NCBI GenBank assembly: GCA_022749845.1
Contig: JAKIWX010000004.1
Span: 1-44,691 of the forward strand
Length of the DNA: 44,691 nucleotides
From: Thermoplasmata archaeon
GTDB lineage: Archaea; Thermoplasmatota; Thermoplasmata; Lutacidiplasmatales; UBA184
Direction: 5' to 3'
A program made the position numbers and the translations under genes. Positions 1 through 44,691 of the stretch are shown here, one piece after another. The stretch's first letter is position 1, and the number at the start of each line of letters is the position of its first letter. The notes under the pieces are model-generated. The model saw only the letters and a program-made list of their open reading frames with translations, did no database searches and was not told where the DNA came from.

Positions 1-742
1 AGCGAACGCCGCCGCCTACAACGCCGCGGGAGTGAAGGCCATCTTCCAGGGAGGGGAGGCGGCCTCGGTCGCCGAGGCTTCCTTCAACGCGGCGTCCAAT
101 TTTGAGACCGCTCGGGGGAAGAGGAGCCTCCGCGTCGTCTCCTGCAACACGACCGGGATCGCTCGAGCCGCCGCCCTCCTTCGGGGAAAGTACGGAGTTT
201 CCGAGTGGGAGGCGACGATTGTCCGGCGGGCGGCCGACCCCTCCGAGAGCGACCGTGGGCCCATCAACGGGATCCTTCCGAACTTCAAGCTCCCCTCCCA
301 CCACGGCCCGGACGTGAAAACCATCTTCCCGGACCTTCGGATCTCGACCCTCGCCGTCGTGGTCCCGACGACCCTCATGCACATCCATGTGAACCACGTC
401 CGTCTTGAGCGCCCGCCGTCGACCGTGGGGGAGGTGGTCGAGGCGTTCCGCTCGACTCGCCGGTTCCATCTCTTCCGGCGCTGGGAACAGGTCGCCGGTA
501 CCCCCCAGGTCATGGAGTACGCGCGCGACCGCGGTGGGCGGAGGCCGGACATGATGGAGAACGTACTGTGGGAGGAGGGCATCTCGCTCCAAGGAAACGA
601 GCTCCGGTTCTTCCAGGCGATCCACCAGGAATCGATCGTGGTGCCAGAGAACGTGGACGCGGTTCGGGCGATGTTCGAGCTTGCGCCGGATGCGGCTACG
701 TCCATGGCACGGACGGACGAACACCTCGCGAGCGCGCGCTGA
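1..742 (+). CDS. gap: Type II (archaeal) glyceraldehyde-3-phosphate dehydrogenase, 5' end outside the window
   Basis: Motifs AIFQGGE, VVSCNTTG (catalytic Cys), RRAADP, PSHHGPDV and QAIHQESIVVPENVDAVRA. Confidence 0.95.
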   Translation, partial: ANAAAYNAAGVKAIFQGGEAASVAEASFNAASNFETARGKRSLRVVSCNTTGIARAAALLRGKYGVSEWEATIVRRAADPSESDRGPINGILPNFKLPSHHGPDVKTIFPDLRISTLAVVVPTTLMHIHVNHVRLERPPSTVGEVVEAFRSTRRFHLFRRWEQVAGTPQVMEYARDRGGRRPDMMENVLWEEGISLQGNELRFFQAIHQESIVVPENVDAVRAMFELAPDAATSMARTDEHLASAR

Positions 743-783
743 CCATCGGGTACCGCCCGGATAGGAAGCATCGAACCCCACGG

Positions 784-955
784 GAGTTCCGTCTCCGCCG
801 GATCGGGCAGAACTAAGGAGCTACTTCGGCATCTCGGCGTCGACGGCGGGGAGGAATCAACTCTACTTGTTGGATTCATTCCGAGACCCTTGGGCCGCGG
901 CGTCCTCCCCCGGGATGCTGCCCTGGCCGTGGGTCCCGGCCGGGGGCGTGGTCTC
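784..955 (+). ncRNA. Candidate structured non-coding RNA of unknown family
   Basis: Long imperfect hairpin 784-863 followed by a three-way junction 883-955. G-U pairs favour the + strand. No credible ORF covers it. Confidence 0.3.
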
Positions 956-1000
956 TTGAGGCGGAGAAGACCCTAGCTGGGGGCCGACTGCTCGCTCAGC

Positions 1001-1798
1001 TCAGCTTAGGCGTCGCGCGTAGTACCAATAGCTAATCATCCGGCCCTCTGCGGAAGCCGAGCGGTCCACAGCGGCCACTGAAGCTCCAGCGTTCGCAAGG
1101 CAGGCCGCTAGAATCTTGGGCGGTGTCCAGTAGACTTCCCAAGTAGTCCCGAGTTGCCTTCCCAGGGGCCTGCGCAAGCGCCCTAAGTAGCGATGCAGCA
1201 CACTCACTAGTGCTGGGGGGAAGGCGCGTAGCCAGCGGACAGTGGTATCGCCGTGAGCCTGGAACACAATGGTTCCCCCCGGAGCTGTAACTCGAACGAG
1301 TTCCCTGATGTAGCGTTCCTGGAGCCATCGAGGGAAGTGTTGGAGCACAAAGACCGAAAACGTCAACGAAAACCTTCCGCTTTCGAAGAGACGCAAGTCG
1401 GGGAACTCGGTGGTCGTGAAGGCGCAACGAGATCCGCGACGATTCAGCTCTCGCGCGAGCACGGCCATCGCTGGGGACTGGTCTAGACCGACTACCGACT
1501 CGAAGCACGAGGCCAGAGCTTGAGCTACCCGACCGGGACCGCAGCCAAAGTCCAGCGCTTCCCCTCCCTCGAACCGAAGTCCTAACTGGACTGCGCGGTC
1601 TCGCGCTTCGTCGACTATCTTCTCTCCCGACAGTAGGAACCTCTCGACGCTTGCACCCCTGGAGCCAGAGCCGAAGGGGCCGACCGCCCACTCGCGCGCA
1701 CTAGTGCCGAGCGCTAGCCACTCCCGGGTGATTCGACGGAAAGCGCGGAGCTGCCGTGGGGGGAGAGGGGCATCGACGGATCTCCAGTTCCGAACCAC
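1001..1798 (-). CDS. Class I SAM-dependent methyltransferase (start uncertain; GTG 1798 assumed)
   Basis: Motif I ALDFGCGPGR, post-I GLDQSPAM, FSLTFSVFVLQH and RVTAPGG. Confidence 0.8.
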   Translation of the reverse strand: MVRNWRSVDAPLPPRQLRAFRRITREWLALGTSAREWAVGPFGSGSRGASVERFLLSGEKIVDEARDRAVQLGLRFEGGEALDFGCGPGRVAQALASCFESVVGLDQSPAMAVLARELNRRGSRCAFTTTEFPDLRLFESGRFSLTFSVFVLQHFPRWLQERYIRELVRVTAPGGTIVFQAHGDTTVRWLRAFPPALVSVLHRYLGRLRRPLGRQLGTTWEVYWTPPKILAACLANAGASVAAVDRSASAEGRMISYWYYARRLS

Positions 1799-2236
1799 AC
1801 CCGATTGAATGCGACTTTGACCATAGTCCTGGCGATTCTGTGGAAACAGGACCACCAGCCCGCTCAGCGGGATCGGGCCTAGATCGGAGCATTTCTCACG
1901 CCGTTCGCGGAGCGGCGTCATCAGACAACGCGAGCTGGGGGAGTCGATCACGTACTGGCCGCAACCTGTCCAAGCTCCGGAGCGAGTAGCCAGGAACCAG
2001 TGAAGCGCCTGACAGCGTCCGGTTGCGGGCTCGAAGCTAGGAACGGTCGTCGGGCTCGCTCGGTCGGCCGAACTGCCCTCAGCATGTGAGCCGCTAGCAG
2101 GAGCCCAGGCAGACCCGATTCCGTCACCCGGCCCCCGAGGAGAGGACCGGTTACCTACCGAGCCACCGGTATGCTCCCAAAGCCCCCGACGTCGATATTT
2201 CAATATACCTTGACTTAGGCTCATCGACGGGCCCCC

Positions 2237-5191
2237 ATGAGCAACATTCACGAGCCTCCGCGTGCGTGGCGAACTCTGACCCGCTCACCCGCACACCTCG
2301 GAGCTGTCCTTGCCGTGGTCGTGACGGGAATGCTCCTCCTCTCCTCCGGCCCCTCGGCCCAGGGAAGCTCCTCGCTCCGCCCTGGGGCCGTGCGGGACGC
2401 GCCCCTCTCGACAGCCCGTTCGCCGGCCGATACCCCCCACGCCTCCCCGGCCCACTACGCTCCCCCCTCGAGCTTCGTCGGCCCCTTCAACGGCACGCGC
2501 TTCAACGCGAGCTGGGACGAGATCGCTGGGGTCGGCGGAAGCACGTCGTGGGAGGTCGTGGACCCGTCGACCCACACCGTCTATGGATCGAACATCCTCG
2601 GTGGGTTCGTGAGCGCTTGGTCGGAGATGACCGGGCAGCTCTTGCGCGAATCCCCTGTCCTAGTCCACTCTCAGGGTGGCAGCGAGCTCGCCGGCCTCGC
2701 GATCGACCCGGCCCACCACCGTCTGTGGACGGCTGGACTAGAGGGAGGGGGCGGCGGGACGCTCACCATGCTCAACGAGACGACGCTCGTGCCCATCCTC
2801 AACGTATCGCTTCCAAACACGTACCACTCTCTCCCGGAATTCCTCAGCTACGACCCGTCTACCTTGAGCCTGTACGCCCGCGATCAGGGTCATGGGAACG
2901 TGACCTCCTTCAACGCCGCCACCTTGACCTTACAGAACAGCTGGGTCTGCGGCCCGTGCCAGGTGTGGCCCCAGACCCTCCTTCCCGCGCAGAATCTGCT
3001 TCTCGTACCGACCGGTGGACAGAACCTAAGCGTGCTGAACGCCTCGACGCTGCTGCTCGTCCGCAACCTCACCGACCCCATCCCGACCTTCGGGTCGACC
3101 ACCGCGGACTACGACCCGCTGTCTGGGCTCGTGTGGGTGGCGAACAAGAGCACCGCCTCCACCCCCATGGCAGAGTTCAACCTCGCCACGGGCTCGTACG
3201 TCGGCCCAATCGGGACAGGAGTACCCGCCAGTTTCGACATGGTCTACGACCCCCACAGCAACGTATTCGCGGTCGATGGAAGGGTGACCCCCCTCACATT
3301 GACCACGTACAACGCGACGACGGGGAGCGTGGTGGGGCACTACAGCCGCCCCGACCTTCCCCTACTGTCCGAGGCCTTCATGCTCGCCTTGGACCCCAGC
3401 ACGGACGGCGTCGTCGTAGGTTCGTTCGAAGGGAGTCTCGCCGTCGTCCTTTCCCTACCGACCCTGTCGGTCGTGGGCTCGGCCCCGGAGTTCGCCCTGG
3501 AGGGCACCACCTCGGCCTCCGACCCGGCGGCGGGCCTGTACTACTCGCTGGGGATTGCCCCCAGCGACCTCGTCGCGCGCCACTGGTCCAACGGCTCGAT
3601 CGCGTGGACCGAGACCCTCTCGAACCAGTTTTCGGTATCCCTCTTCGGCATGGCGGCGGACCCGGGTCTCGATCGGTTGTACGTGTCCAACGGAACCCTC
3701 CCCGGGTTCGAGGTGCTCAACGCGACCACGGGCGCGCCCGTTGGCGCTATCCCTCTCGCCCCCACCTTCAGCTTCTCCTATGTGACCATCGACTCGGTCC
3801 ACCACTGGCTCTACGCCGTGAACGGCTCGGGAAACGTCACTGTCGTCAGTACCCAATCCGGCATCCCGATCGGCACGGTGACGGCCCCGCTCGGTGCGAC
3901 GTGCGGGGGTGCCGCGGTGGCGGACAGCGTCACGGAGAGCGCCTACGTGCAGAACTGCACGAGCGCCACCGGCACGATCTACAGCATTAACGGGAGCTCG
4001 GCGACCCTCGGGCCCCGCCAGTGGCATATCGGGGGGAACCTGAACGGTGGACTGGCACTCGACCCGGTGCGTCAGATGCTCTACGTGGGAGGGGGCCTTC
4101 CGTACAACGTGACGGTGATACCGGTGCGCACTGCGGGCCCACCCTCCATGTTCCTCACGGGGGGCCAGGCGCCGGGCTACCTCGCGGTAGACCCTAACGC
4201 CGGCCTCGTCATTCTTTCCAACGTCAGTTCGGCGCACGCCTCCGTCTACAGCACCGCCACCCAGACCTTCCTGGGGACGATCCCCGTGCGACTCTCCTTG
4301 GGCGCGCTTGCGAACCCATCCGACGGCGCGTTCGTCATCAACCAGGCGCTCGACGGCTCCAACGTGCTCGTGCGCCCGCTCACGATCCCCGACGCTCCCA
4401 CCGCGCTCACCCTGGTCGCCGGGAACACCACCCTCTCGGCCTCCTGGAGCGCGGTCGGCGCCGCGGGTGCTGGTAACGCGACGATCACCGGATACACCGC
4501 CTCGCTCGGGTCGAGCGGGACCGGGCCGTGGACCGCGAACCTTTCCGTGAGCCAACCCAATGCGACCTTCACCCACCTCAACGACGGGACCACGTACTTC
4601 GTGACGGTCACCTCGCACACCGTGGCGGGGACGAGCCCGCCCGCCCCTCCCGCCTCCGCCGTGCCCGTCGGCGTACCCTACCCGCCGACCGCGGTCGCGG
4701 CCACCACGACCGGCAGCTCCTCGCTCCGGGTGAGCTGGAACGCGCCGTCCTCGACCGACGGCGCGCCGGTCCGCAACTACACGGTCGATTTCGCCACGAG
4801 CAGCGCGGGGCCGTGGACTGCCCTGAGCGCCGGCACAGCGCTCAACGTGAGCCTCACGGGACTCAAGGCGTCGACGAACTACACCGTGTTCGTCACGGCG
4901 TGGAATTCGGTCGGGGCCGGCAACGCGAGCGCCCGTGCGACGGCCAGCACCTCGGCGCCCGCGTCCACCAGCTCCTCGCCCCTCGGTGGCTGGCTCCTCT
5001 GGGCGGTCCTTGCCTTGGTGGCGTTGGTCGCGGTGGTCGCAGCGGTCCTGCTGCTCCGCCGGCGACCGAAGGGCCCGCCTCCCGGCTCGCCCGCACCCGG
5101 GAGCGCGGGCGGTGCTCCTGCTACGAGCTACGAGAACGTCCCGCCGGGCGTGGCGGGACCCCCACCGGGCGCTCCGCCGCCCGCCGCGTAG
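2237..5191 (+). CDS. Membrane-anchored surface protein: signal peptide, YVTN/YncE-like beta-propeller repeats, two fibronectin type III domains, C-terminal TM helix and Pro-rich tail
   Basis: N-terminal hydrophobic stretch; repeated (Y/V/L)DP...LYV.N blades; FN3 patterns (PDAPT..L..SW...Y...L..GTTY.V.V and PYPPT...VSW...L.ASTNY.V.V.A.N); TM followed by RRRPK; many N-x-S/T sequons. Confidence 0.85.
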   Translation: MSNIHEPPRAWRTLTRSPAHLGAVLAVVVTGMLLLSSGPSAQGSSSLRPGAVRDAPLSTARSPADTPHASPAHYAPPSSFVGPFNGTRFNASWDEIAGVGGSTSWEVVDPSTHTVYGSNILGGFVSAWSEMTGQLLRESPVLVHSQGGSELAGLAIDPAHHRLWTAGLEGGGGGTLTMLNETTLVPILNVSLPNTYHSLPEFLSYDPSTLSLYARDQGHGNVTSFNAATLTLQNSWVCGPCQVWPQTLLPAQNLLLVPTGGQNLSVLNASTLLLVRNLTDPIPTFGSTTADYDPLSGLVWVANKSTASTPMAEFNLATGSYVGPIGTGVPASFDMVYDPHSNVFAVDGRVTPLTLTTYNATTGSVVGHYSRPDLPLLSEAFMLALDPSTDGVVVGSFEGSLAVVLSLPTLSVVGSAPEFALEGTTSASDPAAGLYYSLGIAPSDLVARHWSNGSIAWTETLSNQFSVSLFGMAADPGLDRLYVSNGTLPGFEVLNATTGAPVGAIPLAPTFSFSYVTIDSVHHWLYAVNGSGNVTVVSTQSGIPIGTVTAPLGATCGGAAVADSVTESAYVQNCTSATGTIYSINGSSATLGPRQWHIGGNLNGGLALDPVRQMLYVGGGLPYNVTVIPVRTAGPPSMFLTGGQAPGYLAVDPNAGLVILSNVSSAHASVYSTATQTFLGTIPVRLSLGALANPSDGAFVINQALDGSNVLVRPLTIPDAPTALTLVAGNTTLSASWSAVGAAGAGNATITGYTASLGSSGTGPWTANLSVSQPNATFTHLNDGTTYFVTVTSHTVAGTSPPAPPASAVPVGVPYPPTAVAATTTGSSSLRVSWNAPSSTDGAPVRNYTVDFATSSAGPWTALSAGTALNVSLTGLKASTNYTVFVTAWNSVGAGNASARATASTSAPASTSSSPLGGWLLWAVLALVALVAVVAAVLLLRRRPKGPPPGSPAPGSAGGAPATSYENVPPGVAGPPPGAPPPAA

Positions 5192-5260
5192 GCCCGGCGT
5201 TGTGCGCCTCGGGCTTCGCCTCGCAAGGATGATATAGGTCATCTCGGTCGGCGGCGCGCG

Positions 5261-5932
5261 ATGTATTATCTCGACGAACGGCGGGACGTGGTCCGCATCC
5301 CGCCCGACCGTCTCGGGCTCAAGCTGGAGACCGCCATCTCCGAGCTCGCCCAGCAGCAGTTCGAGGGCAAGCTCGTCGACGGCCAGAACCTCACGGTCAC
5401 GATCCAGGACGTGAAGCCGCTCGGCGAGGGCCACATCATCCACGGGGACGGCGGCGTCTACCAGGAGGTCGAGTACCGCGCCCTCCTCTTCCGACCCGAG
5501 CTCCAGGAGGTCGTCGAGGGGGCCGTCGTCGAGATTCGGAAGTTCGGTGCGTTCGTGCGGTTCGGCCCGCTCGACGGACTCCTCCACGTCTCCCAGATCA
5601 TGGACGATCGCGTGAACATCGACGAGCACAACCAGCGGCTCGTCGGCGTCGAAACGAAGCGCGACCTCAAGGTCGGCTACAAGGTCCGCGCCCGGATCGT
5701 CTCCCTCTCGCTCTCCGAGATCTCGCCCCGCGACAGCCGCATCGGCCTCACCATGCGCCAGCCCGGGCTCGGCCGGCTCGAGTGGATCGTCGAGGCGCAC
5801 AAGAAGGCGGAGGAGAAGTCCGGCAAGAAGCCTGCCGGCAAGAAGGAGGCCGCCCCCGCCAAGCCCGCGGTGAAGCCGCCGACGAAGCCGGTGGCGAAGC
5901 CCGCCGCAGCTACGGGGAGTGCCGCCGCATGA
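5261..5932 (+). CDS. rpoE1: DNA-directed RNA polymerase subunit E' (Rpo7)
   Basis: GEGHIIHGDGG, FGAFVRFGPLDGLLHVSQIMDD and RIGLTMRQPGLG; standard operon context. Confidence 0.97.
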   Translation: MYYLDERRDVVRIPPDRLGLKLETAISELAQQQFEGKLVDGQNLTVTIQDVKPLGEGHIIHGDGGVYQEVEYRALLFRPELQEVVEGAVVEIRKFGAFVRFGPLDGLLHVSQIMDDRVNIDEHNQRLVGVETKRDLKVGYKVRARIVSLSLSEISPRDSRIGLTMRQPGLGRLEWIVEAHKKAEEKSGKKPAGKKEAAPAKPAVKPPTKPVAKPAAATGSAAA

Positions 5933-6114
5933 TGAGCCTCAAGGCCTGCAAGAACTGCCACACCGTCACGGACCTTGCGAAGTGCCCGAAGTGCGGGGGC
6001 GAGACCTCGCGGGAGTGGCAAGGCTACCTCCTCGTCATCGACCCCGACAAGTCAGAGATCGCCCGGAAGCTCGGAATCCATGCCGCGGGCCGGTACGCGC
6101 TCCGGGTCAAGTGA
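5929..6114 (+). CDS. spt4: Transcription elongation factor Spt4 (RpoE'')
   Basis: KACKNC...CPKCG Zn ribbon, W.G..LVIDP..SEIA and GRYALRV; ATGA overlap with rpoE1. Confidence 0.95.
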   Translation: MMSLKACKNCHTVTDLAKCPKCGGETSREWQGYLLVIDPDKSEIARKLGIHAAGRYALRVK

Positions 6115-6637
6115 GGAGCGCGTCTGGGTCGTCCCCGAGGCGCTCCGGCCGACCCTCGCGGAACGGTACGGCCCGGTGTTCTCGGGGAAGGAAGCCGAGG
6201 ACCGCATCCGCCACCTCGGCATCTTCGGCAGCTGCGGCGATCGCGTGACCGCGCTCGCGCTTGCCGTTGGGAACCCCCCGCTCGTGGGGATCGTGGACTA
6301 CACGACGCGGCGGCACGAGGCGATTCCGAAGTCGGCGTTCTCGGCGCTCCGGTCGCGCCGCGTGGTCCAGGTGAAGAACCCCGCCGGCACCCTGACCGAG
6401 TCGCTGCGCCGCGCCGTGCGCGAGCTCCTGCTCGCGGGAGGCGGGCTCATCGAAGTCGACGGCGAGGAGGATCTAGGGTCGCTCGCTCTCGTCGAAGCGC
6501 TCCCGCTCGGGGCCACAGTTATATACGGTATCCCGGGTGCGGGGGTCTCGTTTGTTACGGTGGATGCCGTCGCGAAAGAGCACGTGCGGGCGCTCGTTGC
6601 GCAGATGGAACTGAGGAGGGTAGGGCGTGGAAGTTAA
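6080..6637 (+). CDS. DUF359 family GTP-dependent dephospho-CoA kinase
   Basis: GDRVT, IVDYTTRR, VKNPAGTL, VDGEEDL and YGIPGAG; conserved position between spt4 and rps24e. The nearest in-frame ATG (6080) lies inside spt4. Confidence 0.88.
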   Translation: MPRAGTRSGSSEERVWVVPEALRPTLAERYGPVFSGKEAEDRIRHLGIFGSCGDRVTALALAVGNPPLVGIVDYTTRRHEAIPKSAFSALRSRRVVQVKNPAGTLTESLRRAVRELLLAGGGLIEVDGEEDLGSLALVEALPLGATVIYGIPGAGVSFVTVDAVAKEHVRALVAQMELRRVGRGS

Positions 6638-7163
6638 GGTGCTCGAGGAGCGAAAGAATCCGCTCCTGAAGCGCACCGAACTTCTGTTCGAAGTGGCCCA
6701 TCCTGGTGGCGCTAGCCCGCGCCGTTCCGAGGTCCAGGGGGAGCTCGCGAAGCAGCTCAAGGTACCGAAGGAGCGTCTCATCGTCGAATCGATGCACGCG
6801 CGCTTCGGCATCGCCCAAACGCGCGGGGAGGCACTCGTCTACGCCACGAATGAGGCCCGCGACCGCGTCACGCGCGAGCACATCCTAATTCGAAACGGGC
6901 TCAAGGAGAAGAAGTCGGCCACTCCTCCCACACCGGAAGCCGCTCCGACGGCCCCCGAGCCAGCTGCAGCCGCGAAACCCGAGACGAAGCCCGAGCCCGC
7001 GCCCGAGGTGAAGGCCGAGAAGCCGGCCGAGCCGAAGTCGGAGGCAAGCCACGCTCCCAAGGCCGAGAAGAAAGGGGAGAAGAAGGGCGAGAAGAGGGCC
7101 GACGCAAAGGCCGAGGGCAAGCCCGATACCAAGGCATCTCCAAAGCCTCCGAAGGAGACGTAA
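6627..7163 (+). CDS. rps24e: 30S ribosomal protein S24e with long Lys/Glu/Pro/Ala-rich C-terminal extension
   Basis: NPLLKRTE, HPGGASP.R, FG...T.G.A.VY and EHILIRN. Confidence 0.95.
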   Translation: MEVKVLEERKNPLLKRTELLFEVAHPGGASPRRSEVQGELAKQLKVPKERLIVESMHARFGIAQTRGEALVYATNEARDRVTREHILIRNGLKEKKSATPPTPEAAPTAPEPAAAAKPETKPEPAPEVKAEKPAEPKSEASHAPKAEKKGEKKGEKRADAKAEGKPDTKASPKPPKET

Positions 7164-7165
7164 CG

Positions 7166-7459
7166 ATGGGCAAGGCCCGCGTCGACTTCTACGCAGCGAA
7201 GGGGGAGACGCTCACCCGCACGCACCGTAGCTGTCCGAAGTGCGGCCCCGGCATCTTCCTAGCCGAACATGCTTCGCGCCGGTCCTGCGGCCGGTGCGGC
7301 TACATGGAGTCGAAGGCGGAAACCAAGACCGAGATTAAGGCCGAGACCAAGGTCGAGGGGAAGCCGCCCGTTCCCAAGGGCAAGCCTACCCCGAAGTCGG
7401 GATCGGCCCCGACCCCTCTGGCGCCCAAGTCCAGTGCACCCCCATCGCCCCCCGCCTAG
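7166..7459 (+). CDS. rps27ae: 30S ribosomal protein S27ae with low-complexity C-terminal extension
   Basis: CPKCGPGIFLAEH..R.SCGRCGY. Confidence 0.95.
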   Translation: MGKARVDFYAAKGETLTRTHRSCPKCGPGIFLAEHASRRSCGRCGYMESKAETKTEIKAETKVEGKPPVPKGKPTPKSGSAPTPLAPKSSAPPSPPA

Positions 7460-7569
7460 TCGGGATCAGGGGAGCTCAGTCCCCGCAAGGATCTCCCAAA
7501 CATCGCCGACGGGACTCGGACCTCCGCAATCCTTACCTTTCTCGCAGATTGCGAGCGCCGCCGAGAGTC

Positions 7570-7643
7570 GGGCCCGTAGTATAGCTTGGATATCACAGAG
7601 GCCTCCGGAGCCTCGAACCCGGGTTCGAATCCCGGCGGGCCCG
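7570..7643 (+). tRNA. tRNA-Arg(CCG), CCA not encoded
   Basis: Acceptor stem GGGCCCG/CGGGCCC, anticodon stem GAGGC/GCCTC with CCG at 7605-7607, T-arm CCGGG-TTCGAAT-CCCGG. Confidence 0.95.
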
Positions 7644-8056
7644 TACACCCTACAATAGAACAAGCGGATCTGTCACCCGGCCGGGTCGGTCGACCATACC
7701 CGCTCCGGTCTAGCCGGCCACACGCACGGAGGGCGATGAACCGCGGGTCCGGGGCACTACCTCGTGGTCGGCCCCCTCAAACTTCGATGGTTGGCCAGGG
7801 CCCACCCTGTTGCCCTGTCCCAAGGCTGGATTTTCCCCCCTCAACCATATTTGGCGTGAACCCCGACCGGGAAGCGCTCCGGAGGGGGGTTTATCAGGGA
7901 AGGGATCGCGCGGCCTAAACACTTCAACCCGCCGTGGGGGGGGCGCCAGCACCGAGGGCGGTCGACGAGTCGTTCGCTCCGCTCCGACCGCGGGAGGGCG
8001 GTGGCCCATTCTCGCCGAGTAAGCTCATCCCTCCGGATCAACTGAGGGCATTCCGA

Positions 8057-11000
8057 ATGGCCGAGTCCTCCCAGCCCGTCCTCTTCCAGAGCGGTCGGTA
8101 TGTCATTCACAAGAAGCTGGGAGAAGGCGGGAAAGGGATCGTCTACAAGGCGCTGGACACCCAGCTCGACCGCGTCGTGGCCATCAAACTGCTCAAAATC
8201 GAGGGTCTCGACGAGGAAGCGCTGCAACGGTTCCGGAACGAGGCCCAACTCGCCGCACGGCTCACACACGCGAACATCGTGGCCGTCTACGACATCGGTG
8301 CCGAAGCCGGACGCCCGTTCCAGGTGATGGAGCTCGTCGATGGCCAGAGCCTGCGAGGTCTGCTCAGCTCCAGCCAGGGACCGCTCGCCTTCCCTCGCGC
8401 GCTCGAAATCGCACGGGACGTCGCCCGAGCGCTCGCCTTCGCCCACGGCAAGGGGGTGCTCCACCGGGACGTGAAACCGGAGAACATCATGCTGGCGTCC
8501 GACGGCACCGTGAAGCTGATGGACTTCGGTCTGGCCCGCGCCTTCGACCGACCGAGGCTCACCGCGCCGGGCACGATGGTCGGAACGCCTTCCTACATGG
8601 CGCCCGAAAACGCCTTGGGAAAAGAGTCGGACGAACGCTCCGACCTCTACTCGCTGGGGGCGGTCTTCTACGAGATGGCCACGGGCCGGCCCCTGTTCCG
8701 CTCAGAGGATTCGCTCAAGGTGATCTACAGTCACATCCACGACGAGCCGGCGCTCCCCTCTCGGGTCAATCCCCGACTGCCGACCGCCGTGGACCACGTC
8801 CTCCTCCGGCTCCTCGCGAAGAACCCAGGGGAACGATACGCCTCGGCCGGCGACCTGGAACGGGCGCTCACGGCAATCGGGAAAGTGTCACTCCCCCCCG
8901 AGAGCGTCGAGCCCCCAGGCCCGACGAGTACCACCCTCTCCCCGCTCCCGCACCAGGCAACTCCGGAGGGGCAGCGGATCCCGACGCCAGAAATCGGGCG
9001 CTCCCTGCCCCTGGTCGGACGGGAGGCGGAGGTGGCGAGCCTCAAAGGGTTCGTGGACCAGGTGCTGCGCGGCGACGGAGTGACGGTGCTGATCGCCGGG
9101 GAGGCCGGCATCGGGAAGAGCCGGGTCACGGACGAGATGCGTTCCTACGCCGTCCTTCGCGGACTCAGGACTCTCGTCGGACACTGCCACGAACGTGAGC
9201 GCAGCGCGCCGTACTACCCGTGGATCCAGATGATCCGTGCGTTTGTGGCCGACGCACCCGCGGCCGAGGTGGCCCGACTGTGCGGACCGAACGCGGCCGA
9301 CTTGGCCAAACTCGTCCCGGAGATCGGCGAGAAGGTCCGACTGGTCGCTCCCTCGGAGGCTCCGGACTCGCCCGAATCTCAGCGACTGCGCATGTTCGAC
9401 GCCGTCACTCGGTTCTTCGTCGAGGCATCGCAGCAATCCCCTCTCCTCCTCGATGTCTGCGACCTACATTCGGGGGATTCGGCGTCGGTCGAACTGTTTC
9501 GCCACTTCGCCCGGGGCCTCCCGAGGCACTTCCTCCTGCTCGTCGCCACCTACCGGGACGTCGAAATCGAGGAGGGCAGCACCGTCGCCCGCGTCTTGGA
9601 CGACCTCCACCGAGAGCGACTCAGCCACGTCGTGGCGCTAAAGCGACTATCGAGGGCGGAGGTCGAGCGGATGATCGGGGCGCTCTTCGACCAACCGGTC
9701 ACCCCGGAATTCCTCGACAAGGTCTACGAGCGAACGGGAGGGAACCCGTTCTTTGTGGAGGAGGTGCTTCGCTCGCTGGTCGAGGAAGGGATCCTGTTCC
9801 GGGTCGGCGACCGGTGGGAGCGCAAGTCGATCTCGGAAGTGAGTATTCCTTCCAGCGTGCGCGCGGTAGTGGCGCGAAGGCTGGAGCGTCTCAGCGACGC
9901 GACGCAGACCTTGCTGCGGGTGGCGGCCATCCTGGGGAACGAATTCACCTCGGAGGCGCTCGAGGAGACGAGCGGGGTGAACGAAGGTCGCGTCGTCGAG
10001 GCCATCGAACAGGGGCTGCGCCATCGCCTGCTCCGTGAGGAACGTCTCAGCGCCGGCCGAGTCGCCTACCGCTTCACCGACCCCCAGGTGCGCGACGTAC
10101 TGTACGACCAGACCTCGAGCATCCGTCGGCGTCGCTACCACCGACGGGCCGCCGAGGTCCTGGAAAGGTCGGCCGGCGCCCGGGCGGAGCAGGTCGCCGG
10201 GGAGCTGGCCCATCACTACCTGCTCGGCGGAGCGGTCGAGCAGTCGTTCCGATACTCGGGCCTCGCCGCCCGCCGCGCCGCCCGAATCTACGCGCACGAG
10301 GAAGCGATCCACCACTATCAGACCGCGCTCGAGCTGATGGACGAACTCCATCCGCCCGCGGAAGCGACCGAAAGCGAACCGGTTTCAGAACGCGCCCGGT
10401 TGCACGCGGAGCTCTCGATGGAACAGACCTTCCTGGGTCAGTGGGCCGGCGCGGAGACCAATGCGAACGCCGCCGCCCGGCTCTTTGAACGGGTCGGCGA
10501 CCGAGCGGCGGCGGGGCTGAGCCTCCTTCACGCCGGAGAGATCATCTACTTCGAGCTGCATCGGGGAGAGGAAGGACTCGCCAAGCTACTGCAGGCGCGC
10601 ACCATCCTCGAGAACGAGCCGGAGAACCGGTCGCACGCGGAACTCTGCTTGAGCCTCGGCTACATCGCCGAGAACACCGAAGCCCCCCAGCTGCCGTCCA
10701 GTCGGGCGCTGATGGAACGGGCCCTCGCGATCGCCCGCGCGACGGGCTCGGTCGACGTCGAGGTCCGGACCCTGGTCGCTCTGACCGGACTCGAACCGCT
10801 CTCGGACGCCGACCGAGTACGCAGCGGTCTGGCCAGCGCATTGGCGCTCGCTCAGAAGGCCGACAGCACGGAGGGCCCGTTCGTACTCCACAGCCTCGCC
10901 TGGGTCCAGCTGGTGATGGAGGGAGATTCCACCGCGGCGCTCGGAACGATCGACGAAGGATTGCGCTGGAGCCGCCGGACCCGGGACCGGACCTCGGAGG

Positions 11001-11779
11001 CGAGCTTCGAGGGGACCCTCCTTCCGGCCGCCCTGACGATCAGCGGCGAGCTCGACCGCGCCGAAGCGAACCTCGCGACCCGACGTGCGAGCGGTGCCGA
11101 GCCCTCGGGCTGGACCGACCTCGTCGAATCGAGAATCGCTCTGACCCGGGGGGACCTGGACCGAGCGGCCGCTCTGCTGGACCGCTGGAGAAAGGCGACC
11201 CCACCGGGGGCTCGTTGGCACGACCGACTCTGGCAGGGGTACCTCGAAGGCGAACTCGAGGAGGAGCGGGGGGACTCTGTGCGAGCGCTAGCCGTGATGG
11301 AACCCGCGATCCGGCTCGCCGAACAGAAGGGGTATCCGGCGTTTCGGGCGTTGGTCTACAGCCTCCTGCTCGCCCGGGCGATTCAGGTGACCCTTCGGCT
11401 GGGAGAGGTGGGGGAGGCAGGGGAGGCGGAACGCCGGGTCGCGTCGTACCGGGAGCCTCTCGACCGGATCGCGCTTCAGATCCCGAATGCGGCCACCGAA
11501 GCGCTTGCCCTGCGGTCCCGTGGCATCTGGGAGAATCATCGGGGCGAGACTCGCGAGGCGATCCAAACGCTCGAGGCATCGGTCGCGCGGTGGAGGCAAA
11601 CCCGATGGCCTCACGAGCTCGGAGAGACCCTCTACTCGCTGGGCACGGCCTACCACAAGGCCGGAGACCGTGCCGGCGCTGCCCGCGCGTTTAACGAGGC
11701 GTTGGACGTTTTCACGCGGCTCAAGGCGAGGCGGGACATTGAACGGGTACTCGGGCGCAAAGCGCTCCTGCAGGCCTAG
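8057..11779 (+). CDS. Hanks-type Ser/Thr protein kinase fused to a STAND (AAA_16-like) ATPase and a TPR-like helical region
   Basis: Kinase motifs LGEGGKG, VAIK, HRDVKPEN, DFG and APE; LVGRE; Walker A GEAGIGKS; TGGNPFF (GxP); C-terminal helical repeats. Confidence 0.92.
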   Translation: MAESSQPVLFQSGRYVIHKKLGEGGKGIVYKALDTQLDRVVAIKLLKIEGLDEEALQRFRNEAQLAARLTHANIVAVYDIGAEAGRPFQVMELVDGQSLRGLLSSSQGPLAFPRALEIARDVARALAFAHGKGVLHRDVKPENIMLASDGTVKLMDFGLARAFDRPRLTAPGTMVGTPSYMAPENALGKESDERSDLYSLGAVFYEMATGRPLFRSEDSLKVIYSHIHDEPALPSRVNPRLPTAVDHVLLRLLAKNPGERYASAGDLERALTAIGKVSLPPESVEPPGPTSTTLSPLPHQATPEGQRIPTPEIGRSLPLVGREAEVASLKGFVDQVLRGDGVTVLIAGEAGIGKSRVTDEMRSYAVLRGLRTLVGHCHERERSAPYYPWIQMIRAFVADAPAAEVARLCGPNAADLAKLVPEIGEKVRLVAPSEAPDSPESQRLRMFDAVTRFFVEASQQSPLLLDVCDLHSGDSASVELFRHFARGLPRHFLLLVATYRDVEIEEGSTVARVLDDLHRERLSHVVALKRLSRAEVERMIGALFDQPVTPEFLDKVYERTGGNPFFVEEVLRSLVEEGILFRVGDRWERKSISEVSIPSSVRAVVARRLERLSDATQTLLRVAAILGNEFTSEALEETSGVNEGRVVEAIEQGLRHRLLREERLSAGRVAYRFTDPQVRDVLYDQTSSIRRRRYHRRAAEVLERSAGARAEQVAGELAHHYLLGGAVEQSFRYSGLAARRAARIYAHEEAIHHYQTALELMDELHPPAEATESEPVSERARLHAELSMEQTFLGQWAGAETNANAAARLFERVGDRAAAGLSLLHAGEIIYFELHRGEEGLAKLLQARTILENEPENRSHAELCLSLGYIAENTEAPQLPSSRALMERALAIARATGSVDVEVRTLVALTGLEPLSDADRVRSGLASALALAQKADSTEGPFVLHSLAWVQLVMEGDSTAALGTIDEGLRWSRRTRDRTSEASFEGTLLPAALTISGELDRAEANLATRRASGAEPSGWTDLVESRIALTRGDLDRAAALLDRWRKATPPGARWHDRLWQGYLEGELEEERGDSVRALAVMEPAIRLAEQKGYPAFRALVYSLLLARAIQVTLRLGEVGEAGEAERRVASYREPLDRIALQIPNAATEALALRSRGIWENHRGETREAIQTLEASVARWRQTRWPHELGETLYSLGTAYHKAGDRAGAARAFNEALDVFTRLKARRDIERVLGRKALLQA

Positions 11780-11887
11780 GGCAGGCCCTTCTCGGATCGT
11801 CCATCGCCGCCGTACCGGCCGGCGCTCGCGGGGCAAGCGCCCCCGGTTCACGGCATGTTTAACTATGCTCCTCACCTGAACACCGAC

Positions 11888-12241
11888 GTGCCGCAATTCG
11901 CGATCGTCTTCCCCGTCCTCCCCGGAAAACGGGAGGCGCTCCGAACGTTCCTTCAGGAGCTCTCGGGGCCCCGATATGCGGAGTACGACGCGTCGTCGAA
12001 GCGGTGGGGGTTCGAGAAGGACACCTGGTTCCTGCAGACCACCCCTCAGGGGGTTCTGGTCATCTACTACGGGGAAGGCGTGGACATTCCGAAGGCCATG
12101 CGAGACTGGGCGTCGGGCCGAGACCCGTTCGACGTCTGGATGAAGCACCAGTTGAAGGAGATCACTGGCATCGACTTCAACCAGCCCTCGGACGCCCCCT
12201 GGCCGGAGCAGATTCACCGCTACGGCTTCGACGATCGCTGA
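11888..12241 (+). CDS. Small hypothetical protein, probable dimeric alpha/beta-barrel (ABM/EthD-like) fold
   Basis: FPVLPGKRE...W.LQ.TP.G...I.Y pattern; host-like codon use; TATA-like TTTAACTA about 30 bp upstream of GTG 11888. Confidence 0.7.
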   Translation: MPQFAIVFPVLPGKREALRTFLQELSGPRYAEYDASSKRWGFEKDTWFLQTTPQGVLVIYYGEGVDIPKAMRDWASGRDPFDVWMKHQLKEITGIDFNQPSDAPWPEQIHRYGFDDR

Positions 12242-12309
12242 GTGTTCGGCGGCGCGACCTCCCAGATAGCCCGACGCAACTTGGCCGCGGCGGCGACCCG
12301 GGCGGTGGT

Positions 12310-12620
12310 TCAGCCCCGACCACTCACGCTAACGGAGGTCCAACCGCTGCTATGGATGCACACCGAGCTCCCAGCGTAGTTCGCCGAGATCGTGACGGAG
12401 CCGACCGTGTCGTCGAACGTCTGCCAAGCCAGGGAGCACTGGCCGGAGCTGAGGGTGCAGACTCCGTGACTCGTGAAGGTCCCGAGCCCGGCGGCCAAGA
12501 GGCGGATCTTTCCCTTCGGGACATTCGAGCTGCTGCTTAGGTTCGCGACCTTGGTAGCGCAGGTCGTATTCGCAGGGACGGTGAGGCTCGTGGCCCTGCA
12601 GGAGACTGAGGTGCGGTCAC
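12310..12620 (-). pseudogene. 5'-truncated remnant of a surface protein (Ig-like domain, C-terminal part)
   Basis: Open frame TSVSCRATSLTVPANTTCATKVANL...GVCTLSSGQCS...VTISANYAGSS. There is no start codon at the beginning of the domain and an in-frame stop lies shortly upstream. Confidence 0.55.
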
Positions 12621-12690
12621 ACTCGATGCGATCTCCCGCGGCCTTCCCTTGCCGTGAGAACGAATCTCACCACCCAATGCTTCGAGCGGG

Positions 12691-12705
12691 TCCCGGCGGG
12701 CCCGT
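12691..12705 (+). repeat. Direct repeat of the tRNA-Arg 3' end (attR-like), copy 1
   Basis: TCCCGGCGGGCCCGT, 15/15 identical to 7630-7644. Confidence 0.85.
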
Positions 12706-12754
12706 GTTCCTTCTCCTCCCGGACCTCGAATTGGCGGGCCGGGTAGACTGGCAC

Positions 12755-12773
12755 AATTATATGGCCAATTGGC
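12755..12773 (+). promoter_or_regulatory. TATA-like element and palindromic operator of the toxin-antitoxin operon
   Basis: AATTATAT about 25-30 bp before ATG 12785, followed by the perfect palindrome GCCAATTGGC (12764-12773). Confidence 0.5.
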
Positions 12774-12784
12774 ATGGCGCGGGG

Positions 12785-13003
12785 ATGAACTCCGACACGA
12801 GTCCGACCACTATCACTGTCCCTGAGTTCGTACGCCGTGCGCTCAAGAAGTACAAGACCCCCGGGAAGACGTACGGGGACGTCATTCTGGAGTTCATCGA
12901 GGAGTACCCCTCGGCCGAGTTCCTCGCGGAAATGGAACGGAGGCTTCGAGAGGAGAAGCGGTACCCGATGGAGCAGGTACTTCGCGAAGCTGGCCTCGAG
13001 TAG
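12785..13003 (+). CDS. Antitoxin with RHH-like N-terminus (archaeal RelB-type)
   Basis: TTITV...VR..LK.YK..G.TY.DVI N-terminus; ..P.EQV.RE.GL C-terminus; directly upstream of a RelE-like gene. Confidence 0.8.
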   Translation: MNSDTSPTTITVPEFVRRALKKYKTPGKTYGDVILEFIEEYPSAEFLAEMERRLREEKRYPMEQVLREAGLE

Positions 13004-13008
13004 AGGCG

Positions 13009-13290
13009 GTGCCGGACTATCGGATTGAGGCGACGGAATCGGCTCGCCGCGAATTCCTGCGACTGCCGCCCGACGTGCAGATTTCATTCCGCTCCGGTTT
13101 CCTCCTCATCGGAAAGAGTCCCTTCAGGCGACGGGCGGGTCTTGACCTCCACCAACTCAAAGGAGGGCGGGGTCTGTGGACGATGAGGGTCCGTTCCTGG
13201 CGCGGGCTGTACCGGGCGGATGGACTCAACGTCATCTTTGTTGCTTTTCGGCCGCGCGCTTCTGCCTACCGAGATCTGGCCTCGATCTGA
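13009..13290 (+). CDS. RelE/ParE family toxin
   Basis: YRIE.T.SA.RE...LP, L..LKG..GLW.MRV..WR.LY and F.PR..AY; 93 aa, basic. Confidence 0.85.
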   Translation: MPDYRIEATESARREFLRLPPDVQISFRSGFLLIGKSPFRRRAGLDLHQLKGGRGLWTMRVRSWRGLYRADGLNVIFVAFRPRASAYRDLASI

Positions 13291-13480
13291 TCCGGGCGGG
13301 GGCGCCGGTCTCGGCCCCCCGAACTGCCCCCGGGTCAGCTGGAACCCCGAAGATGGTCGCTTCCCCGCTGGAGGTCTCGGCCCTTCCAACGGACCCCCGC
13401 TTCTTCCCTCTCTCTACCGATTCTTCCGACCGCCTCGCTCGTCGATAGCACGAGTCCAGATGCCCCACCCTTTCGGCGGC

Positions 13481-13495
13481 TCCCGGCGGGCCCGT
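13481..13495 (+). repeat. Direct repeat of the tRNA-Arg 3' end (attR-like), copy 2
   Basis: TCCCGGCGGGCCCGT, 15/15 identical to 7630-7644. Confidence 0.85.
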
Positions 13496-13779
13496 CTAAC
13501 ACTTCGTCTACGTTTCCTGACGGGCCGAGCGGACGATTCGGAGTTCGGAAGGAGCGGGGCGATGACCCGGACGCTGCCACCGATCGAGCGCTCCTCAGGA
13601 GGGAACTGGCGGCTTGAATCCCCTCGGAAGTGTGTCGATTCCGTTCCTATTCGTACCCGGGCCCGAATACGTGGTCCGTGGATGGAGGGGAGCCCGCCCC
13701 CGATGGTGGGGACCCGAGGCGGCCACCGCGAGATGCGATCTCGATCGACCCCATAGATAGCTTTCCGAAAAGGAGATGC

Positions 13780-14364
13780 ATGAGCTCGACTCCGATGAGG
13801 ACGGGATCGATGGACGAGAACGACGAGCTGCCGGAACTTGTCCTGCCGATGGAGTCTCGAGACAATTGCCGTGGATCGCCTTCGGCACAGTATTCCCTTG
13901 TGGAGTATGGCGACTACCTGGCTCCCCACTCCCGGCACGTGCGAGTCGCGGTGATCGAACTGGTCCAGGAGCTGGGGAACCACCTCTGCTTCGTCTTCCG
14001 TAACTTCCCCCAGCCGGGCCTCCACCCGCTCTCCCGACCGGCCGCGGAGGCCGCCGAAGCCGCCGGTCTTCAGGGGAAGTTCTGGCTGATGCACGACCGA
14101 CTCTTTTCCCGACAGGATGAGCTTTCGGGCGAGGTGATTCGGGAGATCGCGCGTGGGCTTCCGGTCGAGATGAAACGCTTCGAGCGAGACCTTTCCTCCG
14201 GGGCTGCCGCACGACGTGTGGAGGAGGACCTAGAGAGCGCGGAAGGGGCGGGGGTAGGCGCCGCCCCGACCTTCTTCGTCAACGGGAGGCTCCGTGTAGG
14301 ACAGTACGAGTTTCTCCCGTTGCTGAAAGCTCTGAAGGGGTCCCGGGCCGAGGATACCTCGTAA
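13780..14364 (+). CDS. DsbA/thioredoxin-fold protein lacking the CxxC motif
   Basis: G...A..LVEYGDY, FVFRNFP...HP....AAEAAEAAG.QGKFW.MHD.LF and GV...PTFFVNG; AGGAG before ATG 13780 (alternative start 13810). Confidence 0.85.
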   Translation: MSSTPMRTGSMDENDELPELVLPMESRDNCRGSPSAQYSLVEYGDYLAPHSRHVRVAVIELVQELGNHLCFVFRNFPQPGLHPLSRPAAEAAEAAGLQGKFWLMHDRLFSRQDELSGEVIREIARGLPVEMKRFERDLSSGAAARRVEEDLESAEGAGVGAAPTFFVNGRLRVGQYEFLPLLKALKGSRAEDTS

Positions 14365-14484
14365 GGCACGAGCGCGGCTCCAGAAAACGAGGGCAGGCCC
14401 GCTTGGGGATCCCATCGAGGAGGTGCCCAATGAACGACGATACGACAGAGGCCCTTCCAACGAATCTGTTCGAGTGACGGGCCA

Positions 14485-14502
14485 TTCGAGTCCCGGCGGG
14501 CC
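14485..14502 (+). repeat. Direct repeat of the tRNA-Arg 3' end (attR-like), copy 3
   Basis: TTCGAGTCCCGGCGGGCC, 17/18 identical to 7624-7641. Confidence 0.75.
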
Positions 14503-14567
14503 GTTCATCGAAACATGGGCGCACTCCCCGACAGACTCTGTCCTGTCCGGCGTTGGGGGTCTCGGCG

Positions 14568-15350
14568 TTACCGCGCGTGCTCCTGGAGGAACGGGAGGGC
14601 ATGGGGGAGCGCCAGATCGCTGCGATAGAACACGCCGAGGTGTCCGACGCCCGGAATCCGCACCATGCGGGCCGTCGGCAGCGCCTGGACGGTCCGTTCC
14701 GTCTCCCGATTCAGATCCTCCTTCTCCCCTGTCAACAGCAAGATGGGGCACCGTGTGCGCTCGAGGACCGCGCGCGGTCCGGGCCAAGCCAGCCAAGCGA
14801 CCCCGTCCAGAGCGTGCATGAGCGGGTCCCCCGACCGAACGTTCTCGTCGATCGCGTCGGGGAACCGGTCGTTCTCGGCGGCCATCCGCGCGTCCACCTC
14901 GTGACGAACCCCACCGCGGGCGACATCCAGCTCGACCTCCGAGCGCTCGTCGACCGGGGGAAGTTCGTTCAAGTTTCGGAGCCGAAGCCCACCGGTGCCC
15001 ACGAGGGCTCGCAGACGGGTAGGGTGAGCTCCGCCGAATGCGATACCCACGAGAATGCCGCTAGAGTACCCCCAGAAGGCCGAGGACTCCTCGCCGACAT
15101 CGTCGAGAACGGCCCGTACATCCTCCACGAACCATTCCATGCGGTGCGCCTCGACGGTGGTGGGACGGTCGCTCCTCCCTCGCCCACGCTGGTCGATGAG
15201 GATCGTCCGGTATCCCCTCAGACCTTCGACGTATCCCGCGTGGCGCCAGATGGAGAGGTCGCCTCCCGCACCCGTGTGAACGACGACGGCCGGACCATCG
15301 CCTTCGACCTCGTAGTGGATCCGCACTCCTCCGTCGGAGACGCTCGGCAT
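14568..15350 (-). CDS. Alpha/beta hydrolase
   Basis: IHYEVEG.GP, DQRGRGRS, nucleophile elbow GYSSG, P.LLLTGEKE and PGVGH. Confidence 0.88.
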   Translation of the reverse strand: MPSVSDGGVRIHYEVEGDGPAVVVHTGAGGDLSIWRHAGYVEGLRGYRTILIDQRGRGRSDRPTTVEAHRMEWFVEDVRAVLDDVGEESSAFWGYSSGILVGIAFGGAHPTRLRALVGTGGLRLRNLNELPPVDERSEVELDVARGGVRHEVDARMAAENDRFPDAIDENVRSGDPLMHALDGVAWLAWPGPRAVLERTRCPILLLTGEKEDLNRETERTVQALPTARMVRIPGVGHLGVFYRSDLALPHALPFLQEHAR

Positions 15351-15439
15351 CGAGCTGCAACCCCCGCCTCGGCGCCCGCGGACGCCGAGACTGCCTTCGG
15401 GAGAAGACGCAGCATCATCAGGTTTCGGAACGCGCGGAG

Positions 15440-16237
15440 TCAGGGCGGAGCGTAGGCGCAGCCGGAGGCCGGGGCAGGGCAGTCGGAGGCGACCGCCGGT
15501 TTCGCGACCGCGCTCAGGAAGAAGGAGTAGGGGAAGCTGGGCGGGAACGACGTCGAGCTCCCCACGTAGCGCCCCTGGACGTCGAAGTACGAGCGGAAGG
15601 CGGCTTGGCCCTGACAGTTCGTGCCGCATCCGTCGCAGACCTCGGGATTCGAGCTGTCCGCCTGGGGATCGACCGTCATCTCCGCGAGCTCATGGCTCAC
15701 CGCTTCCGCGTACACATCCTGCGCGTCGTCGACCGTCAGGCCGACGCCGAGGAGATTCACGAAGCTGTAGGGAATCGAGGAGCGACCGTGGTAGCCGAGC
15801 ACTCCGATGCCTCCGCTCTCCTTCGCGTCCCTATTCACCACGCCGGGAGGGTTCAACACGAGGATCGCTGCGTTCGGGCCGAGGGACGCAGCTTGCGTCA
15901 TCGCGTCGACCCACTGTTGGAGTTGTGCGTCGGCGTAGCTCCCCCCGGTCACGGTGACGGACCGCCGCGGGAGCGGGTTCCCAACCGTCACGGCGGCCGC
16001 ACCGTACTGCCGCGCGTAGGCAGAGACCGGAGACGCAGCCCGCAGCAGGTAGGCTTGCACGGTGGCGAGGTCGGCGGGCGCGAGCGACCACGGGCCGCCG
16101 GCTCCCGTGAACTCTAGGTCGGCAAGGTACACCGTACCCTGGAAGAGCCCAGTTGCCGGGGCGGCGACCGCCGGGAGCGTCGCGGCGGAGCGCTGCGCGC
16201 GCTTCCACCGCCGAGTGACGCAAATGCGCCCGCTCAT
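15440..16237 (-). CDS. Hypothetical protein with GYH and SHELAE..VDP motifs (Phi-1/EXORDIUM-like or zincin-like)
   Basis: LGYHG, AVSHELAEMTVDP, EVCDGC and a Cys-containing C-terminus. Confidence 0.65.
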   Translation of the reverse strand: MSGRICVTRRWKRAQRSAATLPAVAAPATGLFQGTVYLADLEFTGAGGPWSLAPADLATVQAYLLRAASPVSAYARQYGAAAVTVGNPLPRRSVTVTGGSYADAQLQQWVDAMTQAASLGPNAAILVLNPPGVVNRDAKESGGIGVLGYHGRSSIPYSFVNLLGVGLTVDDAQDVYAEAVSHELAEMTVDPQADSSNPEVCDGCGTNCQGQAAFRSYFDVQGRYVGSSTSFPPSFPYSFFLSAVAKPAVASDCPAPASGCAYAPP

Positions 16238-16313
16238 GGGCGACTCAAGGCGGATACTCGTGGTCCCCGGCCGCTCGACGATCCCACCGCCGGGCCGGGG
16301 GTACCCGCCATGC

Positions 16314-17366
16314 TCAGATCGCCGCGAACGGGCGGGGAGGCGAGGAAAGATCGAACGCCTCGACAAAGTCGTTCGCGGCAGCGTCGCGGGTGGAGAGCGG
16401 TGCGAGGCCGAAGCGCGTCTCGATGAACTTCAGGATCGAGGTGTGGTCGTTCACGACGTGGTCGATGAAGCCGTTTCGCGCGTACGGGGAGACGACGAGG
16501 CACGGTACGCGGAAGCCGTAGCCGAAGGCGTCGACGGCGGGGGGCGCCACGTGGTCGTAGAATCCCCCGAAATCATCCCAGGTGACGAAGACCGCGACGC
16601 CGGGCCAGTACGGGCTGGTCCCCAGCGCGTTCACGACATCCGTGGCGACCGAGTCCTGGCCCGCCTGGACGTTCTGCGGCGGATGCTCGGTGCCGCCGGG
16701 CGCTCCGATGATCCAGCTGACCGAGGGGAGCGCGCCGCTCCTCAGGTCCGCGGAGAACTGACGGGCCGTGGCGAACTTGGACTTCGCCGCAGGGTGGTCC
16801 TGGATGTACGCGAACCGCTCAAGCCACGTGGTGAATCCGTAGACCTTCCAGGAGACACCCACCGCGTCCAGGCTCTGAAAGACGGGGGGGAACGGGAGCC
16901 GCGCCGGTACCCGGTCGTCCCGAAGTCCTCCGCAGTTCCCAGCGACGAGGAAGAGGTGGTTCGGCGCGCTCTCCGTCATCGCCGAGGTGAAGTACCGGTC
17001 GCAGAGCACGTAGCGGTCGGCCGCAGCCCAGTAGTGAGGGAGGTCGGATCCATCGAAGTAGGCCATCGTGGTCGGGCTCCCCTCGGAGTACACGAACCCG
17101 TCCATCGCTCCCGAGTTGAAGTCGGCATGCGCCGAGTTCCAGTTGTGGTTCAGGTCGACGGGCTTGAGGGTCGGGCTGTGCGACGGCGCTACGGTGGGCG
17201 GACCGCCCGCGACGGCCGGCACTCGGATTCCTTTCCCGGCGGTGCCGTCGCCCCGCGCGTACGTGCCGAAGTAGTTGTCGTAGGTGTGGTTCTCCTGCAG
17301 CACCACCACTACCCGGTCGATCGGGGAAGGTGGACTCGGGGACGCAGGGCCGAGGCGCGCGGGCAT
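16314..17366 (-). CDS. Phosphoesterase (phospholipase C / AcpA acid phosphatase family), no evident signal peptide
   Basis: [51 protein letters not shown]...SPYA and [10 protein letters not shown]. Confidence 0.92.
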
Positions 17367-17529
17367 CCAATCCCTCGTACCAGCTCCATCGCACAAGTAC
17401 CTGTTGGGCACCGAACGAAGTCGGGAGTTCGCCCGCGTCCGCACGCCGTATGTAGCATCTCGCGCTCGACGTTGTGTGGTCGCGGCGGAGCAATACGACG
17501 AGACGCTCACCGGCCGGATCCGGGACGGG

Positions 17530-18042
17530 GTGGCGACGATTGAGGCGACGCCGGAAGCCAGCCGCGAGACGATGCGGGAGGCGCTAGAAAGGGTTGAGAG
17601 GCGCGTTCGGGCGCTGCTCCCGAGCCTAGAGGTCGAACGCGTTCTCTCGTTGCTCCACCCCGCCGCCCCGCCGGGAGAGCCTCGCGCCGATCGAGTCACC
17701 CCAAGCCGTGGCACCGACCCATTCTCGCGGTCTGCGTCCGAGATGTTGGTGCTCAGCGGTCAGCTCGACACGGTGGGGGACCCAGCCCAAGCACTCACCA
17801 TCGGGGAGCATGTCGCCCGACGCGCCCACGAACTCGGGCGGACCCTCGACCGGATGCTGTCAGCCCTCGACTCGGGGGAACTACTCTCGAAACCGCTCCA
17901 CCAGCTGCTCGCCTACGCGAGCGAACTCATCCGGAACGCCATCGCTCGCATTCGGCAGTTTGCGGCCGCGCTCGGGGTGACGTCGGTTGCGATCACTCTC
18001 GCGAGCCTGCCTCCGGAGTTCTCGATAACCTTCACCTTCTGA
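17530..18042 (+). CDS. Hypothetical helical protein ending in a beta-hairpin-like segment
   Basis: Amphipathic helices; C-terminus [21 protein letters not shown]; divergent from the phosphoesterase gene. Confidence 0.6.
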
Positions 18043-18220
18043 TCGGAGCACCCGCTCCCGGCTGGAACCCTTCTCGAGCTGGGTAGGAGTTGGGACGGTG
18101 CTGAAGGGTTGACCCTGCGTCGGGGCAGAAACTGCGCCGGCAGGTATTATCGCCCGGAAGCAGCTATCCGCGCCGGACCGCCGTGCTCGATGTGGGCCCG
18201 GGGCCAAGGAGTTACGAACG

Positions 18221-20407
18221 ATGGGAGAACAGCGAGTAGCCCGAGACGCCGGTCACCTTGCCCGCGGCTTAGGGAGGACCAGCCTGATCGTCTTCGTCCT
18301 AGCAGTGGTCGTCACCTCTTCCGCGCTTGTCACCGTGAGTTTGAGCCGATTCCCTGCGGCCCGACTCGTGGGCCAACAGGCGAGGTCCGGATCCCCGGTA
18401 TCCTCCTCCGAGCTGGCGAGCGCTGCGAGCTCCTTGGCGCTGGGCGGCGGCCCTGCCTCCGGCACGAGCTGGAGCTGCTCAACTTCGCAGGGTAGTGGTT
18501 CCTACTCCTGCAGCCCGCCCCGACCTACCCTGCCCCCGGCCTCGAGCGGTTCGCACAACGTTGTCAACACGCTCCCGGACTGGACCCGGCAGGCTCTGTT
18601 CCCTCCGAGCCGTGATTTCGCGGCCATGACCTACGATGCCGCCGACAAGTATGTCGTCCTGTTCGGGGGATCGAACGGCTCCTTCCTCGGGGACACCTGG
18701 AGCTTCAACGGCTTCTGGACGCACCTAACGCCAGCCACCTCACCCTCCAACCGCTCGGCGGCGGCCTTCGCGTACGACTACAAAGACGGCTACGCGCTCC
18801 TCTTCGGCGGGCTCGGCGGATCCGGCCGGCTCGGGGACACGTGGAAGTTCCTCCACGGCGCGTGGACCCATCTCATCCCTGTGCTCTCGCCGCCCGCGCT
18901 CGACAACGCGAGCATGGTCTGGGACACGAACGACTCCTACCTCCTCCTCTTCGGAGGCTCCCTCTCGAGTTCGACGGTCTCGGGCCAGACCTGGAGCTTC
19001 GTTTCGGGGGCGTGGACCCAGCGCGTCCCGTCCACGAGCCCCGCGGCCCGCCAGAATCTCCAGCTCGGCTACGACAACACGAACGGTTGGGTGGTCCTCT
19101 TCGCCGGCGAGACGAGCGGGGGCGGGGTCTTCTCGGACACCTGGAACTACACGCGGGGCCACTGGACCCAGTTGCACCCGAGCAAGAGTCCGACCGCCGT
19201 CTTCGGGGGCAGCTTTACGAACGACTCTGCGGACGGCTACCTTCTGCTCTTCGGCGGAAGGAACTCGGCGAACCACAACCAGGGCTCGACCTGGAGCTTC
19301 GTCAACGTCTCGTGGACCCAGCAGACGCCCGCCGTGCCCCCGAGCGCTCGGGCGTTCGCGGGCGCGGCCTTCCTCAAGACCTCGAACAAGGTCGTGCTGA
19401 TCGGCGGGCTGCGGGTAGCCGCCCTGAACGACACCTGGACCTACCACGCGAACGTGTGGACGCACCTCTCCACCTCCGGACCGTCGCCGCGTGCGGCGTT
19501 CCAAATGGCCTACGACGAAGCGGATGGGTACGTGCTGCTGTTCGGAGGCGCCCAGCTTCACGGATTCACGACCACCACGTTCGGGGACACCTGGGCCTAC
19601 TCCCACGGTCATTGGAGCCAGCTCAAGCCGGCCGTTTCCCCCATGGCACGGATCGGCGGTGCGATGACCTACGACCAAGGGGACGGGTACATCGTGCTGT
19701 TCGGAGGCCAGGTCCTCGTGAAGAACTCGAACATTCTCGTGAACGACACCTGGACCTTCGTCGGCGGCAAGTGGACGCAGGATATCACGAGCTTCGCGCC
19801 GAACCCTCGGGACATTCCGGGGCTCACGTACGACGCGGCCGACGGGTACGTCCTGCTGTTCGGAGGCCTGGGGTACGGCGGGAACGCGACCGAGCAAGTG
19901 ACGCTCAACGACAGCTGGACGTTCTCCGCCGGGATCTGGACCGTCCTAACGCCGCACGCCTGTACTTCCTGTGGCCCCGCCCCGTCGGGACGCGCTGGGG
20001 CAGCCATGGTGTACGATCCCTGGGACGGCTACGTCCTGCTGTTCGGAGGCGAGAACCTGTCTAAACCGATTCTGGGCACCTTTGCCGAGATCTCGGACAC
20101 CTGGACCTTCAGCGCCGGGGTCTGGACGAACATCACCACGACCGCGGGGACTCCTCCGGGCCCGCGCGCGGCCGCCGGGGTGGCGTACGACGGGCTCGAC
20201 GGCTACGTCCTCATCTTCGGCGGAACTCCGGGGTCGGGGGTGTCGCTCTCCGACACCTGGAGCTTCGTGGGAGGGACCTGGACCCAGCTATTCCCCGCCC
20301 ACAATCCCGGCCCAGACTACCTTGGTGGGGCAGCGTTCGATGCGACGGACCACACGATGCTCTACCTGAACGGGATCTCGTTTGCGGGAGGAACCTGGCT
20401 GTACTGA
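18221..20407 (+). CDS. Secreted or anchored Kelch-like beta-propeller protein (about 12 repeats)
   Basis: N-terminal TM/signal segment; 12 repeats of P..R....M.YD..DGY.LLFGG....DTW.F..G.W. Confidence 0.9.
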   Translation: MGEQRVARDAGHLARGLGRTSLIVFVLAVVVTSSALVTVSLSRFPAARLVGQQARSGSPVSSSELASAASSLALGGGPASGTSWSCSTSQGSGSYSCSPPRPTLPPASSGSHNVVNTLPDWTRQALFPPSRDFAAMTYDAADKYVVLFGGSNGSFLGDTWSFNGFWTHLTPATSPSNRSAAAFAYDYKDGYALLFGGLGGSGRLGDTWKFLHGAWTHLIPVLSPPALDNASMVWDTNDSYLLLFGGSLSSSTVSGQTWSFVSGAWTQRVPSTSPAARQNLQLGYDNTNGWVVLFAGETSGGGVFSDTWNYTRGHWTQLHPSKSPTAVFGGSFTNDSADGYLLLFGGRNSANHNQGSTWSFVNVSWTQQTPAVPPSARAFAGAAFLKTSNKVVLIGGLRVAALNDTWTYHANVWTHLSTSGPSPRAAFQMAYDEADGYVLLFGGAQLHGFTTTTFGDTWAYSHGHWSQLKPAVSPMARIGGAMTYDQGDGYIVLFGGQVLVKNSNILVNDTWTFVGGKWTQDITSFAPNPRDIPGLTYDAADGYVLLFGGLGYGGNATEQVTLNDSWTFSAGIWTVLTPHACTSCGPAPSGRAGAAMVYDPWDGYVLLFGGENLSKPILGTFAEISDTWTFSAGVWTNITTTAGTPPGPRAAAGVAYDGLDGYVLIFGGTPGSGVSLSDTWSFVGGTWTQLFPAHNPGPDYLGGAAFDATDHTMLYLNGISFAGGTWLY

Positions 20408-20418
20408 CGGCGGCCCTC

Positions 20419-20631
20419 GTGCTCCGCCGGGGGGGCGAAGCCCCCTCGACGCGCCGGCTAGCTTTCCGTGTTCGCGACTTGGATGCGCTGGTGATCCAAC
20501 TGCGCGACGAGGAGATGAACGTGAAGCCGGAGCCAAGGAAGATCCCCAAGGGTCGATTCGCCCTGCTCGCCGATCCGGGGGGAAACCCCTTCGAGCTCCG
20601 GTGGCCCGCGGTTACGGGCGCCTCCGAGTGA
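20419..20631 (+). pseudogene. VOC/glyoxalase family C-terminal half (probable fragment)
   Basis: LAFRV.DLDA and GRFA.L.DP.GN.FEL; the N-terminal half of the fold is missing. Confidence 0.6.
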
Positions 20632-20683
20632 GTCTACGAGCGGCCACCGCGAAGGTATATCGAATTGGGTGGTCCGCGCACCG

Positions 20684-20830
20684 ATGAAGGCCAGGGATCC
20701 TGTCTGCGGAATGATGGTCGAGGAATCCAGCGCGGCCGCGCGAGGAACCTACGGCGGACAAACCGTCTACTTCTGCTCGACCGCCTGTCAGAGAACCTAC
20801 GAGAAGTCCCATCCGCCCAGGTCCAACTAG
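20684..20830 (+). CDS. Small YHS/TRASH-domain metal chaperone (48 aa; below the ORF-track cutoff)
   Basis: MKARDPVCGMMV...YGGQTVYFCSTACQ; TATA-like GGTATATC about 25 bp upstream; directly upstream of copA. Confidence 0.88.
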   Translation: MKARDPVCGMMVEESSAAARGTYGGQTVYFCSTACQRTYEKSHPPRSN

Positions 20831-20878
20831 GTTTCCCTTCTCCCTTCCCATAGCCCCGGCGAAAGAGGAGTTGTCGCC

Positions 20879-22996
20879 GTGGCGACCGACCCGATCTGCG
20901 GGATGTTCGTCGACGAACGCTCGGCGGAGTTGCGGCTCGTTCGCGAGAACCGGACCTACTACTTTTGCTCGAGCCATTGTCTCGAGGAGTTCTCCCGGCC
21001 CGAGCTCGAGCTTGCGCGGCTGCGCAGGAAGCTTCTGGTCGCCTGGCCCCTCGCCGTCGCGGTCGTCGCTCTCACCTACGGACAGCCGTTCCGAGGGTGG
21101 CCGTGGGTCGCCCTCCTCCTCGCCGGCGTGGTCCAATTCTACCCGGGCCTCCAGTTCTACCGGAGCTCCTGGGAGGCGATCCGAGGCCGCAACTGGAACA
21201 TGGACCTGCTCATCGCCGTCGGGACTACAACGGCCTTCGTCTACAGCGCGCTGACCCTCCTCCCCGCTACGCACCTGCCCTCCGCGATCTACTTCGACGC
21301 CTCGGCCGTCATCGTCACCCTCATCCTCACCGGCACCTACCTCGAGCATCTGACGCGGGAGCGCGCCGCGGGCGCGCTCCGAAGGCTAGGCGAGCTGCTC
21401 CCGGCGCGGGCGAGCGTCCTCCGCGACGGGGTGGAGGTCGAGCTCCCCCTCGACGTCGTGCAGGTAGGTGACCAGGTCCGAGTTCGCCCCGGCGGCCGCT
21501 TCCCCGTGGACGGGATCGTGCTCGAGGGCCGGTCCACGGTGAGCGAGGCCGTGCTGACGGGGGAAAGCCTGCCGGTCACCAAGGCGCCGGGCTCCGCGAT
21601 CCTCGCCGGGAGCGTGAACGGGGATGGCCTCCTGCTTGCGAAGGCGACACGGGTGGGGGCCGACACGGCCCTCGCCGAGATCGGCCGGCTCGTGACCGAG
21701 GCGGAGACGAGCCGCGTCCCCCTTCAGCAGCTCGCGGACCGGATCGCGGCGGCGTTCGTCCCTCTCGTACTCCTGCTCGGGGTCGCCACGGGCCTCCTTT
21801 GGGCCCTCCTAGGCGCTGGCCTCACCGTCGCGCTCCTCGCCTTCGTTTCGGTCGTGATCATCGCCTGTCCGTGCGCGTTCGGGATCGCCACACCCGCCGC
21901 CATCGTCGTGGGCACCGGACGGGCCGCGGAGGAGGGGATCCTGTTCAAGGGACGGGACTCCCTCGAGGCAGCCAGCCGCGTGGACCTCGTCCTCTCCGAC
22001 AAGACCGGCACCCTCACCCGCGGGGTGCCGAGCCTTTCGGAGGCGGTTCCGGCGTCGGGGGTATCTGTCGAAGAGCTCCTCGTGCTAGCCGGCGCGCTCG
22101 AGGCGGGCTCCGAACACCCGCTCGCCCGAGCCGTCCTGCGAGCCACTTCCGGCCGTGGACTCGTACTTCCACCGGCCCGCGAGGTCCGAGCCGAACCCGG
22201 CCGAGGGATTCGAGGGGTGGTCGACGGTCACGAGGCGGCCGTGCTCAGCGAGGTCGCGGCGCGGGAGGCAGGAGTGGAGCTCGCCGAGCTCCAGCCGGCC
22301 CTACGTCGGCTAGCCGCCGCAGGTCAGGCGTGCTCCGTCGTGCTCCGCGGAGGTAGGCCGCTCGGCGTACTGGGGCTCCGTGATGAGGTCGCTCCGGGAG
22401 CGCGCGATGGGGTCCAGTCGCTCCTCGCGGACGGGATCCCCGTGGTGATGGTGACGGGAGACAACGAGGCAGCCGCGACGGCCGTGGCCGTCGAGGTCGG
22501 CATCTCCGAGGTGCATGCGGGAATGACCCCCGGCGCGAAACTCGCCCTGATCCGCGAGTTCCAGGCCGCGGGGCGGACGGTCGCCTTCGTCGGGGATGGG
22601 ATCAACGATGCACCCGCGCTCGCGGCGGCGAACCTGGGTATCGCGATCGGCGCTGGCACCGAGGTGGCCCGCGAAGCGGGGGGCGTGATTCTGCTGCGCT
22701 CGGACTTCCGCAGTGTGGCCCTCGCGCTCCGTCTCGGAAGGCGCACGGTCCGCAAGGTCCGTGGAAACCTCACGTGGGCGATCGGCTACAACGCCGTGCT
22801 CCTCCCGGTGGCGATGGGCGCTTTCGTACCCCTCCTCGGAGTTCGGATCTTCGGAGCGCTCCCGATCGTGGGCGCCCTCGCGATGGCCTTCTCCTCGACG
22901 ACCGTCGTTCTCAACTCCCTCTCCCTCCGCCACGTGAGCCTTGCCGGCGGCGCGAGAAGCAGGGCGCACGGGCGCCACCCAGTTCAGACCAGGTAG
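20879..22996 (+). CDS. copA: Cu(I)-translocating P1B-type ATPase with N-terminal YHS/TRASH domain
   Basis: DPICGM...YYFCS..C, LTGES, ACPC, DKTGTLT, SEHP, GDGINDAPAL, YN and MAFSS. Confidence 0.93.
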   Translation: MATDPICGMFVDERSAELRLVRENRTYYFCSSHCLEEFSRPELELARLRRKLLVAWPLAVAVVALTYGQPFRGWPWVALLLAGVVQFYPGLQFYRSSWEAIRGRNWNMDLLIAVGTTTAFVYSALTLLPATHLPSAIYFDASAVIVTLILTGTYLEHLTRERAAGALRRLGELLPARASVLRDGVEVELPLDVVQVGDQVRVRPGGRFPVDGIVLEGRSTVSEAVLTGESLPVTKAPGSAILAGSVNGDGLLLAKATRVGADTALAEIGRLVTEAETSRVPLQQLADRIAAAFVPLVLLLGVATGLLWALLGAGLTVALLAFVSVVIIACPCAFGIATPAAIVVGTGRAAEEGILFKGRDSLEAASRVDLVLSDKTGTLTRGVPSLSEAVPASGVSVEELLVLAGALEAGSEHPLARAVLRATSGRGLVLPPAREVRAEPGRGIRGVVDGHEAAVLSEVAAREAGVELAELQPALRRLAAAGQACSVVLRGGRPLGVLGLRDEVAPGARDGVQSLLADGIPVVMVTGDNEAAATAVAVEVGISEVHAGMTPGAKLALIREFQAAGRTVAFVGDGINDAPALAAANLGIAIGAGTEVAREAGGVILLRSDFRSVALALRLGRRTVRKVRGNLTWAIGYNAVLLPVAMGAFVPLLGVRIFGALPIVGALAMAFSSTTVVLNSLSLRHVSLAGGARSRAHGRHPVQTR

Positions 22997-23553
22997 GGGA
23001 GGATTCGCTTCGTCTGCCGTTCGTAAGCCCGATACTCTTCGCCGAGCCGGGCTTCGAGAAGCCGCTCCTCCACGCGAATGCGGTAGCCGAAGACGAGCCC
23101 CGAGACCCCGAGGAGGAGCACAACTCCCTCCCAGGAACCGCCCGCGATGCCGAGGCCGACGATACTGAGCAGCACGCCCGTGTAGGATGGATGCCGGACG
23201 AGGCGGTACGGACCGCTCCGGACGACACGATGGTCCTCTAGGACACGGACGGAGGTACTGAAGTACCGGCCGAGCACGGCGATCGCCCACTGCCGCACCG
23301 CGATCCCGAGGAAAGTAATCCCCATCCCCAGGTAGACGGCGAACAGCGGGAAGGTCGCAAGACCGAACCGGGCGAACTCGAACACCGCCGTGACCGAAAT
23401 GAGGATGCCGAGCACGATTACCAGCCGGGAGCCGCGGTCCGACCGGTACGCCTCGGTGCCGTTGCTGCGACGGAGGGCTGGGATCAGGTAAGCGCCGAGG
23501 AGCTCACTCACGATCCACCCCACGTACGCGACGTCGAACAGGAGCGTGGGCAC
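22984..23553 (-). CDS. Isoprenylcysteine carboxyl methyltransferase (ICMT/Ste14) family membrane protein
   Basis: LGRYFS, H.VV.SGPYRLVRHPSYTG, RI.VEE..L...G.EY..Y and K..IP. Confidence 0.88.
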   Translation of the reverse strand: MPTLLFDVAYVGWIVSELLGAYLIPALRRSNGTEAYRSDRGSRLVIVLGILISVTAVFEFARFGLATFPLFAVYLGMGITFLGIAVRQWAIAVLGRYFSTSVRVLEDHRVVRSGPYRLVRHPSYTGVLLSIVGLGIAGGSWEGVVLLLGVSGLVFGYRIRVEERLLEARLGEEYRAYERQTKRILPYLV

Positions 23554-23753
23554 GCCCCCGTAGTTGACACCCGAAGCCACCTCGGAGCGAGCGAGTCGGC
23601 GCGGTAATCGTTTGCCCAGGCTGGGCGCGGCTACGACGTGGGATCTCCCGTCCTCCGGCGTTTGGGATCCCGCTGAACCCACGTGTGCGGCACCCTCCAG
23701 ACAGGGCACGGCGGGTCCGCTACCGATATTTGCGGTGGCTCCGTCCGCGCGTC

Positions 23754-24188
23754 GTGGTGTTCCTCGTCGACAAGGGCGGCGTGTTCGATGCCCCGGTGGA
23801 GGAGGTCTGGATGTACCTTGCCTCAGGGGAGGAGCACTCCCAGGCGCACCTTCACGAGGCGGTCCGAAGGGTAGCTCACAGCCCGAACTCGCTTACCTAC
23901 TCCTGGGAGCAGCGCTTCGATGGCGAGCCGGTCCGCTTTGCGATGCGGTCGACCAGCTTCGCTCCGGTGGGAATCGCCTACGAGGTCCTCGAGGGCCCCT
24001 TCACCGGCTCGAGCTTCTTTGTGTACTATGCTCCCAGGGGGGACCGCACCAGCGTGACGGTCGTCGGCGAGTTTCTCTCCCCCACGATCCCGCCCTCGCA
24101 TGTTGCCGCGGCCGTCGAACGATTCCTCGCCCTGGAGTTTGAGCAGGACGGCGCGGCGATTCGGAACCGGAGCCATCGGGCCAAGTAG
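23754..24188 (+). CDS. SRPBCC/START-like protein
   Basis: FDAPVEEVW.YL and YEVLEGPF.GS. Confidence 0.7.
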   Translation: MVFLVDKGGVFDAPVEEVWMYLASGEEHSQAHLHEAVRRVAHSPNSLTYSWEQRFDGEPVRFAMRSTSFAPVGIAYEVLEGPFTGSSFFVYYAPRGDRTSVTVVGEFLSPTIPPSHVAAAVERFLALEFEQDGAAIRNRSHRAK

Positions 24189-24285
24189 TCCGAACGTAAC
24201 GCGAAAGGGCGACGCCTGCGCTCTCCTTCCCCCCGGGGGATTCCGAACACCCGTCGCCGGCGGCACGACAAATGTTCAAGTAACC

Positions 24286-24714
24286 GTGACCGCTAGTTCC
24301 CCCGCCGTGCCTTCCGCACCAGCCCGCACCGGAGTGCCCGCCCACCCCAGCGAGCCGTCGGGCAGCTCCGAAACGCAGCAGCTGGTCGACCGGATCACCA
24401 GCGAGCTCGACCTGCTCTCCCGCAACGTCGACATCTTGGAGCAGCTCAGCAGCAGCCCGCCGATGGGGATCATCCGGCTCGGGGAGGCGCTTCACCTGCC
24501 CATCCACAAAGTGCGATACTCCCTGCACCTGCTCGAGCGCGAGGGCGTAATCCAACCGTCCGCCGACGGTGCCGTGGTCACCGAGCGTGCGAAGGAGTTT
24601 TGGGAGTCCCTCGACCGCTCGCTCGAGCGCATGAACGAGACAATCCGCCACCTGAAAGAGCGGGCGGCCGAGTACAACCGCCGGTCGACGGGGCCGGGCC
24701 GGAAAGGCTATTAG
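24286..24714 (+). CDS. Conserved archaeal winged-helix regulator (COG3388-like)
   Basis: E.DLL.R...IL, P.GIIRL.E.L..P.HKVRYSL..LE.EG.I.PS..GA; upstream of the tRNA-Asn/Ile pair. Confidence 0.85.
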   Translation: MTASSPAVPSAPARTGVPAHPSEPSGSSETQQLVDRITSELDLLSRNVDILEQLSSSPPMGIIRLGEALHLPIHKVRYSLHLLEREGVIQPSADGAVVTERAKEFWESLDRSLERMNETIRHLKERAAEYNRRSTGPGRKGY

Positions 24715-24740
24715 CGGCCCCCTCGCATGGCGCGCCCGGT

Positions 24741-24841
24741 GCCGCCGTAGCTCAGTGGCAGAGCGATCGGCTGTTAACCGAAAGGTCAGCGGTTCAAAGG
24801 GGCTGGAGCCCGCTCCGGCCCGGAGATTCCGCTCGGCGGCG
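24741..24841 (+). tRNA. tRNA-Asn(GTT) with a 29-nt non-canonical intron at 59/60 (24799-24827)
   Basis: Acceptor GCCGCCG/CGGCGGC, GTT at 24773-24775, T-stem AGCGG/CCGCT enclosing 36 nt instead of 7; BHB geometry. Confidence 0.88.
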
Positions 24842-24854
24842 CCTCCTGGCCGAG

Positions 24855-24927
24855 GGGCCCGTAGCTTAGTGGTTAGAGCGACCGGCTCATAACCGGTCGG
24901 TCGGCGGTTCGAGTCCGCCCGGGCCCA
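24855..24927 (+). tRNA. tRNA with CAT anticodon, probably tRNA-Ile2 (agmatidine-modified)
   Basis: GGGCCCG/CGGGCCC-A acceptor as in archaeal Ile tRNAs; ACCGG-CTCATAA-CCGGT; lacks the initiator A1-U72 pair and the three consecutive G-C anticodon-stem pairs. Confidence 0.88.
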
Positions 24928-25083
24928 ATTCGGGACTCGAGGTGTTGGTCAAACGAGCGCGACCCCCTTCACGGGATTGAGAAGTTGACCGAAACCGCTG
25001 CGAGCGCTAGCTTTGGCCTCGCAATCGCGTGCGTCACACCCATCGAAATGAGATTCTCCCACTACTCTCCTATCTACGTACTA

Positions 25084-25148
25084 TTTTAGTACCCTAAAAA
25101 TTGAGATAGTGTCTTGTTTAGTATTCTAAAAATGTTATGACTTAAGTA
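25084..25148 (+). promoter_or_regulatory. Two TTAGTAYYCTAAA operator sites 32 bp apart, followed by TATA-like CTTAAGTA
   Basis: TTAGTACCCTAAA (25086-25098) and TTAGTATTCTAAA (25118-25130) in a very AT-rich patch. Confidence 0.65.
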
Positions 25149-25170
25149 TCTCGGGTCCCTCTCCCTGACC

Positions 25171-25419
25171 ATGTGCGTCACCCAACCCACCTCATTCGGA
25201 CCCGAACAGCTCCTGATCGGACAGCACCTGCGCGACCTCCGGCCGAACACTGGCCTTGAGCACTACCTACGGGATGAGTATCCCTCCGTGGCCCCGGACT
25301 GGGTGCTCCGCTTGGGACTCCTCCGAAAGCGATCTCGCTCCACGAGCCGCGCGCGGCTGCGCTCGGTCTGGAACACGCTCTTCCGTCGGCGGATCCCCGC
25401 GCACACGGCAATCGCCTAG
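25171..25419 (+). CDS. Small hypothetical protein (82 aa, basic C-terminus)
   Basis: ATG 30 bp after the start of a TATA-like box (leaderless geometry); LEHYLRDEYP core. Confidence 0.6.
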   Translation: MCVTQPTSFGPEQLLIGQHLRDLRPNTGLEHYLRDEYPSVAPDWVLRLGLLRKRSRSTSRARLRSVWNTLFRRRIPAHTAIA

Positions 25420-25453
25420 GCGTTTCCCGCGCGAGTTCGGCGGCCTTCCGGGA

Positions 25454-25702
25454 TCAGCGGCGGGCTACGCTCTTGCGCTGCACCTCTTCGGCCAGGGCAC
25501 CGGGCAGCCATCCTCGGGAGCCGACAATGGTCCGTCGAGCGGGTTCGACCACTAGCGCAGTCCCTCGGACCGACGCTTGGAGCTCCTGGCCGTCGACCCA
25601 ACCAAGCTCGCGAATGCCCTTCGGCGGTACGCTCAGGACCCAGCGGTAGTAGGTCTTGCCCTCGTAGACCCGGTTGACTACCTTGTGCAGGCGCATGACC
25701 AT
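25454..25702 (-). CDS. AbrB/MazE/SpoVT-like DNA-binding protein
   Basis: Y.RW.LSVP...IRELGW..GQEL...V.G..LVVEP swapped-hairpin signature. Confidence 0.75.
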   Translation of the reverse strand: MVMRLHKVVNRVYEGKTYYRWVLSVPPKGIRELGWVDGQELQASVRGTALVVEPARRTIVGSRGWLPGALAEEVQRKSVARR

Positions 25703-25723
25703 CCCTTCGAGGCGAGCGACATA

Positions 25724-25755
25724 TTTAGAGTACTAAGCTAATTCAGATTATATAC
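25724..25755 (-). promoter_or_regulatory. Third operator copy and TATA box of the AbrB-like gene
   Basis: Minus-strand TTAGTACTCTAAA (25736-25724) lies between GTATATAA (25755-25748) and ATG 25702. Confidence 0.65.
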
Positions 25756-25778
25756 CTCAATTCCTCCTAGGTTCCCCG

Positions 25779-26900
25779 ATGCTGCCGAGCTACCCCGAGT
25801 CGACCATGCGGGCGCTGGCTCGCAACATCCTGACGAACACCCTTCGCATGAAGCGGGGCGAGAACCTCTTCATCGATACTTGGAGTGCAACGCTCCCCTG
25901 GGCGCAGTCGTTCGTACTCGAGGCGCGGATCCTCGGGGCCCGACCGATGCTCACGCTCGAGGACGAAGAGACCTACTGGAAAAGCGTCAAGGAGGCGCCT
26001 GCGGCGCACGTCGCCCAGGTCGGGAGCCACGACTGGGCCGCGCTCAAAGCCTCGCATGCATACATGTACTTCTATGGGCCCCTCGACGTCGAGCGGATGG
26101 ACTCGCTCCCCAACTCGGTCAAGAATCGGCTCTACGCAAACGACAACGAGTGGTTCCGCCTCGTCGAGAAACTCGGCATCCGGGTGGCCCGCTGGGACCT
26201 GGGTCGCACGAGCGAGGCCGTGGCCCGCCGGTATGGGATCTCCCTGGCGCAGTGGCGGGGGGAGCTCGTGGAAGCCGGGTCGCTTGACCCACGGCCGTTG
26301 CAGAAGGATGGCCAGCGGATCGCCGAGGCGATGCGGCGAGGTCGCGAGCTGCGCATCACACACCCGAACGGAACGGACCTCACCCTCCGGCTGGCTCGCC
26401 GGACGCCGCGCGTGGACGACGGTGTGATCGACCCGGCCGATGTCCGATCGGGTAACATCTTTTCGGTGATCCCGAGCGGAGTCACCTCCACCTCGGTGGA
26501 CGAGGGCTTCGCGGAAGGGACGGTCGTCTCGAACATGGTCGGGGCGATGTTCGTGCACGGCGAGGAGTTGATGCTCGCCGGTGCCGAGTGGACCTTCCGT
26601 CGGGGTCGCCTCGAAAAGTACACCCACACGAGCGGCGGCGACGCCTTCCGTTCGGCCTTCTCCAAGCTCGGTCCGGGTAAGGACCGGCCCGGGCTCGTTT
26701 CGGTGGGGCTCAACCCGGCCATCCACTCGATTCCCCTGCTCTTCGATCAGGAACGAGGGATCATCTCGGTCACCGTTGGTCGCAACTCCCAGGTTGGGGG
26801 CCGGACGCGCACGCCCCACTTCACCGCCTACTCGTCGATCCGAGGGGGGTCCCTCGCCATCGACGGTCGCCCGTACGTCGAGGCCGGCGAGCTCGTCTAG
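25779..26900 (+). CDS. M29 (thermophilic metalloaminopeptidase)-like protein with degenerate metal ligands
   Basis: L.MK.GE, LRIT.PNGTDLT, DDG.I, IPSG, VGLNP and GRN..GG. Confidence 0.8.
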   Translation: MLPSYPESTMRALARNILTNTLRMKRGENLFIDTWSATLPWAQSFVLEARILGARPMLTLEDEETYWKSVKEAPAAHVAQVGSHDWAALKASHAYMYFYGPLDVERMDSLPNSVKNRLYANDNEWFRLVEKLGIRVARWDLGRTSEAVARRYGISLAQWRGELVEAGSLDPRPLQKDGQRIAEAMRRGRELRITHPNGTDLTLRLARRTPRVDDGVIDPADVRSGNIFSVIPSGVTSTSVDEGFAEGTVVSNMVGAMFVHGEELMLAGAEWTFRRGRLEKYTHTSGGDAFRSAFSKLGPGKDRPGLVSVGLNPAIHSIPLLFDQERGIISVTVGRNSQVGGRTRTPHFTAYSSIRGGSLAIDGRPYVEAGELV

Positions 26901-27009
26901 GGCCTGCGACCGGGCCGGTCCGACCCGGCCGTCCCGTCCGACGGAGGGAGTATAAAGGGCGAGTTCGCGTCGAATCCGGTCGGAGCTACCGCCCGCAAGG
27001 CAATCTCGA

Positions 27010-28287
27010 ATGGACCCGATCTCCCTCGTGAACAATCTGTGGGTGCTGATCGCCGCCCTTCTCGTGTTCACGATGACGATCGCCGTTGGCTTCCTCGAGG
27101 TAGGGGAGCTCGGCGAGGGGCTCTGGTCGAGCCTCCTCAAGACGATGATCATCACCTCTTCGGGCCTCTTCTTCATGGCGCTCGTCGGGTTCAACACCGC
27201 GTTCGCCCCGACCGTCCTGCACGGGTTCATCGGTAACCCAACCTACAACGGTCTCTTCCTGGGAGGCCTCGACCCCTCGACCTCGCTCGGCGTCTGGTGG
27301 TCGCAGAACCCGGCCCACGCCAACACCGGACTCTACGTCGGGACCTACTTCCTGTTCGAGGTCGCCTTTGCGACCGTCACGCTCGCGCTCGTCGGGGTGG
27401 TGATGCTCCGGAAGGTGAAGCTCATGGCGTTCGCACTGTTCACCATCCCCTACTTCGTCCTCATCTGGAACCTCCCGGCGGCGTGGATCTGGAATCCGCA
27501 GGGGTGGCTCGCCTCGATGGGCATGGTCGATTTCGCCGGAGGTCTCGTCGTCCACGCCGCGGCGGGCGCTGCCGGCCTCGCGTTCCTCGTGCAGATCTGG
27601 CGCGAAGAACGCGCGCGGGGGCTCAAGGAGAGTCCGCAGGCGCAGACGAAGATCGTCCCAACGTGGCTCACCCTGGCTGCGTTGCTCCTCTGGGTGGGCT
27701 GGTTCGGGTTCAATCCGGGGAGCGTCCTGCAACTCAACGCCGAGGTCCCTGTCGTGGTGATGACCACCTTCCTCGCGGCCGCAACGGCGATGTTGTCGAC
27801 GCTGGGCTGCCAGTTCCTGCTTACGCGCACCGACACGGGGCCCCTCTGGGCCGTGAACGGGATCCTGATGGGCCTCATTGTCATCACCCCCCTCGCGGGG
27901 TTCGTGAGCCCGGCGAGTGCGGTCGTCCTCGGACTGATGTGCGGTCCGCTCTTCATCGCGGGAGAACGCTACGTCGCGAAGCTCCAGTGGTGCACCGATC
28001 CCGTGGGGCTGCTTCCAGGCCACTTGCTGGGCGGACTCTTCGGCGTGGGGATGATCGCCTTCTTCACCCAGACCCAATTCGCGACCCTCTCGGGGGCGCC
28101 GTCGAGCCTTCCGAACGGGCTCCTGTACGGCGGGGGCATGCCGGCGATTCACCAGCTAGGGATCGAGCTGTTCGGCATCGTGGCGGTCATGGCGACGGTG
28201 TTCGCGCTGTCGTTCCTCTCCGTGTGGGTCATCTCGAAAGGAATGCGCGGCATCACCCAGGTCGAGCCCGATCGCGCGTCCACGTAA
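27010..28287 (+). CDS. amt: Ammonium transporter (Amt family)
   Basis: W.W...GWL...G.VDFAGGLVVH, LLWVGWFGFNPGS, NG.L.GL..ITP and D..G..PGH..GG. Confidence 0.95.
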   Translation: MDPISLVNNLWVLIAALLVFTMTIAVGFLEVGELGEGLWSSLLKTMIITSSGLFFMALVGFNTAFAPTVLHGFIGNPTYNGLFLGGLDPSTSLGVWWSQNPAHANTGLYVGTYFLFEVAFATVTLALVGVVMLRKVKLMAFALFTIPYFVLIWNLPAAWIWNPQGWLASMGMVDFAGGLVVHAAAGAAGLAFLVQIWREERARGLKESPQAQTKIVPTWLTLAALLLWVGWFGFNPGSVLQLNAEVPVVVMTTFLAAATAMLSTLGCQFLLTRTDTGPLWAVNGILMGLIVITPLAGFVSPASAVVLGLMCGPLFIAGERYVAKLQWCTDPVGLLPGHLLGGLFGVGMIAFFTQTQFATLSGAPSSLPNGLLYGGGMPAIHQLGIELFGIVAVMATVFALSFLSVWVISKGMRGITQVEPDRAST

Positions 28288-28316
28288 ACACGGCCGGTCC
28301 GGCCTCCTGCAACCTA

Positions 28317-29315
28317 CTAAAGACGTAGTAACTTCCTTCTCAGCTGGAGCACCCACACTCGCGCAGCCGTTCCGACGGCCGGGAAGATGGCGAGGACCCA
28401 GAGGAGCCAGACCCAGTAGTTGATGTGCGTGAAGAAGTCGAGCGTGGAACCGCTCGCGCAGCTCGGGCCGGAGTGGAGGGCGACGGTGCACGCCACTGGG
28501 ACGGGGGCATGCCACACGAACGGGAGAAGCCAGAGCGCGCTCACCCCGAGCGCGAGCACTAGGTTCCGGAGGTCCCGACGCCAAAGATAGTATCCGGCTA
28601 CAAGGAGATTCGCGAACTGCTTCGTTCCGAGAGCGAGCCACTCCGCGAATCGCCCGGGTACTCCCGAGAGCGAAACGAACGCGAGAGTGAGGAGGAGGAG
28701 GCTCGGGAAATCGTTGTACCCGTTCGCAGCAAGGAGCGCCGGATACGGGCTGCCCAACACTAGCAGCGCCCACGGCCGGGCCCGAACGAGGTAGAGAATC
28801 GCGCCCCAGCAGAGTGTCGTCGTCGCGGTGTACGCGACCCACGGGATGGCCAGGAAAGGGAGGAGAGGAAGGTAGACGAAGTAAGAGTGGGAGGTGTACG
28901 GCGCGCAGGCGACGAGGACCGAACTCGTGGGGCCCGAGCACTGGGTGTAGGTGAACACGAGGAGGGTCGTGTAAGGATTCTTCCCAGCTAGGATGAGTCC
29001 GGCGTACCGTGGGGTGGTGAACGGCTCGTCGGTGGACCCGCCGAAGAGACCGGTGGTGAGGACAAGACCGGCCAGCGCGAACGAGAAGAGCAGCAGCCAT
29101 CGCAGGTTCCTCCATTCGAGCCCTCCCAACCGACGAGCGAGGTACGGGTAGGAGACCGCACCGCCGGCTACGAGGAGCGAGGCGACGACGAGGTACCTGC
29201 TGCCCGTGATCCAATCGAGGGGCGCGTACAGGATCGCCGGCAGGAATCCGACGCCCAGCAGAGCGAGGAGGAGACCGAACCGGCGCGTCCGATCCGCAGG
29301 ATTGGATGCCGTAAC
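28317..29315 (-). CDS. Multi-pass membrane protein, GT-C/DUF2029-like; start uncertain
   Basis: TDE, G.NPY, F.YLP, G.ND and TKQ motifs. The frame is open and encodes two more TM helices upstream of TTG 29129. Confidence 0.7.
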   Translation of the reverse strand, partial: VTASNPADRTRRFGLLLALLGVGFLPAILYAPLDWITGSRYLVVASLLVAGGAVSYPYLARRLGGLEWRNLRWLLLFSFALAGLVLTTGLFGGSTDEPFTTPRYAGLILAGKNPYTTLLVFTYTQCSGPTSSVLVACAPYTSHSYFVYLPLLPFLAIPWVAYTATTTLCWGAILYLVRARPWALLVLGSPYPALLAANGYNDFPSLLLLTLAFVSLSGVPGRFAEWLALGTKQFANLLVAGYYLWRRDLRNLVLALGVSALWLLPFVWHAPVPVACTVALHSGPSCASGSTLDFFTHINYWVWLLWVLAIFPAVGTAARVWVLQLRRKLLRL

Positions 29316-29453
29316 CGAACCGGCACGGCTCTGTACGGATAAGCGCTGGGAGAATCCTCAGGTCCGGCCGCTCCCGCCGTAAGGAGCCGGCACCCCCGAC
29401 GGGGAATCACGACAGCAACGGTATAGCCTCGGCCGTTTGGACGCTCGGAGAGC

Positions 29454-30593
29454 ATGGTCGTCACGGTCGCCGTGCCCACAGAGACGTCTACCGGGGAGCG
29501 CCGAGTGGCGAGCGTCCCCGACGTCGTCGCGAAGCTGACGAAGGCCGGGATCGGTGTCCGGGTGCAGTCGGGAGCCGGCGAGCGGGCCTACCTCACGGAT
29601 GCGTCCTTCCAGGCCGCGGGGGCGGTTCTCGTCGAGGGGACCTCCGGTCTCTATTCCGGTGCTCAGGTTGTGCTCAGAGTCAACCCTCCGAGCCCGGAGG
29701 AGGTTCAGTTGATGGACCCCGAGACGATCGTCGTGGGGTTCCTCGGGCCCGGCAAGAACCTCCCCACGGTTAGGGCGATGCTTGATCGCAAGCTCACGGC
29801 CTTCGCCCTGGAGCTCGTGCCGCGGATCACCCGGGCCCAAGGGATGGACGCCCTGTCCTCGCAGGCCACGGTGGCGGGGTACGCCTCGACGCTCCTGGCG
29901 GCCAGCGAATCTGCCAAGTTCTTTCCCATGCTCACGACCGCGGCGGGAACCATTCGACCCTCTCGGGTCCTCATCCTGGGCGCCGGGGTTGCCGGCCTCA
30001 CGGCGATCGCGACCGCCCGTAGGCTGGGCGCGACGGTCGAAGCGTACGACGTCCGGCGGGCGGCCGGGGAACAAGTCCGAAGCTTGGGAGCGAAGTTCCT
30101 CGAGCTCGCCATTAACGCCGAAGGGACCGGAGGGTACGCTCGCGAGCTCACCCCCGAGGAGAAAGCGCAGGAGAGCGTCATGGTCTCGAAGGCCGTGGCG
30201 GAGGCGGACGTCGTGATCACGACGGCCAACGTGCCGGGACGGAGAGCGCCCCGGCTCGTCACGAAGGAGACGGTTGCCACCATGCGCCCGGGGGCGGTGA
30301 TCGTGGATCTCGCCGCCGAGAGCGGTGGGAACTGCGAACTCACCCGTGCCGGCGAGACGATCATTGACCACGGGGTGAAGATCGTGGGTCCGCTCAACCT
30401 GCCCAGCCGCGTTCCGACGCACGCGAGCCAAATGTATGCGAAGAACCTCCAGTCATTCCTGGAACTGCTCATCAGCCGGGACGGAGCCCTCGTCACAGAC
30501 TACACCGACGAGATCCTGGCGGCGAGCTGCCTCGTGAGGAACGGGGAAGTGCGGCACCAAGGCACGCGCGAAGCGCTGGATGCTCGGGCATGA
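29454..30593 (+). CDS. pntAA: NAD(P) transhydrogenase subunit alpha, part 1 (dI)
   Basis: GERRVA, VPRITRAQ.MDALSSQ, FFPML.TAAGT, GAGVAGL, GGYARE and DLAAESGGNC. Confidence 0.96.
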   Translation: MVVTVAVPTETSTGERRVASVPDVVAKLTKAGIGVRVQSGAGERAYLTDASFQAAGAVLVEGTSGLYSGAQVVLRVNPPSPEEVQLMDPETIVVGFLGPGKNLPTVRAMLDRKLTAFALELVPRITRAQGMDALSSQATVAGYASTLLAASESAKFFPMLTTAAGTIRPSRVLILGAGVAGLTAIATARRLGATVEAYDVRRAAGEQVRSLGAKFLELAINAEGTGGYARELTPEEKAQESVMVSKAVAEADVVITTANVPGRRAPRLVTKETVATMRPGAVIVDLAAESGGNCELTRAGETIIDHGVKIVGPLNLPSRVPTHASQMYAKNLQSFLELLISRDGALVTDYTDEILAASCLVRNGEVRHQGTREALDARA

Positions 30594-30892
30594 TCAGCGA
30601 ACTCTGGACAGCCGTGTTCATCGCCATGCTCGCCGCGTTCACCGGCTACGAGGTGATCAGCCGGGTCCCGGTCATCCTTCATACGCCGCTCATGAGCGGC
30701 TCGAACTTCGTCCACGGCGTCGTCCTCGTCGGGGCCCTCGTGGCCCTCGGGTTCGCTTCCAACTGGCCCGAGAGGGCCCTCGGTTTCGTCGCGGTCGTCC
30801 TCGCCGCGGCCAACGTCACCGGCGGCTACGTGGTGACCGAGCGTATCCTCCAGATGTTCGACCGCTCCGGCAAGAAGCCGAAGGGGGGTTGA
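30590..30892 (+). CDS. pntAB: NAD(P) transhydrogenase subunit alpha, part 2
   Basis: VP.ILHTPLMSGSN and N..GGY.VT.R.L.MF. Confidence 0.95.
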   Translation: MISELWTAVFIAMLAAFTGYEVISRVPVILHTPLMSGSNFVHGVVLVGALVALGFASNWPERALGFVAVVLAAANVTGGYVVTERILQMFDRSGKKPKGG

Positions 30893-32287
30893 ATGGTCGA
30901 TGTCAACGACGCCATCGAGGCGGTCTACGTCGTCACCGCAGCGTTCTTCATCCTGGGACTCCACCGGATGAGCCACCCCACGACCGCGAGGAGCGGGATC
31001 GTGTGGGCCGGCTGCGCAATGTTCGCGGCAGTGGCCATCACCTTCCTCACCCCGGAACTGTTCGCGAACGGTTTCACGAACCTTGGCCTCATGGGCCTCG
31101 GAATCGCGCTGGGCGGGGGCCTCGGGTACCTCGCAGCGGTCCGGGTTGCGATGACCGACATGCCCCAGATGGTCGCCATCTACAACGGGATGGGCGGTGG
31201 CGCGGCGGCCGCGATCGCAGCGATTGCGCTGCTCGCCGGCGTTGGCACCGGTGAGGCATCGCTCGCCGTAACGGGTGGGCTCATCGGGGCGGTCTCTTTC
31301 GCCGGGAGCCTCATCGCGTTTCTGAAGCTCCAGGGCTGGATGCGCCAGAAGCCGATCACGTATCCTGGTCAGCAGCCGACCAACCTGTTGGTGCTCGCGC
31401 TCGCCCTTGCCTTCGGCGTGCTTCTCCTCTGGCGTCCCCTCGCGCTGCCGTTCCCCGGAGGAAGCTACCTCCCCGCGTTTTTCCTCTTCGCGCTCGGGTT
31501 CGGGTTTCTCATGACCCTCCCGATCGGGGGGGCCGACATGCCGGTGGTCATCTCGATGTACAACGCGCTCACGGGGCTCGCGGTGGGCCTCGACGGCTTC
31601 GCGCTGACGAACTACGCGATGGTCGTGGGGGGAGTGATCGTGGGTGCGGCCGGCACGCTGCTCACGGTCGTGATGGCGCGGGCCATGAATCGCTCGATCT
31701 CGAACGTCCTGTTCGGAGCCTTCGGCGCTACCGAAGAGGCGTCCGGGGCGGTTCAGGGTACGATGAAGTCGATTGACGCCGAGGACGCGGCGGTCCTCCT
31801 CGCCTACGCCAACAAGGTCGTGATCGCCCCCGGGTACGGGATGGCAGTCGCTCAGGCGCAACACAAGGTGAAGGAACTGATGGACCAACTCGAGGCGAAA
31901 GGGGTCCAAGTGAAGTTCGCGATCCACCCGGTCGCCGGGCGGATGCCCGGTCACATGAACGTCTTACTCGCGGAGGCGGGTGTGCCGTACGACCACCTCA
32001 ACGATCGGGACGAGATCAACCCAGAGTTTGCCAGCTCGGACGTCGTGGTCGTCATCGGGGCGAACGATGTCGTCAATCCCGCGGCCCGACGCCAGGGGAG
32101 CCCCCTCTACGGCATGCCTATCCTCGACGTGGATGCCGCAAAGAATGTGCTCGTCCTTAAGCGGGGGCAAGGACGCGGGTTCGCGGGAGTCGAGAACGAC
32201 CTGTTCTACAACGAGAACGCGCGCATGGTTTACGGCGATGCCCAGGAGACCGTAGGAAAGATAGTCCAGGCCCTCAAGAAGCTCTAA
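30893..32287 (+). CDS. pntB: NAD(P) transhydrogenase subunit beta
   Basis: MPQMVA..NG.GG, PIGGADMPVVIS, PGYGMAVAQAQ, IHPVAGRMPGHMNVLLAEA and GANDVVNP. Confidence 0.97.
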   Translation: MVDVNDAIEAVYVVTAAFFILGLHRMSHPTTARSGIVWAGCAMFAAVAITFLTPELFANGFTNLGLMGLGIALGGGLGYLAAVRVAMTDMPQMVAIYNGMGGGAAAAIAAIALLAGVGTGEASLAVTGGLIGAVSFAGSLIAFLKLQGWMRQKPITYPGQQPTNLLVLALALAFGVLLLWRPLALPFPGGSYLPAFFLFALGFGFLMTLPIGGADMPVVISMYNALTGLAVGLDGFALTNYAMVVGGVIVGAAGTLLTVVMARAMNRSISNVLFGAFGATEEASGAVQGTMKSIDAEDAAVLLAYANKVVIAPGYGMAVAQAQHKVKELMDQLEAKGVQVKFAIHPVAGRMPGHMNVLLAEAGVPYDHLNDRDEINPEFASSDVVVVIGANDVVNPAARRQGSPLYGMPILDVDAAKNVLVLKRGQGRGFAGVENDLFYNENARMVYGDAQETVGKIVQALKKL

Positions 32288-32383
32288 GCAGGGACCGGGT
32301 TAGCGAGCTACCCTCTCGGGCTCCGTCGCACCGCTCGATCCAAGACCATGCTCGCGAGGCCGATAGGGGAGGCTCCGAGCACG

Positions 32384-33298
32384 ATGATCCGCATGGACAG
32401 CTGCCCCGTGTGTGGGTCCTCGGCGCGGAGTACGGTTTGCTACTGCCCCGATCCGAGGAATCCCCAGACGAGGCGCTTCACTCTTGTGCGCTGCGAAGCC
32501 TGTGGGGTCGGTTACCTTGCCGAAGTTCCTCCCCCCCGCGAGCTCCGTGGGTACTATCCGGTCGACTACCGCGCTTACTCTGCCGGTTCGAGCCTCTCCT
32601 CGAAGGTGCTTACCCGCCTCATCGGGTTGTCCCAAGGACGGGAGTTCGGTTCGACGCTCGGGTTACCCCTGTTGGACCCGGTCCGGGAGAAAACAGAGTT
32701 CCTCGACGTAGGCATCGGCGGTGGCGCGCTCGCGATGAAGATGCGAGGCCGGGGCTGGAGGGTGTTCGGGCTCGATTTCACTCCCTCGCTCACCGCGCCG
32801 GCCGCGAAAGATGAGATTAGGTTCGTCGTGGGGAACGCCGCTCGTACCCCGTTTCGGGACGGTTCCTTCGATCTGATACTCGCGAGCCATGTACTTGAGC
32901 ACCTGCACGATCCGATCGCCGCCCTGAGGGAGTACGACCGCCTGCTCCGACCCGGGGGTAGGCTTGTGGTCGGGGTTCCCAACTTCGACTCGTACCCCTC
33001 TCGGGCCTTCGGCCGCGCTACGTACGCCTTTCTGGATGTCCCGCGACACCTCGTGTTCTTCAACCTCCCCGGCCTGCGCCGCGCGATCGGGAACGCCGGG
33101 CTCGGGGTGGACGGGATGCGTGCGGTCCCGTTCCCTGCGTTGCTGCCAACAGTCCTTCTCAAGCTGGGCGTTCGCCCGGAGCTCCTGGATCACGGTGCCC
33201 TGAGAGCGGCTGTAAGCTCGTTATCGCTCCCACTTGATCTCCTCACCCAGCGCGGAGATCAGGGATGCAACCTGGTCGCGATCGCGACGAAGCTCTGA
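32384..33298 (+). CDS. Class I SAM-dependent methyltransferase with N-terminal Zn-ribbon
   Basis: CPVCG...RCEACG, LDVGIGGG, FDLI...HVLEH..DP and PRHL..F. Confidence 0.88.
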   Translation: MIRMDSCPVCGSSARSTVCYCPDPRNPQTRRFTLVRCEACGVGYLAEVPPPRELRGYYPVDYRAYSAGSSLSSKVLTRLIGLSQGREFGSTLGLPLLDPVREKTEFLDVGIGGGALAMKMRGRGWRVFGLDFTPSLTAPAAKDEIRFVVGNAARTPFRDGSFDLILASHVLEHLHDPIAALREYDRLLRPGGRLVVGVPNFDSYPSRAFGRATYAFLDVPRHLVFFNLPGLRRAIGNAGLGVDGMRAVPFPALLPTVLLKLGVRPELLDHGALRAAVSSLSLPLDLLTQRGDQGCNLVAIATKL

Positions 33299-33415
33299 GC
33301 GGACCGTCCCGACCTGTGTACTAGGGGAGGCGACGGACACCATCGCGTTGGAGTACCGGCGGAACGATCCGATTCGACGCAACCGCGGGACGCCCGAGGG
33401 CAGACGGAGGTCGGC

Positions 33416-34294
33416 CTACCGAGGAGATTCCCCGAACGGCTGGGGGTAGCTACCGGGCCAGAAGGAAGCAAGAAAGCCATGGAACGCGAATCGAATGCTC
33501 TGCCTGCGCGAGGTGCCTCCCAGGAGATTCATCATGACCAAGTAGCTCGCAACCAGAAGCGCCTTTGCTGTCCCGTAGCGCCGGAAAACGCGAATCCCGT
33601 TCCGACATACGAAGTAGAGTCGTGGCGGGTCCAGGTAGTGGAATGTCTGGGCACCGCGCAGGGTCTCCCTTCCCTCCTGGTGGTCGATGAACGCGTGACG
33701 AAGGATGTAGATCGGAAAGCCTAGCCGCCGAGACCGATGACAGAAGTCGACATCGACGTAGTAGAGAAACAGCTCCTCGTCGAACGGGACCCGCTCGAGT
33801 AGTCTTCGGCTGACGATGCTGCCGCTGGTGATGACGCTCTTGGCCAGCGCGGGACCTCGCGAATGGTTGTACGGCCGAGTCCGGTTGAACCGATGCTCGA
33901 GATAGTTGAACGCGATGATACCCGCCTCGGCGACGCGCGGGATCTGCTCGAGCTCTCCGGCCAGAGTCGAGAAGGCCCCCTCGGAGAACATGGTGTCCTG
34001 ATCGAGGGTCAGTATCCATCGAGTGGAGGTGTTGCGGAGGCAGGCGGCAACTCCCTCGTTAAGCGCCCGGCCGATCCCGAAATTCGCACGTAGGGCGAGC
34101 AGCAGATGTGCCGGTGCTTCTTGGGGTTGGGACTCGATGATTTTCCTAATATAGTCGACGTTCGCACTCCCGTTGTCGACCACGACGTGAAGATCTACCT
34201 TGCCCCGGAGCTGTTCGAGCTGGGTTCTGAGTCTCCCGTCATCGAGGCTAGGATTGAAAGTTACGGTGACGGCGCACAGGCCCTCGAGGTGCAT
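33416..34294 (-). CDS. GT2 glycosyltransferase (rhamnosyltransferase-like)
   Basis: VTFNP, VVDNGS, N.GI..ALN.G, LDQD, ITSGS and FDE.LFL..VD.DFC.R. Confidence 0.88.
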   Translation of the reverse strand: MHLEGLCAVTVTFNPSLDDGRLRTQLEQLRGKVDLHVVVDNGSANVDYIRKIIESQPQEAPAHLLLALRANFGIGRALNEGVAACLRNTSTRWILTLDQDTMFSEGAFSTLAGELEQIPRVAEAGIIAFNYLEHRFNRTRPYNHSRGPALAKSVITSGSIVSRRLLERVPFDEELFLYYVDVDFCHRSRRLGFPIYILRHAFIDHQEGRETLRGAQTFHYLDPPRLYFVCRNGIRVFRRYGTAKALLVASYLVMMNLLGGTSRRQSIRFAFHGFLASFWPGSYPQPFGESPR

Positions 34295-34551
34295 GGGGGA
34301 GAGCAAAGAAGATGAGGGGTTTGAGGTCGACGCAGGCCCGTGGGTACCCATTCGACCCGAGCCCGTTTGAATGATAGCGAGCCCCCGGCGTATCCCTCCA
34401 ATGAACCGGTGGACTGGGAGAGGCGCCCCAGGTTCATTGTCCCGTCAACCCGCGTCCTGGTACCGATCCGGCGCGGGCCCATTGCGCCGCGCCTACCTCG
34501 CGGTACGATGCTTGTGGGACAGCCCCCCCAGACTACCGGGGAGATAGTTCC

Positions 34552-35679
34552 GTGAAGGTCATCGCGTTCTATTTACCGCAGTTCCACGAGATCCCCGAGA
34601 ACGACCGGTGGTGGGGACAAGGCTTCACCGAGTGGACCAATACGCGGCGGTCCAAGCCCCTCTTTCCCGGGCACTATCAACCCCGCGAGCCTCTGGGAGA
34701 CAACTACTACTCGCTGCTGGACCCGAACACCCAGGAGTGGCAGGCGCGGCTCGCGGCCGAGTACGGGGTGGATGCGTTCTGCTACTACCATTACTGGTTC
34801 AACGGCGAGCGGCTCCTGGAGCGTCCGTTCGAGACCATGCTCGAATCTGGCAGGCCCGACTTTCCCTTCTGCCTGAGCTGGGCAAATGAACCTTGGTCTC
34901 GGGCTTGGAACGGTCGACGGCGCGACATCATCGCGCCTCAGTCGTACGGTGGAGAAGCGGAGTGGGACCGTCATTTCGAGTACCTCGCTCGAGCGTTCCG
35001 CGACCCACGGTATGTCCGTGTAGAGGGGAAACCCCTGTTCATCATCTATCGGCCCTCCCATTTCCGACAATGCGCGGAGATGGTCGAACATTGGCGCAGG
35101 TTGGCGTCGAAGGACGGGTTCGAGGGCCTCTACCTCCTTCATGTCCTGAACACCTTTGAGCGCCGGGTCGTGAACGGCTTCGACGGCGTCATCGAGCTCG
35201 AACCGACGTACACCATCTCGCACGGCATGCCGATCGGCTGGAAGGTGCGACGCTACGCCCGTGCGATTGCCCGGGTCCTAACCCAGCGATCACCGCGGCT
35301 CGAGCGCCGGTTCCTGGACCGTGTGGATTACGATCAGGTGTGGCAGCGGATTCTCGCGCGGGATCCGACCCGGAACCGGGTACGGACCTACCTCGGAGCC
35401 TTTCCGGATTGGGACAACTCGCCCCGGCGCCAAGATCGGGGGACCGTCTTCGAGAATTCTAGTCCTTCCAGCTTCCAGAACTATGTGCGGTCCCAGCTGA
35501 AGCGAAGCGACAACGGCCGGGAGGATGACCTCCTCTTCGTCAACGCGTGGAACGAATGGGCCGAGGGCGCCTATCTCGAACCCGACAAGAAGCACGCTTA
35601 CGGCTACCTCGAAGCTCTACGTCTCGCGAGGGGCGCACCACCGGCCGTTTCAGCACAGAGTTCTACTCCTCCCGGATGA
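34552..35679 (+). CDS. WbsX-like / GH99-like glycan-active protein
   Basis: AFYLPQFH..PEND.WWG.GFTEWTN, FCYYHYWF, WANEPW, WDNSPR and NAWNEWAEG.YLEPD. Confidence 0.92.
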   Translation: MKVIAFYLPQFHEIPENDRWWGQGFTEWTNTRRSKPLFPGHYQPREPLGDNYYSLLDPNTQEWQARLAAEYGVDAFCYYHYWFNGERLLERPFETMLESGRPDFPFCLSWANEPWSRAWNGRRRDIIAPQSYGGEAEWDRHFEYLARAFRDPRYVRVEGKPLFIIYRPSHFRQCAEMVEHWRRLASKDGFEGLYLLHVLNTFERRVVNGFDGVIELEPTYTISHGMPIGWKVRRYARAIARVLTQRSPRLERRFLDRVDYDQVWQRILARDPTRNRVRTYLGAFPDWDNSPRRQDRGTVFENSSPSSFQNYVRSQLKRSDNGREDDLLFVNAWNEWAEGAYLEPDKKHAYGYLEALRLARGAPPAVSAQSSTPPG

Positions 35680-38369
35680 TGTCGGGAGGAACCGTTCCGG
35701 CAGCGCCTCCCGGAAACCCTCCGGGACAGCCCCCCGAAGTCACCCAACGATTCCTTCGCTGGTCCGAGATCGCCTTTGCCCTCGAGAATCTCCCCTTCCT
35801 GTTCCTCTTCTACGACGCCTTCAACCTCAACGACTCGCTCTACTCCACAAGCCTGCTCTACTTCGGCCTCACGCCGTACGACCCGAACCACGGGGCCACG
35901 ATCCTCGTCGGCTACCCCCTTCTGCCGTACAACCTCGGCATGCTGGGCGCTTACTCTGCCTCAGCGTACAGTCTGCTCGCGACCGCTGTCTTCCTGAAGC
36001 TTCTCGCGCTCGCAGCCACCTACCTCGCAGCCCGCCTCTTGCTCCGGATCGCGCTGCGGGAACGCTGCACGAATTGGCGAGCGATCTATCTCACCTTCCT
36101 GCTGAACCCGTTCCTCCTTCTGGTCAACGTCATCTGGATCGAGACGGACATCTTCGTCATCCTTGCCCTGCTGGTCGCGTTCTACTTCTACCACTACGGA
36201 TGGCATCGTTCCGGCGATCTTCTCGCCCTGGCGTGTGGACTCACCGCGCTCCTGTGGGCGGGGTTCAGCTACTTCGCTCCGCTCCTCCTAGTACCGACCC
36301 TCGTCGTCTACGGCTCGACGCTCAAGCGGCGGCTCTCCTCATTCGCGCTGGTGGCTGCGATGGGCGCACTGTTCGCCGTTCCATTTCTCGTGTTCCAGTT
36401 CAGCTCCTTCACGATCCTGGGGGTCACCGGCAAAGGAGCCACCAACCCATATTCGCTCCTCCAGCTGGTGGTCCCTCTCGGAGCTACGATTCCGGCGATC
36501 GTCTCGCGTGGAACCCTCGTCCTCGTTGGGATTGCCTCGGTGGCGTTGCCCTTCGTCCTTCAGCGACGGGGCATCCACGCGTCGGTCTGTCTCCTGACCG
36601 TCTTCGCCTTCGCCTTGCTGGCGACTCCCTCCGCGGTCCAAGGGGACAACTTTGTCATCCTCACCGGGCTCATTCCGCTAGCGTTGATTTTCACTCCCGG
36701 AGTGAGGATCTCGGTGGCGAGGATCTTCGCACTGGAGCTCTTCCTGCTCCCGCTCATGTGGATCGTCCAAATGTTCAACGGGCCCGGCCAGGTCACCGGG
36801 GTCTACTACTGGGCCTTCTTCGTCCTGCATCAGAACGTCGACCTCTTCCAGCCGCTCGGCGGGACCGTCGTCTGGCGGCTTTCCATCGTCCTCGTGGGCG
36901 TTCTCCTCACCGGCACGGTGGGCTATCTGCTGCGAAGCCAGGTGATCTCGAATCGGGCCGCGACCCCGGCCCCGGTCCCTGCGAGCTCGGCCGACGTGGG
37001 GCGGAGGCTCCGCTCCCCGCTCGAGTCCCTTGCCGTCTCAAGGCGGAGGGCGCTCGGAGTGTGCCTCATCGCGATACTGATCGCCGCCCCCGTGGTGGGT
37101 TGGGCCAGCACTCGTTCGGGATTCTCGTTCGACTCCGAGGGGGGCTTTCCCTCGCAGCTCTTCTTCACCCACGACTACGACGCGCCCTCCGACTATCTGC
37201 AACCCGCCGCGAACACCTTTTCGCTGGATCCCGGGACCGGCAGCCTGGTGATTGGCTCTTCCTCGCCGAGCCTGGGATTCATCCGCACGTTCCAGGGCCA
37301 ACAGTTCGACCTCCGGATGACGGTACGCCTGCTCGATCCGAGCACCCTGAGCATTGGATCGCCCGTGACGGTCGTCAACGCCTCTGGCTTGGAGGCAGGA
37401 TTCTCCAACGAACGGGACCTGCCCGCGAGCCTGAGCCCGCTCGTCCCGGTGGCGAGCACGGGGTTCACCTCCGTGGTGAACCCGAACCCGCTCCTCACCA
37501 ACGTGACCACGGCGTACCAAACCAACGGAAGCGGCGTGTCCGTGTACACGCTCGTTCCGTCCGCAATGCCCGGCACCACCCTCGCGTTCGCCGGAGAATT
37601 GAGTCGCGACGCGAGTTCGCAGACCGTACTATGGACCGTCTCGAACCACGGCATCGTCGTGTTGGAGGCGTACTTGGTCGGTCAGGCGTTCTACCTGGGC
37701 GCGTTCACGCAGGGGAAATGGACCTTCGCCTCGAGGAACCTCGGTTTCAGTTTCGGGAGTTGGTTCTACTCGGGCTTCTCCGTCGACCCGGTCGGCAGCA
37801 GCCTGCACGCGTGGATCAACGGCGTGACGCTTGGCCTCACGGGGGTGTGGAACGCGACGGACGACACGACGCTCAATTATGGCAAGTTCTCCCCGAGCGC
37901 TGCGAACGATGGAAAGTTCGCCTTCATCGGAAACCTCACGGCACTCTACGCGCAGCCCACGGCCGACCTGAAGTACGCCACCACCGCCTTCATGGACCCG
38001 GCCCCGCTAGCGCCGCTCGCGACCCTCCTCCTAGGTTCCGTCGCCCAGATCAACTACTCGGGATCTCCCTTCTCCTCTGTCCTGAGCGTGGACGGTGTAG
38101 CGAGCCGCTCGACCGCTCCGGACCCGGAGATTCAGTTCGGCAAGATCACGGATAGTGGGGCTGCGTTGCAGTTCCAGTTCGAACGCGTCGATATCTCCTC
38201 AGCCCCTCCCGTCGGCGGGACCTTCTGGTTCCTCCTAGAGTTCGCCGTCTCCTTTCCCGCAGTCCCCTTTGTCCTGTTCGCGACACGCCCCTCGGCGCGT
38301 CCGACAGAGCTCGGCACCGGCCCGAGCGCGGTCGAGGACCACGGGGCCAACCCACCCGCGGTTCAGTAG
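35676..38369 (+). CDS. Large membrane protein: GT-C-like multi-TM region plus extracellular beta-rich (LamG/ConA-like) domain and C-terminal TM
   Basis: About 12 TM segments with YP..PY and LNP motifs; then a Ser/Thr/Gly-rich region containing AWING and F.G.L..L. Confidence 0.7.
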   Translation: MMSGGTVPAAPPGNPPGQPPEVTQRFLRWSEIAFALENLPFLFLFYDAFNLNDSLYSTSLLYFGLTPYDPNHGATILVGYPLLPYNLGMLGAYSASAYSLLATAVFLKLLALAATYLAARLLLRIALRERCTNWRAIYLTFLLNPFLLLVNVIWIETDIFVILALLVAFYFYHYGWHRSGDLLALACGLTALLWAGFSYFAPLLLVPTLVVYGSTLKRRLSSFALVAAMGALFAVPFLVFQFSSFTILGVTGKGATNPYSLLQLVVPLGATIPAIVSRGTLVLVGIASVALPFVLQRRGIHASVCLLTVFAFALLATPSAVQGDNFVILTGLIPLALIFTPGVRISVARIFALELFLLPLMWIVQMFNGPGQVTGVYYWAFFVLHQNVDLFQPLGGTVVWRLSIVLVGVLLTGTVGYLLRSQVISNRAATPAPVPASSADVGRRLRSPLESLAVSRRRALGVCLIAILIAAPVVGWASTRSGFSFDSEGGFPSQLFFTHDYDAPSDYLQPAANTFSLDPGTGSLVIGSSSPSLGFIRTFQGQQFDLRMTVRLLDPSTLSIGSPVTVVNASGLEAGFSNERDLPASLSPLVPVASTGFTSVVNPNPLLTNVTTAYQTNGSGVSVYTLVPSAMPGTTLAFAGELSRDASSQTVLWTVSNHGIVVLEAYLVGQAFYLGAFTQGKWTFASRNLGFSFGSWFYSGFSVDPVGSSLHAWINGVTLGLTGVWNATDDTTLNYGKFSPSAANDGKFAFIGNLTALYAQPTADLKYATTAFMDPAPLAPLATLLLGSVAQINYSGSPFSSVLSVDGVASRSTAPDPEIQFGKITDSGAALQFQFERVDISSAPPVGGTFWFLLEFAVSFPAVPFVLFATRPSARPTELGTGPSAVEDHGANPPAVQ

Positions 38370-38595
38370 AAGGTCGCGCCGCCTCGCGGGAAGGCGGTGG
38401 AGAAACTAGGGAACGGGTGGCGGGCCGCACCAGGGGGAAGCCGTCGTGGGTCAGGTCGCGAATCCCAAGGGGTAGTCAACCGAATCTTGGTGCGGAAAGG
38501 AGCTCCCTAGGCCTCCTAACTTTGTCGCGGGCACGGAGGAACTTGCAGCCGCTTGTCTCTGGTGCGGCAGGAGCCGCCCGGGCGAGGGGTTGGCG

Positions 38596-39732
38596 TTACG
38601 AGGGCGGCCGAAGGGACTCCCGGCTGCGTCGTCGTCCTCGAGGTACGGCGAATCCGACGGCGTAGGCGACGTCCGCCATCCAGCCGATTCCCCCCATCGT
38701 CGCTAGCTCCCGGCCCCGGAGTCGGTACGATTTCCTCTCCCGAATGCCTCGGAGGGTCAGCTGAGCCCATCTCGCTACAGGGGGAACTCCGATGACGAGT
38801 AGGGCGAAGGGGGCCCGAGTCCAGAGGTAGAGCCCAACTCCAACCAAGGCCAAGAAGATCCAGAGCACCCCGCTCATTCTATTCACGAACCGGGGATCCA
38901 CAGAAGCTCCCGGGGCGCGGCGCAGCGCACCGAACCGAGTGGTCGCCAGGACCTGCCGCATCTGTCTCCCGTACGAGGCGTCCTTCCGAAGATGGGTTCG
39001 CAGTCCGCCGGACGCGCCCAACATGATGGTGAATCGGAGCTCCGGGTCGCGCACGACCCGGTACTGCGTTTGTCTTAGTCGCCAAGCCAACACCTGGTCC
39101 TCTCCACCCTCCTCGAGCCGAGTATCGAATCCGCCCAGCTGAAGAAGCGCGCTCCGGCGAAACATGTCGCACTTGTTCTCGGAGAAGAGCGTGTAGCGAC
39201 CCCTACCCTGTTCGGCCGCCGTGGTGTCCATGGCGTGGTGCCGGAGCACCCAGAACTCGCGCTCGAGGGGGTCCATCCGCTCTACGTTGTGGATTGGCGA
39301 GCCGACCGCCGAGATCACCACCGGGTTGTCGAAATGACGGGCCGCACGGGCGAGCCAGTCGCTGCCCACGAGGGAGCAGTCCTGGTGCAGGACGAGCACA
39401 AGTTCCCCCTCCGCAGTTCGCACGCCTTCGTTGAGCGTCGAGGCTAGCCCCGCATTCTCACCGTGCGGGACGAGGCGAGCTCCCGGCGTCGACTTCGCGA
39501 TCTCCACGAGAAGAGCCGAGCTTCCGTCGGTGCTGCCATCGTCGATGAGCAGGATCTCGCCGGGAGGTGGGAGTTGGGAGGCCACAGAGGCGACGGCGCG
39601 CCGGATGGAATGCTCTCCGTTGTAGACGGGTAGGAGGACCGAGACGCTTGGCGGGGCAGCTGCGGCGGCCCGTTCGGGGTGGGCGACAGAGGAGGAAACC
39701 GAGGCCGCTGGCGAGGAGGTGGGTGGGCTCAT
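38596..39732 (-). CDS. GT2 glycosyltransferase with C-terminal TM helices
   Basis: SVLLPVYN, IDDGSTD, N.G.A..LN.G, LHQD and GGFD......ED. Confidence 0.9.
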   Translation of the reverse strand: MSPPTSSPAASVSSSVAHPERAAAAAPPSVSVLLPVYNGEHSIRRAVASVASQLPPPGEILLIDDGSTDGSSALLVEIAKSTPGARLVPHGENAGLASTLNEGVRTAEGELVLVLHQDCSLVGSDWLARAARHFDNPVVISAVGSPIHNVERMDPLEREFWVLRHHAMDTTAAEQGRGRYTLFSENKCDMFRRSALLQLGGFDTRLEEGGEDQVLAWRLRQTQYRVVRDPELRFTIMLGASGGLRTHLRKDASYGRQMRQVLATTRFGALRRAPGASVDPRFVNRMSGVLWIFLALVGVGLYLWTRAPFALLVIGVPPVARWAQLTLRGIRERKSYRLRGRELATMGGIGWMADVAYAVGFAVPRGRRRSRESLRPPS

Positions 39733-39855
39733 GGTTCGACGACCATCCTCCCTGGCTCAGGCGGGCCAACTGCCGCACGGACGTGGTCGGTATGGCGGAG
39801 AACCGCGCCCTTGCTGACGGCGAGGTTTGGCACGGTGGGGTTCAAGTCGGCGCGG

Positions 39856-40743
39856 TCATTCCTGGCGCTGGGAGCGCAGGGTGTCGGGCCGGCCGAGCCG
39901 GCCGAACTCCCGTTCGGGAGAGGGGAGCGCGTACTCTGGAGCTTGGAACAGACCCCGATTCCTGGACGGGATGCGGGCCTTGAGCCGAAGCAGCCCCGCC
40001 CCGTGGAGAAGTACGTCGGCCAGGAGCCGACCAAAGCTCGTGCGGGTCGCTTTCCTCTCCACCCATTCGACGGGAACCTCCTTGATGCCGAATCCGTCGG
40101 CGTGGGCGAGCACGAGGATCTCGGTGTCCCAGAACCAGGAGTCCTCCGTCGTCTGGTCGAGGAGTTGGCGAACCGCTCGCGCGTTGAAGGCCTTGAGTCC
40201 GCATTGATGGTCCCGGATCGACTCCGAGAACGCGACGCGGACGAGCCAGTTGTAGGCTCGAGAGACGAGGAAACGCAGCGGGGGGCGGTGCACGCGGCTG
40301 CCGTCCATGTATCGGGAACCCGTGACAACATCCCAACCGTTCGCCACCTCCCGGACGACCGTCGCGAGGGGCTCCGAGCCACTCGCGAGGTCGGCGTCCG
40401 TGAAGCAGTAGATGTCGGCCTCTTGGCGGGACCATAGCTCGCGTAACGCCTTGCCCCGGCCCAGAGCGTGCGGCCACTCCTGTACAATGATCTCCGGAAA
40501 GAGCGAAGGCAGCTCCTCCAACAGTGCCTTGGTTCCGTCAGTGGACCCGTCTTCGGCGATCGCGAGCTGATAGCTGAATCCGGAGGAGTCGAACGCTGCC
40601 TTCAGCGCCCGGATTGTCGGGACAAGTCGGGCGGCCTCGTTCCGGACAGGGATGGTGACGAGAACCCGCGGAGCGCTGGCCCGGGGCATCCCTCTGGCTC
40701 TGTGGGGTTCCTCGGAAACAGACTCCGCGGCCCCCGTATCCAT
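39856..40743 (-). CDS. GT2, dolichyl/polyprenyl-phosphate glycosyltransferase (DPG-synthase-like); start uncertain
   Basis: IPVRNE, EDGSTD, GRGKA, TDADL, GSRY, DHQCGLKAF, WFWDTE.L and EVPVEW. Confidence 0.9.
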   Translation of the reverse strand: MDTGAAESVSEEPHRARGMPRASAPRVLVTIPVRNEAARLVPTIRALKAAFDSSGFSYQLAIAEDGSTDGTKALLEELPSLFPEIIVQEWPHALGRGKALRELWSRQEADIYCFTDADLASGSEPLATVVREVANGWDVVTGSRYMDGSRVHRPPLRFLVSRAYNWLVRVAFSESIRDHQCGLKAFNARAVRQLLDQTTEDSWFWDTEILVLAHADGFGIKEVPVEWVERKATRTSFGRLLADVLLHGAGLLRLKARIPSRNRGLFQAPEYALPSPEREFGRLGRPDTLRSQRQE

Positions 40744-41232
40744 GCCGGTCCAGTGCCCTAGGGAGGTCGGCGTGTCGGAAACCAGAGAACCCGCCGACAC
40801 TGCCTGAACTCCGCTCCGGAACCGAGCGGCTGACGAGCCCGGAAAAGACACTGGCCACGCCCGTGTCGTTCCGTCCGCCATTGAACCCGGCTACGCAACA
40901 ATGGACTTGACACCCCTCATATGACTTGTGGTTCACACGACTGAGGGTGGAGCGTTCGAAGACCCTCCATCTCCGCCGTCACCGGGGACCCCCTCGTGGA
41001 TGCACCGAGACTCGGCGAGCTGGGGCAGATTCGATCCGTTGCGCCTCGCTGGGCAAGGGGATCACCTCCACGGTGTCTCAGTTGCGCCGCGGCGCGACTG
41101 CTCCGGAAGGCTTTTCCACCGGTTCTCGCCTCGGCGCTCAGTGACTCACGCTCCTCGAGTCCGCTCCGATCGGACGCGCGGCGGTCCCCGGAGAGAGCTT
41201 CAAATCCTAGCCATCTCCGGCGGCCCTCCCTG

Positions 41233-42723
41233 ATGGCCACTGGGAGCACTCCGACCGACCCTGCGCCGCCGCTCCGCAGCGAGGGTAGGCGGCGACGGCT
41301 GCTCCGGGCGATGCGCGAGGGGGTCCAGCTTTCCCTGCTGCTTGGTCCCCTCGAACGACTGGCACGAACCTCGCACCGCCGCTGGCTCCTGGTCGTACTC
41401 CTCACCGGAACGGGGCTACGCCTACTTCTCGCACCGCTCACGAGCCAATACGACCCCGCGATCTTCGGCGAGAGCTCGGCCACGATGGCGATGGGTGGGG
41501 GACCGTACACCTATCTCATCGTCTATCCGACCGATTGGGTCCTCGTCCTGAATCTGATCGGGAGGACCGCCGCCCTCTTCCTACCCGCGAACGCACTCGT
41601 GGCGGCCCCCGCCGCCGTCCTCACGCTCGGATTGACGCTCGGCGGGCTCGAGCCCACCTCCTATCCGGTACCTCTCGTCGCGCTGCTCGAGAAGGGCATC
41701 GTACTCCTCTTTGACGTCGCGATGGCGGGGCTCCTCTACAGCATCGTCCAGGAGTGGAGCGGGGACCGCCTCAAAGCGCGCCTCGTGTTCGCCGCTTGGT
41801 TCCTCAACCCGTTTGTCGTCATCGAGAGCGGAATACACGGCGCCTTCGACGTGATCCCGACGTTTTTCGTGGTCGCCGCGTTCTATCTCTGGTACCACGA
41901 CCGCCCACTTTCTGCCGGGGCGGCGTTCGGGCTCGGGGTGATGGTGAAGGTCTACCCGCTGCTTCTCCTACCTTTGTTCGTCGCGGCGCTCCTCGCGCGC
42001 CGCGACCTAGCCCCGGTGCGGCGGGCGATGAGCGCGTTGTGGTTCGGGCTCGGCACGGCGGGGATCGTCGCCCTCTCGCTCTGGCCACCCGGGATACTCC
42101 AACAGTACCTGCAGATCGTGGGGACCGGCCCCTCGGTGGGCGAGTCGCACGGGGGCTTCGGCCCTTGGTCCCTGTCCGCGTTTCCCGGGCTCGGGGGATG
42201 GAGACGCTGGCTGTTCCTAAACACGGCCCCCGTCGCGCTCATCTCGGCCGCGATCGCCTTCGGCCTCGTGACTCTCTTCGCGATCTACTATGCACGGCGG
42301 GCAGGGGCCGGGAACTGGCACGCGCCCCTCACATACGCAGCGGTCGGCTCCGTTTTCGCGATCCTTCTCAGCTTCTCGGTCACCCAGCCCCAATACCTGC
42401 TCTGGATCCTGCCGTGGCTCCTCCTCGCGGCGGTCGTGGAACGGAGGTTTCGCACGGTCGCGGCTGCCCTCACGCTCGGCGGCTCCACGTTCTACGTCGT
42501 GGGTTTGGCGGGGCCGCTCTACCTAGCGCAGCCCACGGCGATTTTCACCCATTGGATCTCCTTCTCCCTCATCGACGCCGCTGTGCTGGGCTCTCCGATC
42601 TACGCGCCGTGGGTCGAGCTCGTCACCACGGTGAGCGTCTTCCTGCTCCTCACCTACGCGGCGCTCCAAGCCCTGCGACGACTGCGCAGGCCGACCGCTG
42701 GAGGTGTCCGCGTTGCGGCTTGA
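41233..42723 (+). CDS. GT-C (GT87/DUF2029-like) membrane glycosyltransferase
   Basis: YD, GPY...YP, WFLNP, G.FD, KVYP and PQYLLW..P. Confidence 0.82.
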   Translation: MATGSTPTDPAPPLRSEGRRRRLLRAMREGVQLSLLLGPLERLARTSHRRWLLVVLLTGTGLRLLLAPLTSQYDPAIFGESSATMAMGGGPYTYLIVYPTDWVLVLNLIGRTAALFLPANALVAAPAAVLTLGLTLGGLEPTSYPVPLVALLEKGIVLLFDVAMAGLLYSIVQEWSGDRLKARLVFAAWFLNPFVVIESGIHGAFDVIPTFFVVAAFYLWYHDRPLSAGAAFGLGVMVKVYPLLLLPLFVAALLARRDLAPVRRAMSALWFGLGTAGIVALSLWPPGILQQYLQIVGTGPSVGESHGGFGPWSLSAFPGLGGWRRWLFLNTAPVALISAAIAFGLVTLFAIYYARRAGAGNWHAPLTYAAVGSVFAILLSFSVTQPQYLLWILPWLLLAAVVERRFRTVAAALTLGGSTFYVVGLAGPLYLAQPTAIFTHWISFSLIDAAVLGSPIYAPWVELVTTVSVFLLLTYAALQALRRLRRPTAGGVRVAA

Positions 42724-43771
42724 GCCGGTCCGGCTCCTCCAGGCGGTGATCGTCGTCTTCGTAGCAGCGCTCCTCCTTTCGGAAGGGCTTCTGTACGCGC
42801 CGGGCGCGCGCCCGCGGCTGACCGTCGAGCAGAGCTTCCACGACCTGGGCAGCGGCCGCGTGGCGCTGTTCACGAACGCTACCGGGAGCTTCGACGCGAA
42901 CCTCGCCCAGTCGGTGTTCGCCGTGGCGCAGCCCACTCCACCGACGGATGTGTACTACTACTACGACGCGAACTACCCGGTCTCCTTCTCCTCCATTGCC
43001 GACTGGTTCGGCCTCACCCAGCACCTGAGCGTCGTCGCTTCGGCGCGAGGCCTCCCGTTCAACCTCACCCTGGTGGACGCGGTGGGACTCGCGGGAGTGC
43101 TCCGTCAACCCCCCCGAGCGAACACCGTGCTGATTGTCGCCTCGGGGGTGCTGCCCGACACCGTCTACACGGCGCAGAGCGACCTCCTCGCTCCCTGGAT
43201 CCGGCTTGGCGGAACCCTGGTCTGGGCGGGCGACACGGTGGGAAGGTACGAAGGAACCCCCATCGCGCCGGGCGCGACCTTCGGGAAGCTTCTCCCGGTG
43301 CCCAACGGCTCAGCCCGGTTCCTGTCGGGGATCCATCTTGGGGGAACGGGGATTGTCTACTCGAACCGTTCGGTGTTCTCGGACGCCGTCTACCTCGCCT
43401 ACCCATACGCAATTGCCGGCGGAGCGTTCCGGACGAGCGACGTCCTGGCGGCGAACGGTCGGGTGCTCGGCTTCCTCGATGGCGCCTGGACGAACTGGGC
43501 GGCGTTCCCGATCGGCCAAGGAACGCTGGTCGACCTCGCGGCGCCGGGCTACGACGTCGTGCGCCTCTCCTTCTCGCTCGTGAACTTGCTCCAGTCGGGA
43601 GCGTGGTCTCCGACGAACACGCTCGAGGGCGCCTCGGCGTTCAGCGTTGCCTCGAACTCACCGTTCTCCTCGGTCGCGCTCCTCGCTGCCCCCGGAGCGG
43701 GCTTGCATCTCTGCGCTTTTTCGGTCGAGGTCGATTATCTCGCCCCGTTCGCCGCGCGCAGCTGCGCCTAG
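42704..43771 (+). CDS. Hypothetical membrane-anchored extracellular protein
   Basis: Single N-terminal TM, host-like codon use, overlaps the upstream GT-C gene. Confidence 0.7.
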   Translation: MSALRLEPVRLLQAVIVVFVAALLLSEGLLYAPGARPRLTVEQSFHDLGSGRVALFTNATGSFDANLAQSVFAVAQPTPPTDVYYYYDANYPVSFSSIADWFGLTQHLSVVASARGLPFNLTLVDAVGLAGVLRQPPRANTVLIVASGVLPDTVYTAQSDLLAPWIRLGGTLVWAGDTVGRYEGTPIAPGATFGKLLPVPNGSARFLSGIHLGGTGIVYSNRSVFSDAVYLAYPYAIAGGAFRTSDVLAANGRVLGFLDGAWTNWAAFPIGQGTLVDLAAPGYDVVRLSFSLVNLLQSGAWSPTNTLEGASAFSVASNSPFSSVALLAAPGAGLHLCAFSVEVDYLAPFAARSCA

Positions 43772-43785
43772 CGGAGGGGGGTGGC

Positions 43786-44691
43786 TCACGCGGCGAGTTG
43801 CTTCGCCGTGCGATAGAGTCGCACCGCCAGGCTCGGGGAGGCCACGTACAGGCCCGCAAGCGGAACGACCGCTGGATAGGTACGCACTTCGAGGGTCGAG
43901 GAGAGCCTTAGGAGATCGAGCCAGAGACGTGCGACTCGAGCTCGCCCGCGGCTAGCACCGCGGAGCTCGGCGATCGCCTCCTCGAGCGCGATGGACCCCT
44001 GCACGTACCGAACGACCGAGGCGTCCTCCGACCTCCGCGCGACGTCGAGGAGCACGCGGCGGACGGCGAGATTGCGTTCCGAGAGTCGGCGCAGCCGTTC
44101 GAACTCCTCGGCGGTCGGTCGCGAGGCGCTCGACGCACTCTCGGGGTGCAGCCGGAGCTCGGTGAGGGGGCGGTCGTCAAGGAGGAGGGAACCGGAGGAG
44201 CTGAGCGCGGCCACGAAGAGAAACTGGTCGACGAGGAGGTCCGTTTGCGCGAGCGCCGCGGCCCACGGTTCGAGCATGGTCCGGCGAACCGAGATCGAGC
44301 TGTTGTTGTACCCGGGAAAGAGGCCACGTAGGTTCGAGAGGTCTCCACGCGGGGTCCGGGGGGGCACGAGCACCCGCCCGACCCGCGAGGTCCGGACCAC
44401 GGCGTCCCGACGGAAGTAGGGTGGCTCGAGCGGTCGGCCCGCCTCGTCGATCGCCCGGAAACTGTTGTGGTAGTAGTTGAGATCGGGGTCGGAATCGAAC
44501 CGATCCAACACCTCGGCGAGCTTGGTGGGAGCGAACCGGTCGTCGTCCTCGAGGAACACCAGGACCTCGCCACGGGCCGCTGCGAGGCCCGTCGCGGCCT
44601 TCCGACCGAGCTCGGGGCCCTCGCTTTCGAGGAACCGCGCCGACCTCCCCTCCAGGAGCCGAGATCGTTCGGGCTCGGGAAGTGATCCCAC
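43786..44691 (-). CDS. GT2 glycosyltransferase, 5' end outside the window
   Basis: G...A.GE..VFLEDDD.F.P.KL and N.SS..VRR. Confidence 0.85.
   Translation of the reverse strand: MGSLPEPERSRLLEGRSARFLESEGPELGRKAATGLAAARGEVLVFLEDDDRFAPTKLAEVLDRFDSDPDLNYYHNSFRAIDEAGRPLEPPYFRRDAVVRTSRVGRVLVPPRTPRGDLSNLRGLFPGYNNSSISVRRTMLEPWAAALAQTDLLVDQFLFVAALSSSGSLLLDDRPLTELRLHPESASSASRPTAEEFERLRRLSERNLAVRRVLLDVARRSEDASVVRYVQGSIALEEAIAELRGASRGRARVARLWLDLLRLSSTLEVRTYPAVVPLAGLYVASPSLAVRLYRTAKQLAA

What the first reader, a model, noticed from the sequence alone, without database searches (positions are those of the whole stretch)
7624..14502. Tandem array of gene cassettes with no integrase, bounded by repeats of the tRNA-Arg(CCG) 3' end
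Seen: TCCCGGCGGGCCCGT (7630-7644) recurs exactly at 12691-12705 and 13481-13495, and a 17/18 match to 7624-7641 occurs at 14485-14502. All copies are in the same orientation and all are intergenic. They divide the region into about 5.0 kb (kinase-STAND, partner, truncated fragment), about 0.8 kb (only the TA pair) and about 1.0 kb (only the DsbA-like gene). A rough hand estimate, assuming about 68% GC, gives a chance of order 10^-3 per exact copy in this window. Established: tyrosine integrases target tRNA 3' ends and leave such attR repeats, sometimes in tandem. Inference: the units are too small to be proviruses or ICEs and encode no recombinase, so this may be an integron-like, tRNA-anchored cassette capture system mobilised in trans. 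The alternative is the eroded remains of repeated island insertions.
Basis: partly seen in the sequence, partly recalled or inferred. Interest (0 to 1): 0.85.

Follow-up and report, generated by a model that had tools for sequence, protein, structure and literature searches.

The report
Integrase-less gene cassettes stacked behind tRNA-Arg
Behind an arginine tRNA gene of an uncultured archaeon lie three small gene blocks, each ending in a copy of the tRNA's last 15 bases plus a conserved 60-base arm; they are the footprints of repeated site-specific insertion by elements that carry no integrase of their own.

Summary
The 15-mer is exact at 7630, 12691 and 13481 and occurs nowhere else in the 1.83-Mb genome. 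A fourth, degenerate copy lies at 14485-14505. All copies are co-oriented with tRNA-Arg(CCG).

New here: each non-tRNA copy is preceded by a degenerate ~60-nt arm. This arm is shared with junctions in at least 11 of 180 genomes of the same family.

Unit 2 is a RelE-type toxin-antitoxin pair. It belongs to a 0.65-1.2 kb cassette family whose similarity between genomes starts and stops at the cores within 3 nt. The family sits at different array positions and also at tRNA-Lys(CTT).

An abundant tyrosine integrase family (102 of 180 genomes, none found in this genome) sits directly after tRNA genes, including tRNA-Arg(CCG) and tRNA-Lys(CTT).

Best reading: tandem accretion of non-autonomous derivatives of these integrative elements, moved by an integrase supplied in trans. 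Newer units lie next to the tRNA and older ones decay outward.

It is not an integron. No integrase lies beside the array, the sites have no attC-like fold, and gene orientation is mixed in relatives.

Arrays at tRNA genes and integrase-less att-flanked units (CIMEs) are known in bacteria, so I rate this a new variant of a known kind. This scan has noted similar arrays before in other Thermoplasmata DNA.

The parts
7569..7644 (+). tRNA-Arg(CCG); its last 15 nt (7630-7644) are the core (attL side)
   Evidence: ARAGORN. It follows the conserved Rpb7/DUF359/S24e/S27ae operon.
7645..12630 (+). Unit 1 cargo: Ser/Thr kinase-AAA_16-TPR (STAND-like) protein 7934-11779, 128-aa partner 11855-12241, then about 390 nt without a coding signature
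   Evidence: Pfam and GC3 screen. An ortholog pair lies in G003:C45 (72.5% nt over window 8013-12239), with no tRNA or core within 1.5 kb.
12631..12705 (+). Right arm of unit 1 (12631-12690) plus core copy 2 (12691-12705, exact)
   Evidence: The arm aligns with 18 other junctions (A2) and is 85% identical over 46 nt to a junction in G005:C89.
12706..13420 (+). Unit 2 cargo: antitoxin (about 12785-13003) and RelE-like toxin (13009-13290)
   Evidence: VAPB_antitox E=6e-4, below the family cut-off. A profile of six toxin homologs hits solved RelE-family structures, best E=1.5e-5. Homologs in relatives lie between cores.
13421..13495 (+). Right arm of unit 2 (13421-13480) plus core copy 3 (13481-13495, exact)
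13496..14430 (+). Unit 3 cargo: DsbA/thioredoxin-like protein 13630-14364
   Evidence: Pfam Thioredoxin_4 3.7e-14, DSBA 7.7e-10. Homologs at 66-76% nt identity lie elsewhere in many relatives, and 9 such loci have no core within 1.5 kb.
14431..14505 (+). Right arm of unit 3 plus degenerate core copy 4 (14485-14505: one mismatch and one deletion against the tRNA's last 23 nt)
   Evidence: The PWM score is 18.2, against a single reverse-strand hit (14.1) above the cut-off of 14 in all the flanks scanned.
14568..15629 (-). First gene of the conserved right flank (alpha/beta hydrolase); homology with G007 starts here
   Evidence: Pfam. Window 14569-18324 matches G007:C43 downstream of that genome's own, different 2.9-kb variable stretch.

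Best explanation
tRNA-Arg(CCG) is an attachment site for a local family of tyrosine-integrase integrative elements. In those elements the integrase gene sits directly after the tRNA. The window holds a tandem stack of three integrase-less units of that family. Each unit consists of cargo, a ~60-nt right arm, and a 15-nt core identical to the tRNA 3' end. [quoted passage not shown] The units are non-autonomous derivatives, comparable to CIMEs or to MITEs of transposons. They are inserted, and possibly excised, by an integrase supplied in trans by a full-size relative that is absent from this assembly.

Shown: the repeats, the arms, the cassette family with core-exact boundaries at two tRNA species, the integrase family next to the same tRNA species in relatives, and the absence of any integrase in the arrays.

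Inferred: that this integrase subfamily acts on these arms, that entry is at the tRNA-proximal core, and that the units can still move.
For: (1) The exact 15-mer occurs 3 times in the genome. All three are co-oriented, lie within 6 kb, and begin with the tRNA end.

(2) Co-oriented core repeats within 10 kb of each other recur in the family: G003, G043 (two contigs), G046, G070, G077, G088 and G091, and G182, G163, G164, G161, G108 and G017. A PWM gives forward-strand hits at every array and one weak reverse-strand hit.

(3) The arm is conserved. 19 junctions align almost without gaps. The 28-mer arm+core pattern, with up to 3 mismatches, has 14 copies in 11 of 180 genomes and 0 for the backwards control.

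(4) In the RelE cassette family, homology of 80-88% runs from core to core within 3 nt in L087, L164, L166 and L173, and in L163 with an IS inside, while the flanks differ. The short form occurs in the window and L167, and at tRNA-Lys(CTT) in L169 and L170, where the core matches tRNA-Lys.

(5) The integrase family is found in 102 of 180 genomes. In 24 of 30 loci the gene starts 26-168 nt after a co-oriented tRNA. Near-identical integrases (81-82%) lie after tRNA-Arg(CCG) (G005, G018:C4) and after tRNA-Lys(CTT) (G018:C19). Full elements of 12.3 and 16.5 kb with exact 16-nt att repeats exist at tRNA-Ala and tRNA-Ile.

(6) Boundaries fit the model. In G007 the flank homology resumes at window 14569, 63 nt after copy 4. 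G003, G049 and G070 share a right flank that starts 21-110 nt after their last repeat, while their arrays differ.

(7) Distal copies are the degenerate ones in the window, L037, L057, L059 and the tRNA-Gln array.
Against: No integrase of this family was found in this genome, which is 88.5% complete. A trans-acting enzyme is therefore not shown for this organism.

No complete integrase-bearing element at tRNA-Arg(CCG) or tRNA-Lys(CTT) was recovered, so the link between the 60-nt arm and that integrase subfamily is indirect. The arms of the two complete elements at tRNA-Ala and tRNA-Ile look different.

There is no evidence of present-day mobility.

The window's own unit 2 is a diverged, shortened copy: only the coding parts align, at 70-80%.

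The cargo of units 1 and 3 sits at other, core-free places in relatives. This fits gene capture or rearrangement as well as it fits cassette transfer.

In L062 the degeneracy gradient does not hold (0, 1, 0, 1 mismatches).
Confidence: 0.6

Rival explanations
1. Decay in place. Each unit is what is left of a full-size element that integrated with its own integrase and then lost it, and most of its cargo, by deletion. Toxin-antitoxin genes survive because they resist loss. Nothing was ever moved in trans.
For: Loss of the integrase gene after integration, and degenerate remnants at tRNA genes, are described for archaea (passages read in PMC8371274, and PMC3718332). They are also described for cyanobacterial islands (passages in bioRxiv 10.1101/2020.12.28.424599). 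Distal cores are degenerate. Unit 1 has about 390 nt of non-coding DNA. Some units in relatives hold two unrelated modules, as if two units had merged (L058 CYTH+RHH-PIN, L059 NUDIX+RHH-PIN).
Against: The 1.2-kb RelE cassette has the same two ends, at the cores, in 5 loci that have different neighbours. The short form sits at two different tRNA species. Independent deletions would not give identical ends. No integrase fragment was found in 289,943 b of arrays with 8 integrase queries; the only hit lies beside a tRNA-Met outside the arrays. None was found in the junction flanks either.
Confidence: 0.25
2. A dedicated integron-like platform: a resident integrase captures promoterless cassettes through structured attC-like sites at a tRNA-derived attI.
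For: There are many small one-operon units in series, toxin-antitoxin cassettes are frequent (as in chromosomal integrons), and each unit has a conserved site at its end.
Against: No recombinase lies next to the tRNA or array in the window or in the other array loci. RNAalifold predicts only 6 pairs, all within the core region (columns 83-102), and none covaries. DNA folding of 19 arms gives a mean z of -0.15. Genes lie on either strand. The site is a plain direct repeat of the tRNA end.
Confidence: 0.05
3. Chance recurrence of a G+C-rich word, or a mis-assembly that joins strain variants at the repeat.
For: The genome is 68% G+C and the core is partly palindromic. The assembly is a fragmented MAG with duplicated tRNA contigs.
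Against: The exact copies occur only here in 1.83 Mb. 0 of 100 shuffles reach the observed count. A 15-nt repeat is shorter than usual assembly k-mers, and the copies' flanks are unrelated beyond the degenerate arm. The same architecture recurs in independent assemblies.
Confidence: 0.02

Closest known systems
Tandem arrays of tRNA-integrating islands (e.g. tycheposon-built islands of Prochlorococcus; arrays by re-use of one site in archaea)
   Same: Partial tRNA copies separate neighbouring units. Incoming elements push older ones away from the tRNA. Degenerate remnants lie further out (passages read in bioRxiv 10.1101/2020.12.28.424599; PMC6563490; PMC8371274).
   Different: In those accounts the units are integrase-bearing elements or their fragments. 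Here 0 of about 20 units in the arrays examined has an integrase or a recognisable fragment. One cassette family is also conserved end to end in its integrase-less form.
CIMEs (cis-mobilizable elements) and site-specific accretion in streptococci
   Same: Units are flanked by att sites and lack integrase and transfer genes. They sit in tandem with, or at the site of, related autonomous elements.
   Different: CIMEs are bacterial and are moved in cis after an ICE has joined them. Here the host is an archaeon, the units are 0.65-5 kb, no conjugation genes are in sight, and movement is untested. My account of CIMEs is recalled; I saw only search listings.
Integrons
   Same: A serial stack of small cassettes at a fixed site, with frequent toxin-antitoxin cassettes.
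   Different: There is no adjacent integrase, no folded attC-like site, no common orientation, and the site is a tRNA 3' end. The integron features are recalled.
SSV-type 'suicidal' integrase elements and 'gene capture' in archaeal chromosomes
   Same: Archaeal, tRNA-targeted, and leaving trapped DNA bordered by tRNA-derived repeats (PMC8371274 passages; She et al. 2001 seen only as a reference entry in PMC3718332).
   Different: Those integrases split their own gene on insertion. Here the related integrases are intact, starting 26-168 nt after the tRNA. No Int(N)/Int(C) remnants flank the units. The reading frame through the core is not conserved.
MITEs (non-autonomous derivatives of transposons)
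   Same: A short derivative keeps only the ends that the enzyme needs and depends on an enzyme made elsewhere (concept; passage in PMC3718332).
   Different: The ends here are att arms of a tyrosine-recombinase element, not inverted repeats of a transposon, and the units carry genes.

Membership tests
tRNA-integrated genomic island made by a tyrosine integrase | Direct repeat of the tRNA 3' part at the far end of the insert, with the tRNA left intact | tested here: met
tRNA-integrated genomic island made by a tyrosine integrase | Integrase gene inside the island, usually next to the tRNA | tested here: not met
   The PF00589 search of the whole genome finds only C37, a 2.9-kb contig. tblastn with 8 integrases finds nothing in the window. 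The feature is met in relatives at the same tRNA (G005:C16, G018:C4).
tRNA-integrated genomic island made by a tyrosine integrase | Insert variable or absent at the same site in relatives, with breakpoints at the repeats | tested here: met
   In G007, different 2.9-kb content is followed by the same flank from window 14569. G003, G049 and G070 share a flank after different arrays.
CIME-like non-autonomous integrative element | att sites on both sides and no recombinase or transfer genes | tested here: met
CIME-like non-autonomous integrative element | Shares its att site with an autonomous element of the same host group | tested here: inconclusive
   An integrase subfamily lies at tRNA-Arg(CCG) and tRNA-Lys(CTT) in relatives. 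No complete element of that subfamily was recovered to compare arms.
CIME-like non-autonomous integrative element | Excision or transfer dependent on the autonomous partner | not testable with these tools
   No sequencing run was listed.
Integron | Integrase gene and attI beside the array | tested here: not met
Integron | attC: imperfect inverted repeats that fold, conserved in structure rather than sequence | tested here: not met
   No covarying pairs. Mean fold z is -0.15 for 19 arms.
Integron | Cassettes in one orientation | tested here: not met
   All window genes are on +, but G003 unit 1, G043 unit 1 and others are on the opposite strand.
SSV-type (suicidal) integrase element | Integrase gene split into Int(N) and Int(C) at the two att sites | tested here: not met
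   blastx of all junction flanks finds nothing significant. The upstream open frame through the core is 0-29 codons in many junctions. A 525-aa ORF across one junction has no Pfam match.
RelE/ParE-type toxin-antitoxin pair (unit 2) | Toxin with a RelE fold or sequence family | tested here: met
   A profile of 6 homologs hits 8 RelE-family chains: Rv2866 at E=1.5e-5, archaeal RelE (3bpq, 1wmi) and E. coli RelE. The single sequence has no Pfam or NCBIfam hit.
RelE/ParE-type toxin-antitoxin pair (unit 2) | Small upstream antitoxin gene of a known family | tested here: inconclusive
   VAPB_antitox at 20.9 bits, below the cut-off of 27.9.

The most novel reading that the evidence does not exclude
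In this archaeal family, tRNA 3' ends may serve as open gene-capture platforms. An abundant integrase family, encoded elsewhere or on transient elements, would shuttle 0.65-5 kb integrase-less cassettes between tRNA-Arg(CCG) and tRNA-Lys(CTT) sites and between genomes. Each cassette is defined only by a ~60-nt arm and a 15-nt core. Now and then the system would enclose ordinary chromosomal genes between cores, as with the kinase-STAND pair and the DsbA gene here. It would then work like an integron without being one.
Probability: 0.3. Interest if true: 0.75.

Novelty: new variant of a known kind. Interest (0 to 1): 0.5.

Why it matters
If these units are moved in trans, they are a minimal form of integrative element: cargo plus about 75 nt of site. 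That would explain how toxin-antitoxin and other accessory genes spread and pile up at tRNA genes in uncultured archaea that show few classical mobile elements. It also matters for annotation: assemblies of this group often break just after this tRNA. The defined arm and core, together with a candidate integrase subfamily, give a directly testable recombination system.

Tried and rejected
Reads: the look-up of sequencing runs on window 7100-15100 listed no run, so circular junctions and empty sites could not be sought.

attC-like or RNA structure in the arm: stems seen by eye were in shifting registers. RNAalifold found none and folding energies equal those of shuffles. Rejected.

Arm as the coding end of an integrase (a lead from earlier scan notes): blastx of 400-nt flanks against three integrases gave nothing below E=0.003. 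The frame through the core is closed within 0-29 codons in many junctions. The one long ORF across a junction (L175, 525 aa) has no Pfam match. Not supported here.

Link to the only integrase of this genome (C37): it is unrelated to the tRNA-adjacent integrases. No tRNA was found on its contig by ARAGORN or Rfam, and there is no core on it. Left open.

Short inverted copies of the core 22-37 nt after copies 1-3: they are too short and too G+C-rich to weigh.

Lateral transfer inferred from cassette identity: the best case (L087) turned out to resemble the same genus as its partners, so no claim is made.

Metagenome loci anchored on S27ae: 80 loci were scanned and 17 had a co-oriented tRNA-Arg(CCG). 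Nine of those 17 end within 425 nt after it, and two (L087 and L128) show a downstream repeat.

Literature: four searches gave no paper describing integrase-less cassette families at tRNA genes in Thermoplasmata or other archaea. Supplements were not seen, and subscription journals are not covered.
Full report
**Observation**

The window carries tRNA-Arg(CCG) at 7569-7644 on the + strand. It lies directly after a conserved archaeal operon of Rpb7-like subunit, DUF359, S24e and S27ae.

The last 15 nt of the tRNA, TCCCGGCGGGCCCGT, recur exactly at 12691-12705 and 13481-13495. A fourth copy at 14485-14505 matches 21 of the tRNA's last 23 positions, with one mismatch and one deletion. All copies are on the + strand.

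- With up to 2 mismatches the window has 5 matches. Shuffles give a mean of 1.07, and 0 of 100 reach 5.
- In the whole assembly (1,833,835 b, 159 contigs, 88.5% complete) the exact word occurs only at these three places. One-mismatch hits number 5 forward and 0 reverse.

The word is therefore neither dispersed nor a chance event.

**Gene content of the units**

- Unit 1 (7645-12690): a 1281-aa Pkinase+AAA_16+TPR protein, a 128-aa partner without a family, and about 390 nt without a coding signature.
- Unit 2 (12706-13480): two small co-oriented genes. The first resembles VapB-type antitoxins below the family cut-off. The second has no Pfam or NCBIfam match by itself. A profile of it and five homologs hits solved RelE-family toxins, best E=1.5e-5.
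- Unit 3 (13496-14490): a DsbA/thioredoxin-like protein.
- The kinase domain matches PADLOC kinase models. These are generic Ser/Thr kinase matches, so I draw nothing from them.

Each non-tRNA core is preceded by a degenerate conserved arm of about 60 nt. In copies 2, 3 and 4 the motif ACG(A/C)(A/G)TC(T/C) ends exactly 23 nt before the core. The arms of copies 2 and 3 align almost without gaps with 17 junctions from relatives (alignment A2, 19 sequences, 107 columns, 18 invariant columns). The repeated unit is thus about 75 nt: an element-derived arm plus the tRNA-derived core.

**The same architecture in relatives**

The tRNA was found in 41 of 41 relatives searched, often within a few hundred bases of a contig end. 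The same holds in metagenome contigs anchored on S27ae. This fits strain-variable DNA right behind the tRNA.

The exact 14-mer core was searched in 180 genomes of the family. Only about 150 of about 350 matches were listed. Among the listed ones, co-oriented pairs or triplets within 10 kb occur in G003, G043 (two contigs), G046, G070, G077, G088 and G091. Later searches added G182, G163, G164, G161, G108 and G017.

A position weight matrix built from the copies hits the forward strand at every array. It hits the reverse strand once, weakly, in the same stretches. The matrix is circular for the copies themselves, but the strand control is fair.

In the 10 arrays whose ORFs were screened, Pfam was run on 20 unit proteins from 8 relative loci. 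19 of 20 had a match:
- Toxin-antitoxin and related modules: PIN with MazE/AbrB, MNT with HepT, RHH with PIN, AbiEii with AbiEi.
- Other cargo: CYTH, NUDIX, a P-type ATPase, NicO, PEBP, an S41-like peptidase and a TnpB.

None of the units holds an integrase. tblastn with eight integrases against 289,943 b (the whole window, contig C127 and 19 array loci) gave one hit. It lies beside a tRNA-Met in L163, outside the array.

**Do breakpoints coincide with the repeats?**

- In G007 (same genus) the operon and the tRNA are followed by 2.9 kb of unrelated DNA. Homology then resumes at window 14569, 63 nt after copy 4, and runs to 18324.
- G003 (same genus), G049 and G070 share a right flank of a PIN/RHH pair and a membrane protein. 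It begins 21, 66 and 110 nt after their last repeats. Their arrays between the tRNA and that flank differ.
- The clearest case is the family of unit 2. In L087, L164, L166 and L173, pairwise similarity of 80-88% runs from the first core to the end of the second core within 3 nt. The DNA outside differs: the tRNA itself in L087, another cassette's arm in L164, and an A+T-rich stretch in L166 and L173. L163 has the same cassette with an IS inside.
- This long form (1.2 kb) carries a small winged-helix gene, the antitoxin and the toxin.
- A short form with only the toxin-antitoxin pair (0.65-0.79 kb) is what the window holds. It also occurs in L167.
- The short form is also found directly after tRNA-Lys(CTT) in L169 and L170. 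There it ends in a homologous arm joined to TCCCCTCGGGCCCG, the 3' end of tRNA-Lys.
- A third arm+tRNA-Lys-type junction exists in G021.

An integrase-less unit with fixed ends, at different array positions and at two tRNA species with near-identical 3' ends, is hard to explain by independent decay.

**The likely enzyme**

This genome has one PF00589 match, a 402-aa integrase on the 2.9-kb contig C37. It shows no relation to the tRNA or the core.

In relatives, a 423-aa integrase starts 26 nt after tRNA-Arg(CCG) in G005:C16. Its family is found in 102 of 180 genomes, with up to 8 copies. It was not found in G000, G003, G043 or G046, which are four of the array-bearing genomes.

In 24 of the 30 best loci the gene starts 26-168 nt after a co-oriented tRNA:
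- Ala-CGC: 11
- Ile-GAT: 3
- Val: 2
- Met: 2
- Lys-CTT: 2
- Arg-CCG: 2
- Arg-TCG: 1
- Provenance: one of the 24 loci (L189) and one of the 6 without a tRNA (L198) come from unpublished genomes G171 and G172.

The spacer carries a BRE/TATA-like AAAGGTATAAG. Integrases 81-82% identical to the G005 one lie after tRNA-Arg(CCG) in G018:C4 and after tRNA-Lys(CTT) in G018:C19. These are the same two targets as the RelE cassette.

Of 13 loci checked for a far end, 10 showed the tRNA. Two of those showed an exact 16-nt repeat, 12.3 kb (tRNA-Ala) and 16.5 kb (tRNA-Ile) downstream, with no reverse-strand hits. Full-size elements therefore exist. No complete element of the Arg/Lys subfamily was recovered, so its right arm is unknown. 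A second, unrelated integrase converges on a tRNA-Arg(CCG) fragment at the end of G007:C116.

**Mechanism**

I read the locus as tandem accretion. Shown are the att-type repeats, the arms, the cassette family and the integrase family at the same targets.

Three further steps are inferred:
- The Arg/Lys integrase subfamily recognises the arm and core.
- A circular unit recombines with the intact tRNA core, so the newest unit lies next to the tRNA.
- Older units drift.

The last two steps fit the degeneracy of distal copies:
- Window: 0, 0, then a mismatch plus a deletion.
- L037: 0, 2.
- L057: 0, 0, 2.
- L059: 0, 0, 1.
- The tRNA-Gln array of this genome: 0, 1, 2.
- L062 does not follow the trend (0, 1, 0, 1).

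**Units 1 and 3**

Both end in the arm, so they are element-type units. Their cargo, however, sits elsewhere in relatives.
- The kinase-STAND pair lies in G003:C45 at 72.5% nt identity. That is about the divergence of the neighbouring core operon (75.7%). No tRNA or core lies within 1.5 kb.
- The DsbA gene lies in many genomes at 66-76% identity, with no core in the 9 loci inspected.
- In G005:C89 an arm+core follows the thrC-hom-thrB operon directly.

These cases suggest that recombination at cores also relocates or encloses chromosomal genes. I cannot tell capture from rearrangement.

**Comparison with known systems**

Arrays made by re-use of one tRNA site, with older elements pushed outward and partial tRNAs left behind, are in print for cyanobacteria and archaea (passages read). 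Degenerate remnants at tRNA genes are reported in Sulfolobus. Integrase-less att-flanked units are known as CIMEs in streptococci (recalled; listings).

Three integron features were tested and not met: an adjacent integrase, a folded attC and a single orientation. An SSV-type split integrase is also not met.

What is unusual here is an archaeal family of very small, gene-carrying, integrase-less units with conserved ends, which form most of the arrays seen. My four literature searches found no description of this. Supplements and subscription journals were not covered.

Earlier notes of this scan report similar arrays at tRNA-Leu, tRNA-Met and two tRNA-Arg genes of other Thermoplasmata. I used them as leads only.

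**Verdict**

- The locus is a tRNA-anchored stack of non-autonomous integrative units, a new variant of a known kind.
- Interest: 0.5.

Noticed in passing
Own genome, contig C127 (tRNA-Gln(TTG) at 5362-5435, - strand; repeats at about 3438, 1611 and 77): A second array in the same genome. The last 15 nt of tRNA-Gln recur 1.9, 3.7 and 5.3 kb downstream with 0, 1 and 2 mismatches. They bound units with an HxlR-like regulator plus an ArsC/LMW-phosphatase-like gene, a FAD-linked oxidase-like ORF and a 205-aa ORF. These gene labels are read by eye from the translations. No integrase is present.
   Followed up: partly
Own genome, contig C37 (2869 b), 1284-2492 (-): The only PF00589 integrase of the assembly. 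It is 402 aa, lies on a very short contig, and is unrelated to the tRNA-adjacent integrase family. No tRNA was found on the contig by ARAGORN or Rfam.
   Followed up: partly
Relatives, e.g. L186-L215: A very abundant tyrosine integrase family: 102 of 180 genomes, up to 8 copies per genome. Its gene starts 26-168 nt after a co-oriented tRNA in 24 of 30 loci, with a BRE/TATA-like box in the spacer.
   Followed up: partly
L162 (G005:C89) about 9813-9886: An arm+core junction lies directly after the threonine-pathway genes thrC, hom and thrB (gene names assigned by eye from the translations). It is followed by the flank that follows tRNA-Arg in other genomes. This suggests chromosomal rearrangement or capture at att cores.
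   Followed up: no
L087 1833-2165, L163, L164, L060 4538-4777: A small winged-helix protein (LexA_DNA_bind/MarR-like, 79-112 aa) recurs in different cassettes next to a core. It could be a regulator or a directionality factor of the element family.
   Followed up: no
L063 (G091:C6) 2294-2540 and 10474-10720; also L062, L165, L162: About 240 nt after the core, including a short conserved ORF (...LPDES.HCV...), are repeated at 72-80% identity after the tRNA and after distal cores in several genomes of one genus.
   Followed up: partly
Own genome, contigs C43/C74, C9/C150, C126/C154: Identical tRNA-Phe, tRNA-Pro(CGG) and tRNA-Gly(CCC) genes each appear on two contigs. This points to strain mixture or duplication in the MAG.
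   Followed up: no
Own genome, C106:4502 (-): An exact copy of the last 15 nt of tRNA-Ser(TGA) (whose gene is on C107) lies on another contig. It is possibly another att scar.
   Followed up: no
L043 865-1272 and L046 4977-5437: tblastx matches to the window's unit 2 pair lie about 400-1400 nt from tRNA-Met in two genomes of another genus. An integrase of the abundant family follows tRNA-Met in G014 and G182.
   Followed up: no
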